Below the pieces are notes generated by a model. The model did not search any database, was not told where the DNA came from, and saw only the letters and a list, made by a program, of their open reading frames with translations. From Bacteroidota bacterium (GTDB lineage Bacteria; Bacteroidota; Bacteroidia; Palsa-965), in NCBI GenBank assembly GCA_020402865.1, contig JADBYT010000019.1, positions 68,622-132,621 on the forward strand: DNA of 64,000 nt, in the 5' to 3' direction. Shown here one piece after another: positions 1 to 64,000 of the stretch; the first letter of the stretch is position 1; every line of letters begins with the position of its first letter. The translations under genes were made by a program, and so were the position numbers.

Positions 1-1107
1 GCACACCTGTTTGAACACCTCATGTTTGGCGGCTCGGTAAATATTCCGAGCTACGACGAGCCTTTGCAGCGTGTAGGGGGCGAAAACAACGCTTTCACCT
101 CAAACGATATTACCAACTATTACCTCACCCTTCCGGCGCAAAACCTCGAAACCGGTTTCTGGCTCGAGTCCGACCGCATGCTGAGTCTGGCGTTTTCGGA
201 AAAAAGTCTGGAAGTGCAGCGCAATGTGGTAATTGAAGAATTCAAGCAGCGTTACCTCAACCAGCCTTACGGCGATGTGTGGCTGCTGCTGCGCCCGCTG
301 GCCTACAAGGTGCATCCCTACAAATGGGCCACCATTGGTAAGGAAATTGCCCATATCGAGCAGGCGCAGATGAGCGATGTGAAAGCATTTTTCGCCAAAC
401 ATTACAACCCGGCAAACGCCATTCTGGTGGTGGCCGGCGATGTGCATACGGAGCAGGTAAAAGCCCTGGCAGAAAAGTGGTTTCAGCCCATTGCGCAAGG
501 CACCAAGCCCCCGCGCAACCTCCCCGCCGAGCCCGCACAAAACGAATACCGCCGCCTAGAAGTAACGCGCGATGTGCCCTACGATGCGTTGTACATGGCC
601 TTTCACATGACCGACCGCCGCAGCGAAGGCTACTACGCCATGGATCTTATTTCCGACATCCTCTCGCGCGGCAATTCCTCGCGTTTGTACAACCGCCTTG
701 TAAAAGAGCAGCAGCTGTTCAGCGAAATAAGTGCATATGTAATGGGCGATCTCGACAAGGGCTTGTTTGTGGTGTCGGGCAAACTAAACGAGGGCGTGAG
801 TACCGATGCCGGTGAGGCTGCGGTGTTTGCCGAACTCGAAAAGCTGAGCACCGAAGCCGTAAGCGAACGCGAATTAGACAAGGTGAAAAACAAAGTGGAA
901 TCGTCGCTGCAGTTTGCCGAAATGGGTGTGCTCGACAAAGCCATGAACCTTGCTTACTTCGAACTGCTGGGCGATGCGGCCCGTGTAAATACCGAAGTAG
1001 ATAACTACAGCCGCGTTACTGCTGCGCACATCAAACAGTCGGCTGCCGAAGTGCTGCGCCGCACCAATTGCTCGGCTTTGCATTACCGCGCCAATACTCA
1101 CGCCTGA
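1..1107 (+). CDS. M16 family zinc peptidase (insulinase-like), 5'-truncated by the window edge
   Basis: The reading frame runs from nt 1 (AHLFEHLMFGG contains the HxxEH zinc-binding motif of inverted zincins). ORF 22..1107 is its in-window part, and the following gene is a second M16-like protein. Confidence 0.85.
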   Translation, partial: AHLFEHLMFGGSVNIPSYDEPLQRVGGENNAFTSNDITNYYLTLPAQNLETGFWLESDRMLSLAFSEKSLEVQRNVVIEEFKQRYLNQPYGDVWLLLRPLAYKVHPYKWATIGKEIAHIEQAQMSDVKAFFAKHYNPANAILVVAGDVHTEQVKALAEKWFQPIAQGTKPPRNLPAEPAQNEYRRLEVTRDVPYDALYMAFHMTDRRSEGYYAMDLISDILSRGNSSRLYNRLVKEQQLFSEISAYVMGDLDKGLFVVSGKLNEGVSTDAGEAAVFAELEKLSTEAVSERELDKVKNKVESSLQFAEMGVLDKAMNLAYFELLGDAARVNTEVDNYSRVTAAHIKQSAAEVLRRTNCSALHYRANTHA

Positions 1108-1121
1108 TTTAAGCAGATACC

Positions 1122-2408
1122 ATGTCAATAGACCGCACTTTGGCTCCGGCCTTTCAGCCTGTAAAAGACGTGCATTTGCTGCAGGCTTCAGAAGTAAAAC
1201 TCAGCAACGGCATTCCGGTGTTCCGTCTCGATGCGGGCACACAGGAAGTAGTGAAAATTGAATGGCAGTTTGCCGCCGGCATCCGCATGCAGCCGCAGCC
1301 GCTGGTAGCTACCGCCGTAAACGATATGCTCGACGAAGGCATAGCCGGCCGCAGCGCCGAGGAACTGGCCGAAGAGCTTGATTACTACGGCGCGTTCATC
1401 GAGTCGGAAACCACGCACGATGTGGCTTCGTTTACGCTGTACAGCCTCAACCGGCATTTGCCCGCGGTGCTGCCGCTGGTGCGTGCCATGCTGTTTGAGC
1501 CGGTGTTTCCGGCGGCCGAGTTTGACGTGTACCTCAGCAACCGCCGCCAGAAATTTGTGGTGGATGCCGCCAAAGTGGGCAACATGGCCCGCCGCGGCTT
1601 TGCCGAATTTTTGTTCGGCTCCGCGCATCCCTACGGCGCCAAAGCCGAACTCGCAGATTTCGACCGCCTCGGCCGTGAGCAGCTGGTGAACTTTCACCGC
1701 AGCCACTACACGCCCGCAGCCTGCACCATTATTGCCGCCGGCAAAGTAACCGATGCCGTAACCGGCGAACTGGAAAAAGCCTTTGGCGCCCTGCCCGTGG
1801 GCGAAAAACCGCAGCACACCCTCATAATGCCCGCGCCGGCCACACATGCCGCACGCATACACACCCTCGAAAAGCCCGACGCCCTGCAATCGGCCATCCG
1901 CACCGGCTGCATGCTGTTTAATAAAACCCATGCCGACTACCACGCCATGCAGGTGCTCAACACCGTGCTGGGCGGCTATTTCGGCTCGCGCCTCATGGCC
2001 AATATCCGCGAGGACAAAGGCTATACCTACGGCATCGGCTCCGGCATCGTATCCATGCAGCACGCCGGCTACTTTGTCATTTCTACCGAAGTAGGGGTTG
2101 ACGTAACCAACGCCACCCTGCACGAAATCCGCACCGAAATAGACAAACTCCGTCAGCACGAAATTCCGGCCGATGAGCTTGAGCTGGTGCGCAACTACAT
2201 GACCGGCGTGTTCCTGCGCAGCACCGACGGCCCCTTCGCGCTGGCCGACCGCCTCAAAGGCCTGCTCGGCTACGAGCTTGGTTACGACTACTACTCGCGC
2301 TTCCTGCACACCGTGCAAAGCATCACCGCGCCGCAGCTGCAGCAGCTGGCGCAGCGTTACCTCAATCCTGAGCAAATGACGGAAGTGGTGGCGGGCATGC
2401 GGAAATAA
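1122..2408 (+). CDS. M16 family peptidase, second (probably non-catalytic partner) subunit
   Basis: 428-aa ORF 15 nt after the first M16 gene. It lacks HxxEH but has the typical M16 C-terminal-domain length and composition; paired M16 genes are a common arrangement. Confidence 0.75.
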   Translation: MSIDRTLAPAFQPVKDVHLLQASEVKLSNGIPVFRLDAGTQEVVKIEWQFAAGIRMQPQPLVATAVNDMLDEGIAGRSAEELAEELDYYGAFIESETTHDVASFTLYSLNRHLPAVLPLVRAMLFEPVFPAAEFDVYLSNRRQKFVVDAAKVGNMARRGFAEFLFGSAHPYGAKAELADFDRLGREQLVNFHRSHYTPAACTIIAAGKVTDAVTGELEKAFGALPVGEKPQHTLIMPAPATHAARIHTLEKPDALQSAIRTGCMLFNKTHADYHAMQVLNTVLGGYFGSRLMANIREDKGYTYGIGSGIVSMQHAGYFVISTEVGVDVTNATLHEIRTEIDKLRQHEIPADELELVRNYMTGVFLRSTDGPFALADRLKGLLGYELGYDYYSRFLHTVQSITAPQLQQLAQRYLNPEQMTEVVAGMRK

Positions 2409-2411
2409 ATT

Positions 2412-2461
2412 AAGGACGTGTGCATATAGTTTGCATCACGTCCTTATGAACTGTTTTTTTC
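2412..2461 (+). terminator. putative intrinsic terminator after the M16 peptidase pair
   Basis: Inverted repeat aaggacgtg...cacgtcctt followed a few nt later by a T7 run. It lies between convergent genes. Confidence 0.4.
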
Positions 2462-2564
2462 CTAGATGCGATTCGTTGATATAATATTGTTCTTATAGTT
2501 AATAAGTCTTTTGTTAATTTATCAGATCACAATCTTAACGTGTATTAATGGTATTGAATAAATA

Positions 2565-3863
2565 CTATATTTTACTTAAAGGGGCAAATAAAGTACTCAG
2601 ACTTGAAAAATTTATTGCTTTTGATAATGTTACGACATATTGTGGCATTGGAGATTTCAATGTATTCGTAATTTCAGCTTGAATTGTAATGCCAGTAGAT
2701 GCTTCAGTAATCCATGCTCTGCCAGAAAAGAAATAATCATTAGTGGACTTGTATGTTTGATTGTTAATTTTACTTGATTCTGGAGTATAAATTGTAGTCC
2801 AACCGGCAGCAAAATAGATAGATACTGTTATGTTTTTGTTTTGATGATTAATATACAAACCAAGCCCCTTGTTGAATTTAAACTGATTAGATTTAGAGTT
2901 AAAACTTCTTGGGTAATTTAATATTTGCGGAAATTGTGAGGATACTGTTCTTGTTTGCGAATACGCAGAGTCGCCAATAAGATATTCTGTGTTTTTTGCA
3001 ATTCTTTGCCAGATAAATTCTGCTGATGGCGAGAAATATAGTTGAACTAAGTTAGAAGAAGAACTCAAGGATTTTATCTTAAATTTTTTGTGATTAATGT
3101 TTATCAGTGGTGAAAAATATGCACCAATATTTTCTGATGAAAATTTAGTGATGGCATCTGTTTGCTCATAAGAAAAAACCGATGTAGTGTCATTTATTTT
3201 TACAGCTTGATAAGGACGAATTACGTCTTTGAGCGTATCAACTGATGTAATATTTCTATTTCCATATAAGTTTAAAAAGAAGCCACTTTTAAAACCATTT
3301 TCATGGGAGTTAGGGACAAAAATATTTGTAGCAAAAAATAAATTTTTCGCTTGTATCCCATCTACCAGATCAAAATTTGTTCCTACATACGCCAAGTAGT
3401 TATATTGATTTATGGACTCACTTTTTTTTGTTGTGATAGATGTCATTCTATCTTTTGATAGATTAAGAGAAGAGATGTTTTTTTTGTTCTTGAATACTAC
3501 TAAATCTATTAAAAGTGTTCTTTGCTTGTCAGGAATACTGTCAGGAAAAATTGTTACAAGAAAAAGTATGGTGTCCCCGTTGTTTTTTGAAGTAAGTGTT
3601 TGTTTGTTGTGAAGAATTTCATAGTCTGTTGCAGGCAGAGAACTATTATTGATATTAGCTACGATGTCAACTTCTAGTGTATCTCCAATTGGAATACTGT
3701 CAATATAGTATTTGCAGATTACTTCGGTCGATTTGAGTGGGGCTTTAGTGATCGCTATCTCCTTATTAATCATCGATATCATAAATTTAGAGTCAGATTG
3801 TGCAGATGAGTTAATTGATAGAAAAACACCAGCAGCAATTAGGAGTTTTGTCAGTAGTTTCAT
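2565..3863 (-). CDS. hypothetical secreted/outer-membrane protein, compositionally atypical (AT-rich)
   Basis: 432-aa ORF with an N-terminal signal peptide (MKLLTKLLIAAGVFLSINSSAQ). Its GC is far below the neighbouring genes; the protein is Ser/Asn/Thr-rich with no recognisable catalytic motif. Confidence 0.6.
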   Translation of the reverse strand: MKLLTKLLIAAGVFLSINSSAQSDSKFMISMINKEIAITKAPLKSTEVICKYYIDSIPIGDTLEVDIVANINNSSLPATDYEILHNKQTLTSKNNGDTILFLVTIFPDSIPDKQRTLLIDLVVFKNKKNISSLNLSKDRMTSITTKKSESINQYNYLAYVGTNFDLVDGIQAKNLFFATNIFVPNSHENGFKSGFFLNLYGNRNITSVDTLKDVIRPYQAVKINDTTSVFSYEQTDAITKFSSENIGAYFSPLININHKKFKIKSLSSSSNLVQLYFSPSAEFIWQRIAKNTEYLIGDSAYSQTRTVSSQFPQILNYPRSFNSKSNQFKFNKGLGLYINHQNKNITVSIYFAAGWTTIYTPESSKINNQTYKSTNDYFFSGRAWITEASTGITIQAEITNTLKSPMPQYVVTLSKAINFSSLSTLFAPLSKI

Positions 3864-4008
3864 GAGTTTAGAGGTTTGGTTTCATGAAATTTATGTAATT
3901 TTAATGTGCAAGTTTATTTTTGGGGTATATTTTATTAAATCATTGATTAATTTCCCTAAATCATAGGATTTAACACTCCTTAGTACACAAGCCGCGCAAA
4001 GGCTTGCT

Positions 4009-7000
4009 TTGCATCCTCAGAATCCTATCTTTGTGTTGGCTCACAACACATTGATAACACGATTTATGATGCAAATAGGAATAAAGCGACTCCTGCTTTT
4101 CCTCTTACCCGCCTTTTTCCTGCTTCCGCAGGCAAAAGCTTCGCACCTGATGGGTGGCGAAATTACGTGGGAATGTCTGGGTACCGGGCAGTTTGTGTTT
4201 CAGATGAAACTTTACCGTGATTGCAACGGTGTTACGGCTCCGCCGGCGGCTGCGCTCGATGTATTTAACAATCCGGCCATTACGGTAATCAACCTCACAC
4301 TGGTTTCGCAGCAGGATATTTCGCCCGTGTGCAACGGCGCGGGGCCTACCATTACCTGTGCTGCAGCTTCTGCGTCAACCACACCCATTCCGGGCGCGGT
4401 GGAAGAATACATTTATCAGTCGGCACCCATTTTTATGAATGGTACACCGCCCCCGCAGGGCTGGGTGTTTACTTACGACGACTGCTGCCGCAACAATGCC
4501 ATTGTGAATTTGCAGAATCCCGGCGGTGCGGGGTTCACGCTGCGCGCCATTATGTATGCCTACAATGCGCAGAACATGAATCCGTGCTACGATAACTCAC
4601 CGAAATTTCTCGAAAGTCCCAAGTCAATTATCTGCACCGGTTATCCGTTTACCTACAACCACAATGCAGTGGATGTGGAGCTCGACTCACTTTCCTACGC
4701 CTGGGCCGAGCCGCTTGATCAGTTTACCACGTTTCCGCCCGCCGCCTACAACCCCGGTGTGGATCCGCCGTTTATTCCGTTTGTGGCCGGTTTCAGTATG
4801 ACCAGCCCGCTTCCCGGCACCAACCTCGATCCGAACAACGTGCCCGCCACACTCGATCCGTTTACCGGCGAAGTTTCTTACACTTCCTTTACACAAGGCG
4901 CGTTTGTTACCTGCATTAAAGTGCAGGCGTGGAAATGCGGACAGCTTGTAGCCGAAATTTTCCGCGAAATTCAGGTGGTGCTTTTACCCTGCGGCACCAA
5001 TACGCCGCCCGATGTGAATGCACCGTTTCAGGATCCCGTTACCGGCCTCTTTACCTTGTATGCCGATACGGTAACGGCCGGGCAGCTTGTTACCTTTACA
5101 CTCACCGGAAGCGATTTTGAGTTTTTACCCAACGGCGCACCGCAAACGGTAACCATGACCGCCACCGGCCTGCAGTTTGGCACCGGCTTTACCAATGCGG
5201 CTTCCGGCTGTTTAAATCCGCCCTGCGCCACGCTTAATCCGCCTCCGCCCGTGTCGGGGGCATTGGGTACGCAAACCACCTTTACCTGGCAAACCGACTG
5301 CAACCACGTATCCTACACCAACCAGTGTTTTGTGCAGTCGAACACCTACAATTTTGTAATCCGCACGGCCGATGATTTTTGTCCGGCACCGGCCCAAAAC
5401 ATTGCCACCATTTCCATTACCGTGCTCAACTTGCCGGTGGTGCAATCGCCGGAGGTGCATTGCCTGGCGGTGGATGCTGCCGGCGGGGTTACGCTTACGT
5501 GGGAGCAGCCGCTTGATACGGCCAACACCTTCAACAGCTACCACATTTACAGCTCCGCCAATGCCAGCGGGCCGTTTACGGTTATTGATTCTATTTTCAA
5601 TTACAACCAGACCAGCTACACCCACGCCGGTGCCAACGCCAACAGTGCGCCGGTGTATTACTACGTGCAAACCCGTTCGGGATGCGGTGGTGCGGTTATG
5701 CTGCCTCCGCAGGATACACTCAGCTCCATTTACCTGCAGGTGGTAAACAACAATAACCTTACCGCTACACTCAACTGGAACAACATCAGCACACCGCCCC
5801 CGGTTTCGCAGTTTGGCTGGTTCCGCATTTACAAGGAATATCCCGCCGGTGTGTGGACACTTATTGATTCCACCCAGTCGCTCAACTACACCGACAGTAT
5901 TCCGTATTGCAACGCCAACGTAAATTACCGCATCGAAATAGGCGATTCGCTGGGCTGTGTGTCTGTATCCAATGTGGACGGCGTGCTGGCGCAGGATGCC
6001 ATTGTGCCTGCCGTGCCCGTGCTCGACAGCGTGTCGGTAAATGCGGCCGGTAATGCCGTGCTGGGCTGGCAGCCTTCCACCTCAACCGACGTAACGGCCT
6101 ACATCATTTTCCAGTTCATCAACAACATCTGGACGGCCATTGATACCGTGTATGGCTACAACAACACGTCATACACCAACACCATTTCCAACGCCGACCA
6201 GCAAAGCGAACTCTACGCCGTGGCGGCGGTTGACAGCTGCAGCAACGTAACCGTGTTCAGCAGTCAGCACAACACGCTGTTCCTTACCGGCATACTTGAT
6301 GTGTGCAACGTGGCCAGTGTGCTTTCGTGGAATGCCTACAACAACATGACCGGCGGTGTGGCCGCGTATGAAATCTGGTTTACCGAAAACGGCGGGCCGC
6401 TTCAGCAGGCCGGCACAGTGGCCGGAAACATCACCACCTTTACACACAGCGGCCTCACCCAGTTTTCGACCTACTGCTATTATGTGCAGGCGGTTGATGC
6501 CACGGGGTTAATTACGTCCACCTCGCAGGAGTTTTGTCTTTTTGCCAACGTGCCCCAGCTGCCGGCGTTTGAATACCTGCGTGTGGCTACCGTAAATGCG
6601 CCGAACACCGTTGAAGTGCGCGCCTTTGTGGATGTAACGGCCGACGTGATCCGCTATGATGTGTATCGCTCAGAAACACAAACCGGCCCGTGGGCGCCGC
6701 TTGGCAACGTACCTTTTTCGGCCACCACACCGCAAATCAGCTTTACCGACAACACCGCCGAAACCAGTGTGAAAAGCTACTGGTACAAAATGGTGGCGGT
6801 TGACAGTTGCGGCAACGATGCGTACACGTCAAACCTTGGCCGCACCATTCTGCTTCAGGCCACCGCCAACAACGAAATTACCAATACCCTCATCTGGAAC
6901 CCGTATGAAGCCTGGGCTTCGCCGGTGCTGGGCTACAACGTTTACCGCGCAGTTGACGGTGTGCTTGCGCCCGTGCCTGTAACCTTTGTGCCGCATACCG

Positions 7001-7431
7001 GTACAATGACCTACACCTACGTAGATCAGGTTGAAACCTACATTCCGCAGCGCGGACGTTTCACCTACCTGATTGAAGCCGTGGAAACACCTGTAAATCC
7101 CTTCGGCTACACCGATACCAGTTACTCCAACCTGGCCGAAGTGGTGCAAAAGCCGCTGGTGTATGTGCCCAACGCCTTTACACCCAACGGCAACGGCCTG
7201 AACGACTTGTTTATGCCCTCGCTCGGTTTTGTGGATGTGGAGGAATACGACTTTACGGTGTTTAACCGCTGGGGCGAAATTATTTACCGCACCAATGTGA
7301 AAACCGAAGGCTGGGACGGACGTTACCTCGGCGATAAATGCCAGCCGGGCGTGTATGTGTGGACGGTAACCTTCCGCGCCGCTTCCGGCGATTTTGTGGA
7401 CCAGAAAGGTACAGTTACGTTAATTCGTTAA
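4009..7431 (+). CDS. large cell-surface protein with FN3/Ig-like repeats and a T9SS type B C-terminal sorting domain
   Basis: 1140-aa ORF. The probable start is the MMQIGIKRLLLFLLPAFFLLPQAKA signal peptide at ~4066. The C-terminus (VPNAFTPNGNGLNDLF...FNRWGEIIY...GWDGRY...GVYVWTV) matches the gliding-motility-associated (type B) CTD. Confidence 0.85.
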   Translation: MHPQNPIFVLAHNTLITRFMMQIGIKRLLLFLLPAFFLLPQAKASHLMGGEITWECLGTGQFVFQMKLYRDCNGVTAPPAAALDVFNNPAITVINLTLVSQQDISPVCNGAGPTITCAAASASTTPIPGAVEEYIYQSAPIFMNGTPPPQGWVFTYDDCCRNNAIVNLQNPGGAGFTLRAIMYAYNAQNMNPCYDNSPKFLESPKSIICTGYPFTYNHNAVDVELDSLSYAWAEPLDQFTTFPPAAYNPGVDPPFIPFVAGFSMTSPLPGTNLDPNNVPATLDPFTGEVSYTSFTQGAFVTCIKVQAWKCGQLVAEIFREIQVVLLPCGTNTPPDVNAPFQDPVTGLFTLYADTVTAGQLVTFTLTGSDFEFLPNGAPQTVTMTATGLQFGTGFTNAASGCLNPPCATLNPPPPVSGALGTQTTFTWQTDCNHVSYTNQCFVQSNTYNFVIRTADDFCPAPAQNIATISITVLNLPVVQSPEVHCLAVDAAGGVTLTWEQPLDTANTFNSYHIYSSANASGPFTVIDSIFNYNQTSYTHAGANANSAPVYYYVQTRSGCGGAVMLPPQDTLSSIYLQVVNNNNLTATLNWNNISTPPPVSQFGWFRIYKEYPAGVWTLIDSTQSLNYTDSIPYCNANVNYRIEIGDSLGCVSVSNVDGVLAQDAIVPAVPVLDSVSVNAAGNAVLGWQPSTSTDVTAYIIFQFINNIWTAIDTVYGYNNTSYTNTISNADQQSELYAVAAVDSCSNVTVFSSQHNTLFLTGILDVCNVASVLSWNAYNNMTGGVAAYEIWFTENGGPLQQAGTVAGNITTFTHSGLTQFSTYCYYVQAVDATGLITSTSQEFCLFANVPQLPAFEYLRVATVNAPNTVEVRAFVDVTADVIRYDVYRSETQTGPWAPLGNVPFSATTPQISFTDNTAETSVKSYWYKMVAVDSCGNDAYTSNLGRTILLQATANNEITNTLIWNPYEAWASPVLGYNVYRAVDGVLAPVPVTFVPHTGTMTYTYVDQVETYIPQRGRFTYLIEAVETPVNPFGYTDTSYSNLAEVVQKPLVYVPNAFTPNGNGLNDLFMPSLGFVDVEEYDFTVFNRWGEIIYRTNVKTEGWDGRYLGDKCQPGVYVWTVTFRAASGDFVDQKGTVTLIR

Positions 7432-7440
7432 CTTGAGCCG

Positions 7441-7938
7441 ATGGAAACCACCGCCGGTACAAAAGAAGCGCAGTTAGCCACCATTACCCGTTTTTTGCAC
7501 GAAATAGGCCTGGAAACCCGCCAAGGCGAGGTGCCCGAAAACACGTTTTTGTCTGCTATTTTGATCAAAAACGGCGTTATTGTCTATAATCCTGAACAAT
7601 TACTGTATCCCGGCGACCTTTTGCACGAGGCCGGGCACGTGGCTGTAAGTTTGCCGCATGAGCGGGCCGGGCTGCACAACAATGTGCTGGAACTTGACCA
7701 GAACAAGCAGGGCGAGGAAATGGCCGTGCTGCTGTGGTCGTGGCTGGCAGCAAGGCATATTGGTATTCCCGACGAGGTGTTGTTTCACGATACCGGCTAC
7801 AAGGGCGAGGCCGCCTGGCTGCGCGAACAGTTTCAGAGCGGGCACTACCTCGGTGCGCCGCTGCTGCAGTGGATGGGAATAATTGAACCGGCAGAGCCGG
7901 GCAAAATGCCCCGTGTAAAAAGCTGGCTGCGCAGCTGA
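7441..7938 (+). CDS. hypothetical protein
   Basis: 165-aa ORF starting 9 nt after the type-B cargo gene. No signal peptide or known motif recognised. Confidence 0.55.
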   Translation: METTAGTKEAQLATITRFLHEIGLETRQGEVPENTFLSAILIKNGVIVYNPEQLLYPGDLLHEAGHVAVSLPHERAGLHNNVLELDQNKQGEEMAVLLWSWLAARHIGIPDEVLFHDTGYKGEAAWLREQFQSGHYLGAPLLQWMGIIEPAEPGKMPRVKSWLRS

Positions 7939-7957
7939 GCCGGTTGTGAAGAAGTAA

Positions 7958-9508
<1,551 letters not shown>

Positions 9509-9529
9509 CGCGGAATGTTCAATTTTGAA

Positions 9530-9850
9530 TGCTAAATGTATAATGCAGCCGGACTTTGTCCGGCTGTTTTTTTTGGGGTGTGTGTAATAATGCAGCCGGC
9601 TGTTTTTTTTGGGGGGAATGTTTGGAGTGGTTTTTTGTGTGTTGTAATGCAGCCGGGTGTTTTTTTTGGGGTTAGGCTGTTTTTTTTGGGGGGGAAGTGT
9701 TTGGAGTGGTTTTGTGGTGTTGTAATGCAATTGGGTGTTTTTTGGGGTTCGGCTGTTTTTGGGGTTGGAGTGTTTGGTGTGGTTTTGTGGTGTAGTAATT
9801 CAGCCGGGTGTTTTTTTGGGGGAGTGATGTAATTCTTTAAGTGGGGTGTT
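9530..9850. repeat. degenerate tandem array (4-5 units, ~58-76 bp) of terminator-like GC-stem/T-run units
   Basis: Reiterated units gtaatgcagccgg(c/g)tgttttttttgggg...gtttggagtggttttgtgtgtt at about 9540, 9588, 9646, 9722 and 9797. ORFs 9536..9832(+) and 9532..9900(-) are artefacts of the repeat. Confidence 0.7.
9546..9574 (+). terminator. Rho-independent terminator of guaB
   Basis: Perfect hairpin cagccgga-ctttg-tccggctg followed by T8, 38 nt after the guaB stop. Confidence 0.7.
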
Positions 9851-10048
9851 TGGGGACGCGTATTTTGGGTAGTTGTCACCGGGATATAGGTTTTACGCAT
9901 AATGCGTATATTAAATAGTTGATAATGTAATGTGTTTATAAATAATGAGTTAATGTATTTTGTAGTTAGTTGTGTTTTTGCGGGGTAATTGCGTATATTT
10001 AGGAGTTGCCTGCAACCCTAACAGATCCTAATAGCAAAGACAGAATTT

Positions 10049-11284
10049 ATGTTTGGATATAGAAATACAATTAAGGCTTTCTATGAAATAGACAGCTACA
10101 CTTACAGACAAGAAAAATCAAATAGCATTGTAAGTGAGATAACAAATAAAGGCAAAGAATACATTTTGGGGGTTGATGAAAATGAATTTATAGAGTATTT
10201 AATTGAAAAATATAGTATTGAACCATTAACGGTTGACAGGGAAAATCCAAGTATCAACGAACCAACTGTTTCAAAAGAATGGGTAGAAGACAGAATGTGG
10301 AGAGAAAAATATCAAACTGATGTTTATACTTTTACAATTAGTTACAAATTTTCAGGTTCGTCTGAATTATTTAAGGTTAGACCTGACACTTGGACAATGA
10401 CTACAACTGAAATTTCAATAAATGAACAAAACTCAACAGTATCGTTTAGTTTTAAACTTTATAGAAAAGACCCAGGAGAATTTAATAATGCTAAAAGAGA
10501 TTTTGAAAACAGAGCCTTTGCAAATCTTCAAAATGTAAATAACTTAGTTAGTAGTTGGAATAATTCAATTAAAGGACTTGCAACTTCAACATTTCAAGAA
10601 CACAAAAGAAAATTTCAGCAAGAGAATGATTTTTTTGCTGCAATCAATGTAAAAGTAAATACAAATACTTCATCAGTATTTACTGCACCAACAATAAAGA
10701 AAAAAGTTATACCACAACCAACAGTAAGTCCAAAAAAAGAATTTTCATCAGAGCCAATGATGAGCAAAGAAATGTATGATGACATCTTAAAAGTGATCTA
10801 CGATTCTGGAAAGAATATGGAGAAGAAACCAACTTTATATCAAAACAAAGACGAAGAGGGTTTAAGAGACCAATTTTTGTTCGTATTAGAAACAAGATAT
10901 GATGGAACTACTGCAAGTGGTGAAACATTTAATAGAAGTGGTAAAACAGATATACTTTTGAAATACGCTAATGATGGAAGTAATTTATTTGTAGCAGAAT
11001 GTAAGTTTTGGCACGGAATAAACGAATTTCAAAAAGCAATTTCACAACTATTTGACAGATACTTAACTTGGAGAGACTCAAAAACAGCCTTGATAATGTT
11101 TGTGAAAAATAAAGACTTTTCAAATGTAATTGAGACAGTAAAAAAAGAAATTAACGAACATCCTTACTTTTCTAAATTAGTCGGACATCGTGGTGAGACT
11201 TCTTTTAGTTACTTGTTTCATTTACCACAAGACAATCAAAAACCAGTACAATTAGAAATAATGCTTTTTCATTATGACAAATAA
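10049..11284 (+). CDS. hypothetical protein with an unknown N-terminal domain and a C-terminal PD-(D/E)xK-like nuclease motif; candidate defence effector
   Basis: 411-aa ORF in the AT-rich island. Its C-terminal region (FVLETR ... GKTDILLKYANDGSNLFVAECKFWHG) matches the E...D...ExK spacing of the restriction-endonuclease-like fold. Confidence 0.7.
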   Translation: MFGYRNTIKAFYEIDSYTYRQEKSNSIVSEITNKGKEYILGVDENEFIEYLIEKYSIEPLTVDRENPSINEPTVSKEWVEDRMWREKYQTDVYTFTISYKFSGSSELFKVRPDTWTMTTTEISINEQNSTVSFSFKLYRKDPGEFNNAKRDFENRAFANLQNVNNLVSSWNNSIKGLATSTFQEHKRKFQQENDFFAAINVKVNTNTSSVFTAPTIKKKVIPQPTVSPKKEFSSEPMMSKEMYDDILKVIYDSGKNMEKKPTLYQNKDEEGLRDQFLFVLETRYDGTTASGETFNRSGKTDILLKYANDGSNLFVAECKFWHGINEFQKAISQLFDRYLTWRDSKTALIMFVKNKDFSNVIETVKKEINEHPYFSKLVGHRGETSFSYLFHLPQDNQKPVQLEIMLFHYDK

Positions 11285-11488
11285 ATAGGGCAGCAGGCAA
11301 CATCGGTTTGGCAATATGGCGGCTGAAGTGCTTCTATGAAACATTTGTGCAAGGTTCAACAGCATTAATTCTATTGAACTTTATTGCTAAAAATCCGCCA
11401 CATCGCCAAGCCGTTTCCCGTTAGCAACAATTATATGACAAACCATGATATCAGTAAAATTGGTTTAAGCCCAAAAAAATGCAACAAA

Positions 11489-14158
11489 ATGAAAGAGGAA
11501 ATATATATTTCATATGCATGGATTAAATCCCCTACAGGCAATAAGGGGCACTCAACAATTGTTAACTCTATTGAGAAAAAATTGAAAGGTCATTTCAGCG
11601 TTAAAATTGATAAAAAAGATTTAAAGTACAAGGGAAACATAAAGGAATTTGAACAACGACTGGGACGAAATGGAAAAATTGTTATTGTCATTAGTGATAA
11701 GTTTCTTAAGTCAAAACATTGCATGCACGAAGTGCAATGTATAGTTGAGAAAGGCAATGTATATGAACGGATATTTCCAGTTGTGTTGGATGATGCTGAC
11801 ATTTATAACTCAAAAGGGATTCTTAAGTACGCTAAGTATTGGGAGAAGGAAAAGGAAAAATTAGAAAAGGAGTTGAAAAAAACTAAATCGCAGGCCAATC
11901 TTATTCCAGTACAAAACGACATCAATTTATTTTCTAAGTACCGTGAAATTATTGCTGGTTTTATTGCCATACTCAACAATATGAATACGCTAACTCCAGA
12001 AATTCATGAAGGGGCAAAATTTGAACAATTAATTGAAGCACTGTATGGAAAAAATCCACGACCTGACCATAAGCAGGAAAAGGATTACGCCAAGCGAATC
12101 TCAGAGACCAAAAAACTATTTGATAGTGCAATAAAGATTATAGAAAAGGAAATCAAAGAGAGAAAAATTAAGGCTGAGGAAATTCTTGGAAAAATAAGGC
12201 ACTTTCAAAATCAATGCACCCAACAAACATTTCAAATTGCTGTAATGGCAATTTTAAAATCGGGGAAATCCACCTTTTTAAATTCGTTACTCGGCAATGA
12301 GTTTTTGCCCGTTTCGAATGTTGCGGCAACTTCTGTCCCCGTTAGGATTAATCATTCAAGACATAAAGACGGGTATCTTACTTTTGGGAAAAGCAAAATT
12401 GATGGTGTAGAAAAGATTAGGAAGCAAATCGAATTGACCAATGAAGAAAAGAGAGATAAGGGAATGCAAGAGGTTCAATTTAATTTGTTTGCTTCTTTCA
12501 GGGCACTTGAGGATAAGGAAATGACTGATATTAAGTTTGAAATATTAGACACACCTGGCTTTGGTGAAGCACTTACTGAAATTACAATTGGAAAAACAAT
12601 TGACGAATCCAATTTGGAGCTTATTGATAAAATCAGCGCAATAATCTATTTGCTGGATTACACCAAATTGAAAACAACAGACGAGGATAAGGTGTTTGCA
12701 AAGTTAACTGAGATGCGAAGTGACATTCTGGATAAAATATCAGACAGGTTGTTTTTTATAATTAACAAAATTGATGAGGAAAACAGGAATAGTTTGCCAC
12801 CAGATAAAGTAGTTGATTATGTATTTGACATCGTTAAAACGAAAATGCCGAATGTTTTAAAGCAGCACATTTTTACAATATCCGCTAACCGTGCATTATT
12901 ATCTAGATTAATTCTTTTTGAGAATGCGACCAGTGAAGCGAAAAAGGACTTTGGTAGAATGGCCTTTGGATTTAAAGCAAACCAAAAGGATGAATCGGAA
13001 TACAAAGAAGTAGCAAGAGAAATATTAGCCGCCAGTAACATTCTTGAAGTTGAAAGCAGAATTCTGAATCACATTTTCGATAATCGAAGTAGGATATTTG
13101 TCGAAGGTCTGCAGGACAGCTTGAAACATTTAATGAAGGAATTCAAGAATAAATTTATTATCACTGCTGAAGGAGTTCTTAGCAGAACAATTGAAGAAAT
13201 TACTGACCTTGAATCAAAAATTGAGGCAGCAAAAAAAAAACAACAAAGTATCCAGGACGAAGCGGATAAATTTGAAACGGAAATCAAGGAATGGAATGAA
13301 ATAGAATTTCGAAACTTTGAAAAAAGCATCACAGATCAAATTGACTCAGCTTTCAATATTGAAAAGGTTGAAGAAAAGCAATCGTTTTGGGGTAGAATGA
13401 TGCCAAATTGGGTAAAGAGAGTTGGAAATAAATTGCGCGAGGTACAAGACTCCGTTGATTCCAGTTCGAAATATGATGTTGAGGAATCAATTCGTGCGCT
13501 TAACAAGGAAATTAATGAGGAGTTAATTAATTCATTCGGAATATTCAGACGGGAATTAGAGAATAAATTAGCCTCAAAGCAGAAAGCACTTTTTGAATCG
13601 CTGAAGCAAACGATAAATACATTAGCAAAAGAGTTCGAGAGCACATTAAAAAAAGGACTTAAAGTGGAATTTGAACAAACAGAGGTTCGCTTAGACGAGC
13701 CAGATTTTGACAGAACCCTAATAAAGGCAGATGAGCTCATTGATAGATTTGTACAAAGCGACTGGAAAGGAGTTCGTGTTGCAAAAAAAGAAAAGGTTTA
13801 CAACGAAAGAAAGAATTGTTATCTGGGGGGATACGACACTTTTACTACTTATGAAACTCAATACTTTGAGGAGAATAGAATAAGCAAGACCTCCTTAGAA
13901 TTGTTTTGGAAAAAAGTAATTGATGACAGGCATCAAAATGCGAAGGGAGTGACGAATAAGTTACTTGAAAACAGTATAAAAGCTCAGATTAAGAACGCAA
14001 GGAAAAGTTTCGACACATACGTGGGAGATTACCTTTTAACTATCCAAGAACAAAAGGCTCGATTGACGAATAGCGACAAATCGGAAATTGCAAATCAGAT
14101 AGCACACTTAAGACAATTAAATGAGACGGTATCGAGTATTATTCAAGATTTGAAATAG
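11489..14158 (+). CDS. TIR domain + dynamin-like GTPase + coiled-coil fusion protein; candidate defence sensor/effector
   Basis: The ORF runs 11384..14158, and the likely ATG is 11489 (MKEEIYISYAW). The N-terminal segment has a TIR signature (IYISYAW...VIVISDKFLKSKHCMHEV, containing the conserved Glu). A P-loop GTPase follows with G1 AILKSGKSTFLNSLLG, G3 ILDTPGFGE and G4 INKIDEE, a dynamin_N-like pattern. The remainder is a long heptad-rich, K/E-rich tail. Confidence 0.8.
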   Translation: MKEEIYISYAWIKSPTGNKGHSTIVNSIEKKLKGHFSVKIDKKDLKYKGNIKEFEQRLGRNGKIVIVISDKFLKSKHCMHEVQCIVEKGNVYERIFPVVLDDADIYNSKGILKYAKYWEKEKEKLEKELKKTKSQANLIPVQNDINLFSKYREIIAGFIAILNNMNTLTPEIHEGAKFEQLIEALYGKNPRPDHKQEKDYAKRISETKKLFDSAIKIIEKEIKERKIKAEEILGKIRHFQNQCTQQTFQIAVMAILKSGKSTFLNSLLGNEFLPVSNVAATSVPVRINHSRHKDGYLTFGKSKIDGVEKIRKQIELTNEEKRDKGMQEVQFNLFASFRALEDKEMTDIKFEILDTPGFGEALTEITIGKTIDESNLELIDKISAIIYLLDYTKLKTTDEDKVFAKLTEMRSDILDKISDRLFFIINKIDEENRNSLPPDKVVDYVFDIVKTKMPNVLKQHIFTISANRALLSRLILFENATSEAKKDFGRMAFGFKANQKDESEYKEVAREILAASNILEVESRILNHIFDNRSRIFVEGLQDSLKHLMKEFKNKFIITAEGVLSRTIEEITDLESKIEAAKKKQQSIQDEADKFETEIKEWNEIEFRNFEKSITDQIDSAFNIEKVEEKQSFWGRMMPNWVKRVGNKLREVQDSVDSSSKYDVEESIRALNKEINEELINSFGIFRRELENKLASKQKALFESLKQTINTLAKEFESTLKKGLKVEFEQTEVRLDEPDFDRTLIKADELIDRFVQSDWKGVRVAKKEKVYNERKNCYLGGYDTFTTYETQYFEENRISKTSLELFWKKVIDDRHQNAKGVTNKLLENSIKAQIKNARKSFDTYVGDYLLTIQEQKARLTNSDKSEIANQIAHLRQLNETVSSIIQDLK

Positions 14159-14388
14159 CTATTCAGTAAAATAGTGAAGTTTAGTAAACTTTGGGAAAAT
14201 TATAAAACAACTATTGCTAACAGGCGTTTGGCTCAATGGTGGGTACAGTGGTTAAATGAAGCTTTTGCTTCTTTCTAAGTTTCTGCTGCTTTGACTGTGA
14301 AGTGCTTCGAAATACTGCACGAACGCCAAACGGCAAAACCTTACTACTAATTCTAAATCATATCACATCGACAACAAATAGAAAGAAA

Positions 14389-15021
14389 ATGATCGAACCT
14401 GAAATACAATATAAAGTACCAAATTACTGCCCGACTTGTAATTCGATAGTTGAGACTGGAATTCTTTTCAGTTATGCTTTGAATATTATATACACAGACG
14501 AATTAGAAAACCAAGGGACAGCCGTAATATTAGGAAAGTGCTTGAATTGCAACAGTCCGTTTTTATCACAAGAAGATTTTCAAAATATTGAAGAGCATTC
14601 TTGGGTAAATGACAAATTTCAACTTTACCCATTGACAGACAACTTCGCATTAAAAAACGCACCTGATATTGTTATTAATCCATACAAAGAAGCCCAGAAA
14701 TGTTTTAGGGCTCAAGCATATGAAGCTTGTGTAATAATGTGCCGAAAAGGAATTGAAGCGATATGCACTGACAAAGGCGAGACAAAGGGCAACCTCGCAG
14801 ACAAATTAAAAAAACTAAAAGACAACCATATTTTAGAAGAAACATTTTATAACTGGTCAAACGAATTGCGACTTATTGGAAATGACGGAGCCCACTCACA
14901 CGACAAAATAATTAACAAGCAAGATGCGAGAGACGCCATTGACTTTTTTGACGCTTTGATAACATATTTATATCATTTGGTTGATCAATACAAAAAATTA
15001 AAAACTCGTAGAACTAAGTAA
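14389..15021 (+). CDS. Zn-ribbon + DUF4145-like domain protein
   Basis: The ORF runs 14302..15021, and the likely start is MIEPEIQY at 14389. It has a CxxC...CxNC zinc ribbon (CPTCNS...CLNCNS). The C-terminal block AQAYEACVIMCRKGIEAIC...LRLIGNDGAHSHD...ARDAIDFFDALITYLY resembles DUF4145, a domain found on type I restriction endonuclease (HsdR) C-termini and abortive-infection/defence proteins. Confidence 0.65.
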   Translation: MIEPEIQYKVPNYCPTCNSIVETGILFSYALNIIYTDELENQGTAVILGKCLNCNSPFLSQEDFQNIEEHSWVNDKFQLYPLTDNFALKNAPDIVINPYKEAQKCFRAQAYEACVIMCRKGIEAICTDKGETKGNLADKLKKLKDNHILEETFYNWSNELRLIGNDGAHSHDKIINKQDARDAIDFFDALITYLYHLVDQYKKLKTRRTK

Positions 15022-15062
15022 TGACAAGTGGAGTAAAGAATATTATTTATTTCAGTGTCTAT

Positions 15063-15869
15063 CTATAGAGTATCAAATTTATTAGCATAGTAATGAGCTT
15101 TTTCACGGTCTTTAGGTTCGCTATTCCCATAGAAGTTACTATGAGAAAATAGTGTTTGTGTAAGGTAATTTTTAAGCCAAAGATATTTTGCATAGTTTTG
15201 AGTTCCACTGTATAATTCATTTTTAATATTAGTATATATATATTCTAAATCATCGATATTTTTAAGGGCTATTCGTTCTGCAAATGAAATAAAAATTGCA
15301 TCATTATTTATGATCGTAAAGTCGGTGGGATATTGATATATTAAACGATTTGGTCTATCAACTGCGCCGGGGTAAATGCTATCATAGTTATATTGTAATA
15401 TAAAATATTCTTTGGTTTGGTGGGAAGGATTACTATCATATGATGCAATGATTCTTGGGTCAATAATTACTCTAGGATATTTTTCCTGTGATTCTAAAAT
15501 ATAAGCATCACTAAGTCCATTTCCTACAACAATATTTAGTTCAGTATCAAAATGAATGTCACCTAAAGTTACTGCTCCTCTAATCCAAATATTTTCCCTT
15601 GCACAGTCGCATTGTATTGTTTGAACTGCAGTTAATAGCTCTCTTAATCCTTCTATGCTTAACTCACTGGCAAGAATAACTGAATCACTCACTAATTGAC
15701 CGCGAACATTTTCTTTACTCGATTTTACTTTTTTTAGAGTTTTAGTAATTACTTCGAAATACTTATCAAACCTAAGGTCTGTATCTTTTTTGCGTAACAT
15801 TTCTTTAAATCCTAAGACATCTAAAAATGCAACATATTGCTTCTCTTTTAGATTTTTTGACATTGACAT
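15063..15869 (-). CDS. class III nucleotidyl cyclase-like (palm-domain) protein; possible signal-generating cyclase
   Basis: 268-aa ORF convergent with the DUF4145 gene. YVAFLDVLGFKEML (first metal Asp), QLVSDSVILASE (second Asp), IWIRGAVTLGDIHFD and VVGNGLSDAYILES resemble the conserved blocks of class III adenylyl/guanylyl (and Pycsar pyrimidine) cyclases. Confidence 0.6.
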   Translation of the reverse strand: MSMSKNLKEKQYVAFLDVLGFKEMLRKKDTDLRFDKYFEVITKTLKKVKSSKENVRGQLVSDSVILASELSIEGLRELLTAVQTIQCDCARENIWIRGAVTLGDIHFDTELNIVVGNGLSDAYILESQEKYPRVIIDPRIIASYDSNPSHQTKEYFILQYNYDSIYPGAVDRPNRLIYQYPTDFTIINNDAIFISFAERIALKNIDDLEYIYTNIKNELYSGTQNYAKYLWLKNYLTQTLFSHSNFYGNSEPKDREKAHYYANKFDTL

Positions 15870-16062
15870 TGTTTTCTGTTTTTGTATGATTGCGTCTTTC
15901 TGGTGTTTATTTATATATTGTAAATATATTAAGTGTTTTATTTAGATCAAGATTTGTGCTAATATTTATATTAAAGGAGTAATAAATTGTCATTTTTAGG
16001 CAGATCTCTTTCTGATCTAGCTTCATGGTGAATTTAATGTATATGACACTAACATACCCCCT

Positions 16063-16103
16063 CAAAAAAAACACCTGCCGGCATTGCTGCACAGCAGGTG
16101 TTT
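16063..16103 (-). terminator. intrinsic terminator of the 1530-aa cargo gene
   Basis: On the minus strand, hairpin aacacctgc...gcaggtgtt followed by T8 (plus strand: ctcaaaaaaaacacctgccggcattgctgcacagcaggtgtt), 20 nt past the stop. Confidence 0.55.
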
Positions 16104-16121
16104 ACTTCAACATTAATCAAT

Positions 16122-19100
16122 TTACTCGTGAATGAGTTTGGCGGAGTAGCTGAACCCGCTGCGGCGGTCTTCAATTTTAAGCAGATACACACCCGCTGCA
16201 CAGCCCGTAAGCTGCGTGTTTATTTGCATGCGGCCGGCATCGGTTTCGCGCATTTCCTGATGCACCACGCGGCCGGCAAGGTCAGTTACCGTAATAGAAA
16301 TGGTATTGCTTTGCGGCGATACGAAGTCGAAAATGAGTGTGCCGTTGGTGGGATTGGGATGCAGATTGTCCACAAACACGCTGCCGGGCTGGTAGTTGAT
16401 GAGCACCACCGGCGAGTAGGTGTAGGTGCCGTTAAAATCAACCTGCTTTAAGCGGTAGTAGTTTTCGCCCTGTTTCGGGAAAGCGTCAACCTGCACATAA
16501 TGCAGCGGCTGTGTGCTGTTTCCGGCCCCGTCAATGGTAGCAATAGGCTGGAAGAACTGCCCGTCGGTTGAGCGTTCGAGCACGAAGTAATCGTTGTTCT
16601 GCTCGGTGGCAGTAGTCCAGCGCAGCACGTTGTGCTCGTTTTCGCTGGTGCCGGTAAAGGAAATAAGTTCAACCGGCAGCGGCGTTTGCGACTGCGCCAC
16701 GGCAAATACCGAGAAGCCGTTTAAGCCCGTGCGGCTGGTTTGCGCAGCGGTGCTGGTGGCTACACACGTGCCCTGCAAACCCCAGGCGCTGGCTATGTTG
16801 GCGGCTTTCATTACCGTCCACCCCGAAGCGCCCGCCGTGTTGCTGTAACTGGTGCTGAACAGCGTGACATCATAATTGCCCGAAGTGGCATTGGCCGAGG
16901 CATTGATGGTCCAGTAACCGTTGTTGAGCGCCTGCAGCGCATTGTAGGTGGCGTTGGGGCATTCGCTGGCGGCAGGGCCGTTGGGCAACACCGCCCACGG
17001 ATCAAACCTTGCAATGAGCTGCGGAATGGTGGTGGTGGTGGTAAACGTAATTTGTGCGCGCTGGTAGCCCTGCAGCACCGTGCCCACGGGCAGGTTGTAA
17101 GCCACCGCCGCGCCCGAAAGCCAGCGGCGCAGGTTGCCGGCCACAAAACTGTTTGTATTGCCCGCCGTGCAGGCTGCCGAAGCGGTGTTGGTTACCTGCA
17201 CTTCGTTGGCGGCAGTAACAATGCGGCCGTTAGTAAGTGTAAGTGTGCCCGATGTGCCCAGCACCATATTGGTGGCCAGCGTTACACCCGTGCCGGTGTG
17301 GTTCATAAGCACATTGTTAAGCGTGAGTGTGCTTGTGCCTTGATTATACGTTTGCGCGGCGGTGCCGTTAAACTCAAGCGTGCCGGTGGTGCCGGTGTTG
17401 GTGTAGGTGCTGCTGCCGTTGCTGTTGGTGAAGTTGCCGGCTACCCGCACGTAGTTGCCCGTGGTGTTGAATACACTGGTGTTGTTGGTGGTGGTAAAAT
17501 TGCCGCCAATATCAATGGCTGCATTCAATATTACCTGTCCGCCGGTTTTGGTAATGGTGAGGTTGCCCACTTTATCGGCTCCCACAAACGAGCCGGTAAT
17601 GTTTTGCACCACCGAACCGTTGTTGAACACAATGGTAGAAAGCGGACTGCACACGAGTGAACCGAAGTTGGTAAAATCGCCGCAGATGTTGAGTGTGGCG
17701 CCGGCCTGCAGGGTAAGTGTGGCGCCGGGATTGATGGTGAGGTTTTTTACGTTGTATGTACCTGCGGTGAGAATGGGTTGTGTAACCGACGAGGGCGAAA
17801 TTACCGCATCAATGCCGCAGGTGGGCGAGTTGCAGCCGCCCCAGTTGCCGGTGGGCACCCACGCACTGTTGGTGCCGCCGGTCCACGTAACCGAGTTGCC
17901 CGCAGCGGTGTAGTTGATGGGCGATGTGGCCGAGAAGTTGAGCGTAAAGCCGGAGGTGGAGTTGGAGAAGTTACTTACGCAAAGCAAATACACATCGCCA
18001 TTGTTCACGGCCAGCTGCTGCTCGTAGGCAAAGTTGAAGCCGGGATAGGCTGCAGGTGCGGTATTGGTTACGGTGCTGTTGAGGCCGGTAACCCCCAATC
18101 CGCTGTAGTTGCAGCGTATGGGCACTGCACCGGCGGCAATACCGGCACAGTTGGTAGCGCCAGCGCCGGCAATTTTCCACACGGCAAAATCGTAGTCGGT
18201 GGCGGCGGTGCTGGGTGCGCCGGGCCAGTCGTTGGGCACAATGTCGAAGGTAAGTGTGCCGTTGGCATTAATCGGAATGGAATACCATGCCGAGCCGCGT
18301 TCGCCGGAGGCAAGGCAGATGGATGCGCCTGTGAAATCGCAGATATTGCCGTAGGCCTGATAACCGGGGTTACCAATGGCAATGGTGGCGTTGCACACGG
18401 GGTTGGGCGCCGAGCAATCCTGCCCCACGGCAGCCGGAAAACCTACTGCGCCGTTTACCGCCATAATATCAAACGTGCCGGTGAGCGAGTTGGCGCCGTC
18501 CACACGAATGAAGTAGGTGGCGCCTGCGGTTAAGCCGGTGGCGGTTATTTCGGAATTGCTGTACGACGAAGTACCGCACACAGGCGCATCGTCGTTGCAG
18601 GCCACCTGGGTAAGCGAGGCGCAGGTGCCGCTGTAAAGTGCAATCTGCGTATTGGTGAGCGAGCCGATGCCGGTGCGGATGCGCAGCTGCCCCGAAGCCG
18701 GACACACCACTGAATACCACACGGAGTTAATGGTGCCGGTGGTCCAGCAGCTGGCTGCGGCGGGTTCAGACACACTGCCGGAGCAGGTGTTGTCGCCACT
18801 CAGGTTTACGTTGAGCGGAAGCGATTGTGCGTTGCAGGGTAAGTCGTTGGCGGGGCCGCTGCCGTTGTTTACAATGTTTATATCGTAGGTGGCGGAGCTG
18901 GGCGATGCCCAGGTATCTACCACAATGTAATAGGTTCCGGCCGCAGGCACGGTAACGGAAGCGGAAAGCGGGTTGCTGCCGCCGGCCGAGCCTACGCAGG
19001 TGGTGCCCACGTTGCCCGGGCAGCCATTATACACCTGAAAACCGATGTTGGAGGTGCTGGCGTTGCTCAGGGTAATGCCTAAGCAGGCCGCACCGCTCAG

Positions 19101-20711
19101 GGTAACCGCATATACACGGTCTTCGCCCGATTCGTAGAGCGTGGCGCAGGAGCCGGTGCTGGCATTGGTGTAGTCGTTGCCGTAGCACGCGGTGGTGTGC
19201 CCGGTAGCGGTGTAGGGAAGTGTAACGGTTGGTGCATTGCTGCACAGGGTGCCTGCCGCAGCGGCTGAAGGTGCTGAGATGCTGATGTCGTAAGGATTAC
19301 AAAACGGCGACGACTCAGAATCAACCACCACGTAATAGGTAACGCCCGATGTAACATTGAAGCACAAACTCTTGTTGCCGGTTGAACTTTGCGCATTGGC
19401 CACACAGGCTGCGGTGGAGGTAATGCAGGGCGGCACGTTTATCGGACAACCATCATACACCATTACGGCCGTGAATGAGCCTGATGATGTGAGATTGAGC
19501 GTGACCTGCCCGGTGGATGCAGCGGTGAAATAAAACACTTCATCTTCGCCGGTGTAGTAAAAACCGGAACCGCACACCGACGATACATTGGTGCTGAGAA
19601 TATTGTTGATTTTACCGCAGGTGGTACGGCCGGTAGAGGTGTAGGGCAGCGAAATACTCACGGCACCTGTACCCAAAGCCGCCACACAGTTGGTGGCAGG
19701 CGCAGAAATAGTGAGGTTGTTGTAGGCATAACACGACGAACCATCCAGCACAAGATAATAGGTAGTGCCGGAAGTTACACAGGTGGAAAGCGTGGCATCA
19801 CTGCCGCTGGTGGAGGCTACACAGTTGCTGCTGCTGCAAATGTTGGGGCATCCGTCGTACAGATACATACCGGCATCAAACGTAGAAGAGTTAAGACCAA
19901 TATTGATTAAACCGCTGACCGTTGGTGTAAATGCCCACACCTGATCTTCGCTGCTCATGTAAAACGAGTTACCGCAAACTACGGTATTGCTTCCATCCAC
20001 ATTGTTTACCGAACCGCAGGTGGTTCCGGCGCCCGAGGCATAGGGAAGCGAAGCCACGGTGGTAAAACCGGTGCCCATTAAACTGGCGCAACTAGCTGCC
20101 GTGGCGGATGATACAAGCGAGATATTATCTACAGCCGATGGCGGGTTTGTACCAATAGAACCATCGCAGTTGAAACTGAATACCAGACGCTGCGTAGTGC
20201 CGGCAATACCGGTGCAGGGCAGCGAAATGGAGGCGCTTTGCCAGGTGGCTTGTGAATTGTAGGTGGTGCCAAGCTGCCCGGTGGTGAGTTCGGTTCCTGC
20301 GGCGGGCGTGGTGGTGGTGGGCACCAGAAACACTTCCATATAATCGCAGCATGATTCGCCTACGCCGCGCCAGTTGAAACTCAGCGTGATGTTCGGCTGG
20401 CCTGCCGGAAAGGTAATGTCGCGGTAAAAGTGTTGTGTGCGCGCCTGATTTATGTTATACACATTGCCGGTGCCGCCGTTGTTTGAAATATAGGCCGATC
20501 GTGTGCCGCTGTTGGCTACTGCCGTGCCTACATACCATTTGTTTGCAGCACCGCCGCCGTTTTGAGCTTCCTGCCAGTTATTGGCCGCAAATGTATTTCC
20601 GCTTTCAAAGCCGCCGTCGCCGGCCGGATTAATGAGTGTGGTTTGTGCCTGAATACCGGTAAACGCTGCACATGCAATAATTGAACAGAGTAGTTTTTTT
20701 GTCATACGCAT
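16122..20711 (-). CDS. giant secreted multi-domain protein (N-terminal lectin/MAM-like domain, repeated beta-sandwich and beta-helix modules) with a T9SS type A C-terminal sorting domain
   Basis: About 1530 aa. The ORF opens with TTG at 20714, and the ATG/signal peptide MTKKLLCSIIACAAFTGIQAQ follows. The C-terminus (LHPNPTNGTLIFDFVSPQ...GVYLLKIEDRRSGFSYSAKLIHE) is Por-secretion-tail-like. It is a paralogue of 21250..25851. Confidence 0.85.
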   Translation of the reverse strand: MRMTKKLLCSIIACAAFTGIQAQTTLINPAGDGGFESGNTFAANNWQEAQNGGGAANKWYVGTAVANSGTRSAYISNNGGTGNVYNINQARTQHFYRDITFPAGQPNITLSFNWRGVGESCCDYMEVFLVPTTTTPAAGTELTTGQLGTTYNSQATWQSASISLPCTGIAGTTQRLVFSFNCDGSIGTNPPSAVDNISLVSSATAASCASLMGTGFTTVASLPYASGAGTTCGSVNNVDGSNTVVCGNSFYMSSEDQVWAFTPTVSGLINIGLNSSTFDAGMYLYDGCPNICSSSNCVASTSGSDATLSTCVTSGTTYYLVLDGSSCYAYNNLTISAPATNCVAALGTGAVSISLPYTSTGRTTCGKINNILSTNVSSVCGSGFYYTGEDEVFYFTAASTGQVTLNLTSSGSFTAVMVYDGCPINVPPCITSTAACVANAQSSTGNKSLCFNVTSGVTYYVVVDSESSPFCNPYDISISAPSAAAAGTLCSNAPTVTLPYTATGHTTACYGNDYTNASTGSCATLYESGEDRVYAVTLSGAACLGITLSNASTSNIGFQVYNGCPGNVGTTCVGSAGGSNPLSASVTVPAAGTYYIVVDTWASPSSATYDINIVNNGSGPANDLPCNAQSLPLNVNLSGDNTCSGSVSEPAAASCWTTGTINSVWYSVVCPASGQLRIRTGIGSLTNTQIALYSGTCASLTQVACNDDAPVCGTSSYSNSEITATGLTAGATYFIRVDGANSLTGTFDIMAVNGAVGFPAAVGQDCSAPNPVCNATIAIGNPGYQAYGNICDFTGASICLASGERGSAWYSIPINANGTLTFDIVPNDWPGAPSTAATDYDFAVWKIAGAGATNCAGIAAGAVPIRCNYSGLGVTGLNSTVTNTAPAAYPGFNFAYEQQLAVNNGDVYLLCVSNFSNSTSGFTLNFSATSPINYTAAGNSVTWTGGTNSAWVPTGNWGGCNSPTCGIDAVISPSSVTQPILTAGTYNVKNLTINPGATLTLQAGATLNICGDFTNFGSLVCSPLSTIVFNNGSVVQNITGSFVGADKVGNLTITKTGGQVILNAAIDIGGNFTTTNNTSVFNTTGNYVRVAGNFTNSNGSSTYTNTGTTGTLEFNGTAAQTYNQGTSTLTLNNVLMNHTGTGVTLATNMVLGTSGTLTLTNGRIVTAANEVQVTNTASAACTAGNTNSFVAGNLRRWLSGAAVAYNLPVGTVLQGYQRAQITFTTTTTIPQLIARFDPWAVLPNGPAASECPNATYNALQALNNGYWTINASANATSGNYDVTLFSTSYSNTAGASGWTVMKAANIASAWGLQGTCVATSTAAQTSRTGLNGFSVFAVAQSQTPLPVELISFTGTSENEHNVLRWTTATEQNNDYFVLERSTDGQFFQPIATIDGAGNSTQPLHYVQVDAFPKQGENYYRLKQVDFNGTYTYSPVVLINYQPGSVFVDNLHPNPTNGTLIFDFVSPQSNTISITVTDLAGRVVHQEMRETDAGRMQINTQLTGCAAGVYLLKIEDRRSGFSYSAKLIHE

Positions 20712-20714
20712 CAA

Positions 20715-21095
20715 TTATTGTGGTGAATTGGTTGATTCGTTGCCTGTACGCATGCCGCACAGCTCGCGCACCTGTGCAATGGTGCATGATTCCTTTACAT
20801 GATACTCAAGCTGGAAACGGTGCATGAGCTGGTCGAGAAACAGATTGTCGGGCTGTTGGGTGCGGTTAATAAGCAGCAGAAACATTTTGCGTTCTTCGCA
20901 ATAGCCGTTTACAAACACACCAGGACTTGATGCCAGCGCTGTTTGCACCTGCAACTGATTTTTTTCATTCACCCGTGGCGTTTCAACCACCAGTTCGCTT
21001 AACGCCGGTGGTGTGGCCGAAAGGGAAAACAAACTAATACATACAATACAAAATCCGGCCAGTGCAGCCGGCGAAAAGCAGGAGATGATTTTCAT
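20715..21095 (-). CDS. small secreted hypothetical protein, partner of the downstream giant cargo gene
   Basis: 126 aa with a signal peptide. Its stop TAA at 20715-17 lies 3-9 nt from the cargo start. A paralogue at 25861..26241 shares the C-terminal motif KESCTIAQVR.(L/M)CGM. Confidence 0.7.
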   Translation of the reverse strand: MKIISCFSPAALAGFCIVCISLFSLSATPPALSELVVETPRVNEKNQLQVQTALASSPGVFVNGYCEERKMFLLLINRTQQPDNLFLDQLMHRFQLEYHVKESCTIAQVRELCGMRTGNESTNSPQ

Positions 21096-21120
21096 ACGTG
21101 CTGGTTAATGTTTCCGTAAT

Positions 21121-21142
21121 TTCTATTAAATATTTAATAGAA
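21121..21142. promoter_or_regulatory. 22-bp perfect palindrome ttctattaaatatttaatagaa upstream of the small-protein/cargo module
   Basis: Perfect inverted repeat 26-47 nt upstream of the ATG at 21095 (minus strand), within an AT-rich promoter region. Confidence 0.3.
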
Positions 21143-21249
21143 TTAATTCTGATCTAACCAGCCAAAATCAGTTACGTTATGAATGCGTTTATTTGTCCGA
21201 CAAAGACCGATTATTCTTCGCCGGATGAAAAATGAAGTAAACGCGGAAA

Positions 21250-24200
21250 TTATTCGTGTACGATACGTGCGGTGAACGTATATCCTTTCCGTTGATCGGT
21301 TACACGCAGCAGGTACACGCCGGCACCACATCCGTTCAGGGCGGTGGAAACGAGTGTACGCCCGCTCTCAATGTCCTTGTGTTCGTTAAGCACAATACGC
21401 CCTGAAAGATCAGTAGCAGTAATGTGCAGCGTGGTCGATTCGGGCGACACAAAGTCGAACTGTATTGCTCCCGTAGTGGGGTTTGGATGCAGGTTATCCA
21501 GATACACACTTCCCGGATAATAATACACCAGCTCAACAGGTGCGTAGGCATAAGCTCCGTTGAAATCGGTTTGTTTGAGGCGGTAGTAGTTTTCGCCAAT
21601 GGCCGGGTAATTGTCAACAAACAAATAGTTGAGCAATTGTGTGCTGTTGCCCGCTCCGTCCACACGGCCTATTTCCACGAAGTTTACACCATCTGTTGAA
21701 CGTTCAATGGTGAAATAGTCGTTACCTTCTTCCGAAGCGGTGGCCCAGCGCAGTACGTTGTGATCGCCTTCATTCACACCACGGAAATACAGAAGTTCAA
21801 TCGGCAGCGGTGTATTGGTTTGTGCTACGGAGAACACTGAAAATCCGTTCAGTCCTGTACGCGAGGTTTGCGAAGCCGTACTTGTGGTTACACATGAGCC
21901 CTGCAAAGCCCAGGGGCCAGCCACCACAGCTGATTTCATTACCGTCCAGCCGGCAGCGCCTGCCGAATTGCTGAATCCGGTGCTGTACAACGTAACATTG
22001 TATGTACCCGATGTGGGTGTGGCCGATGCATTGATGGTCCAGTAACCATTGTTCAGCGCAGGCAGTACATTGTAGTTTGCAATCAAACACTCGCTTGATA
22101 CCGGGCCGTTGGGCACAACGGTCCACGGATCAAAACGTGCCACAAGCTGGGGAATGGTTGTAGCCGTGGTGAACGTAATATTTGCAAGCTGATAGCCCTG
22201 TGTGATATGCCCCACCGGCAAATCGTATGAACCTGCTGCGCCTGAAAGCGTGCGGCGCAAATTGCCGGCCACGTAGCTGCCTGCATTACCTGCTGTGCAG
22301 GCGGTGGTTGCGCCGTTGGTTACCTGTACTTCCCGCACACCGGTAATAATGCGGCCGTTGGTAAGCGTAAGCGTGCCCGATGTACCGAGCACCATATTGG
22401 TGGAAAGTGTTACACCGGCACCGGTATTATCCATTACCACATTGTTTAATGTAAGTGTGGATGAACCTTGATTATACGTTTGCGAAGCGGTACCGATAAA
22501 TTCAAGAATGCCGGTTGTACCTGTGTTGGTAAAGGTTGTGCTGCCGTTGTTGTTGCTGAAATTACCCGCCAGCTTAATGTGTTGTCCGGTTGTATTAAAC
22601 ACACTTGTAGCGTTTGAGGTGGTAAAGTTGCCGCCAATATCAATAGCCGCATTCAGAATTACCGAACCTCCCGTTTTATTAATGGTGAGGTTGCCCACTT
22701 TGTTAGTGCCCACCAGCGATCCTGAAATATTCTGTACAACTGATCCATTATTGAAAATGATGGTTGAATTGGGATGCGCATTCAGCGTGCCGTTGTTTAT
22801 AAAGTTGCCGCAGATATTGAGTGTCGCACCCGAATTGAGCGTAAGCGTAGCGCCTGCATTAATGGTCAGATCGCGCACATTGTATGTACCGGCCGGAAGC
22901 ACAGGCTGCACTGCTGCAGAAGGAGTAATCACCGCATCCACGCCGCAGTTTGGCGCTGCACAACCACCCCAGTTGGCGGTGGGTGCCCAGGCTGTAGTGT
23001 TGTTGCCGCCTGTCCAGGTTACCGAGGTAGGCACCGTATAGTTTACCGGCGATCCGGCACTGATATACAGTGTAAAACCGGATGTGGAGTTGGTGTAGTT
23101 ACTGATTACAAGCAAATACACATCGCCGGCAACCACGGTAATATTGGGGTGGTAGGAAGCATTAAAACCGGGATAGGAGGGTGGCGAATTACCGGTTCCA
23201 AAGCATCCGGTAACGCCCAGCGGATCAAAATCACAGGCTACGGGCAGTACTCCGGCGGCAATACCGGCACAGTTGGTGGCGCCTGCGCCCGCTACTTTCC
23301 ACATGGCAAAGTCATAGTCGGTTGATGCCGTGCTGGGCGCTCCCAGCCAGTCGTTGGGTACAATGTCAAACTCCAGTACACCGGCTGCATTAATCGGAAT
23401 GGTGTACCAAACAGATCCTCGTTCGCCATCGGCCAGACAAATACCGGCGCCTGAAAAATCGCAGGTATTGCCGTAGGCCTGATAACCGGGGTTACCAATC
23501 GGAATAACTGATGCACACACCGGGTTAGGCAACGAACAGTCTGAACCCGCCGCAGCCGGGAAACCTACCGCACCGTCCACCGCCATAATGTTAAACGTAC
23601 CGGTAAGGTTATTTAAGCCATCTACAGCAATGTAGTAGGTAGCGCCGGCTGTAAGTCCCAGTGCCGTAATTTCAGAATTGGTGTAGGATGAAGCACCGCA
23701 GGAAGGAGCATCGTCGTTGCAGGCAATTTCGGTAAGCGAGCCACAGGTGCCGCTGTAAAGTGCAATTTGTGTATTGAGAAGCGTGCCATTGGTGGTTCGT
23801 ATGCGTAACTGCCCCGACGCAGGCGCTACTACTGAATACCAAACCGTATTAATGCTGCCGTTTGTCCAGCATCCCGGTGCAGCCGGCTCAGATGCAGAGC
23901 CCGAACAGGTGTTGTCGCCCGCAAGGTTTACATTCAGCGCAAGCACATCGGCACTGCAGGGGAGGTCATTTACAGGCCCTGTTCCGTAATCGGTAATGGA
24001 TAAGTTATATGTGGCATTGCTCGGAGCGGCCCAGGTATCAATGCTGATGTAATAGGTGCCGGCCGCAGGCAGCGTAAATGCACCGTTGAATGTGGTGGCC
24101 GCTCCATAACCACCCAAACAGGTTGTGCCTGCCACACCCGGACAGCCATTGTACACAAATGCGGCAATGTTGGCTGTGCTGGCATTGGTTACTTCCACAC

Positions 24201-25851
24201 CAATACAGGTTGAGCCGGTTACGGTAAGCGCATAAATCCGGTCTTCGCCCGATTCATACACCGAATTGCAGGAACCCGTGCTGGCCGAGGTATAATCGTT
24301 GCCATAGCAGGCGGTAGTGTGGTTGGTAGCTGTATAGGGCAATGTAATTGCAGGCGCATTTGAACATACCGAACCGGCCAGCGTGGCCTGCGGTGCACTG
24401 ATGCTGATGTCGTAATTGTTGCAAAGCGGCGGAAAGTCTGAGTCAACCACCACAAAATACGTGGTGCCGGCCACCGCATTGATGCAAAGTCCTTTGTTGC
24501 CCGATGAGTTTTGCTGAAACGCCACACAGGTTGCTGTAGAAGTAATACAGCCGCCGGGAAGATTAATCGGGCAGTTATCATAGACCATTACACTGGTATA
24601 TGAACCGGTTGAAGTGATTGAAATCTGAACAATTCCTGAAGAAGGGGCGGTGAAATAAAACACTTCATCTTCGCCATCGTAAGAAGCTGCCGAACCACAA
24701 ACGGATGAGACGTTGTTGGCGCGTATATCATTCATTCTTCCGCAGGTGGTGCGGCCAGTAGAAGTATAGGGAAGTGCGCCCACGTTTATCACCCCAGTGC
24801 CAAGTGCTGTAATACAGCTTGAATAGGGGGCCGAAATGGTGAGGTTTGAATAGGCAAAACAGCCCGGACTACTCGTACCGTCGAGCACAAGCCAGTATTC
24901 AGTACCTGCAGTTACGCAGGCATTCAGCGATAAGCCTCCGCCAAACGTGGAGGCCACGCAGGTTCCGGAAACGCAGCTGGTGCCCACCGCGCAGCCCGTA
25001 TAAAGCGAAAGACTGCCGCCTGATGTGTTGGCGTTGAGATTAATGTTTATTGCCCCGCTTGTTAAAGGCACAAAACGCCATACCTGATCTTCGCCGGCCG
25101 AGTAGGTTGTACCGGCGCAGGTTGCGGAAGTAGTTGTTGCGTTTATCTGATCGCCGGCGCCGCAGGTAGTGCCGGCTCCTGAACTGTAAGGAAGTGTGGC
25201 CACATTGGTAAAGGCACCAATTATTGTATTACACACCGGCGGCACAGAAGATACCACCGAAATATTGTCCACCGCAGGCGGAGGCTGTGTGCCGGTACTG
25301 GTGTTGCAGCGGAAGCTGAAAATAAGGCGTTGGGTGGTTCCTGCAATGTTACAGGGCAATGTGGCGGTAAAGGTTTGCCAGGCAGGCTGGTTGCTGAGTG
25401 TAGCACCAATCTGATAAATTGTATTCATTTGAGTGCCAACTACCGGCGTAACTGAGGTAGGCGCCAAAAATACACGCAGATAATCCTGTCCTGACTGCCC
25501 TTCGCCTTTCCAGTTGAAGGTGAGCGTCACGTTGCTTTCGCCGGCGGGTATGGTAATATCGCGGTAGAAATGCTGTACACGGCCATCGGTAACCGTGTAG
25601 GCATTAGCCACGCCATTGTTGTTTGAGATATAACAGGAACGTGTGCCACTATTGAATGTGGCATTGCCCACAAACCAGCGGTTGTGTGTACCACCGGTTG
25701 ATTGTACAACCGTCCAGTTATTTAAGGCAAGTGTGGGACCTGATTCAAATCCACCGTCGCCGGCGGGGTTCACAATTGTGGTTTGTGTTTTTGCAATGAA
25801 GGGGACAAAAAGCAAAAACAGCAGGAAAGGAATGGCGTAGTTCTTTTTCAT
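21250..25851 (-). CDS. giant secreted multi-domain protein with T9SS type A CTD (paralogue of 16122..20711)
   Basis: 1533 aa with signal peptide MKKNYAIPFLLFLLFVPFIAKTQ. It shares with the 16-20 kb gene the same N-terminal block (NPAGDGGFESG...HFYRDIT.PAG...AVDNIS.VSS), internal repeats and C-terminal tail (...GVYLLRVTDQRKGYTFTARIVHE). Confidence 0.85.
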   Translation of the reverse strand: MKKNYAIPFLLFLLFVPFIAKTQTTIVNPAGDGGFESGPTLALNNWTVVQSTGGTHNRWFVGNATFNSGTRSCYISNNNGVANAYTVTDGRVQHFYRDITIPAGESNVTLTFNWKGEGQSGQDYLRVFLAPTSVTPVVGTQMNTIYQIGATLSNQPAWQTFTATLPCNIAGTTQRLIFSFRCNTSTGTQPPPAVDNISVVSSVPPVCNTIIGAFTNVATLPYSSGAGTTCGAGDQINATTTSATCAGTTYSAGEDQVWRFVPLTSGAININLNANTSGGSLSLYTGCAVGTSCVSGTCVASTFGGGLSLNACVTAGTEYWLVLDGTSSPGCFAYSNLTISAPYSSCITALGTGVINVGALPYTSTGRTTCGRMNDIRANNVSSVCGSAASYDGEDEVFYFTAPSSGIVQISITSTGSYTSVMVYDNCPINLPGGCITSTATCVAFQQNSSGNKGLCINAVAGTTYFVVVDSDFPPLCNNYDISISAPQATLAGSVCSNAPAITLPYTATNHTTACYGNDYTSASTGSCNSVYESGEDRIYALTVTGSTCIGVEVTNASTANIAAFVYNGCPGVAGTTCLGGYGAATTFNGAFTLPAAGTYYISIDTWAAPSNATYNLSITDYGTGPVNDLPCSADVLALNVNLAGDNTCSGSASEPAAPGCWTNGSINTVWYSVVAPASGQLRIRTTNGTLLNTQIALYSGTCGSLTEIACNDDAPSCGASSYTNSEITALGLTAGATYYIAVDGLNNLTGTFNIMAVDGAVGFPAAAGSDCSLPNPVCASVIPIGNPGYQAYGNTCDFSGAGICLADGERGSVWYTIPINAAGVLEFDIVPNDWLGAPSTASTDYDFAMWKVAGAGATNCAGIAAGVLPVACDFDPLGVTGCFGTGNSPPSYPGFNASYHPNITVVAGDVYLLVISNYTNSTSGFTLYISAGSPVNYTVPTSVTWTGGNNTTAWAPTANWGGCAAPNCGVDAVITPSAAVQPVLPAGTYNVRDLTINAGATLTLNSGATLNICGNFINNGTLNAHPNSTIIFNNGSVVQNISGSLVGTNKVGNLTINKTGGSVILNAAIDIGGNFTTSNATSVFNTTGQHIKLAGNFSNNNGSTTFTNTGTTGILEFIGTASQTYNQGSSTLTLNNVVMDNTGAGVTLSTNMVLGTSGTLTLTNGRIITGVREVQVTNGATTACTAGNAGSYVAGNLRRTLSGAAGSYDLPVGHITQGYQLANITFTTATTIPQLVARFDPWTVVPNGPVSSECLIANYNVLPALNNGYWTINASATPTSGTYNVTLYSTGFSNSAGAAGWTVMKSAVVAGPWALQGSCVTTSTASQTSRTGLNGFSVFSVAQTNTPLPIELLYFRGVNEGDHNVLRWATASEEGNDYFTIERSTDGVNFVEIGRVDGAGNSTQLLNYLFVDNYPAIGENYYRLKQTDFNGAYAYAPVELVYYYPGSVYLDNLHPNPTTGAIQFDFVSPESTTLHITATDLSGRIVLNEHKDIESGRTLVSTALNGCGAGVYLLRVTDQRKGYTFTARIVHE

Positions 25852-25860
25852 GCCGTTTTG

Positions 25861-26241
25861 TTATTGAGGATTTTGAGCCGGATCAGTGCCTTCGGCAGGC
25901 ATGCCGCACATGGTTCTCACCTGGGCTATTGTACAGCTTTCTTTTATATAGTAGGAAAACTGATAGTGATCGTGAAAAACGGTTTCCAGAAAGCTGTTAC
26001 CCGGTTGCAGGGCACGATCAACCCGGATCAGGTAAATCTGAAGATCTTCACAATATCCGTTCACATACACGCCCGGAATAGCGGTAAGACGTGTCCGGAT
26101 ATCCGTTACGTTTTTATTTGTGGTTGAAGGCACCTGCACGATTACTTCTTCCAAAACCACAGGAGGAGCAGGTACAAAGGCAAACAGCATTGTTACACTA
26201 AGTAACAATGCCCAAACGGGGGCACGCAGGGCTAATTTCAT
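25861..26241 (-). CDS. small secreted hypothetical protein, partner of 21250..25851
   Basis: 126 aa with a signal peptide. Its stop lies 9 nt before the cargo ATG. It is a paralogue of 20715..21095 with three conserved Cys. Confidence 0.7.
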   Translation of the reverse strand: MKLALRAPVWALLLSVTMLFAFVPAPPVVLEEVIVQVPSTTNKNVTDIRTRLTAIPGVYVNGYCEDLQIYLIRVDRALQPGNSFLETVFHDHYQFSYYIKESCTIAQVRTMCGMPAEGTDPAQNPQ

Positions 26242-26356
26242 GGGTCGATTCAGCTATCAGGGGACTTTTACGAAAGGCTGAGCAGTAAGTTATAATTTTT
26301 TCCTGATAAATATTAAAAATAATATCAAAATCAGGGTTTTGCATGAGTACAAGTGT

Positions 26357-26399
26357 ACAAAAAAGCCATTACCCGGTATCGGGTAATGGCTTTATATTT
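26357..26399 (-). terminator. intrinsic terminator downstream of pckA
   Basis: Hairpin gccattacccg-gtat-cgggtaatggc flanked by an A-run (plus strand), which is a T-run on the minus strand. It lies about 25 nt after the pckA stop. Confidence 0.5.
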
Positions 26400-26418
26400 G
26401 ATGTTGTACTGTTGAATG

Positions 26419-28038
26419 TTAGGCATTTACGGCAGCCACGAGGGGGGCTGCACTCAGTACATCGCTTGAAACGCCTGAAGCATACTGCTCGAAATTCTTG
26501 ACGAATTTGGCGGCCAGATCAGATGCCTGCGCATCGAAAGCAGCCTTATCGGTCCAGGTATTGCGGGGCTCAAGAATTTCGGAGGGAACGCCGGGGCATG
26601 CTTTGGGGAAACGGAGTTTGAAGAAGGGAGTTTCGCCAAATTCAACGCCGTCGAGTTTTCCTTCGAGGGCTGCGGTGATGAGTGCGCGGGTGTAGGCCAG
26701 TTTAATGCGGCTTCCGGTTCCGTAAGCGCCACCTGTCCAGCCGGTGTTTACCAGCCACACGTTTACATCCGGGTTTGCGTTGAGTTTTTTGCCCAGGAGT
26801 TCGGCGTATTTGCCGGGGTGCAGGGGCAAAAATGCCTTCCCAAAGCAGGCCGAGAAGGTGGTTTGCGGTTCGGTAATTCCCATTTCGGTGCCGGCTACCT
26901 TTGCGGTATAGCCCGAAATGAAGTGGTACATGGCCTGCTCGGTGGTGAGTTTTGAAATGGGAGGCAGTACGCCAAACGCATCGGCAGTGAGGAAGAAAAT
27001 ATTCTTCGGAGCCGCACCCATTGAGGGTTCTTTGGCATTGTCGATGTGGTGAATCGGATAAGCTACGCGGGTATTCTCCGTTTTGGAGGTGTTCGTGTAG
27101 TCAACCGAGCGGGTGCCTTCGTGGAATTCGATATTTTCAACCAGCGCGCCAAATTTGATGGCGTTCCAGATTTCCGGCTCTTTTTCTTTGGTCAGGTCGA
27201 TGCATTTTGCGTAGCATCCGCCTTCAAAGTTAAACACGCTGTTTTCAGCCCAGCCGTGCTCATCGTCGCCGATGAGTTTGCGTTTAGGATCGGCGCTGAG
27301 GGTGGTTTTGCCGGTGCCGGAAAGACCGAAGAAAATGGCGGTGTCGCCGTTTTCGCCTTCGTTGGCCGAGCAGTGCATGCTCAGTACACCGCGCTCATGG
27401 GGCAGGATGTAGTTGAGCAGTGTGAAAATGCCTTTTTTGATTTCGCCGGTGTAGCCGGTGCCGCCAATGAGAATAACCTTGCGGGTCATGTTCAGAATGG
27501 CGAAGTTGTGCTGGCGGGTACCGTCAATGGCCGGGTCGGCTTTGAAACCCGGTGCGCATACAATGTGCCAGTCGGGCGCAAAAGCCGCAATTTCTTCGGC
27601 AGTGGGGCGCAGGAAAAGGTTGTTGGCAAACAGGTTCGACCAGGGGAACTCAGTCACAACGCGGATGTTGAGGCGGTAGGCCGGATCGGCGCAGGCGTAA
27701 GCATCACGCACATACACTTCTTTCCCGGCCAGATAAGCGGCTACACGGTTGTAAAGTGCATCAAATTTACCGGCATCGAACTTAATGTTCACGTCACTCC
27801 ACCAAATCGAATCTTTGGTGATGTCGTCCAGCACAATAAACTTGTCTTTGGGAGAGCGGCCGGTAAACTCGCCGGTATCAATGGCAAGCGCACCGTTGTC
27901 AGTAAGTACTCCTTCGTCGCGAAGGAGGGTATCTTCCACCAGCTCGGCCGGGGTAAGATTCCAGTAAGCAGCTCCTACATTGCTCAAACCGATGTGGGCA
28001 AGTGAAGCAGTTTTGGCTTTGAAACCGAATTCGTTCAT
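26419..28038 (-). CDS. pckA: phosphoenolpyruvate carboxykinase (ATP)
   Basis: 539 aa. The N-terminal region (MNEFGFKAKTASLAHIGL...GALAIDTGEFTGRSPKDKFIV...) and the kinase-1a motif FFGLSGTGKTTLS are diagnostic. Confidence 0.95.
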   Translation of the reverse strand: MNEFGFKAKTASLAHIGLSNVGAAYWNLTPAELVEDTLLRDEGVLTDNGALAIDTGEFTGRSPKDKFIVLDDITKDSIWWSDVNIKFDAGKFDALYNRVAAYLAGKEVYVRDAYACADPAYRLNIRVVTEFPWSNLFANNLFLRPTAEEIAAFAPDWHIVCAPGFKADPAIDGTRQHNFAILNMTRKVILIGGTGYTGEIKKGIFTLLNYILPHERGVLSMHCSANEGENGDTAIFFGLSGTGKTTLSADPKRKLIGDDEHGWAENSVFNFEGGCYAKCIDLTKEKEPEIWNAIKFGALVENIEFHEGTRSVDYTNTSKTENTRVAYPIHHIDNAKEPSMGAAPKNIFFLTADAFGVLPPISKLTTEQAMYHFISGYTAKVAGTEMGITEPQTTFSACFGKAFLPLHPGKYAELLGKKLNANPDVNVWLVNTGWTGGAYGTGSRIKLAYTRALITAALEGKLDGVEFGETPFFKLRFPKACPGVPSEILEPRNTWTDKAAFDAQASDLAAKFVKNFEQYASGVSSDVLSAAPLVAAVNA

Positions 28039-28162
28039 TTGAACATTTTCTTTTTGCGGGTAATTGAAACCAGTATCGGCGTTACCCGCGGATGAAGAAA
28101 TAATGAAAAAATCGGCACAAAGGTAAGTATAACTCCTTTACCGGAGCCATTAACTTATAGCA

Positions 28163-28741
28163 CTAACGTTTGCCTTTACAGGGTACGTTTTCCTGAATTA
28201 AGACTAAGTCTTTGCCAGACAATGCTATACGCGCATCCTGTACAAATTTGTCCTGTTCACGCGATGTTGAAAACTCATCGAGTTTTAAACAGTAACTCTG
28301 TTCACCCTCGCGGCCCCAGCGTGTATTTTCCCATTTCACGGGCTTGCTCTGGTTTTTCAGCCAGGCTTCAAATTCCTGACGGGCTTTTTCATTTATTCCG
28401 CTTCCCTTACTGATAAATAATACGACCAGACGATAGTTTTCTGCAGCCGGTGTGGTTTGGGTTGTGCCGGTTGACGTAGAAGTGCCGGTGGTGGTACCCG
28501 TAGTTGTAGTAGTTGTAGTGGTTGTAGTGCCGCCAGCTCCGGTGCGTGCAGGGCCGTGTACAAAAAACGAGTCGTTTTCCATATCTATGCTGTCGGTATC
28601 AGGCGGAAGCGGTGTGGGCGTATTGGTGGCTACAGGCGTAGCCGGAACCGGAGGAGCGGTGCTCACTGCGGCTTTGGGTTTACATCCGTTAATGGCAACT
28701 GCAAAAAGTGCAGCAGTGGCAAAAGCGTAAAAGCGTTTCAT
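28163..28741 (-). CDS. lipoprotein with a poly-Thr/Gly low-complexity linker, function unknown
   Basis: 192 aa with lipoprotein signal MKRFYAFATAALFAVAINGCK. It has a ~40-aa T/G-rich linker encoded by a degenerate trinucleotide repeat (28450-28560) and a conserved-looking C-terminal domain. Confidence 0.6.
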   Translation of the reverse strand: MKRFYAFATAALFAVAINGCKPKAAVSTAPPVPATPVATNTPTPLPPDTDSIDMENDSFFVHGPARTGAGGTTTTTTTTTTGTTTGTSTSTGTTQTTPAAENYRLVVLFISKGSGINEKARQEFEAWLKNQSKPVKWENTRWGREGEQSYCLKLDEFSTSREQDKFVQDARIALSGKDLVLIQENVPCKGKR

Positions 28742-28838
28742 AACATGTGGTATTTACTGCAATGGTAGCAAAATCGTGCCAAACTTAGCACGATGCCCCG
28801 ATTTAAAACAGGATCTTATCTTTTAGATCTGTTTCACG

Positions 28839-31800
28839 TTAACGTATCAGCGTTACATGACCAATGTATGCGTGCTTTTGTCCGAGCACATCCACCACCT
28901 TACATTTCCACACATACACATCCTGCATGCAAATGTCGGGCTGCCCCTTCACCCGGCCGTCCCAACCCTGGTTCATATCATCCGTGAAATAAATCATATT
29001 TCCCCAGCGGTCGAAAATATACAGTTCAAATGTGGCTATCCCGATTCCGTATCCGGTAAAGAATTCATTTTCACCATCTGCATTCGGGGTAAAGGCGTTG
29101 GGGAAATAAATAATGAATTCGGGCAGCACACATACTTCCTGCACCGAAGTATCCGGACAGTTGTAGGTGTTGTTTGCAATGAGCTGTACATCATAACAGC
29201 CTGCCACTTCGCTTGGGAAAGTGAATACCGGATTCTGGTCGGTTGAACTGCCCAGCTGATCAAAGTCCCAGGTCCATGTGGTGGCACCCGTGGAGAGGTC
29301 GGTGAAATTTACCGTTGGATTAAGCACGGTGGTATTTACGGGCGAGAAACTGAAATCGGCCACGGCACTGGGATTGGCACACACATAACCGGGCATTACG
29401 GTAGTGGCCTGGCAGCCATTGTCGTCGGTGTAAGTAAGTGTGACATCGAAACATCCGGTTGCGGTGTAAATATGGGTAGGATTACAGTTTGCGGAGGTGA
29501 AGCCGTCGCCGAAATCCCAGAAGCAATTCGGGTTGTTGGCTGCGGTTGATGTGTTTGTAAATACCACCTGAAGCGGAGCGCAGCCGTTGAGCGGTGTGCC
29601 TGTAAAGCTTACGGTTGGCGGCGGATTAACCGTTACCGTAACCGTGGCGCTGGCCGTAGGTGTGGTGCAGCCGTCGTCAACAATTACGGTGTAGGTAGTA
29701 GTTACCGCCGGATTCACTGTTGCCGTAGCGGAGTTGCCACCGGTTCCGGCGGGTAGCCAGGTGTAGGTATAAGGCCCGCCGTTGCCGCCGCCGGGCACCG
29801 CAGTAAGTGTGGATGGCTGCCCCACACATACTGCAGCCGGATTGGCCGAAAGCTGTGCGCTGAGCGGAGGATATACGGTAACGGTAATGGTTACCGGAGC
29901 CGCAGCACAGCCGTTAATGTCTCGCACCACAAGTGTGTAGGTTGTGGTGGCATTGGGCGTATCGGTTACTACAGCACCACTGCCGGTTACCACCGGCGAC
30001 CAGTTGAAGGTGTAGGGGCCGCCGCTGCCGCCGCCCGGTGTGCCGGTGAGTGTGGTGGTTTGGCCAATACAAATGGTTTGCGGCGCGGCGGTAAGCAGTG
30101 CCGTTACCTGAGGAGGCTCATTCACCTGCACGTTCTGTGTATCGGTGCAGCCGTTTGCATCAGTAACCAGCAGGGTGTAGGTGCCTCCGCACAAGGCATT
30201 GAGTGCATGTGTGTTCTGGTTTGTAGCCGTACCTATCACTACGTTATTTGCATCGGTCCACGAAAAATCGTAAGGCGCCGTGCCGCCTGCGGGTGTGGCA
30301 GTGGCCGACGCATCGCAAATGCCAAAGCATGAGGCATCAGTGGTGACGAAAGCCACGTTTATGTTGCCGTTGTTGCCGGCCACCGGAATATTCACGTTGG
30401 CTACACAACCGTTGGCATCGGTAACCTGACAGCTGTATGATCCCGCAGCGAGGTTGTTGGCGGTGTTGGCGCCATTAAGATTGTTGGCCGTTTGAATGGT
30501 TACGTTGGCGGCATCTGTCCAGATAAAATCATACGGCCCGGTTCCGCCCTGTGGTGTTACCGTGGCCGTGCCGTCGTTCTGGTTGCAGGATGCGGAAGTG
30601 GAGCCAACCAGCAGTTGCAGCGCGGTGGGCTGTGTTACGGTAATGGATTGGGTGGTAACGCAGCCGTCGTTGTTATCGGTAACCTGAACAGTATAAACGC
30701 CTGCGGGCAGGGTGTTGAGTGTGCTCGGGCCGGGTATGCCGTTTTGAGTAAGCAGTACGGTATTGCCGGCATCGGTCCACACATAATCAAAAGGCCCCAC
30801 TCCCTGCGCGGTGGCAGTAACGGAACCGTTGCTGTTTCCGTAGCAGTCAACCGCCGTCATTTGCATGAGTGGCTGCATACAGCACGAAAGCGAGGCATTA
30901 AACTGATACACCGGATCGCCTACGCAGGCTATGTTGGTCCAGTTGCCTGTTTCGCCGTCGCCGAAGGTGTTAATGATAATGCCCAGGTCGTCGCCGGTGT
31001 TTCCGGGCGGACAGTCTTTGGCGGTGATTGTCCAGCAGAATTGCCAGTTTACCTGTCCGTCACAGTTGTCGCCAAAGTTATCTGCCGGATTGCCGTTGGG
31101 GCCTCCCTGTACCACATCGCCGTCGAAGAAAAAGCCGCTCATAATGCCGTTTCCGTTGGGCGTGTTTACGTTGTTGAACCATTGCCACACGCCGGGGCCG
31201 TTGTCGCAGGTGTTGGCGGGCTGCAGGTTGGTAAGGGTGCTCAGATCCCAGCCGTTTCCAAAAGTGGGAATAACGGCATGCAGCCAGTTGGTGTTTTGCT
31301 GATCCCACTGTGTAATGGTATAGCAAAACGTTACCGTAGTGCCACCCTGATAGGTTCCGTTTACCGGTGCGGGGTTTACAGTAAGGTTGGAGGCCAGCAA
31401 ACAATCGTCGCAGCTGTTGTTGTTTTGCAGGGTCATGGTAAACGTACCCTGATCGGCGGGAGTGCCGCCACTGATCTGGATGTAGTAAGTATTGCCCGGC
31501 ACCATCTGATCAAAGCTGGCCGAAAGTGTGCCGCCCGAACCAATGGCACAGCCGCGCCCCACAAGTCCGGCACAGTTGCCCTGATACACGGCCACGTTAG
31601 GCGTGCTTATGTTTCCGTTTATGTTGATGATAAGTTCATTGCCTGTAACCGTAACCGCATACCACACATCGGTGGCGGGTGAAGCCATGGGCGTGTTGTT
31701 TGTGGGCTGGCAGTTTATGAGTGTGGTGTAAGGCTGTTCGGTAACTGAGTTTACGTTGGTGAGGTTGTTCACCGTCATTACCGCGCCCAGGCCGCTGGGG

Positions 31801-31919
31801 CAGGGCGCCGGCGTGCCAAGTGAGCCCAGGTTCTGTGCGCCAAAACAGTCGTCGTTGGCTACCTGTGCATGCAAAAATGCGGTCTGAATAAGAACCAGAA
31901 GTGTAAGCAGTTTCTTCAT
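28839..31919 (-). CDS. SprB-repeat adhesin-like surface protein with a T9SS type B C-terminal sorting domain
   Basis: 1026 aa with signal peptide MKKLLTLLVLIQTAFLHAQ. It carries many C.G..NG...T..A.GG.GPY.Y.W SprB-type repeats. The C-terminus (FPNAFTPNADGENEFF...FDRWGNMIYF...GWDGRVKG...YVWKCKV) is a type B CTD. Confidence 0.85.
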   Translation of the reverse strand: MKKLLTLLVLIQTAFLHAQVANDDCFGAQNLGSLGTPAPCPSGLGAVMTVNNLTNVNSVTEQPYTTLINCQPTNNTPMASPATDVWYAVTVTGNELIININGNISTPNVAVYQGNCAGLVGRGCAIGSGGTLSASFDQMVPGNTYYIQISGGTPADQGTFTMTLQNNNSCDDCLLASNLTVNPAPVNGTYQGGTTVTFCYTITQWDQQNTNWLHAVIPTFGNGWDLSTLTNLQPANTCDNGPGVWQWFNNVNTPNGNGIMSGFFFDGDVVQGGPNGNPADNFGDNCDGQVNWQFCWTITAKDCPPGNTGDDLGIIINTFGDGETGNWTNIACVGDPVYQFNASLSCCMQPLMQMTAVDCYGNSNGSVTATAQGVGPFDYVWTDAGNTVLLTQNGIPGPSTLNTLPAGVYTVQVTDNNDGCVTTQSITVTQPTALQLLVGSTSASCNQNDGTATVTPQGGTGPYDFIWTDAANVTIQTANNLNGANTANNLAAGSYSCQVTDANGCVANVNIPVAGNNGNINVAFVTTDASCFGICDASATATPAGGTAPYDFSWTDANNVVIGTATNQNTHALNALCGGTYTLLVTDANGCTDTQNVQVNEPPQVTALLTAAPQTICIGQTTTLTGTPGGGSGGPYTFNWSPVVTGSGAVVTDTPNATTTYTLVVRDINGCAAAPVTITVTVYPPLSAQLSANPAAVCVGQPSTLTAVPGGGNGGPYTYTWLPAGTGGNSATATVNPAVTTTYTVIVDDGCTTPTASATVTVTVNPPPTVSFTGTPLNGCAPLQVVFTNTSTAANNPNCFWDFGDGFTSANCNPTHIYTATGCFDVTLTYTDDNGCQATTVMPGYVCANPSAVADFSFSPVNTTVLNPTVNFTDLSTGATTWTWDFDQLGSSTDQNPVFTFPSEVAGCYDVQLIANNTYNCPDTSVQEVCVLPEFIIYFPNAFTPNADGENEFFTGYGIGIATFELYIFDRWGNMIYFTDDMNQGWDGRVKGQPDICMQDVYVWKCKVVDVLGQKHAYIGHVTLIR

Positions 31920-32308
31920 TTCACTTTGGTTTTAGTCATTACTTCCACAAGCACGCCGTCGGCAGTAAGTTTAAAAACCGATCCGGTATCAAACCCCGGC
32001 TTGGCCGTGCGCACCCGTTCCATACGCACCGGCATGCCCAGCGCAGTCATTTCGTTGGCCGACAGCAATTCCACCTTCAGTCCGCCCTCAAACAAAAGTG
32101 TATTCCGCTCATCCATGTAGCGGTAGCGGTCCATGTCGGCCACTTCCAGCGCCTTGGTGTAAGGCGTAAGATCTGTCACCACTTCCGGATTCAGGAAACG
32201 ATAGCTGCCCGCTGGCGTGGAAAACGATAAAAGCACGATGCTGAATGCGCTGATCAGCATACTGAACAGCACCGCCACATAACGTGTGGAAAATGAGCGT
32301 GTGAACAT
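31916..32308 (-). CDS. hypothetical membrane-anchored protein
   Basis: 130-aa ORF with an N-terminal TM helix. Its stop overlaps the start of the type-B adhesin gene (ATGA), suggesting co-transcription. Confidence 0.5.
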   Translation of the reverse strand: MFTRSFSTRYVAVLFSMLISAFSIVLLSFSTPAGSYRFLNPEVVTDLTPYTKALEVADMDRYRYMDERNTLLFEGGLKVELLSANEMTALGMPVRMERVRTAKPGFDTGSVFKLTADGVLVEVMTKTKVK

Positions 32309-32648
32309 CAGGGGACTGGTATTTTGGTTGATGCAAGTACAGATTAGTTATGCAGATAAACACTCCCGGTAGTTTTCGAATTATCAGATTGATTTAGGTG
32401 ATTGATAATGAATTTATTGTGCAGGAGCTTTGGGCTTGGCTGACGTAGAATTCCCTACGCGTTTTCTTGATGAAGTTTACACATCGGGTTTTTACCCGAT
32501 CGTTTACCGCGGAAACACAGTTGTTTTTACTGGCTTTGCTAAACGGGTAAGACCGAAAAAAATACGTTCGGCATCAGCCGGCAGTAAACGCGAACAGTCT
32601 GAACGCTTGAAAGAGAATTGCGTTCTGTGATGCCGCTCTGCCAGAAAA

Positions 32649-33428
32649 TCAGTTCGGGTTTTTGGAGGAGGTTTGAGGCTGTTTGCGCACAATCACCAGC
32701 CAGTTGCTTTGCCGGTTTGTTTGTGAACACATTAAGCCGATGCGCGCACACTTTCCCTGGCTGTTTCTTATCCAGCCTTCGTCCCAGCCGCCCATGTCGA
32801 GATAAAGCGCATCAACCGCCCCAAGCATCAGCAGATCATCGGCAAATTGCTGTAGTGTAACAGCGCCTGCGCTTTCCACCACAGCCGCCGGTTTACTGGC
32901 AAATGTGACCAGCGCACGGCGTTGAAACAAGGACATGTCTTTGCCATAACGCAACGCCTGTGCATTGCGTACGAGCTGAAGCTGCTGGAAATAAGCCGCT
33001 TTTTTAGCTGTGATGTTGGTGTCAATCCAGCCTTGCGAAAGCAAACTACCATCACGTGTGCCTTCAATTACCACACCCGAACCGGGCAGCAGCAAACAGC
33101 CTCCGCCCAGTCGCTTATTTACATGGCCTTGTACATTTCCGTTTACAGCATAAAGTCCGTCAATGCCGCCATTGTCCTGCCTTGTAAACGCTGCGGCCAC
33201 ACACAACAGCACGGAGGTATCTTTCATTGCCGGGCGTGAAACTGTAAAATCGAAAGAATAGTTTTGTGGGAGCGTATATTGAAAATAGCTTCGTTCGGCA
33301 ACCTTTAATGTATCGGTAAGAATGTATCCGGCGTTTGCTTTTTGTGGCTTTGCAGCGGCAGTTTGTGGCTTACATTGATAAAACAAAAGTGCAAAGCAGG
33401 TTGAAAAAAGCAAGGCGGCAGTTCTCAT
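32649..33428 (-). CDS. phosphodiester glycosidase (NAGPA-like) family protein
   Basis: 259 aa with a signal peptide. The C-terminal block LQQFADDLLMLGAVDALYLDMGGWDEGW resembles the ...LNLDGGGS motif of the PF09992 family. Confidence 0.5.
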   Translation of the reverse strand: MRTAALLFSTCFALLFYQCKPQTAAAKPQKANAGYILTDTLKVAERSYFQYTLPQNYSFDFTVSRPAMKDTSVLLCVAAAFTRQDNGGIDGLYAVNGNVQGHVNKRLGGGCLLLPGSGVVIEGTRDGSLLSQGWIDTNITAKKAAYFQQLQLVRNAQALRYGKDMSLFQRRALVTFASKPAAVVESAGAVTLQQFADDLLMLGAVDALYLDMGGWDEGWIRNSQGKCARIGLMCSQTNRQSNWLVIVRKQPQTSSKNPN

Positions 33429-34606
33429 TTTTTCGAATTTACGGCAGCTTCAAATACCGCGTTCAGTTTACGGATACTGCCTTCCCAGCTAAATTGCTGC
33501 TTCACAAATTCATAACCGGCCTGTGCAAGTACATTGGCTTTATCGGTATGATCAAGCAGGGTAAGAATTGCTTCGGCAAATGCTTCGGGTGTATCGGCTA
33601 CAATAATCTGGTGCCCGGCTTCGGCTTTGAGCGCATTGTTGGAGAGCGTAGTAGTAAGGCAGGGCATACGCATGGCCATTGCTTCAAGCAATTTGTTTTG
33701 CAGGCCAATGCTCGACTGCATGGGTGCTACCAGCATACGGCTTTGCGCAAAACCTGTTCGCACATCATCAACCCAGCCGGTTACAGTTACATGTGTACTT
33801 TTCAACGCCAGCACCGCAGCAGAAGGAGTGGCGCCTGAAATAAGCACATTTACACCGGGCCTGCGGGCATGCACGAGCGGAAGAATTTTCTGTACCAGAT
33901 ACTGTGCGCTTTCCACATTGGGCGGATAGCTCATGTTGCCGTTAAAAAGTATGTCGTACGTTTTGGGTACTTCCATCGGGTGAAAAAAATTCATATCCAC
34001 CCCGTTCTGTATCACTTCAATCCGCTGCTGATCCGCTACGGGTAACAAATGCCTGTCCTGATCGGAAATAATAAGATGGCCGTCAAAATCAGTAAAAACG
34101 TCGCGTTCGTAGTTCAGCAAACGCATCCATTCCATCTTAAAAATCCAGCGTTTCCACGGCGCTACTTTTTCCATCCGCCGCTCGGTACCTTTGGAAAATA
34201 CATCCATATAATCCAATACTTTCGGCACACGTTTATGTTTGCGTGCATACTCGCTGGTACGAATAAGCTGGCAGTAAATCAGATCAGGTTTGTAGAATGT
34301 AATGAAACTGTCCACTAATTTTTGCGCTTTCCGGTGCCAGAAATATCCCACCTGAAAAGGTAGTTTTCCGAAAAGTGTGCGCACAAGATTTAAGCCCAGC
34401 GTGAGTTTCGAATAATGGATGTAATGAATGTGTTTGCAGAATTTACGTAGTTCGGCATCGGCATCGGGGTGCAGTTTGCCGTCGTTCAGTGCGCAAAGAA
34501 TAATTTCATGTTCCTGTGCCAGTAAGCGTAGCTGATGATACATACGCAGTTTGTCGCCCTTTTCGAGCGGCCACGGAATGCGCGATGTAATGACAAACAG
34601 TTTCAT
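33425..34606 (-). CDS. glycosyltransferase family 4
   Basis: 393 aa with a GT-B C-terminal signature (VLISGATP...TGWVDDV...LQNKLLEAMAMRMPCLTT). It overlaps its neighbours by 4 nt. Confidence 0.8.
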   Translation of the reverse strand: MKLFVITSRIPWPLEKGDKLRMYHQLRLLAQEHEIILCALNDGKLHPDADAELRKFCKHIHYIHYSKLTLGLNLVRTLFGKLPFQVGYFWHRKAQKLVDSFITFYKPDLIYCQLIRTSEYARKHKRVPKVLDYMDVFSKGTERRMEKVAPWKRWIFKMEWMRLLNYERDVFTDFDGHLIISDQDRHLLPVADQQRIEVIQNGVDMNFFHPMEVPKTYDILFNGNMSYPPNVESAQYLVQKILPLVHARRPGVNVLISGATPSAAVLALKSTHVTVTGWVDDVRTGFAQSRMLVAPMQSSIGLQNKLLEAMAMRMPCLTTTLSNNALKAEAGHQIIVADTPEAFAEAILTLLDHTDKANVLAQAGYEFVKQQFSWEGSIRKLNAVFEAAVNSKK

Positions 34607-35808
34607 CAGTGCCGGGTAATGCGGGTGTAAAAATCACATAATTTTTCGGTTGCGCGATGCCTGTTGAGCGTTTCGGCAGCCAGATTACGTGCATTTTCGC
34701 CAAGTTTTCCGGCAGTTTCGGGGTGTTCAAACAGGCGGATTACGGCATGTGCAAAGGCCCGTGCATCGTCGGCCAGCAGTACGTGCTCGTGTTCGTGTAC
34801 CGGAATGCCTTCGGCGCCGGTAGTTGTGCTTACTACGGCAGCGCCCAGCGCCAGTGCTTCGGCCAGTTTAATGCGTACACCGCTGCCACTGCGGGCAGGC
34901 ACAGCCACTACAGCAGCCTGCTGAATAAACCGGTGTGCATTTTCCACCTCGCCAAGTACCACAATGCCGGGTCCGCTCCATTGCAAATCGTCTTCGCGCA
35001 GGTGCCTGCCGGCCAGCAGCAGCCGCGCTTCAGGATTTATTTCATAAATCAGCGGCCACACTTCGCGGCAAAGCCAGCGCACACCCTCGGCTGTGGGCGC
35101 CCAGTCCATAGCGCCGATGTGCGCAAGCGTAAAGGGCTGTTTTTTTATGGACGTGTCGGGCGCGGGCAGATTGAGTGCAAAAGGAATGTATTCAACCGGT
35201 ATGCGCTCGTGCAGCAGGCGGCTAAGCAGTTGTGCATCAGTTTGGGCAATGGCCGCAAGGCCGTCGGCCTGAGCCAGATAATGCTGCTCGGCTTTTTTCA
35301 GCTGTGCAGCAATACGATTAAATATAAGCCGTTTCAGCCACGACCGGTTTTCGGCGGCCTGCCGCTGCCAGAGCTGATGTTCGGCGTTGTGTGTGCGCAC
35401 CACTACCGGCACTTTGCTGTGCTGCCTGATGGTGGCGATGTACGGCGTCATGTACAAACTTTCAAGATGGATCACATCAAACTCATCCTTCGCAAGCAGC
35501 GCGGTAAGTTTGGTATGAAAAGCCGGCACATCAAAACGACTGAGGTTGTATGAACTGCGCCCCGCTAAGCTGAGCAGCAGCGAAAACGGCTTCACCCGCG
35601 TATCTGCAAAAACAGCTTCAATAGCGGTGGCTTCGCGAAAAGCCGGCGGAATGGCATCGGGCTGAAACGGATGCTTATGGGTATGCAATGTAAGAATCTT
35701 CACCTGGTGGCCGGCTTCCAGCAGCCCTTCCGTAATGCTTTGCATAGCTACACAGCCGCCGTCAACAGCAGGCAGCGGTGGTTTAAGGCAAAGTTGAAGG
35801 ATGCGCAT
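34606..35808 (-). CDS. glycosyltransferase family 4
   Basis: 400 aa with N-terminal MRILQLCLKPPLPAVDGGCV and C-terminal EGIPVHEHEH/GT-B pattern. It sits in an operon with the adjacent GT4 gene. Confidence 0.8.
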   Translation of the reverse strand: MRILQLCLKPPLPAVDGGCVAMQSITEGLLEAGHQVKILTLHTHKHPFQPDAIPPAFREATAIEAVFADTRVKPFSLLLSLAGRSSYNLSRFDVPAFHTKLTALLAKDEFDVIHLESLYMTPYIATIRQHSKVPVVVRTHNAEHQLWQRQAAENRSWLKRLIFNRIAAQLKKAEQHYLAQADGLAAIAQTDAQLLSRLLHERIPVEYIPFALNLPAPDTSIKKQPFTLAHIGAMDWAPTAEGVRWLCREVWPLIYEINPEARLLLAGRHLREDDLQWSGPGIVVLGEVENAHRFIQQAAVVAVPARSGSGVRIKLAEALALGAAVVSTTTGAEGIPVHEHEHVLLADDARAFAHAVIRLFEHPETAGKLGENARNLAAETLNRHRATEKLCDFYTRITRH

Positions 35809-35835
35809 GAGTGGAGTGGCTTTGCAAAAAGCGGC

Positions 35836-37332
35836 TTAGTTTTCGTCGGTTCCGTCGTCCTGCGTAAACGGATTGGCCGGTCTCGCTTCAGTCTGCAGTG
35901 TTTTTTTACGGCGCGGAATAAGTTTGCCAATACGGCTGAACAGCTTCTGGTAGTTTTCGCTTTCAAACAGCGGTGAATCGGCAGTCGCCTTGCGCGTAAG
36001 CCAGATTCCCAAAGGCATAAATACCGCACAGCCCAGCCACATACCCCACTGCGGAGGAACAGTGCCTTCCTTAGAAAGCTTTTCGCCCGTAATACTCAGC
36101 ACCCAGAACAAAATAAAACAACCCACCGAAATCACCACTGGCATGCCCAGTCCGCCCTTGCGGATAATGGCGCCAAGCGGTGCACCAATAAAAAACATAA
36201 TCAGGCAGGCCACAGACAGGGTAAACTTGCGCCAGAATTCAATCCTGAAACGGGTAATTGAATTGTGCTCTCCCTCAAGTTCATTTATTTTCGATTCGCA
36301 GGCACTTTTGCTGTTGCGCGCCGTGTTTAATGCTACTTCAAAAACCTTTTGCCGTTCCTGCCGCGTAAACTCATTCAGGAAATTTCCCTGTGCCGGTATG
36401 GTCTTTAAACTATCGTTCAGCTTGAAATATTTTTTGGTGCGGCTCATGTAGCCGTTACTCAGGTTGTTGTAAAACTTTACCCGGTCTTCATTCATCTCCA
36501 TTTTCATCGTGTCAATATAGGAGAGAAGTTGCTGGCCGTTCAGCATCTGATGATTGTCTTTAAAAAGATCTTCATCCGTTTTCTGCATCTCAAACCCCGA
36601 TAAATCAAGCCGGGCCTGCTGCGTTTTGAAGTGCATGCGCATAAACGGTTTCCGCGTGGCTGCATTTTGCTGGTTCCATACATCGCGGTAAGTGTTGCCG
36701 TTGTAAAGCTCAATCATCAGATAACGCTGGTCGGGACTCATAAACATTTTGCCCGTTTCGGCCATAGTGAGTTGTGTATTGCCCATCTGATCCGTATGGT
36801 CATACACCATCACATTGCGCAGCGTTTGTCCGTCTTTGCCAATTTTACTGATGCGCAGGCTGTAGCCGTCAATATCATCATAAAACACACCTTCCTTTAT
36901 GTTCATGGCCGGTTTCTGATGCCGGATGTCGAACAGGGTCGAAAGCATTTTCAGATTGGTATAGGGCAGGAGGTAGTTGGAAAAAAGAAAGGCTCCCATT
37001 GCAATGCCAACTGTACACACAATGAGCGGCCGCGATAAACGGAAAAGCGAAATGCCTGAAGCCTTCAGCGCCGCCAGTTCATAGTTTTCGGCCAGGTTAC
37101 CAAACATCATGAGCGACGAAAGTAATACGGCCATAGGCAACGCAAGCGGCACGGTTGAGAGTGCTGCATAACAAAATAGCTCAATCACCACATCCGTGTC
37201 AAGGCCCTTGCCCACCAGCTCATCTACCCATTTCCACAAAAACTGCATAAACAGCACAAACACCGAGATGACAAACGTCATCAGAAACGGCGGCAGGTAC
37301 GACCTTAAAATGAAGCGATGCAGTGTTTTCAC
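35836..37332 (-). CDS. LptF/LptG family permease (YjgP/YjgQ)
   Basis: 498 aa with N-terminal MKTLHRFILRSYLPPFLMTFVISVFVLFMQFLWKWVDEL, typical of the family. It has multiple TM segments and a large periplasmic loop. Confidence 0.8.
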   Translation of the reverse strand: MKTLHRFILRSYLPPFLMTFVISVFVLFMQFLWKWVDELVGKGLDTDVVIELFCYAALSTVPLALPMAVLLSSLMMFGNLAENYELAALKASGISLFRLSRPLIVCTVGIAMGAFLFSNYLLPYTNLKMLSTLFDIRHQKPAMNIKEGVFYDDIDGYSLRISKIGKDGQTLRNVMVYDHTDQMGNTQLTMAETGKMFMSPDQRYLMIELYNGNTYRDVWNQQNAATRKPFMRMHFKTQQARLDLSGFEMQKTDEDLFKDNHQMLNGQQLLSYIDTMKMEMNEDRVKFYNNLSNGYMSRTKKYFKLNDSLKTIPAQGNFLNEFTRQERQKVFEVALNTARNSKSACESKINELEGEHNSITRFRIEFWRKFTLSVACLIMFFIGAPLGAIIRKGGLGMPVVISVGCFILFWVLSITGEKLSKEGTVPPQWGMWLGCAVFMPLGIWLTRKATADSPLFESENYQKLFSRIGKLIPRRKKTLQTEARPANPFTQDDGTDEN

Positions 37333-37421
37333 AACTGCGGTAAAGATAACTATTTCAACCGAGCCGCTTTTTTACCTCTTTATCCCCGTAAATGCTATTT
37401 TATGTGAAAATGATATTGCTT

Positions 37422-37766
37422 CTAAAACCCCAATACGTCCACCACGCCCCAAAGGAAAACTATAATTCCTCCCAACGTCATGCCATACATCACAAAATCA
37501 ATCGACTTATCGTTGTACACAAAAGCCAGCGTAATTACAAAACCCAACAGCAACATTACAGCCCCGGCAAGCATGAGCTTAACACCTCTGCGCCGGCGAA
37601 TGGCATAACGCTCCTTTCTGATCAGATCAACAAGACAGGTGGTAATTGATTCACTCACCCCTTTTTTGTGCAGGTAAGCAAGAATCGCATCATTGCTTTC
37701 GCCCCGCTCTAAGAGCGTAAGCACTTCAGGCCAGTACTCGTCTGCTAATTCCTTCTCGGTCATCAT
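37422..37766 (-). CDS. small hypothetical membrane protein
   Basis: 114-aa ORF with two predicted TM helices in its C-terminal half. Confidence 0.45.
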   Translation of the reverse strand: MMTEKELADEYWPEVLTLLERGESNDAILAYLHKKGVSESITTCLVDLIRKERYAIRRRRGVKLMLAGAVMLLLGFVITLAFVYNDKSIDFVMYGMTLGGIIVFLWGVVDVLGF

Positions 37767-37897
37767 GTGCAGGTTTTGACCAAAAAGAATAAAAAATACG
37801 GTTCAGCACTATGATCTGAATCAGGTTATTGTGCGCATAAAAAGCATATCATCAAGGTATATGTCCTGATAATTTCAGAAAAAATAAGAAAAGCCGG

Positions 37898-38353
37898 TTA
37901 TTGAAGCTTCCGAAGAATCTCCCTCAACTGTGTGATTTCCTGATCAGACAATGTTTTGAGATGCTTTTCAAAATCACAATAGGCCTTAGCCGACTGGCTG
38001 AGAATTGTTTTCCCCTCGTCAGAAATGGTCACATCCACATTCCGGCGGTCATCCAGGTTAATTTCGCGACTCACAAGACCCTTCGTGCGCATCTTTTCCA
38101 CAATGCGAGATACATCCGACATTTTATCGGGCATCTGCGAGCGTATCTGCTTTATGGATACGGGTGTGGGATGTGCATCGTTCAGAATCTTCAGAATTGC
38201 AAATTGCTGAGAAGTAATCTGGTAAGGTTTGAGGGCGTTGTTTAAAGTGTAAATCAGTTTACTACCAATGCTTACAATTTGTTCAGCGGCCTGCCCGTAT
38301 AAATTTACGGGACTTGTTTGGTGGATAGAATTCATAAAATGTAACTGGGACAT
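37898..38353 (-). CDS. MarR family transcriptional regulator
   Basis: 151 aa with a winged-helix block SQQFAILKILNDAHPTPVSIKQI...LVSREINLDDRRNVDVTISDEGK. Confidence 0.85.
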   Translation of the reverse strand: MSQLHFMNSIHQTSPVNLYGQAAEQIVSIGSKLIYTLNNALKPYQITSQQFAILKILNDAHPTPVSIKQIRSQMPDKMSDVSRIVEKMRTKGLVSREINLDDRRNVDVTISDEGKTILSQSAKAYCDFEKHLKTLSDQEITQLREILRKLQ

Positions 38354-38399
38354 ACAAATATATGTCCCAGTTACCAGATATAGAAAAAAACTGAATGTT

Positions 38400-38987
38400 T
38401 TACTTCTTTTTCATCAATTCAATATCACACATAATCTCCACCATATTGCCCAAAATGGTGCCGCCGCCTTCAAGCGGTACATTCCAGGCAATACCAAACT
38501 GTGTACGGTCAATTTTGGTGCGGACAGACCAGCCTGATTTTACGTTTCCGTAAGGGTCTTTCTTTTCACCGCCATATACCGCTTCAAGCGTAATCTCTTT
38601 TGTTACACCTTTCATGGTAAGATTGCCCTTCACTTCATACAGGTTGTCTTTTACTTTTTTAAATGAAGTGCTTTTGAAGGTAATGGTGGGATTTTTCTCG
38701 GCATCAAAAAAGTCGGCACCCTTCAAGTGACCGTCGCGCTGTTCATTGCCGGTGTTAATTGAGCCGGTTTTAATGGTTACTTCAAGCACCGCATCGCTGA
38801 AATCAGCTTTGTTGGTGGTCATCTTGATTTCGTAATCGCTGAACCAGCCCATGGTTTTTGCCACGGTCATGTGCTCAATGGCAAACATTACAGAACTATG
38901 CGAGTTATCACAGCTCCATTCGGTTTGTGCGTTGCCAGTGGTCATTGCACCAGCAAGGATAAAGAGTGAAAGAAGAACTTTTTTCAT
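38400..38987 (-). CDS. YceI family periplasmic protein
   Basis: 195 aa with a signal peptide. It carries YceI-like motifs (SSVMFAIEHM...GSINTGNEQRDGHLKGADFFDAEKNPTITF). Confidence 0.85.
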   Translation of the reverse strand: MKKVLLSLFILAGAMTTGNAQTEWSCDNSHSSVMFAIEHMTVAKTMGWFSDYEIKMTTNKADFSDAVLEVTIKTGSINTGNEQRDGHLKGADFFDAEKNPTITFKSTSFKKVKDNLYEVKGNLTMKGVTKEITLEAVYGGEKKDPYGNVKSGWSVRTKIDRTQFGIAWNVPLEGGGTILGNMVEIMCDIELMKKK

Positions 38988-39092
38988 GTTTTCTGTTTTT
39001 GGTAGTTCAAATTTATGTCATTACAATATATGTATCGACATATTATTACTTGTTTTTCTTAACAGTTTTTTATCTGCCTGAAAATGAAAGGA

Positions 39093-39632
39093 TTAATTCT
39101 GAGCTGATTTCAGCCGGAACAATGCCGGTTCGAGAATTGCTTTTTTAGCCTCGTCGTTTATTGCAAAAAGAAGCGAGTTAGCTTCATTCAGTTGCGCGGC
39201 TTCAAACGGGCCGTGCATTTCATCAATTACTGTGGCAATTTCAATGCACGACTCAAGATCAGCATCAGGTACCAGCCTTGCAAAATTAATCAGGTAGGCC
39301 GAAAAATCGAGTCCGGTTTCCCAGCAGGCAGTGAGCAATGCCTTGCGGTGTTTGAGCAGACTTTTATCTTCCACAAGCATCACCATAAAATCACGCGCAT
39401 CATTGCGTTTTAACGCATCCAGTACTTCATGGCGAATATCCCGGCTGGCCGGATCGGTAAGCAATTTTACCGCATTGGCAATCTGTGCGGCATTTGCACC
39501 GCCATCCTGCTGTTTCGCTATATGGTCAGGTACCTTACCAAAATACAGGCTGCTGAAATTTTCAGTCTGATGGGAAAACCAGTTTGGCTGATTAACGGCT
39601 TCCTCGTTTTGTGGTGTATTGCCTTCGTTCAT
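39093..39632 (-). CDS. hypothetical protein
   Basis: The ORF runs 39093..39683 and opens with a non-ATG codon. The first ATG gives MNEGNTPQ at 39632. No motif recognised. Confidence 0.5.
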   Translation of the reverse strand: MNEGNTPQNEEAVNQPNWFSHQTENFSSLYFGKVPDHIAKQQDGGANAAQIANAVKLLTDPASRDIRHEVLDALKRNDARDFMVMLVEDKSLLKHRKALLTACWETGLDFSAYLINFARLVPDADLESCIEIATVIDEMHGPFEAAQLNEANSLLFAINDEAKKAILEPALFRLKSAQN

Positions 39633-39683
39633 TGCTGCAAAGTTAAGCAAACTGTTGCTAACACTGCCTGCACCAAAAAACAA

Positions 39684-39708
39684 GGCGGCACTGATTGCTC
39701 AGTGCCGC
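39684..39708 (-). terminator. intrinsic terminator of the 2453-aa cargo gene
   Basis: Perfect 11-bp stem ggcggcactga-ttgc-tcagtgccgcc followed by ttgttttttgg (a T-run on the minus strand), 24 nt after the stop at 39732. Confidence 0.55.
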
Positions 39709-39731
39709 CCTGCCATGTTATTGTGCAGTAA

Positions 39732-42700
39732 TTAGTCCTGCTTTACTACTTTCTGAATGAACGTCTTGCCATCAGCCACTACACGCACATAGTAAATACC
39801 ATTTGCGTAGTTGGTGAGGTCAAGCTGACGGTTTACATCGCCCTGAACGTTTGAAGCCATGTCTGACCACAGGATCTGGCCCTGTACGGTAAGCACTTCA
39901 ATGCTCATTTCGGTGTAATCAACGCCTTTCATAGAGAGCGTAAATGCACCATTGTTCGGGTTCGGGAACAGTGTAACTGTTGATACAACAGCCTGTTCTT
40001 CGATACCTACGCAGGGATCAACAACTACCAGATCAGAAGCCTGATTGGTACAGCCGTTAATATCGGTGTAGGTGTAGGTAATGGTGTAAGTACCCGGTGT
40101 AAGTGTGCTGGCGTTAAAGTTACCACCACCAGTGCCGGGGCCGCTCCAGTTACCACCAGCAGGTGTAGCTACGGTAAGCGGACGGGGGCCGTCGGTTGTA
40201 CAGGCAGTGTCAAAGCTCAGCGACACGGTAACCACAGGCAGGCTGTTGATTACTACGTTGATGTTGTCGGTTCCCGAACAGCCGGTTGCGGTGTCGGTAG
40301 CTACAAGGGCGTAGTTGCCAGAAGTGGTTGCAGTAATGGTTTGTGTGCTGGCAGCAGGTGTCCAGGCGTAGCTCAGGTTACCTGCGGGGCCGCTCAGTAC
40401 AATGCTGGTTCCGCAGAAGGTGGTGTCGTTACCAAGCGCAACTACCGGCGATGCATTTACAGTAATGTTAATTGAATCGCTGGCAGCGCAACCGGTTACC
40501 GAATCAGTTACAAGCACCGAATAAGCGTTTGTGGTGGTTACCGAATAAGTAACGTTGCCTGAGTTATCCTGCCACTGGTAGTTAAACGGACCAGAAGGAG
40601 CAGCAAGCACAAGCGGAGCATTGGCGCTGCAGATTGCGGTATCGTTACCAAGAGCCGGAGCCGGGGTAGCATTTACAGTAATTACTACGGTGTCGTTGCT
40701 GAAACAGGTTGTGGCTGTGTCGGTAACGAGTACGCTGTAAATACCGGTGCCGGTTACAGTGTAGTTCTGTGTGGCGGTGCTGTCTTGCCAGAGGTAGCTG
40801 TACGGACCAGAAGGACCGGCAATCACTACCGGCGTGCTGGCCGAGCAGTAGGCTGTGTCGTTGCCCAGTGTCTGTGCAGGCAGCGGGTTCACAAATACCG
40901 CAGCGGTGTCGCTTTCAAAGCAGCCGTTGGTGGTATCGGTTACAAGCAGCTCTACGTTACCTGCAGTGTTCACGCTTTCCACGTTGGTGGTGTTGGCACT
41001 GGTTGACCACACATAGGTGTAGTTTGTGCTCGACGGGCCAGAGAACGTGGCCGAGTTACCGGCGCAAAGCGTTACGTCAGCACCCAGTGAGAAGGCCGGA
41101 GCCGCATTCACACCAATCAGAATCGTATCGGTACCGGTACATCCGTTGGTGGTGTCGGTAACAAGTACGTTGTACACACCAAACGATGAGGCCGAATAGG
41201 TCTGTGTGGTGGTGCTGTCCTGCCACAGGTAAGTGTAGTTACCAGCCGTACCATCAAGCAGCAACGGTGTGTTTGAACAGATCACGGTGTCCGCTCCGAA
41301 GTTCGGCATCGGTGTGGGCAGTACGTGTACTGAAACGGTATCAGTAAGTGTACAGCTTGAAAGGGTGTCTGTAATCAGCACAATGTAGCTGCTGCTGGTA
41401 AACGGAGCCGCAGTCGGGTTCTGAATGTTCGGGTTCGATACCGTACCACCAGACCAAACGTATGAGTTGTTACCGCTTGCACGGGTAAAGATCATGTTCG
41501 GACGCTGGAAGAAGGTGCTGAAGCCTGATGAAGCACCGCATACACCTGAAGCATCCTGGTTAAGCACGGTTGTAGAAGAATACGAGGTGCTTGACTGACG
41601 GAATACCCAGTTCAACGTAAATGAATTGTTGTTGAAGCAGGTTTCCACGATGATGTTCGAAACACCATCCCAGTACCAGTTTGAGTTGAAGTTCAGGGTC
41701 ATGATACCGGTGGTCGGGTTCAGTGCAGCGTTGGTAAAGTAGCTGGTGAAACCGGTCATCTGGAATGCAGTGGTCATTGAAGTCAAAGTTGTGTTGGCAA
41801 TTTTGAGTTCAAAGTTCTGCAGCGCAGGCGACGGTGCCGGTGTGTTTGAACCAGCCGGGAGCTGGAAACCAAGTGCATTATAGAAACCAGGTGTCATACC
41901 GGCTGCGGTAAGTTCGGCAGCGGTAATCAGCATCTGGTGCTTGGCACCCCAGTAGAACTGACCAAACGGCGAGGGATAGCTGGTGGTGGTGTTAAGCACG
42001 TTCTGTGTACCCACGGTGAAGGTGGCAGGCGGGAACGTTACATCAAGCTGTACCTGAGTACCACCGCAAATGGTGTCGTTGCTTACAGAAGCATTGCCCA
42101 CAACAGCAGGAGCTACTACAGCCTGGATGGTATCAAAAGTGATACAGCCGCTGGCGGTGTCGGTAGCCTGAACTACATAGGTAGTGGTGTTGGCAGGTGT
42201 TGAAATTACAGTGTCACCTGCAGTTACGTTAAGCGCAGTGGCAGGTGTCCAGGTGTAATCATAACTAGCATTGCTGCTTGCTACGGTAAGGGTGGTTGAA
42301 CCGGTTCCGCAAATGGTGTTAGAGGTAGAAGCCGCAATGGTCGGTGCTGGTGTTACGGTAGCAATAACCGGTGTACGCGGTGTGCTGGCGCAGCCCGAAG
42401 AATAACGGATACGACCGTTCCAGTTACGGGTGGTGATGGTATAGCCAAAGTAGCTGCCACCATGTCCTTCACGAACAATCATGTCACCGTTGGTAAAGAG
42501 CGGGTTACCTACTGCAGTACCGTTGGTATAGTTCAGTGTGGGACCTGTAGTGGTTACAATGAACGAGTAGTCGGTACCGCTAGGAATGGTTACGTTAAGC
42601 GTGATGGGCAGCGGAGTGGGTACACCAAGACCTGCAGCTACTACGTTGGAAGCAGTTCCGAGCAGTGTCCAGCCCACGTTGCTTGTGGTAGAACCGGGGA

Positions 42701-45700
42701 TCAGGGTGTAGTCACCCGGGCGACCCCAGATTTCCCATGTAGCAGTACCCGAGGTCATGTGACCGTCCATACCGGTAATGGTAATGGTGTTGATAGCCGA
42801 AACACGGAACACGTTACCTGATGAACCATTACCCGCAGCAAATGTGGTGGTGATGGTGGTTGGCGGTGTACCGGTTGCATTTTCAGCATAGAAGGTGGTG
42901 GTGGTGCTTACCGTGGGGGTATAAGTGTTACCCGTGGCAAGCTGTGTACCAGCGGTGGGCTGGTTGTACCAACGGATGGTGCCTGAGCCTGTAGCGGTAA
43001 GCGTAACCGGACCTGTACCGCAACGTGTTGCACCGGCAACGGTGGGCGGAGCCACAAACTGCGGGAACAGTGTATCAATGGCCGAGTTGTGCTGGCCGCA
43101 GATTACTGCACGGTAGTAGGTGGTGTCAGTCGGAATAATTGAGAGTGAAGTGTTTGTGGCACCTACAATGTTGGTCCAGGTAATGTTGTCGGGCGATTCC
43201 TGCCACTGGATGGTACCGCCGTTGGTGAAACCGGATACGTTGAGTGTACCCTGATCGCCAAGACAAATGCGGCCTCCGCCTGAAGCGAGTGCAGTACCGG
43301 CAGCAACCACAATGTTTTGCGGGCCGAAAGCATCGTTCAGGGTAAGTACTTCAGTACCGGTGGTTGCAGTTGCGCTGAAACCATACGTACCTACAGCACC
43401 CATGTTATAGGTGGTGGTAATGGTGGTATCAAGGAAACCGCTGGCCGGAATAATGCCGCTGGTGATCGGTCCGAGTGTGTAACTCTGCGGGTTCGGGCCG
43501 GTAACGCTCACGTTAATGGTCACACCATTGCCGGGCAGCGCCATGTTAAGGGCTGAGCTGGCATAGTTACGTACACGCACACGGATGGTTTGTGTGGGCG
43601 AATAACATCCCGGTACAGCAGGCTGCAGGAATGCAAAGGCTCCGATATCCACGTTAAGCGGAATACCGTCAAATTCGTCGGCACCCATATCGGGGGCTGT
43701 ACCACCACCGTTTACGGCTGTGGGACCCGGACGCACCTGAAGGTCGATATCGTTGGGCACATAAGAAAGTGTGGTAGCGCGCGATTCGAGCGGGCTTACA
43801 GTAGCATTGTTGATGCGCAGGTTGGTGGCCGAAATAAAGTTCGGGTTTACGGCAATAGAGCTGCCGTTGCCGCCAATGGCCAGAATGATGCCGCTCACAC
43901 CGGTTACGTTTACCGCGTTAATTACTGCGGTCTGGTAACCTGTACCGTTACCGAAATAATCGTTGTTATCGCTGGTAAAGGTGGTGCCGTTGTTCAGGCT
44001 CATTGCGTAGTGTGTACCGGTAGAAGTACCGTTAGAACGGGTGTTTACCAGAATGTTATTGCGAAGTTCGTCAACAGCAGTGGTTACACGACGGTAAGCA
44101 ATGGTGTTTGCTGCACCGCCGGCTACACCGGCACCGTTAATGTTTACGGTGTTGAAGTTAACTGCAGCAGTAGCACTGGTTTCTTTGTTGATACCGATAA
44201 AGCTGTTCGGAGCAGTAATAGCCGCACCGGTAATATCGCTTCCGAGGTTCACAAAGTTGTTGAACACACGGGTCGGGTTACCCACAAGGCTGATACCATA
44301 CACAACCGGAGTGCCGCTGGTGAGCGGAGCGCCCATGCCGGCTACGTTGTTGTAAGCAACATCTGTATTCGCAAATGTGCCGGTAGAACCTGCAATGGTA
44401 ATACCGCTAACCATTACGTTACCAGTTGCTGAACCATTGGCAAGTGTATTTACCGTGTTGCTGTTTACCGCGTTGGTGCTGGTGCTGAATGTGGCCAGTG
44501 TAATACCCTGCATAGATGCACTGGCACCTGTGCTCGCGTTGGGCGCAAGAGTAGCAAGGTTGCGAACGGTGTTGCCGGTAATGGTGTTGATACCGCTGGT
44601 GGAATAAATACCACGTACCACAGCACCGGTTGAAGTACCGGCATACTGGCTCGTAAGGTTCATTACCGTGTTGTTGGTAATGTTTACGTTGTTGAATGCC
44701 GAACTGTTAATACCCATTACAATTGAAGCAGTGGTACTGCTATTAGGTGCAGTAACCACACTGTTGGGCACGGTAAGACTGCCCACGGTGTTGCCGGAAA
44801 TGGTTGACGGAGCACCGCTGGTGCTCTGAATACCGGTAAAGCTGCTGGAAATGGTGGGCAGTGAGGTATTGCAGGTAAAGCCACCCACCAGGTTGTTGCT
44901 GATTACTACAGCGCCTGACGAAGTGTTGCTGATACCCATGTTTAAACCACCTGAAGTAGAGCAAGAGGTAACAATGGCACCAGCCGCAGTGGTAGAACCG
45001 ATTACGTTGGGAGTAACCGTACCAATGTTCAGGTTATGTGTGGTACCCAGTGTCTGGATACCGCAAATGATACCCGGACTTGTGGTTGCACCGCTTGTGG
45101 TGGTAAGGTTGATGTTGGTAAAGGTGTTGCCCTGAATGCTGGTAGGTGTAAGGTTACCTGAGCTGTTACCGTTTACAGAAATACCCACCAGACGGGTTGC
45201 TGCCGCACCTGCATAGGTCCATGCTGTGCCGCCGGCGTTGGGTGCTGTACCACCAATAAAGTTAGCGGAAATGTTATGCCCGCCTGAACCAGAAGCTGTA
45301 CCTGAAATCAGAATACCGTAGTGCAGCACACCTGTGGTAAACGTGCGGGTAGCTGTCTGGTAAAAACTGTTGTTGGTAATTGTCCAGTTACGGATGTTAC
45401 CGCCAAGGTTCATGGCTGCATTCTGACCGGTAGCAATAAACCAGTCGCGGAACAGGTTGTTGCTGATGGTTACCGATGAAATGAACGAGTTGGCGAGTCC
45501 ATTTGCAGAGAAAATGAACTGCTGCGGGTTGGTGGCACCGTTTGCAAAATCGCAATTGGTGATGAAGTGGCCGCTTGAACCGTTTACGGTTGCAGGGGCA
45601 GTGTACTGTACAGCACCCAGTGCAAGACCGGTGTTTACAGAACGCACGTTTACATAGTTCAAACCGATGTTTGAAGCATCGCCGCCTACCTGTACAACTG

Positions 45701-47093
45701 CACCGGTGGTTGACGTGTTGGCAAGTGTAAGCTGAATTACGGTGCCTACTGAACCAGGACGACCATCAAACACAATGTTGCCGGCACCATTGAAGTTAAT
45801 GGTTTGTAGGGCGTTACTGGTGATTGAAAGGTTGGTGGCGCCAAGCTCCGGACGAACGGTAATGGTGTTTGCCGGGCTGTTGCCGAGGAACGGAATGGTA
45901 AGCGGGAAGGTTTCAACCGTGCTCACGTAAGCAGCCTGAAGGTCGAATACCAGCGGACAGCTTACACCGTTTGTAGCTACCGCAGCAAAAGCAGCGGTAA
46001 GTGAGGTATAGGCACCTGTGGGTCCAACGGTAAACGTACCGCAAAGTGTACCCGGCAGTGTAGCCTGCGAGCCTGAAACAGCCAGTGAGGGCGTAATGGC
46101 TACCGCATACACACGGTAATAATAAAGCGTGTTGTTGAACAAACCGGTTTGGTTAAGCGTGTAACCTGTACCCGTTGTTGCAGATGAGGTTGAGGCTACC
46201 GTACCGGCCGGAACGAATGTAATGTTGTCGAGCGAACGCTCCACAAAGAAAGACGTTTCGTTGGTTGAGTTATCCACCCAGTTCAGCGTCATTGCAGTAG
46301 CTGTAACTGCCGTAAAGGTAAGGGTGGTGGGAGCAGCCGGAGCAGCCGGAGGAGCCCAGGTGTAGGTTTGTCCGCTGGCAGGCGCAAGGGTTGAGTTCAT
46401 TTCGCAGGTTGCGTTGTTGGCAGTGCCTGCAATTGAAGTTGCCCATGTGTGAAGACCATTGGAAACAACGCGGTTATTGTAGTCGGCAGAACCGGTGCCG
46501 CGCAGACCAACCTCAAACAAGCCTGCAAGCTGCAGACTGCTTGTGTTGCCATATACTACATCCACATTGTGGTTGCTCTCCGAAAGACGGATCTGGAAGT
46601 TATAGACATCACTTCCGGTTGAGCTGGGATAATCATCGTAGTTTGTCCACTGTACCACAAGTGTACGGTTAGGAGCTGTACCGATAGTCTGGAAACGCAG
46701 ATCACCCGTAGTAGCGTCGCCCTGAATATCTGCAGAAAGCGCTGCAACTACGTTGTTGCTTGAACCCAAACTAATGGCGTTGTAGGAACTTACCACAGTA
46801 GATCCTAAAGAAAGGAAACCGTTTGAGTTTACACTGAAACGGGTAAATGCCTGTCCGTTATACCAAAAGGTAAAACCAATCGGGTTATCCGGAAAGCTGG
46901 TGTCATCATTGCCTGGTACACCAAGCACTGTTCCGCCTGAAACAGGAGCGTATGTGCCCGACGACTGCGAAAAGGAGTAAGTGGATACCTGAGCCTGTGC
47001 TACAAGCCCTAATCCCATTACACCTATCAAAGCCGAACAAAAGCGCTTGTACGCACGTCCTGTACTGCCTAACAAGGAGTAGGTTCTCTTCAT
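39732..47093 (-). CDS. giant (2453 aa) secreted beta-helix/Ig-repeat surface protein with a T9SS type A C-terminal sorting domain
   Basis: Signal peptide (...GVMGLGLVAQAQ). It has long parallel-beta-helix-like N/T/G-rich repeats and repeated Ig-like modules. The C-terminus (LFPNPNNGAFTLSM...GIYYVRVVADGKTFIQKVVKQD) is a type A CTD. Confidence 0.85.
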   Translation of the reverse strand: MKRTYSLLGSTGRAYKRFCSALIGVMGLGLVAQAQVSTYSFSQSSGTYAPVSGGTVLGVPGNDDTSFPDNPIGFTFWYNGQAFTRFSVNSNGFLSLGSTVVSSYNAISLGSSNNVVAALSADIQGDATTGDLRFQTIGTAPNRTLVVQWTNYDDYPSSTGSDVYNFQIRLSESNHNVDVVYGNTSSLQLAGLFEVGLRGTGSADYNNRVVSNGLHTWATSIAGTANNATCEMNSTLAPASGQTYTWAPPAAPAAPTTLTFTAVTATAMTLNWVDNSTNETSFFVERSLDNITFVPAGTVASTSSATTGTGYTLNQTGLFNNTLYYYRVYAVAITPSLAVSGSQATLPGTLCGTFTVGPTGAYTSLTAAFAAVATNGVSCPLVFDLQAAYVSTVETFPLTIPFLGNSPANTITVRPELGATNLSITSNALQTINFNGAGNIVFDGRPGSVGTVIQLTLANTSTTGAVVQVGGDASNIGLNYVNVRSVNTGLALGAVQYTAPATVNGSSGHFITNCDFANGATNPQQFIFSANGLANSFISSVTISNNLFRDWFIATGQNAAMNLGGNIRNWTITNNSFYQTATRTFTTGVLHYGILISGTASGSGGHNISANFIGGTAPNAGGTAWTYAGAAATRLVGISVNGNSSGNLTPTSIQGNTFTNINLTTTSGATTSPGIICGIQTLGTTHNLNIGTVTPNVIGSTTAAGAIVTSCSTSGGLNMGISNTSSGAVVISNNLVGGFTCNTSLPTISSSFTGIQSTSGAPSTISGNTVGSLTVPNSVVTAPNSSTTASIVMGINSSAFNNVNITNNTVMNLTSQYAGTSTGAVVRGIYSTSGINTITGNTVRNLATLAPNASTGASASMQGITLATFSTSTNAVNSNTVNTLANGSATGNVMVSGITIAGSTGTFANTDVAYNNVAGMGAPLTSGTPVVYGISLVGNPTRVFNNFVNLGSDITGAAITAPNSFIGINKETSATAAVNFNTVNINGAGVAGGAANTIAYRRVTTAVDELRNNILVNTRSNGTSTGTHYAMSLNNGTTFTSDNNDYFGNGTGYQTAVINAVNVTGVSGIILAIGGNGSSIAVNPNFISATNLRINNATVSPLESRATTLSYVPNDIDLQVRPGPTAVNGGGTAPDMGADEFDGIPLNVDIGAFAFLQPAVPGCYSPTQTIRVRVRNYASSALNMALPGNGVTINVSVTGPNPQSYTLGPITSGIIPASGFLDTTITTTYNMGAVGTYGFSATATTGTEVLTLNDAFGPQNIVVAAGTALASGGGRICLGDQGTLNVSGFTNGGTIQWQESPDNITWTNIVGATNTSLSIIPTDTTYYRAVICGQHNSAIDTLFPQFVAPPTVAGATRCGTGPVTLTATGSGTIRWYNQPTAGTQLATGNTYTPTVSTTTTFYAENATGTPPTTITTTFAAGNGSSGNVFRVSAINTITITGMDGHMTSGTATWEIWGRPGDYTLIPGSTTSNVGWTLLGTASNVVAAGLGVPTPLPITLNVTIPSGTDYSFIVTTTGPTLNYTNGTAVGNPLFTNGDMIVREGHGGSYFGYTITTRNWNGRIRYSSGCASTPRTPVIATVTPAPTIAASTSNTICGTGSTTLTVASSNASYDYTWTPATALNVTAGDTVISTPANTTTYVVQATDTASGCITFDTIQAVVAPAVVGNASVSNDTICGGTQVQLDVTFPPATFTVGTQNVLNTTTSYPSPFGQFYWGAKHQMLITAAELTAAGMTPGFYNALGFQLPAGSNTPAPSPALQNFELKIANTTLTSMTTAFQMTGFTSYFTNAALNPTTGIMTLNFNSNWYWDGVSNIIVETCFNNNSFTLNWVFRQSSTSYSSTTVLNQDASGVCGASSGFSTFFQRPNMIFTRASGNNSYVWSGGTVSNPNIQNPTAAPFTSSSYIVLITDTLSSCTLTDTVSVHVLPTPMPNFGADTVICSNTPLLLDGTAGNYTYLWQDSTTTQTYSASSFGVYNVLVTDTTNGCTGTDTILIGVNAAPAFSLGADVTLCAGNSATFSGPSSTNYTYVWSTSANTTNVESVNTAGNVELLVTDTTNGCFESDTAAVFVNPLPAQTLGNDTAYCSASTPVVIAGPSGPYSYLWQDSTATQNYTVTGTGIYSVLVTDTATTCFSNDTVVITVNATPAPALGNDTAICSANAPLVLAAPSGPFNYQWQDNSGNVTYSVTTTNAYSVLVTDSVTGCAASDSINITVNASPVVALGNDTTFCGTSIVLSGPAGNLSYAWTPAASTQTITATTSGNYALVATDTATGCSGTDNINVVINSLPVVTVSLSFDTACTTDGPRPLTVATPAGGNWSGPGTGGGNFNASTLTPGTYTITYTYTDINGCTNQASDLVVVDPCVGIEEQAVVSTVTLFPNPNNGAFTLSMKGVDYTEMSIEVLTVQGQILWSDMASNVQGDVNRQLDLTNYANGIYYVRVVADGKTFIQKVVKQD

Positions 47094-47384
47094 GGGGTGA
47101 AGATTTTTGTTGAGATGGATAAATTAAGTGTTGCCTGATTATTGGCGGAAAGTTAGGAAAAAAACCGACTTATGAAATGCTTGTTGTTAATAACTCAATA
47201 TCGATTTAGGCCCCGGAATACGCAATTCGGGTTGTTTCGTGGTAAGGAATTTTATATTTAATATGCTGTTTATTAGTTTTTTGTATTAGAAAAACAATTG
47301 TGCTGCTTGCATAAAAATAATATGTACTTACATTCAATTATTAACAAGAGAATCCGTGAATTTAATCTGAAATATAGGTTTGAC

Positions 47385-48041
47385 TTAACGATTTCCGAAG
47401 ATTGTGCTGCCAATTCGCACCATATTGCTGCCCTGCTGCACGGCAGTCTGCCAGTCGCTGCTCATGCCCATTGAAAGGATATTGAAATCCGTACCGGCAT
47501 GCGTGCGGACTGTTTCAAACAATGCGGCCACCTGTGAAAATTCAGCTGCCACCTGGCTTTTCTCATCAGTATTGGTGGCCATAGCCATGAGTCCACGTAT
47601 GCGTACATGGGGGTAATCCCTCAGGTTTTCAGAGGCAAAAAAGGTGGTTAATTCTTCGGGATAGAAGCCGAATTTGGTTTCCTCACGTGCTACAAATACC
47701 TGTAAAAGCACATCTATTTTCCGGCCGCATTTTCCGGCCTGTTTATTAATCTCGGCCAGCAGTTTTTCACTGTCAACCGAATGAATGAGCGACACAAACG
47801 GAGCAATATATTTTACCTTATTGCTTTGCAGGTGACCAATCAGGTGCCATTCAATGTCTTTGGGCAATTCTTCGTATTTGGGCACAAGTTCCTGCACCCG
47901 GTTTTCGCCGAAAACCCGTTGTCCGGCATGGTAGGCTTCCAGAATACGGTCAGCTGCATGAGTTTTTGAAACAGCCACAAGGGTAACACCTTCCGGCAAC
48001 ATTGCATTTACTTCAGCAAGTTTTGTGCGAATAGTTGTCAT
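47385..48041 (-). CDS. yggS: YggS family pyridoxal-phosphate-dependent (PLP homeostasis) protein
   Basis: 218 aa with LVAVSKTHAADRILEAYHAGQRVFGENRVQEL...HLIGHLQSNK, the YggS/alanine-racemase-N-terminal signature. Confidence 0.9.
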   Translation of the reverse strand: MTTIRTKLAEVNAMLPEGVTLVAVSKTHAADRILEAYHAGQRVFGENRVQELVPKYEELPKDIEWHLIGHLQSNKVKYIAPFVSLIHSVDSEKLLAEINKQAGKCGRKIDVLLQVFVAREETKFGFYPEELTTFFASENLRDYPHVRIRGLMAMATNTDEKSQVAAEFSQVAALFETVRTHAGTDFNILSMGMSSDWQTAVQQGSNMVRIGSTIFGNR

Positions 48042-48043
48042 GC

Positions 48044-49300
48044 TTACTGATGGTCTTCGCTAAGGCTGTACATCACAAGTCCGCTGCGCATTTTAGGCTC
48101 AACCCAGGTAGTCTTCGGAGGCATAATATTGCCTGTGTCGGCAATGCGTTTGAGCTCCTGCATGGCAACCGGATATAAGCCAAAGGCCACTTTAAACTTC
48201 CAGTTATCCACCTGATTTTTTAATTCTTCCGGTCCCTTAATTCCGGATACGAACCCAACACGCTTATCCACTTTCAGGTCTTTTATACCCAGCACAGGAT
48301 CGAGAATGTATTTGGTGAGCAGATAGGCGTCAAGTGATTCAACCGGATTCTCATTGTTGGTTCGGCCCTCGCGCAAATGCAGCATGTACCAGTTTTTATC
48401 GAGATACATGCTGAATACGTGTTTGTGTTCGGGCTGTACAATGTCGGGGCCGGCTTTGCGTATTTCAAAATCGGTTTCCAGTTTTGCCAGAAACTCGCTC
48501 TCGGTAAGTCCGTTGAGGTCTTTCACCACACGGTTGAAATCGTAAATGCGCAATTGTGATTCGGGAAAAAACACGCCGAGGTAATAGTTCCAGGCTTCTT
48601 TGCCCGAATGTTGTCCTGCTTTTTCACGCCTTTCCTTACCCAGCAGCGCCGAAGATGCCGAGCGGTGATGCCCGTCGGCAATGTACACGGCCGGAATCTG
48701 TTCAAAACGTTCGCGCAGATGCTTCACCTGCTCGGGCTGATCCACCACCCACAGTGTGTGTCTGACACGGTCGGTAGTGGTAAAATCAAAATCGGCCCGG
48801 CGTTCGGTGGCCAGCATCATCAGGGTGTTAATCTCGGCATCGTCGGGATAGCAAAACAGCACCGGCTCGGCGTTAAAGTCGCACACATCCAGATAATCTT
48901 TCAGTTTGTTTTCGCGCTCGGTGAGTGTTTGCTCGTGAATTTTGATGATGCCGTTGAAATAATCGTCAATGCCCGTACAGGCAATAATTCCGGTGTATGT
49001 ATTGCCCTGCTTGGTTTGCCGGTACACATAATAAGCAGGGTTATTATCCTGTTCAAAAACACCGTCGGCATAAAATTTTTCCCAGGTGGCTTTCACTTTC
49101 TGAAGCCTTTCGGGCGAGCCGGGTTTGGTTTTTTGGCCGTCGGTAAAATCAGGATTGATTACGTGGAGGAACGTGAACGGATTTCCGCGCAGTTTTTCGT
49201 TCAGATCGCCGCGGCTGTAATTGTCAACCGAGCGAGAAGCCACCAGATGCACTTTATCTGCTGCCGGCCGGATACCGCGAAAAGGTAGAATGCTTGCCAT
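48044..49300 (-). CDS. DUF1015 family protein
   Basis: The ORF runs 48044..49483, and the likely ATG is 49300 (MASILPFRGIRPA, the typical DUF1015 N-terminus). It is 419 aa and is flanked by serA and yggS on the same strand. Confidence 0.7.
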   Translation of the reverse strand: MASILPFRGIRPAADKVHLVASRSVDNYSRGDLNEKLRGNPFTFLHVINPDFTDGQKTKPGSPERLQKVKATWEKFYADGVFEQDNNPAYYVYRQTKQGNTYTGIIACTGIDDYFNGIIKIHEQTLTERENKLKDYLDVCDFNAEPVLFCYPDDAEINTLMMLATERRADFDFTTTDRVRHTLWVVDQPEQVKHLRERFEQIPAVYIADGHHRSASSALLGKERREKAGQHSGKEAWNYYLGVFFPESQLRIYDFNRVVKDLNGLTESEFLAKLETDFEIRKAGPDIVQPEHKHVFSMYLDKNWYMLHLREGRTNNENPVESLDAYLLTKYILDPVLGIKDLKVDKRVGFVSGIKGPEELKNQVDNWKFKVAFGLYPVAMQELKRIADTGNIMPPKTTWVEPKMRSGLVMYSLSEDHQ

Positions 49301-49322
49301 AATTCTGCTGCGCTGTTTTGTG

Positions 49323-50270
49323 TTAGGCCAGTGCGGCAATAATCCGTTCGGCCAGTTCCACGCCAATGCGCTCCTGGGCTTCATCGGTTGATGCGCCGAT
49401 GTGCGGGGTGAGCGAAATTTTAGGATGTGCCAGTATGTCTTTGCGCGGTGTGGGTTCATTATTGAACACATCGAGCCCCGCAAAGCCGATATGTCCGCTG
49501 TTCAGCGCGGCCAGCAGGTCGTCTTCATTCACTACACCGCCACGGGCTGCATTCACAATACCTGCGCCTTTTTTCATCAGTGCCAGTTCGGCCGCGCCCA
49601 TCATTTGTCCGCCCGGAACGTGCAGCGTCACAAAATCGGCTGTCTTCAGCACTTCTTCCATGGCAATGGTAGTCACGCTTACTTTTACATCGCCTGCACC
49701 TTCAATATGCACAGTTACATCGGCCGCACTCAGGAAAGGATCGTGAGCCACTACTTTCATGCCCAGGCCAAGTGCAATGGAAGCCACCGCCTGCCCAATA
49801 CGGCCAAAGCCGATGATGCCAATGGTTTTGCCACGCAACTCGGTGCCTCCGGCGTAATTCTTTTTCAGTGTGGCAAAAGCCGTATCACCTTCGGCCGGCA
49901 TGCGGCGGTTGGCATCGTGCAAAAAGCGCACACCGGTAAACAAATGCGAAAACACCAGCTCCGCCACCGAGTGCGACGAAGCTGCGGGCGTATTGATTAC
50001 GGCAATGCCTTTCGACTTGGCGTAATCCACATCAATATTATCCATACCCACACCGCCACGACCGATTACCTTCAGCCCCGGGCAAGCATCAATAAGTGCA
50101 GCACGCACCTGTGTGGCACTGCGCACGGTTAAAGCCACGTAGCCTTCGGCATTGATCGCATCGGCCAGTGCAGCCTGATCTACTTTGGTGGTTATCACTT
50201 CAAAGCCGGCGGCTTCGAGAAGTTGTTTGCCTTTGGCATCAATGCCGTCGTTGGCGAGGATTTTTTTCAT
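49323..50270 (-). CDS. serA: D-3-phosphoglycerate dehydrogenase / D-isomer-specific 2-hydroxyacid dehydrogenase
   Basis: 315 aa with an NAD-binding GxGxxG (GIIGFGRIGQAV) and a catalytic-domain pattern. It lies adjacent to serC. Confidence 0.8.
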   Translation of the reverse strand: MKKILANDGIDAKGKQLLEAAGFEVITTKVDQAALADAINAEGYVALTVRSATQVRAALIDACPGLKVIGRGGVGMDNIDVDYAKSKGIAVINTPAASSHSVAELVFSHLFTGVRFLHDANRRMPAEGDTAFATLKKNYAGGTELRGKTIGIIGFGRIGQAVASIALGLGMKVVAHDPFLSAADVTVHIEGAGDVKVSVTTIAMEEVLKTADFVTLHVPGGQMMGAAELALMKKGAGIVNAARGGVVNEDDLLAALNSGHIGFAGLDVFNNEPTPRKDILAHPKISLTPHIGASTDEAQERIGVELAERIIAALA

Positions 50271-50344
50271 ACAGCGTTTTGAACATACAGCCAGCGAATT
50301 GGGCGCTGGCTGTAACTTATATGTGTTTCAACAGAATGGAATGC

Positions 50345-51436
50345 TTACGCAAACTTCGCTTCAAACTCTTTCATCACATCCACCAGCACCTGCACGCTTT
50401 CGAGGGGCAGCGCATTGTAGAGCGAGGCACGGTATCCGCCCACATCGCGGTGGCCGCGTATTCCGCTTATGCCGGCTGCTTTCCACATTTTGTCAAACTC
50501 GGGCTCAAGCTCGGGTTTGGTCATTACAAACGTGGCGTTCATAAACGAGCGGTCTTCCACGGCTGTGGTGCCGGTAAACAGGCTGTTGCGGTCAATTTCG
50601 GCATACATGGAGGCTGCTTTGGCGTTGTTTATGCCTTCAATCCATTTTACACCGCCGTTGGCCTTGAGCCAGCGTAAGGTAAGCATGGTTACATAAATGG
50701 GGAACACGGGCGGTGTGTTGTACATGGAGCCGCCTTTAATGTGTACCTGATAATCGAGCATCGACAGCATTTTGCGGCCGGTTTTGCCCAGCAGGTCTTC
50801 GCGCACGGCTACCATGGTAGAACCCGCAGGGCCCATGTTTTTCTGCGCACCGGCGTAAATCAACCCGAAATCATTCCCATTTACTTCGCGGCTGAAAATA
50901 TCGCTCGACATGTCGCACACCACCGGAACGGGCGATGTGGGGAACGCTTTCATCTGTGTGCCGTAAATGGTGTTGTTGGAGGTGATGTGCAGGTAATCGG
51001 CATCAGCCGGCACTTCGTAGCCTTTGGGAATAAAGGTGAATTTTTTGTCTTCCGACGAAGCAATGACGCGGGTATCACCAATCATTTTTGCTTCTTTGAT
51101 GGCTTTTGAAGCCCACACACCGGTATTTACGTAGGCTGCAAAACCGTCGGTGCGCAGCAGGTTGTAGGGCACCATGGCAAACTGCAAACTGGCTCCGCCG
51201 CCCAGGTAAAGCACCTGCCAGCCGCTGCCCAGTCCGAGCAATTCTTTCACCAGCTCGCGGCTCTCGTCCATAACCGCTTCAAAGTTTTTGCTGCGGTGCG
51301 AGATTTCGAGCAGAGAAAGATTGAGATTGTCAAAATTAATGCAGGCTTCGGCGGCCTGTTTCAACACATCGGCCGGAAGTATGCCGGGACCGGCGCTGAA
51401 ATTGTGTGCTTTTACAGCATTCAGAACTGTTTGCAT
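50345..51436 (-). CDS. serC: phosphoserine aminotransferase
   Basis: The ORF runs 50345..51478, and the likely ATG gives MQTVLNAVKAHNFSAGPGILP, the SerC N-terminal signature. It is ~363 aa and PLP-dependent. Confidence 0.9.
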   Translation of the reverse strand: MQTVLNAVKAHNFSAGPGILPADVLKQAAEACINFDNLNLSLLEISHRSKNFEAVMDESRELVKELLGLGSGWQVLYLGGGASLQFAMVPYNLLRTDGFAAYVNTGVWASKAIKEAKMIGDTRVIASSEDKKFTFIPKGYEVPADADYLHITSNNTIYGTQMKAFPTSPVPVVCDMSSDIFSREVNGNDFGLIYAGAQKNMGPAGSTMVAVREDLLGKTGRKMLSMLDYQVHIKGGSMYNTPPVFPIYVTMLTLRWLKANGGVKWIEGINNAKAASMYAEIDRNSLFTGTTAVEDRSFMNATFVMTKPELEPEFDKMWKAAGISGIRGHRDVGGYRASLYNALPLESVQVLVDVMKEFEAKFA

Positions 51437-51935
51437 GGTGTTGGTTGAATAGTGCCCGAATTTACGAAATACAAACACGCCGGAAAGATCAGCGCCCGAA
51501 ATTTATTATGCGCTGCGTTTCGGTCTGAAGCGGCGACAGGCCTGCCGGGCAGTGCTGCACACCAGCCCAAGCGGGCAGTCAGTGGCTTTGCTCAGCATCT
51601 TCGGGTGGTTTAGCAGGCTGCGCAATAGAATCCGGCTCGCCATACCGGCTTGCCCGCAGCTGGTGTAAAGTGTAATTGTGGACAGCAGCACACCGCCAAG
51701 CAGCGCATGGAGGAGGGGAGAAGGAGTTTTCATTGTAGCGTTGGTTTTACGCTTTAACTCGCTTCAGCGGGGGGATGAGGTTGGGAGTATTTAACAGTTT
51801 TGGGGCAGATGGTTTGCTTTCTATGCCCCGGTAAACGTATTGCAAAAAGAAATTGAATTTATCACGACATGACGCGATAAATTCAATTTCTTTTAAAAAT
51901 ATACTTGACTTACTTTTTTTCAAACACCCCGTCTC

Positions 51936-53618
51936 TTACTTTACTTTAGCACCCTCCATTTTCTGTCCGCCCTGAGAAAATGTAAGACTGATAATTGTTC
52001 CATCCGTATGTAAGTTAAACACCACCTGCGCTCCCATTTCCTTAATTATAAAACGCTGCTCGGCTAAGGCAAAAAGCTCAACAGGCGGCTGCTCCGGGAA
52101 CTTTGCAAAAAGGTGTTCGTTCTCAATTTCCACTTCAATTTGTAAACCGGGTTGCAGTTCATATACCCCTGTATAGCTGACAAGTGTTTGCAACGGTAAT
52201 TGTATGGTTTCCATTTCAGCCATTGGTTTTTTATCCGTTTCAATGCCCCTGCTTTTTTCAATCCTGTCGGTATAAAGCACCTGCTTTTTACCATTTTTTG
52301 AGGAGAAGGTGTATGTGGCTAAACGGTTTTCAAATCTGAATTCTGTTGCCGACAATGGTTCGAGTTTTATCGGGCGTCCACCCTCGCGCATACTGTAAAG
52401 CGATCCGTTTTCATACGAGATGAAGCGTACCACATCCTCAAACTGATAGGCTCCTACCCATTTCTTCAACTCTTTTTCCGAAATTGTAACCGGAGCTTTT
52501 TCAATAAGTGATTTGCCTAAAAGAGCAGAAACGGCTTTTATATTGTATGCTTCCGGCCCTTTCCCGTCATCGCGGTTGGTTAATACAATGGAATAAATAT
52601 TACGTTCAGGAACATAAATGCCGGATGTGGTAAAACCATTCATTCCGCCGGTATGTTCAAGTGTAGCTGTTCCGGCTATTTCATTTATTGCCCAGCCATA
52701 TCCGTAATTTGACAACTTACCGCTTGTTAAAGTGTGGTTTGTAAATGCCAGTTTCTGACTTTGTGCTGAAATAAGTGTGTGATGATGAATGGCGCTGTGC
52801 CATAAAAACATATCGTCAATGGTTGACATTAATGAACCGGCTGCATAAGGAATAGTCGGACTCATGTACTCCGGATTTTCGTAATTGCCTTCATAGAGCT
52901 GATAGCCATTGGCCATGCGGGGAATTACTTTGTAATTATCGGCATAATACGAGTTTTTCATTCCGAGTTTATCAAAGATGTTTTTCTGCACAAAGTCACC
53001 GTAGCTCATGCCAGAAAGTTTTTCAATTATATAACCCAAAAGCACGTAGCCCGAATTGCTGTAGGCATACCTTTCGCCGGGAGTAAACTCAAGGGGAAGA
53101 TTTTTAAACGAACTGATGATTTCCTCAGGACGCATGTCGAGCCGTGTTTTTGCTCTGAATTCGGGCAAATTGGTATAGCTTGTTATGCCGGAAGTATGAT
53201 TCAGCAAATGATGCAGCGTAATCTCGTTTCCTCGTGGGTAATCAGCAATGTATTTCGACAGCTGATCGTTCAGGCTTAATTTGCCTTGTTCCATCAACAT
53301 CAATATGCTAACGCTGGTAAATTGTTTGGTTATAGAAGCCAGCTGCAGCACATTTTCGGGCTTCATAGGCACATTCAATGCCAGGTTTGCCATACCAAAA
53401 GCTTTTCGGTAAATAATCTTGTCGCCCTGAGCAATCAGCACAGTGGCACCCGGCGAATTGGCCGGGTATGCCTGATTGAAAATGGCATCAATTTCAGCTT
53501 CTGTTTGTTGTGTGGAAACTACAACTGATCCGGGATCTGCTTTCGATGATACTGGCTTTGATTGCCCGAAAAACAGGTGGGTAGATAACAGTGCTAAACA
53601 GGTGAATGTGAATTTCAT
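51936..53618 (-). CDS. serine hydrolase (class C beta-lactamase/penicillin-binding-protein family)
   Basis: 560 aa with a signal peptide. The S-x-x-K active-site motif is present (LASITKQFTSV) in the expected N-terminal position, followed by a C-terminal extension domain. Confidence 0.8.
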   Translation of the reverse strand: MKFTFTCLALLSTHLFFGQSKPVSSKADPGSVVVSTQQTEAEIDAIFNQAYPANSPGATVLIAQGDKIIYRKAFGMANLALNVPMKPENVLQLASITKQFTSVSILMLMEQGKLSLNDQLSKYIADYPRGNEITLHHLLNHTSGITSYTNLPEFRAKTRLDMRPEEIISSFKNLPLEFTPGERYAYSNSGYVLLGYIIEKLSGMSYGDFVQKNIFDKLGMKNSYYADNYKVIPRMANGYQLYEGNYENPEYMSPTIPYAAGSLMSTIDDMFLWHSAIHHHTLISAQSQKLAFTNHTLTSGKLSNYGYGWAINEIAGTATLEHTGGMNGFTTSGIYVPERNIYSIVLTNRDDGKGPEAYNIKAVSALLGKSLIEKAPVTISEKELKKWVGAYQFEDVVRFISYENGSLYSMREGGRPIKLEPLSATEFRFENRLATYTFSSKNGKKQVLYTDRIEKSRGIETDKKPMAEMETIQLPLQTLVSYTGVYELQPGLQIEVEIENEHLFAKFPEQPPVELFALAEQRFIIKEMGAQVVFNLHTDGTIISLTFSQGGQKMEGAKVK

Positions 53619-53733
53619 TTTGTGTGAGTATTATAATTGACTTTGTTCGAAATTGGTTTTGTTTATGGCAATAAATAGCCAGCTCACTGAGTGAGTAATT
53701 TTATTTTGTAAAAAGAATTGAACTAGGAGCGCC

Positions 53734-54171
53734 TTATTTTCTTATGTAGAAGAAATACGCTAAATAACTTAGGCCAAGACTAAAAGCCATTATCGCCAAA
53801 GAATGAATATTGATCGGTGCAGTCAGATAAGTAATGGTCAAACCTATACCGAGGCCACAAAAAAGAATAGCCAGTTTAATTGCATTATTCTTCTTCTCCT
53901 GAATATTTTTAGTTAATGAGTAAGCCGCTAATTGCTCAGTCATTCCCCGTTCAATAAGTTTGTTTTTTAAACGGTATTCTAAAAAATAGTTAACCAGTGT
54001 GACAAGCATAAGAACCAGAAATGACATAAACAGAATGGGGAATATCATTTCAACAACAGGTTGTGTGACAAAGGTATTTCCTGCCGGTTCATTAATCGGA
54101 TTGTTTTGCGCGGATACCAGAACAGGCATCTGCAGCATGAGTAAGCACACCAATATTTTTTTCATCTCCAT
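53734..54171 (-). CDS. hypothetical membrane protein
   Basis: 145 aa with 3-4 TM segments, immediately downstream of the anti-sigma gene. Confidence 0.45.
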   Translation of the reverse strand: MEMKKILVCLLMLQMPVLVSAQNNPINEPAGNTFVTQPVVEMIFPILFMSFLVLMLVTLVNYFLEYRLKNKLIERGMTEQLAAYSLTKNIQEKKNNAIKLAILFCGLGIGLTITYLTAPINIHSLAIMAFSLGLSYLAYFFYIRK

Positions 54172-54205
54172 ATTAATTTTGAATTATACTCAATCAGACA
54201 ACCTT

Positions 54206-54673
54206 TTATGACATCGGTTGCAAATTTGTATTAAATAAATTTCCCTCTTTTGTTTTATACTGCCGAATAATATCGGTCAGGATAATCAGTAAAACTATCA
54301 GGGCAGTTCCTGTTACCAGAAGTGTTGTAACTATTGAACCGGCGCATATATAATCCAGCACTTGAGCGATATAAGGAATTGAAAAAGAGGAAACGATAAT
54401 CAGCATAACTGCAAAAAATCCCCAAAAAAATAATTCCTGTTTTCCCCTTTTCTTCTTCTCAAAAAGCATAACTGCATGCATTGCCAGATCAGAAACATCG
54501 AATGAAAACGTTTCTGTTTCTACTTCCTGCAGCTGATTAATCAGTGCGTGATATTCATCACGCTTTTTCCTGCAAATGAAGCACCCGGCAAGATGTGCGT
54601 CATAAGTATTATCCTGAATCTCATTCAAAATAATAGCTTGAATCGTTTCGTCAGTTAAATGGTTGTTATTCAT
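54206..54673 (-). CDS. putative anti-sigma factor (zinc-finger, membrane-anchored)
   Basis: 155 aa with an HLAGCFICRKK (H-x3-C-x2-C) motif and a C-terminal TM region. It overlaps the ECF sigma gene stop by 4 nt. Confidence 0.5.
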   Translation of the reverse strand: MNNNHLTDETIQAIILNEIQDNTYDAHLAGCFICRKKRDEYHALINQLQEVETETFSFDVSDLAMHAVMLFEKKKRGKQELFFWGFFAVMLIIVSSFSIPYIAQVLDYICAGSIVTTLLVTGTALIVLLIILTDIIRQYKTKEGNLFNTNLQPMS

Positions 54674-55242
54674 AACTGCGCGTTTTTATAGTGGTGATTG
54701 ATATTGTCTTTCAGAATTTTTCTTGCCCTGTACAAATAGCTTTTTACTGTTCCTTCCGGTAGATTGGTAATCTCCGCAATTTCCTTGTTGGGTAATTCTT
54801 CTATGTGGTAAAGCGTGATTAACGTTTTATACAAAGGAGGGAGACGGCCGATTGCTGCATGCAGAATTTCTATTGACTCTGCATGAATTGTTTCAACTTC
54901 CGGGTTTGGGATTTCGATAAATCGGTTCTCCAGTTTATCTTCAATACCAACAACTTGTATTTTCTTTTTTTGCAAGTAATTTACAGTGGTATTGTAAGCA
55001 ATATTCGCAATCCAGGTTGATAATTTTGATTTGAATTGAAAAGAAGCCAGATTTTGATAAACCTTTAAATAAATATCCTGCACAAGATCTTTCTGGTCAT
55101 CTTCATTTACAGTCATTTTACGTACAATCTGAGCAACCAGTTTTTCCGTGTTTTTTATTACAACAGCAAAGCCCTGAACATTACCATTCAGGATGTTGGT
55201 CACAATAGCCTTGTCAGAAATGTAGCTACTATCGTTGCTCAT
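54670..55242 (-). CDS. RNA polymerase ECF-type sigma-70 factor
   Basis: 190 aa with a region 2 (DLVQDIYLKVYQNL) and a region 4 HTH (LYHIEELPNKEIAEITNLPEGTVKSYLYRARKILK). Confidence 0.85.
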   Translation of the reverse strand: MSNDSSYISDKAIVTNILNGNVQGFAVVIKNTEKLVAQIVRKMTVNEDDQKDLVQDIYLKVYQNLASFQFKSKLSTWIANIAYNTTVNYLQKKKIQVVGIEDKLENRFIEIPNPEVETIHAESIEILHAAIGRLPPLYKTLITLYHIEELPNKEIAEITNLPEGTVKSYLYRARKILKDNINHHYKNAQL

Positions 55243-55623
55243 GTTTTAATAATAGACAGGCAACTTTCAATCCGGTTGCAAAAAAAATGATTTATTTTTT
55301 GATGGGTAAATTGAAGGTGATTTTCTAAATATATACAATTGGCTGAATCATCTAATTTTACCCTGATCTTTGGTAACTTGCTTTTAAAGAGCCTATCCTT
55401 TGGATAGAATTAGAAAGTAGCGGCCACCGATTGTTGTGTCCGTTCAATTTCGTTTTCTTTTTAAGTCTCCGTTGCAGACTCCGTGTTTATGATAGGTATA
55501 AATTTAAAGACGAATTCCCGACAGTCTTTAACAGGCTGTCAGGAATTCGTCTGTTGAAATGATCGTTCTGATATTCAAAAATTAGCAGAACCGATGTTTG
55601 TCAAATTTTGGGTTATCAATCGT

Positions 55624-56043
55624 TTATGTGTTAACCCGCGGCCATTTCCAGGCATAATTGATAATCATACAAAGAAGAATAACTTGTATTACAGCGCCAA
55701 TCACCATGTGTATCCAGGCTTCTCCGACCAGATTAAACAAGATAAAGGGGATATTTACCGCGGCAATACAGATATTTGTCCAACGATTTACTTTTGCAGG
55801 GAGTACACCGGAAAGAGCAATCATCAGTGCCGGAGCGCCAATTAAGCCAAGTGCGATTAAAAGAAAGCCTTGCGAAATATCAAATACAAACACCTTGCCT
55901 TTCAGAATATCGTCGATTGTTCCCGGCATGTATAAATGGAAATAATCCAGATAAATGATGAAGAACATTACGCTTGTCCATAACAATGCAAGCTTCGTTT
56001 TGATGTTAATTTTCATGTCTTCCAGCTCAACTTTAGCATTCAT
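55624..56043 (-). CDS. hypothetical membrane protein
   Basis: 139-aa ORF with four predicted TM helices. Confidence 0.45.
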   Translation of the reverse strand: MNAKVELEDMKINIKTKLALLWTSVMFFIIYLDYFHLYMPGTIDDILKGKVFVFDISQGFLLIALGLIGAPALMIALSGVLPAKVNRWTNICIAAVNIPFILFNLVGEAWIHMVIGAVIQVILLCMIINYAWKWPRVNT

Positions 56044-56060
56044 GTGTGGTGAGTTTGTCG

Positions 56061-56690
56061 TTAGAAATTGAATCCAATATTGAGCCCGGGTTCAGGAAAA
56101 ATAATTTTGGGCCATTTGTCATCGAGTTGTTTAAATCCGTCGGGTAAGGGTGTGTGATAGGCACGATGAGTCATGCAAACCGATGGCTGGAAGAAAAACC
56201 GGTCTTTAAATAGTTTGATGTGATAGCCCACGCGGTATGAATTGAAAATCTGAAAACCATCTTTAATTTTCTTCCCGTTGTCATTCACAAAAATCTGCCA
56301 GGTAGGCATTACGTCAAGCTGCGCATATAAGCCTTTCCAAAAAAAACGGGTATAAGAGAATGTGGCGCCAATCTCACGTATATAGCCCGGAAATTTTTCT
56401 TCGGGTTTTTTGTACGCATCATTTAGAAACGGATGAATACCATTCGGCCATGCATATTTCCATGTTTTGGGCGCTATTCCAATTACATCTTTTCCAGTAA
56501 GCCGGTAACCAATATTGAGCTGAACGAAATTGGGCGGATTTTCCTTGTCTAAATTGCCGAACAACATAAATAATGAAGTCCCCACAAACCAACGTCTGTA
56601 TGTGCTGTCTGTTTCAGAATACTGCGCTTTAAGATGGAGCGAGCTTGTTATCATTACGATAAAAGCAATAAATAAAACTTTCTTTTGCAT
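56061..56690 (-). CDS. hypothetical secreted/outer-membrane protein (tandem paralogue 1)
   Basis: 209 aa with a signal peptide. The start MQKKVLFIAF...LKAQYSETDSTYRRWFVGTS is nearly identical to the neighbouring gene, and the protein ends in an aromatic residue (NIGFNF), as beta-barrels do. Confidence 0.6.
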   Translation of the reverse strand: MQKKVLFIAFIVMITSSLHLKAQYSETDSTYRRWFVGTSLFMLFGNLDKENPPNFVQLNIGYRLTGKDVIGIAPKTWKYAWPNGIHPFLNDAYKKPEEKFPGYIREIGATFSYTRFFWKGLYAQLDVMPTWQIFVNDNGKKIKDGFQIFNSYRVGYHIKLFKDRFFFQPSVCMTHRAYHTPLPDGFKQLDDKWPKIIFPEPGLNIGFNF

Positions 56691-56806
56691 AGTTTTTACT
56701 AATTAGAATTGATAATGCAAAAGTAGATTGGCGCCCGTGCTTAACTCCTACACTTAAGTTAAGAAATCGGCCTTGCCGGTATTGGTGTTTGTATATTTAT
56801 CAGCCT

Positions 56807-57430
56807 CTAAAAGTTAAATCCAAAGTCCAAACCGGGCTGAATAAAGTAATTGGGCCACTTGTTTTCCACAGCTTTAAAAGATTCAGGCACATTGGTTCGC
56901 AGCGGCCAATAGCTGCAACCGATAGCGGGCTCAAAAAAGAACCGGTTTTTAAAAAACTTAAATTGATATCCGAGATAAAAGTCCAGATATAAGGTGTATC
57001 CGTTTCCAATCTTTTTATCCGTTGCGTCCACATATTTTTCAAACGCATTTAGTGCATACAACGATGTATAAACACCTTTCCACCAAAATCGCTGATAGCC
57101 TAATTGTGGTGCAATTATGCGCGCATGACCAGGATAGTTCAGGCCGGGGGCATCAAATGAAGGGCCGAAAGGAATCCCAATCGGCCAGCTGTATTTTGAT
57201 CGTTTGAACCTAAAAGACACCACATCGTGAGGAGTTATCCGGTACCCCACATTCAACTGGATATACTCCGGTTTGTTGGGGTCATCCGGGATAAAATTTC
57301 CTAACATCAGCAGCGAACTTCCCACAAACCAGCGCCGGTACGTGCTGTCTGCCTCAGCATGTTGTGCCTTGAGATTAAGGCTGCATGCAATGAGTAAGAG
57401 GCTGGCAAGGAAAAAGACTTTCTTTTGCAT
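56807..57430 (-). CDS. hypothetical secreted/outer-membrane protein (tandem paralogue 2)
   Basis: 207 aa starting MQKKVFFLAS...LKAQHAEADSTYRRWFVGSS and ending LDFGFNF. It is a paralogue of 56061..56690. Confidence 0.6.
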   Translation of the reverse strand: MQKKVFFLASLLLIACSLNLKAQHAEADSTYRRWFVGSSLLMLGNFIPDDPNKPEYIQLNVGYRITPHDVVSFRFKRSKYSWPIGIPFGPSFDAPGLNYPGHARIIAPQLGYQRFWWKGVYTSLYALNAFEKYVDATDKKIGNGYTLYLDFYLGYQFKFFKNRFFFEPAIGCSYWPLRTNVPESFKAVENKWPNYFIQPGLDFGFNF

Positions 57431-57512
57431 TTTCGTTTTCTTTTAGTGAAACGATGCAGCAAAAGTAGATTGACAAAAGTGCATAGCTACAGCACTTAAG
57501 TTAAGAACGCGC

Positions 57513-58091
57513 TCAGCTTTTCTTATCCAGAATTCTTGCACGCAGCCTGCTTAACGATTGTGGCTGAATGCCTAAATAGCTGGCTAACTGGTGCTGGGGC
57601 ACACGCTGAAGAAGATCCGGCCTCTTTTCTAACAGATTCAGATAACGTTGTTCTGGCGAAGAGGTTTTAAATTCATCAAAGTCTATTTGTTGTTTAGCTA
57701 AAAGTTCTTCAGACAGTTTTCTGCACATAATTTCAAACTTTGGAAATTTACTATTCATTTCCACTTCCATAGCTGAATTTGAAATTGTAAGGATGGTGTC
57801 TTCTACGCAACTTATATAATATTCAGACGGTGTTTGGCTTATCACACAATGAGGAGTAATCGCATCCATTTCTGTGTAAAATGCAGTTGTCTTTTCTTCA
57901 CTGTCAATAATATAGTATTTTCGAATACAGCCTTTTAACACAAAATAGCTTTCGTTCGATTTTTGTCCCTCCTTCAGAATAATTGTACCCTTCTTTACCG
58001 AATGAAATAAATTCAATGAAATGAGTGTGTTTCTCTCCTCTTCATCCAAAGAAATATATTTGGAGATAAAATCAAATAGCAGGTCTTGCAT
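57513..58091 (-). CDS. Crp/Fnr family transcriptional regulator
   Basis: 192 aa with an N-terminal cNMP-binding-like beta-roll and a C-terminal HTH (QHQLASYLGIQPQSLSRLRARI). Confidence 0.8.
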   Translation of the reverse strand: MQDLLFDFISKYISLDEEERNTLISLNLFHSVKKGTIILKEGQKSNESYFVLKGCIRKYYIIDSEEKTTAFYTEMDAITPHCVISQTPSEYYISCVEDTILTISNSAMEVEMNSKFPKFEIMCRKLSEELLAKQQIDFDEFKTSSPEQRYLNLLEKRPDLLQRVPQHQLASYLGIQPQSLSRLRARILDKKS

Positions 58092-58416
58092 TTTTTTGAA
58101 GCGATTAATTTCTTATTTACAGTTATTGGCAAAGTTATGAACCTTTGGGAGCAGGAGCTACGTCTTGGTAAAATACCGCAAAATTTACTTTGCAGGATAT
58201 ATATTCTGCTAACCACTTATACGGTAATTCGTTTGCCTAAAGTTAGGAGTCGTTTTAGTGGATATTAAATTGTTTTTAGATATTGAAAAACAGACCAGAT
58301 TCAGCAGGATAATTCATAGTCGCAGTCATTCTTCACATTGTGAATGAGCAGCATAATATTTACAATAGATCAGTTTAAATAAATCATTTTCATTTTACAG
58401 TACACGTTCAACACGT

Positions 58417-59352
58417 TTATTTGGGCCTTCCGCCCAAATTAGGCTTATCGCCTTCGTTTCGCTGCTTGTTCATATCCGGTGATCCGGGCGCGTTGTACTT
58501 ATCATCCTGCCTGCGCTTTTTGTTCTTTGCCTCAATATTTTCAATCAACCGCCATTTCCCTTTTTTGAACTTAAATCCGTCGTAAGTAAACGTCTGTGTA
58601 TAAAACTGGTACATGCCGTCGGCATTGGGAATTTCAGGAGCGAGGCGGTCGAATACAATCTGCTTGTCGCTTTCTTCATAACGGAGTGTCATAACCAGCT
58701 CCGCTTTGTACTGAAAAATAATACGGCGCTTTGAAATTTTGCCCATATCGAAGAGCGAGTTTTCGCCGAAAACGGGTGCTCCGTCGCTGCGGAAGGTGAG
58801 TACTTCAATTACTTTCTTCCAGATCATGTTGTTGTTGCCGTCCCAGCCAAGCAGCGTGTAGTATTTATCTTTTTTGCTTTGTGTAAGTACAATGCGGTAA
58901 TAGAGTGCGCCATACCATTTATCGGCACTCAGTGTGGATGTTTCCGGGCTGCGAATTTCGTCGGATTTATCGGTGAGTTCGTGAATAAGGGGTTGGGCAT
59001 CTTTACCGTTATTCATCAGAATAAAACAAAAATATTGATGTGTGCCATCGTTGAGCGGCAGGTTCCAGTTAAAGATGCGGAACTTTTCGTCGGGCGCGGT
59101 GAGCCGGGCCATGAATTTGAGCGAATCAAACGGATAGCTGAATGCGCCCTGCTCGCTGAGGGCTTCGCGCAAAAAAGCGGTAAATTTTTTATTGGCCTCC
59201 AGTTTCGCTTCATCCTTTCCTTTAAATACTTTTGGTCCGATACGTTTTAACGAATCTTCAAGTACTTTGAGGCGGGGCGAAGCGGGCGTATCATCAGCCA
59301 CTGCATGCAGGCTGAGGCTGAGGAAAAAAAGGCAGGCCAGAAAACGGGTCAT
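58417..59352 (-). CDS. hypothetical secreted protein
   Basis: The ORF runs 58417..59586, and the likely ATG is 59352 (MTRFLACLFFLSLSLHAVADD signal peptide). It is ~312 aa with a basic C-terminal tail. Confidence 0.55.
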   Translation of the reverse strand: MTRFLACLFFLSLSLHAVADDTPASPRLKVLEDSLKRIGPKVFKGKDEAKLEANKKFTAFLREALSEQGAFSYPFDSLKFMARLTAPDEKFRIFNWNLPLNDGTHQYFCFILMNNGKDAQPLIHELTDKSDEIRSPETSTLSADKWYGALYYRIVLTQSKKDKYYTLLGWDGNNNMIWKKVIEVLTFRSDGAPVFGENSLFDMGKISKRRIIFQYKAELVMTLRYEESDKQIVFDRLAPEIPNADGMYQFYTQTFTYDGFKFKKGKWRLIENIEAKNKKRRQDDKYNAPGSPDMNKQRNEGDKPNLGGRPK

Positions 59353-59506
59353 AAATGGTAAACGGATATTGTGTAAAGTTATTGAGTTAAGGGAAACTGC
59401 ACATACTGTATGGTGATATGCAAAAAAAATGCCGTCAGGACGATGAAGGGTCCGAACGGCATTATTTATATGGAAATTATGCAGGACAACTAATGTCCGT
59501 ATGGCA

Positions 59507-59854
59507 CTAAAGGTGCAGTGAGCTTTTTTTCGCGAGGAGTTCTTCCTTGCTTTCGCGGTGGTTTTCATCGTCCACACAACAGTCAACCGGGCAAACGGCT
59601 GCGCACTGGGGCTCGTCGTGAAAGCCTACGCACTCCGTGCATTTGTCGGTTACAATGTAGTAGTAATCCATTTGCACCGGTTCCTGAGCAGTATCGGCAT
59701 CGGCTGAGATACCGGTTTTGGAGGTGAACATGCCTTTGAGGGAGGTTCCGTCGGCAAAACGCCATTCGGCACCGCCTTCATATATTGCGTTGTTGGGGCA
59801 TTCGGGTTCACAGGCTCCGCAGTTAATGCACTCGTCGGTTATTTTGATCGCCAT
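59507..59854 (-). CDS. 2[4Fe-4S] ferredoxin
   Basis: The likely ATG is 59854 ([20 protein letters not shown]...[22 protein letters not shown]). Two Cys clusters typical of 7-8Fe ferredoxins; ~116 aa. Confidence 0.8.
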
Positions 59855-59927
59855 AGTTGGTTGCTTCTTGTTAGTTTTGCGGTGTGCAAAAATACATAAT
59901 ATCAACCAACGGAAAGGCCAAAAGTTC

Positions 59928-60974
59928 ATGTTAAATCGAGAAGAGCGTATTGCCGCATTTGTTTCGCTTGGCGAGGCATTTGGGCGTATCGCCAATGGCA
60001 ATGCGGTTTCGGCGGCCGAAACGGACTTTCAGGAAATGATTCCGGGCTATCACCTTTCCAATGGCTGGTACACCCCTGCGTTTATCCGTCACCGCCTGCA
60101 GCAAATGGCGGCCGGACTGGGCAAAGAGGTACTGGAAAACTGGCTGGGTAACTACACTTTTCCCGCCAGCCTGCACGATAAAAATGTGGCGGTAATACTG
60201 GCCGGTAACCTGCCCATGGTGGGATTTGATGATTTTGCGGCCGTGCTGCTTGCAGGGGCAAAATTCTGCGGCAAACTATCGAGCGATGATAAACGCATGA
60301 TGCCGGCCATTGGTGCATTGCTTACCGAAATTGAGCCGAGGTTTGAAGGGCAGTTTGTGTTTACCGATTTCCGCCTGCCGAAAATTGATGCGGTAATTGC
60401 CACCGGCAGCAACAATTCATCGCGGTATTTCGATTATTACTTCGGTAAATACCCGCACATTATCCGCAAAAACCGTCACAGCGTAGCCGTGCTCACCGGC
60501 AACGAAACCCGCGAAGCACTTACTGCCCTTGGCGACGATGTGTTCATTTACTTCGGACTGGGCTGCCGCAGTGTGTCTAAACTATTTGTGCCTGAAGGTT
60601 ACTCATTCAATACTTTTTACGAATCCATTCTGCATTGGGGCGAAACCATGACCGGCCACAAAAAGTACATGAACAACTATGAATATCACCGCACGCTGTA
60701 TCTGCTGAGCCGCGAAACCCTGCTTGATAATAATTTCCTGCTGCTCAAGGAAGATGCCGCGCTCAGCTCGCCTCCCGGCATGTTGTTCTGGGAAAGCTAC
60801 AGCAGCCCCGAAGCGTTGCAGACACGCCTGCAAAGTCTCCAACCGGAATTGCAATGTGTGGCCGGCTCCGCACAACTGTGGCCCGGCGCACTGCCGTTCG
60901 GACAAACCCAATGCCCCGGCCCGGCCGATTATGCTGATGGTGTTGATACCCTGGCATTCTTGTGCAGCCTCTAA
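59928..60974 (+). CDS. acyl-CoA reductase (LuxC)-like protein
   Basis: The ORF runs 59718..60974, and the likely ATG is 59928 ([11 protein letters not shown]). It is ~348 aa. Its length and pattern are consistent with the LuxC-like family, commonly found divergent from a ferredoxin gene in Bacteroidota. The assignment is by recollection, not computed. Confidence 0.5.
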
Positions 60975-61140
60975 ATGTAGTGCCTTCAGGTTCTGATTCG
61001 GCACCGTACACCGGTATGTAACTACATCGGTAATTCTCCGTAAAATCGTTGGAAATAAACGCCAACCGAACCCTTGCCGGAGCAAAATCATTAGTAAGAA
61101 AAAATCCTAACAGTTACTGAGATTTTATTGATGTAGTTGT

Positions 61141-63561
61141 ATGAAAAACCTTTACCTGCTGCTTTTTACGCTGCTGTTGCATTTGGCTGCAAAAGGCCAG
61201 GTGTTCTGGTCGGAAAACTTTAACAACAGCTGTGCTTCTGGCTGCACTGCCATAGGCTATTCGAGCGCAAACGGTTCCTGGACTCAAACAGTAATGGGCC
61301 TTGAAGGCACTGACCCGAATGAATGGTATGTAAGCTGTGCCGAAAACGGCTATGTGGCCGGCAACTGCGGCACCGGCTGTGTGCCGCTCACAGCCACGGC
61401 CACAGGCGCTTCGCTGCATATCGGCGCTTCTGTAAACTGGTTTGGCGATATTGGCGCTGCTTACGATGCCGGCGGACTCTGCGGTATTCTTTCCTGTCCG
61501 CAAACCAACCGCCGTATCGAATCGCCTGCCATCAACTGCACCGGGCAGTCAACCATTACACTCAGCTTTACTTATATTAAACAGGGTGCCGCGCCCAACG
61601 ACGATGCCGAAATCTGGTATTTCGACGGCGCTACATGGACTTTCCTTGCCAACCCGCCGGCCACCAACAACGGGCCCTGTGCGCCGCAGGGACAGTGGAC
61701 AAACTACACCGTGGCACTACCGGCATCGGCCAACAACAACGCCAATGTGAAAATTGGTTTCCGCTGGGTAAACAACGACGACGGCGTGGGCACTGATCCT
61801 TCTATTGCCATTGATAATATGGAACTGAGCACGCCGCCTAATCCGCTTGCTCCCGTAGTGGCATTTTCGGCATCAGACAGCAGCATTTGCGTGGGCGATT
61901 GCATCAGCTTTACTGATCTTACCACAAACTCACCCACAGCGTGGAGCTGGTCGTTTCCCGGTTCGGCCACAGCCACATCGGCCGTGCAAAATCCGGCAAA
62001 CATTTGTTACAACACACCGGGCACGTATGCGGTTACACTTACTGCCACGAATGCAAACGGTACGGGCACACTTACCCAAACTGCATTCATTACCGTAAGC
62101 GCACTGCCCACGGCATCGGCAGGAGCCGGGCAAACCGTGTGTACCGGACAGCCGGCCACACTAACCGGCACCGGCGGAGGCACTTACCTCTGGCAGCCGG
62201 GCAACCTTACCACAGCCAGCATAACCGTAACGCCCGCTGCAACCACAACCTACACACTTACTGTTACAAACGCCGCCGGCTGCACAGGTACTGCACAGGT
62301 TACTGTTACCGTTATTCCCTGCGTGGGCCCGATAGCTGCATTTACTGCCAGCGACCTCAGCATCTGTGTGGGCGACTGCATCAATTTCACCGATCAGAGC
62401 ACCGGCCCGCCCACCTCGTGGAGCTGGACATTTACCGGCGCCGCCACGGCTTCTTCAACCGTACAAAATCCAACCAATATTTGCTACAACAGCCCCGGCA
62501 CGTATGCCGTTACACTTACCGTAACCAATGCCAACGGCAGCAATACGCTCACACAAAACAGCTACATTACCGTAAATCCGCCGCCTTTGGCTAATGCAGG
62601 CAGCAACCAGACCGTGTGCAGCGGGCAGCCGGCCACACTTACCGGCAGCGGGGGCGTCAGCTACAACTGGCAGCCGGGCAACCTTAGCGGTGCCACCGTT
62701 ACTGTTACGCCCGCCACCACAACCACCTACACACTCACCGTAACCGATGCCAACGGATGCACCGCCACAAGTTCAGTAACAGTTACGGTGCAGCCATGTG
62801 TGGCTCCGGTGGCTCAGGCTTCTGCTTCCGACCAAACGCTTTGTGAAGGTGACTGTATCAGCTTCAGCGATTTGAGTACAGGTGCGCCCTCGTCGTGGAG
62901 CTGGCAGTTTCCGGGCGGTACTCCGGCTTCATCCACCCAGCAGAATCCGGGTTCGGTATGTTATGCTTCTGCCGGTGTATATGATGTAATTCTGATTGTG
63001 ACCAACACCTTTGGCAGCGATACGATTACGCTTACTAATTATATTAACGTAGCTGCTCCACCGGTGCTCACTGTAAGTTCGGGTGCCACCATTGGTATCG
63101 GAAGCAGCCTGCAACTCACCGCTACTGGTACAGGCACATACAGCTGGGCGCCTTCTGCCGGATTAAGTTGCACTTCCTGCGCATCGCCGGTAGCAAGTCC
63201 TACGGTAAATACGGTTTACACCGTAACACTCACAAACGCAAACGGCTGTACCAGTTCCGACACAGTACGTATTCAGGTAATTGAAGCGTATGGTTTGTTT
63301 GTGCCTTCGGCATTTTCGCCGAATGACGACGGGGCAAACGATGTATTGTTTGTGTACGGTCCGGGTATCCGCACGCTTGAGTTTATTGTGTTTAACCGCA
63401 ACGGTGAAATCGTGTTTGAAACCACCTCGCAAACCGTGGGCTGGGATGGTACACACCGTGATAAGCCTGTGAATACGGGGATTTATGCCTATTTCCTGCG
63501 GGTGGAGTATTTCGACGGGCGTTCGGAAACACGAAAGGGTGATATTTCAGTAGTACGTTAA
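61141..63561 (+). CDS. secreted protein with N-terminal MAM/lectin-like domain, three PKD domains and a T9SS type B C-terminal sorting domain
   Basis: 806 aa with signal MKNLYLLLFTLLLHLAAKGQ. It has three repeats of F(S/T)ASD..IC.GDCI.F.D.STG.P.SWSW.F.G (PKD). The C-terminus (VPSAFSPNDDGANDVLFVYG...FNRNGEIVFE...GWDGTHRDKPVNTGIYAYFLRV) is a type B CTD. Confidence 0.85.
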   Translation: MKNLYLLLFTLLLHLAAKGQVFWSENFNNSCASGCTAIGYSSANGSWTQTVMGLEGTDPNEWYVSCAENGYVAGNCGTGCVPLTATATGASLHIGASVNWFGDIGAAYDAGGLCGILSCPQTNRRIESPAINCTGQSTITLSFTYIKQGAAPNDDAEIWYFDGATWTFLANPPATNNGPCAPQGQWTNYTVALPASANNNANVKIGFRWVNNDDGVGTDPSIAIDNMELSTPPNPLAPVVAFSASDSSICVGDCISFTDLTTNSPTAWSWSFPGSATATSAVQNPANICYNTPGTYAVTLTATNANGTGTLTQTAFITVSALPTASAGAGQTVCTGQPATLTGTGGGTYLWQPGNLTTASITVTPAATTTYTLTVTNAAGCTGTAQVTVTVIPCVGPIAAFTASDLSICVGDCINFTDQSTGPPTSWSWTFTGAATASSTVQNPTNICYNSPGTYAVTLTVTNANGSNTLTQNSYITVNPPPLANAGSNQTVCSGQPATLTGSGGVSYNWQPGNLSGATVTVTPATTTTYTLTVTDANGCTATSSVTVTVQPCVAPVAQASASDQTLCEGDCISFSDLSTGAPSSWSWQFPGGTPASSTQQNPGSVCYASAGVYDVILIVTNTFGSDTITLTNYINVAAPPVLTVSSGATIGIGSSLQLTATGTGTYSWAPSAGLSCTSCASPVASPTVNTVYTVTLTNANGCTSSDTVRIQVIEAYGLFVPSAFSPNDDGANDVLFVYGPGIRTLEFIVFNRNGEIVFETTSQTVGWDGTHRDKPVNTGIYAYFLRVEYFDGRSETRKGDISVVR

Positions 63562-63577
63562 TTGAGGAGGAGGACAC

Positions 63578-64000
63578 ATGAAAAAGCACATACTTGCATC
63601 GGTATTTTTCGGATTGCTGGCGGTAACTGTTTCGGCGCAGGATTTTCATTACTCGCTGTTTCACATGGCGCCGCTTACTGTAAATCCGGCGTTAACCGGC
63701 AATTTTACGGGCGATTTGCGGGTGATTAACAATTACCGCACCCAATGGTCGGCCGTATCGAAACCATTTGTTACCTATTCGCTGGGGGCGGATATGCCGT
63801 TTCAGAACAGGAACAAACGCAAACAAACACGCGATTTTTTTGCGCTGGGATTGAATGTGAATGTGGACAAGGCCGGCAGTTCGATGCTCAGGAACAACAG
63901 CTACAACGTGAGTGGTTCCTACAATAAATCGCTCGATGGGGGCAGCAAAACATTTTTCTCGTTTGGTGTTCAGGCCGGCCTTAACCAGCGCAGCATTGAT
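63578..64000 (+). CDS. PorP/SprF family T9SS outer-membrane protein (3'-truncated by the window edge)
   Basis: ATG at 63578, 17 nt after the type-B cargo gene. The N-terminus (MKKHILASVFFGLLAVTVSAQDFHYSLFHMAPLTVNPALTGN) matches the PorP/SprF signature (FSQY.....LNPA.AG). The ORF continues to the window end. Confidence 0.7.
   Translation, partial: MKKHILASVFFGLLAVTVSAQDFHYSLFHMAPLTVNPALTGNFTGDLRVINNYRTQWSAVSKPFVTYSLGADMPFQNRNKRKQTRDFFALGLNVNVDKAGSSMLRNNSYNVSGSYNKSLDGGSKTFFSFGVQAGLNQRSID

Follow-up and report, generated by a model that had tools for sequence, protein, structure and literature searches.

A tandemly duplicated gene pair suggests a cargo-specific partner for giant T9SS type-A proteins in uncultured Bacteroidota

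In the window (the whole stretch of 64,000 nt analyzed here), we identified a two-gene module present as two tandem copies of old origin. Each copy combines a gene for a small protein bearing an export sequence with a gene for a giant T9SS type-A cargo protein. Comparison of homologous loci suggests that the pair forms an operon conserved among uncultured Bacteroidota, and the two genes very probably form a functional pair. Judged from the genes and the predicted fold, the small protein would most likely be a cargo-specific extracytoplasmic partner, for example a chaperone or an escort. We assign a probability of about 0.45 to this overall reading, a duplicated unit whose small protein is a private partner of the cargo. 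The narrower proposal of a chaperone or escort mechanism is more tentative.

Organization of the Two Modules

Both modules lie on the reverse strand. Module 1 consists of small1 (20715..21095; 126 aa, ATG start) and large1 (16122..20711; 1529 aa), and module 2 consists of small2 (25861..26241; an open reading frame translated as 126 aa) and large2 (21250..25851; 1533 aa). The ATG of large1 is located 3 nt past the small1 stop codon, in the same frame as small1, and large2 starts 9 nt past the small2 stop codon. The coordinates and spacing agree with a preliminary description of the locus, which proposed two modules of a 126-aa gene followed, after 3 to 9 nt, by a cargo gene of about 1530 aa. 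The small and large genes may also be translationally coupled, as suggested there. Throughout the family, the distance between the small and large genes ranges from −17 to a maximum of +67 nt (median 18 nt) and is ≤25 nt in 34 of 44 pairs. These short gaps imply that the two genes share one transcript. Rfam and tRNA scans of the window yielded no matches.

The proposed paralogy holds for both genes, which occur in the same order and orientation in the two modules. Small1 and small2 are 44% identical (E = 3e-34), while large1 and large2 share 66% identity along their entire length.

The alignment of the paralogous upstream regions revealed a CTGATTTTG motif 85 nt upstream of the small2 ATG (26326..26334, reverse strand) and 68 nt upstream of the small1 ATG (21163..21171, reverse strand). 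Its core, CTGA and TTT, is invariant in the aligned regions of both modules from three genomes. The motif may represent a Bacteroidota −7-type promoter element, and its occurrence in both upstream regions suggests that duplication left each module with a promoter-like element of its own. After the upstream PEPCK gene, a 14-bp stem-loop is followed by a T run (26362..26393). This structure is likely a terminator that bounds module 2 on the 5′ side; its stem is conserved at the homologous locus L002 and, with compensated sequence, at L001.

Domain Architecture and Divergence of the Cargo Proteins

In large2, the signal peptide is followed by the NPAGDGGFESG domain, three Cys-rich PPC-like repeat modules, two GBD_T9SS_assoc domains, a conserved but unannotated region of ~400 aa, an Ig-like domain, and the CTD. 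By residue number, the cargo divides into D1 (22–205), the PPC modules (206–620), GBD1/2 (621–945), the 946–1345 region, the Ig-like domain (1346–1448), and the CTD (1449–1533). Pfam matches to PPC, GBD_T9SS_assoc, and Por_Secre_tail were obtained for large1. The N-terminal NPAGDGGFESG...AVDNIS domain and the CTD, which the preliminary description had attributed to both large proteins, are indeed present in both. The type-A CTD (Por_Secre_tail, PF18962) occupies the extreme C-terminus, at 16161..16361 on the reverse strand in large1 (residues 1449–1515, 43.4 bits) and at 21280..21489 on the reverse strand in large2 (residues 1455–1524, 35.7 bits; coordinates converted by hand). Both scores exceed the Pfam gathering score of 27 bits. 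Large1 also scored 32.2 bits against TIGR04183 (cutoff 23), and large2 was not reported for this model in the NCBIfam search at E ≤ 0.01. By eye, the N-termini MKKNYAIPFLLFLLFVPFIAKTQ and M(R)MTKKLLCSIIACAAFTGIQAQ, each followed by TT, are Sec signal peptides; those of the homologues are similar and end in AQ.

The N-terminal domain and the ~400-aa region (residues 946–1345) had no Pfam or PDB sequence match. No toxin or catalytic domain was recognized in the large protein by Pfam, NCBIfam, or PDB sequence searches, and binding and sorting domains were the sole types found. From this domain content, the large protein looks like a multi-domain, Cys-rich adhesin or lectin, and its export by the T9SS is predicted. 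The window contains at least five CTD-bearing genes, and a PorP_SprF gene adjoins the homologous locus L005, which hints indirectly that the host may encode a T9SS. In our homologue scans, the large-protein family was known from MAGs only.

In 50-residue segments, the identity between large1 and large2 is 40–60% over alignment columns 1–350 and 41% in the last segment, and it rises to 72–84% over columns 651–850 and 1001–1350. The ends are the least conserved parts, and the middle and the C-proximal core are the most conserved, which is the reverse of the earlier claim that the ends are better conserved than the central repeats. The diversifying selection proposed for the middle was likewise contradicted, as pN/pS is ≤0.53 in every 100-codon segment of the paralogue and orthologue comparisons alike, indicating purifying selection throughout; dN/dS between large2 orthologues is 0.06–0.09. 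The proposed recombination in the middle left no low-pS tract (minimum pS 0.52), and on the same grounds we reject gene conversion between the copies, although dS approaches saturation and tempers this conclusion.

Conservation and Co-Divergence of the Gene Pair

A scan for the large protein returned 60 loci, comprising 59 loci from Bacteroidota-type MAGs and one spurious Phycisphaerae locus (L069). Fifty-two were informative, representing Bacteroidota species genomes with a large homologue, and in 42 of these the large gene is immediately preceded, on the same strand, by a gene of the small family. Conversely, all eight independent lineages found via the small protein encode a large homologue directly downstream, within 67 nt. 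Other Bacteroidota thus retain the small ORFs beside homologous cargo genes (42/52), and cargo genes beside small genes (8/8), which upholds the earlier argument for a functional pair and extends the association beyond this duplication. Such adjacency to the substrate gene across taxa is also expected of a substrate-specific secretion chaperone.

The ten genomes with cargo and no small gene comprise one four-genome clade and the loci L024, L032, L037, L061, L056, and L065, the last two having a split large gene. They correspond to about four or more losses of the small gene, indicating that the partner is not indispensable in those lineages. No orphan small gene was detected in the ~1 Mb of flanking DNA searched, and in a comparison of domain presence and absence, no domain of the large protein tracked the presence of the small gene.

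The trees of the small and large proteins are congruent. The split between module 1 and module 2 is the same for the window, L001, L002, and L011, and the L063a/L063b clade likewise splits identically in both trees, showing that on at least two occasions the two genes were duplicated together and then passed on as one unit. One of these duplications is ancestral to the clade of the window in both trees. The same tandem layout was observed in L001/L010, L002, L003, and L018, and was deduced for L011 and L012, two contigs of one MAG carrying one module each. The tandem duplication of this self-contained unit, in which a promoter-like element precedes the small and giant genes, is old.

The two partners diverge together at different rates, with a mean p-distance of 0.76 for the small protein versus 0.46 for the cargo core. 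Among the cargo domains, the CTD gave the strongest distance correlation with the small protein (r = 0.76), above those of the conserved core domains. This comparison is confounded by rate, and the CTD value probably reflects the fast evolutionary rates common to both.

The difference in rate and the losses in about four or more lineages would also be consistent with two genes that merely share an operon, the small protein having an independent envelope function and no direct relationship with the cargo. However, the cargo gene is downstream of the small gene in every one of the eight lineages, the pair has been co-duplicated at least twice, and orphan small genes are missing from the ~1 Mb of flanking DNA. 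Adjacency so persistent at a mean protein identity of 24% is hard to explain without functional coupling, and we consider independent functions improbable.

Sequence Family and Predicted Fold of the Small Protein

Small1 and small2 are real genes under purifying selection, as supported by orthologue dN/dS values of 0.10–0.31 (0.21–0.31 for small1 and 0.10–0.20 for small2) together with an AF2 pLDDT of ~97 across the domain (residues 30–112). The mean pLDDT of the entire small2 model is 88.8. An exhaustive HMMER search placed ~102 clusters at 50% identity in the small family, and a metagenome scan with a closer sub-alignment of the family detected two loci. The family had no Pfam, NCBIfam, or PDB sequence match, with 38 alignment members included in the Pfam search at E ≤ 5. 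A eukaryotic SEA-repeat mucin (P0096) was matched weakly by the small-family profile (E = 1.6e-4), which we take as a fold-level resemblance only. A hydrophobic N-terminal export sequence, which may be either a cleaved signal peptide or a membrane anchor, is present in 35 of the 38 members, and the remaining three are apparently truncated at the N-terminus. Pfam and NCBIfam searches found no T9SS sorting domain (CTD) in the small protein. A profile–profile comparison between the small and large families, seeking domain mimicry or complementation, revealed no similarity.

The small protein domain, of ~90–95 residues, is confidently modelled as a ferredoxin/HMA-like fold, in which a β-α-β-β-α-β core is followed by a C-terminal helix (β-α-β-β-α-β-α in small2). 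Two Cys residues, C64 and C112 in small2, are conserved in the family and occur together in 145 of 151 members. They are 48 residues apart, on β2 and the C-terminal helix, and presumably form a disulfide stapling the domain. The second Cys never occurs without the first. This pattern fits an extracytoplasmic disulfide.

The top PDB matches in Foldseek, with TM scores of 0.75–0.84 normalized to the target, were HMA domains, including MerP (1osd, E = 0.0099) and the ATP7B and Menkes domains (TM up to 0.84). With Foldseek E-values of only ~0.01, the match is considered to be at the level of the fold, and homology is not implied. These matches and the two nearly invariant Cys residues would be the grounds for regarding the small protein as a periplasmic metallochaperone of the HMA type (MerP/CopZ-like) or as another metal-binding protein. 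The model does contain the β-α-β-β-α-β fold of the HMA domain (PF00403), but the GMxCxxC motif is absent from the β1–α1 loop, which reads VPxxNxKN (conserved as P-x-x-N-x-K-N) and has no Cys. None of the 38 family members had a Pfam HMA match even at E ≤ 5, and PDB sequence searches also gave none. The two Cys residues, with their 48-residue separation, suit a disulfide better than a metal site, and no metal-transport genes are nearby. With the fold matched and the motif missing, we rejected the identification as an HMA metallochaperone and regard a metal-binding role in general as highly improbable.

Among the roles that the preliminary description had offered, that of a periplasmic partner or chaperone would fit best, and those of an immunity protein or a regulator are disfavored by the export sequence, the lack of a toxin, enzyme, sigma, or anti-sigma domain, and the slower evolution of the large protein relative to the small one. 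A toxin–immunity or effector–immunity pair, or a regulatory pair such as one with an anti-sigma-like factor, might be expected to place a fast-evolving small gene beside the gene of a large secreted protein, as seen here. However, the small gene is upstream and its product has an export sequence. The cargo has no toxin or enzyme domain, ends in a sorting domain rather than a polymorphic toxin, and contains only binding and sorting domains, none of which tracks the small gene. Furthermore, its core is highly conserved, more so than the small protein, and no conserved sigma factor or DNA-binding partner is encoded nearby. An immunity or regulatory function thus seems very unlikely.

Proposed Role of the Small Protein

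In the reading we prefer, a single transcript would yield the small and large proteins in similar amounts. The small protein would be exported by Sec and would act outside the cytoplasm, probably in the periplasm, by binding its cognate cargo as a private partner. As a holdase or escort, it could keep the 1500-residue cargo soluble and export-competent between Sec export and the hand-over to the T9SS; alternatively, it could mask a binding surface of the cargo between these steps. The ferredoxin-like fold serves protein–protein recognition and chaperoning elsewhere, for example in HMA domains and NapD. A chaperone that grips a conserved surface would naively not be expected to diverge much faster than the cargo core, as the small protein does. 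SkpA, a general chaperone, is part of the T9SS translocon,[PMC10994853] and type-B cargo proteins use private partners encoded next to them.[PMC10202324] Together, these precedents make cargo-specific helpers mechanistically plausible.

Alternatively, the small protein could be a stoichiometric subunit that binds the folded cargo, hitch-hikes out through the T9SS, and ends up in the surface structure instead of being recycled. The close spacing of the two genes points to synthesis in roughly equimolar amounts, the trees of both proteins co-diverge, and the modelled fold is compact, disulfide-stapled, and apparently stable. In addition, folded proteins are transported by the T9SS, as is generally known and documented.[PMC10994853] Nevertheless, a limited search of the T9SS literature found no precedent for hitch-hiking, the small protein has no CTD, and ten genomes retain the cargo without the small gene, so we regard export as a subunit as a rather unlikely outcome.

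The small protein could also be a periplasmic masking factor or inhibitor, in effect a pro-domain acting in trans, that covers the glycan or ligand site of a lectin-like cargo and prevents it from sticking to its own envelope. The cargo is made of binding modules, namely the galactose-binding-like GBD_T9SS_assoc and the PPC domains, and rapid divergence such as that of the small protein is typical of partners that act as inhibitors. Protease pro-domains and inhibitors (I9 family) likewise adopt the ferredoxin-like β-α-β-β-α-β fold, and one weak Fervidolysin_NPro-like match appeared among the small-family searches. However, Pfam and PDB sequence searches found no similarity to any inhibitor family, and masking overlaps with the reading of the small protein as a private partner. 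As a separate explanation, we judge it to have only a small chance of being correct.

A second small-protein family is represented in the same window by a 130-aa protein (31916..32308), which is encoded upstream of a type-B cargo just as faithfully. The two small families share no similarity except for a short LLSF(S/T)TP-like stretch after the hydrophobic segment. With two unrelated families each upstream of T9SS cargo, it is conceivable, though doubtful as a general rule, that every giant T9SS adhesin of these uncultured Bacteroidota has its own private small exported helper.

To our knowledge, the way in which very large, disulfide-rich multi-domain proteins survive in the periplasm on their route to the T9SS translocon is poorly understood, and a general Skp homologue is the sole chaperone so far implicated in the T9SS. 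The private T9SS partners that we know of are barrels in the outer membrane and serve type-B cargo only. If true, a small soluble partner reserved for a single type-A cargo family would be a new class of T9SS accessory factor, and a 95-residue domain with a defined cargo would provide a compact, testable system. Independently of the mechanism, our analysis defines two protein families absent from Pfam and shows that the placement of a small ORF ahead of a T9SS cargo gene reflects conserved gene organization and not annotation noise. All members originate from uncultured organisms, and their function is accessible only heterologously.

Comparison with Known Systems

PorP/SprF proteins are outer-membrane β-barrels of ~300 aa (PF11751) that are usually encoded downstream and serve type-B CTDs, and type-A CTDs are thought to use the common PorV shuttle. 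The modules resemble type-B cargo with a PorP/SprF partner, such as SprB–SprF, in that a private accessory gene clusters with the T9SS cargo gene,[PMC10202324] and in that the cargo and partner genes travel together in genomes. Unlike PorP/SprF, the partner here is an α/β domain of ~95 residues, soluble or anchored, that is encoded upstream. The small protein has no PF11751 match, and the cargo CTD is type A and not CHU_C/TIGR04131.

The exported helper Lif is encoded in the operon of its T2SS lipase substrate. The arrangement proposed here parallels this lipase-specific foldase, with an exported helper sharing its operon with one secreted substrate, and also SkpA, a periplasmic chaperone that takes part in T9SS transport.[PMC10994853] SkpA is general, whereas the partner proposed here would be cargo-specific. 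In contrast to Lif and Skp, which are unrelated to the small protein in sequence and fold, chaperoning is proposed here from the genes and a structural model.

The predicted β-α-β-β-α-β fold is shared with MerP, CopZ/Atx1, and the ATP7A/B domains (best PDB matches at TM 0.75–0.84, target-normalized), and, like the periplasmic MerP with its signal peptide, the small protein is short and bears an export sequence. It differs from HMA domains in lacking GMxCxxC and a Pfam HMA match, and in having an extra C-terminal helix tied by the Cys pair. The cargo proteins are similar to large T9SS type-A adhesins and lectins, including RemA-like lectins and the large CHU proteins, in their signal peptide, stacked PPC, GBD_T9SS_assoc, and Ig-like modules, and Por_Secre_tail CTD. 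They are distinguished from these by belonging to a family found here in MAGs only, by the unmatched N-terminal domain and 946–1345 region, and by the private partner gene upstream.

Organization of the two modules

Both modules are transcribed from the minus strand, downstream of the PEPCK gene (26419..28038), with a strong stem-loop and T run at 26362..26393 between that gene and the first module. In transcription order, they comprise small2 (25861..26241, 126 aa), large2 (21250..25851, 1533 aa), a 154-nt spacer, small1 (20715..21095, 126 aa), and large1 (16122..20711, 1529 aa). The large2 ATG lies 9 nt from the small2 stop, and the large1 ATG lies 3 nt from the small1 stop, in the same frame. 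The ORFs, stops, and starts are where the preliminary description placed them, and the paralogy that it proposed for both gene types was confirmed, with 44% identity between the small proteins (E=3e-34) and 66% end to end between the large ones. Alignment of the upstream regions revealed a CTGA+TTT core that is invariant 5' of both window modules and of their orthologues in two other genomes. Within the window, the motif reads CTGATTTTG and lies 68 and 85 nt 5' of the small1 and small2 ATGs, respectively; it is similar to the T-rich -7 promoter element of Bacteroidota. The duplicated unit would thus include promoter, small gene, and large gene, about 5.1 kb in all.

The gene at 28163..28741 (-), between PEPCK and a type-B cargo gene, is kept in the related loci L001-L003. 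Its 192-aa product begins like a lipoprotein (…AINGC), contains a long poly-Thr/Pro linker, and gave one sub-threshold family match and otherwise none.

Conservation of the gene pair

The PEPCK-small-large-small-large order is identical in L001/L010 (a Bacteroidia MAG), L002, and L003. A scan for the large protein, using one genome per GTDB species, yielded 60 loci, and all of their ORFs were translated and searched with HMMs of both families. Fifty-nine are Bacteroidota-type MAG loci; L069 was a spurious Phycisphaerae match. DNA upstream of the large gene was available in 52 loci, seven others being cut at the gene start and uninformative, and a small-family ORF lay immediately upstream on the same strand in 42 of these. 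The ten loci lacking it are L020, L022, L023, and L034 (one clade), L024, L032, L037, and L061, plus two with a split large gene (L056 and L065); searching the upstream ORFs of all ten under relaxed criteria gave no match. Conversely, the search based on the small protein found a large-family gene as the next one downstream in all eight independent lineages with downstream DNA (the window clade, L005-8, L009, L070, L071, L072, L074/75, and L076), and no orphan small gene anywhere in the fetched flanks.

Between the small stop and the start of the large gene, the median gap is 18 nt (<=25 nt in 34/44, maximum 67 nt), indicating that co-transcription is the conserved feature. Stop-start coupling with the tight 3-9 nt spacing of the window is not conserved. 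The occurrence of small ORFs beside homologous cargo genes in other Bacteroidota makes the proposed functional pair well supported by comparative genomics, and, given these counts, it is improbable that the small gene is an unrelated operon mate, the third-ranked of the rival explanations.

Two variant arrangements were observed. In L076, a 115-aa exported protein (6934..7290) runs into the beginning of a 526-aa GBD/Ig/CTD cargo (7277..8857); it has an apparent beta-alpha-beta-beta-alpha-beta pattern and no HMM match to the small family. L030 (13954..15781) and L044 (14141..15938) carry a divergent second small-family gene, followed by a short protein of ~490 aa consisting of PPC modules only.

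Duplication and divergence

Neighbor-joining trees built from the large core and from the small domain both placed (W_2, L002_2, L001_2) as sister to (L011, L001_1, W_1, L002_1), W_1 and W_2 being the window modules, a topology indicating that the entire module was duplicated once in the ancestor of the window clade. In both trees, L063a and L063b fell into two older clades, (L028, L030, L031, L044) and (L036, L049, L057), pointing to a second, older module duplication. Two-module arrays also occur in L018 and L036.

The ends of the large proteins, previously described as more conserved than the central repeats, are in fact the least alike: identity between large1 and large2 is 40-60% across the initial ~350 alignment columns and only 41% in the final alignment window, versus 72-84% over columns 651-850 and 1001-1350. 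In 100-codon windows (Nei-Gojobori), pN/pS was 0.21-0.53 between large paralogues and 0.04-0.33 between orthologues, ratios that are rough because synonymous sites are near saturation. No window of the large genes approached 1, and no tract of depressed pS (minimum 0.52) indicated recent gene conversion between the copies. These values refute the suggested mid-gene diversification, and nothing points to recombination there. Whole-gene dN/dS was 0.06-0.10 for the large genes, 0.10-0.31 for the small genes, and 0.03-0.05 for the neighboring PEPCK gene. Divergence of the small proteins is roughly double that of the cargo (mean p-distance 0.76 vs 0.46 for its core), and the two distance sets correlate (r=0.55); correlations by individual cargo domain are confounded by evolutionary rate.

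Domain architecture of the large protein

Pfam searches identified PPC (pre-peptidase C-terminal) modules, GBD_T9SS_assoc, and an above-threshold Por_Secre_tail type-A sorting domain in both large proteins, as expected of the T9SS type-A cargo they were taken to be; large1 also passes TIGR04183. Segment HMMs defined a core common to all large homologues, with one PPC-like module, two GBD_T9SS_assoc-like domains, an unannotated region of ~400 residues (946-1345), an Ig-like domain, and the CTD. Outside this core, the NPAGDGGFESG domain at the N-terminus is optional; the PPC-like repeats number 0 to 4, and the presence of the small gene tracked none of these domains. The family profile matched no PDB sequence, and the domain composition suggests a surface adhesin or lectin. 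Neither a catalytic nor a toxin domain was detected by Pfam, NCBIfam, or the PDB-sequence profile search, and an immunity protein or regulator, last in our list of rivals, is a very remote prospect for the small gene.

The small protein family

Searched exhaustively with HMMER, a set of 1.84 billion representatives yielded about 102 small-family clusters at E<=1e-3, of which 34 also passed E<=1e-10; almost all are 110-160 aa in length. All ten sampled clusters were annotated 'hypothetical protein' and originated from metagenomes or MAGs. Neither small1 nor small2 matched Pfam or NCBIfam, and the family profile matched no PDB sequence. Members consist of an N-terminal hydrophobic export sequence, a variable linker, a ~90-residue domain (consensus ELIIQVP..N.KN...I...L....GV...GYC.........VDR..QP.N.F........L.Y.IKEG.TI.QV...CG), and a polar tail. 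The export sequence is present in 35 of 38 members, the other three appearing N-terminally truncated. A clear small-x-small^Q site occurs in only 6/38, and the segment may be cleaved or may anchor the protein.

The AlphaFold2 model built from the family alignment (mean pLDDT 88.8, about 97 over the domain) has a beta-alpha-beta-beta-alpha-beta-alpha topology. Its best Foldseek matches in the PDB were heavy-metal-associated (HMA) domains (MerP, CCS domain 1, and ATP7A/B domains), with TM 0.75-0.84 on the target and E of only about 0.01; as modeled, the likeness is at the level of fold. A metallochaperone would suit this fold, but the HMA metal motif is absent from the family and no member matches Pfam HMA even at E=5, leaving this role, ranked after the operon mate, highly improbable. 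C64 (end of beta2) and C112 (last helix; small2 numbering) are both present in 145/151 members, the second never without the first. The pair would form a disulfide and thus place the small protein outside the cytoplasm.

The family profile also weakly matched P0096, a 2018-aa eukaryotic mucin-like protein (E=1.6e-4, seven stretches, in repeats), which by eye looks like a SEA-domain mucin. A ferredoxin-like fold is found in SEA domains too, and the likeness is probably a resemblance of fold or composition, not homology.

Other cargo genes and composition of the window

Two other giant T9SS cargo genes, at 39732..47093 (-; 2453 aa, fn3 + Ig_7 + type-A CTD) and 4009..7431 (+; 1140 aa, CHU_C type-B CTD), have no member of the 126-aa family upstream, indicating that this family accompanies one cargo family specifically and not T9SS cargo in general.

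A second, unrelated pair, also found in L001-L003, L078, and L079, consists of a 130-aa gene (31916..32308, -) sharing 4 nt with the start of a SprB/PKD/CHU_C (type-B CTD) cargo gene (28839..31919, -; 1026 aa). The AF2 model of the 130-aa protein (pLDDT 78.5) combines an N-terminal helix of 25 residues with a small alpha/beta domain; it matched no fold in the PDB, and the protein matched no Pfam family. Its family comprises 31 clusters, and in distant members (57% and 34% identity) a SprB/PKD/CHU_C protein again follows after 5-12 nt. In both unrelated small families, a similar short stretch directly follows the hydrophobic segment (...LLSFSTP, ...LFSSFTP, ...LTSFTT, ...MLCAFVP); it could be a common sorting or processing signal, or merely a local signal-peptide style.

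The composition of the window is strikingly mosaic. Directly downstream of large1, a low-GC island (~10017..16121, 32-35% GC vs ~52% for its neighbors) carries genes for a protein combining TIR and dynamin-like GTPase domains (11384..14158) and for a DUF4145 protein (14302..15021), along with two more whose products have no Pfam match. The same slot in L010 holds about 4 kb of unrelated DNA, synteny resuming at window ~9500-10016; the island looks like a horizontally acquired, possibly anti-phage, insertion in a variable slot. Further low-GC stretches (37-41% vs 50-57% elsewhere) span 2001..4000, with a 432-aa ORF (2565..3863) lacking a Pfam match, and ~52000..58000, where several proteins without a match accompany an ECF sigma factor (54670..55242) and a cNMP-binding protein.

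Role of the small protein and comparison with known systems

The most economical reading of the sequences is that the small protein would be a cargo-specific extracytoplasmic partner acting between Sec export and the T9SS, as a holdase or escort of the cargo or, alternatively, by masking one of its binding surfaces. In favor of this reading, the small protein has an export signal, no CTD, and a probable disulfide, and its gene shares one transcript with the cargo gene and was duplicated along with it; the reading is weakened by loss of the small gene in about four or more lineages and by its fast evolution. Among the rivals, a surface subunit hitch-hiking on the cargo ranks first and is nonetheless unlikely, and an in-trans pro-domain or inhibitor of the cargo comes second, being slightly less likely still.

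Full-text literature searches for T9SS-dedicated chaperones, or for periplasmic factors of this system with a ferredoxin-like fold, returned nothing relevant. Effector chaperones are not mentioned in a 2023 review of T9SS effectors, which describes private partners encoded beside the cargo gene for type-B CTD cargo alone, these being the PorP/SprF barrels (PMC10202324); a Skp homologue serves as a general chaperone within the T9SS translocon (PMC10994853). The small/large pair belongs to a known kind, the secretion substrate with a private accessory gene, but differs in drawing that gene from a protein family absent from Pfam.
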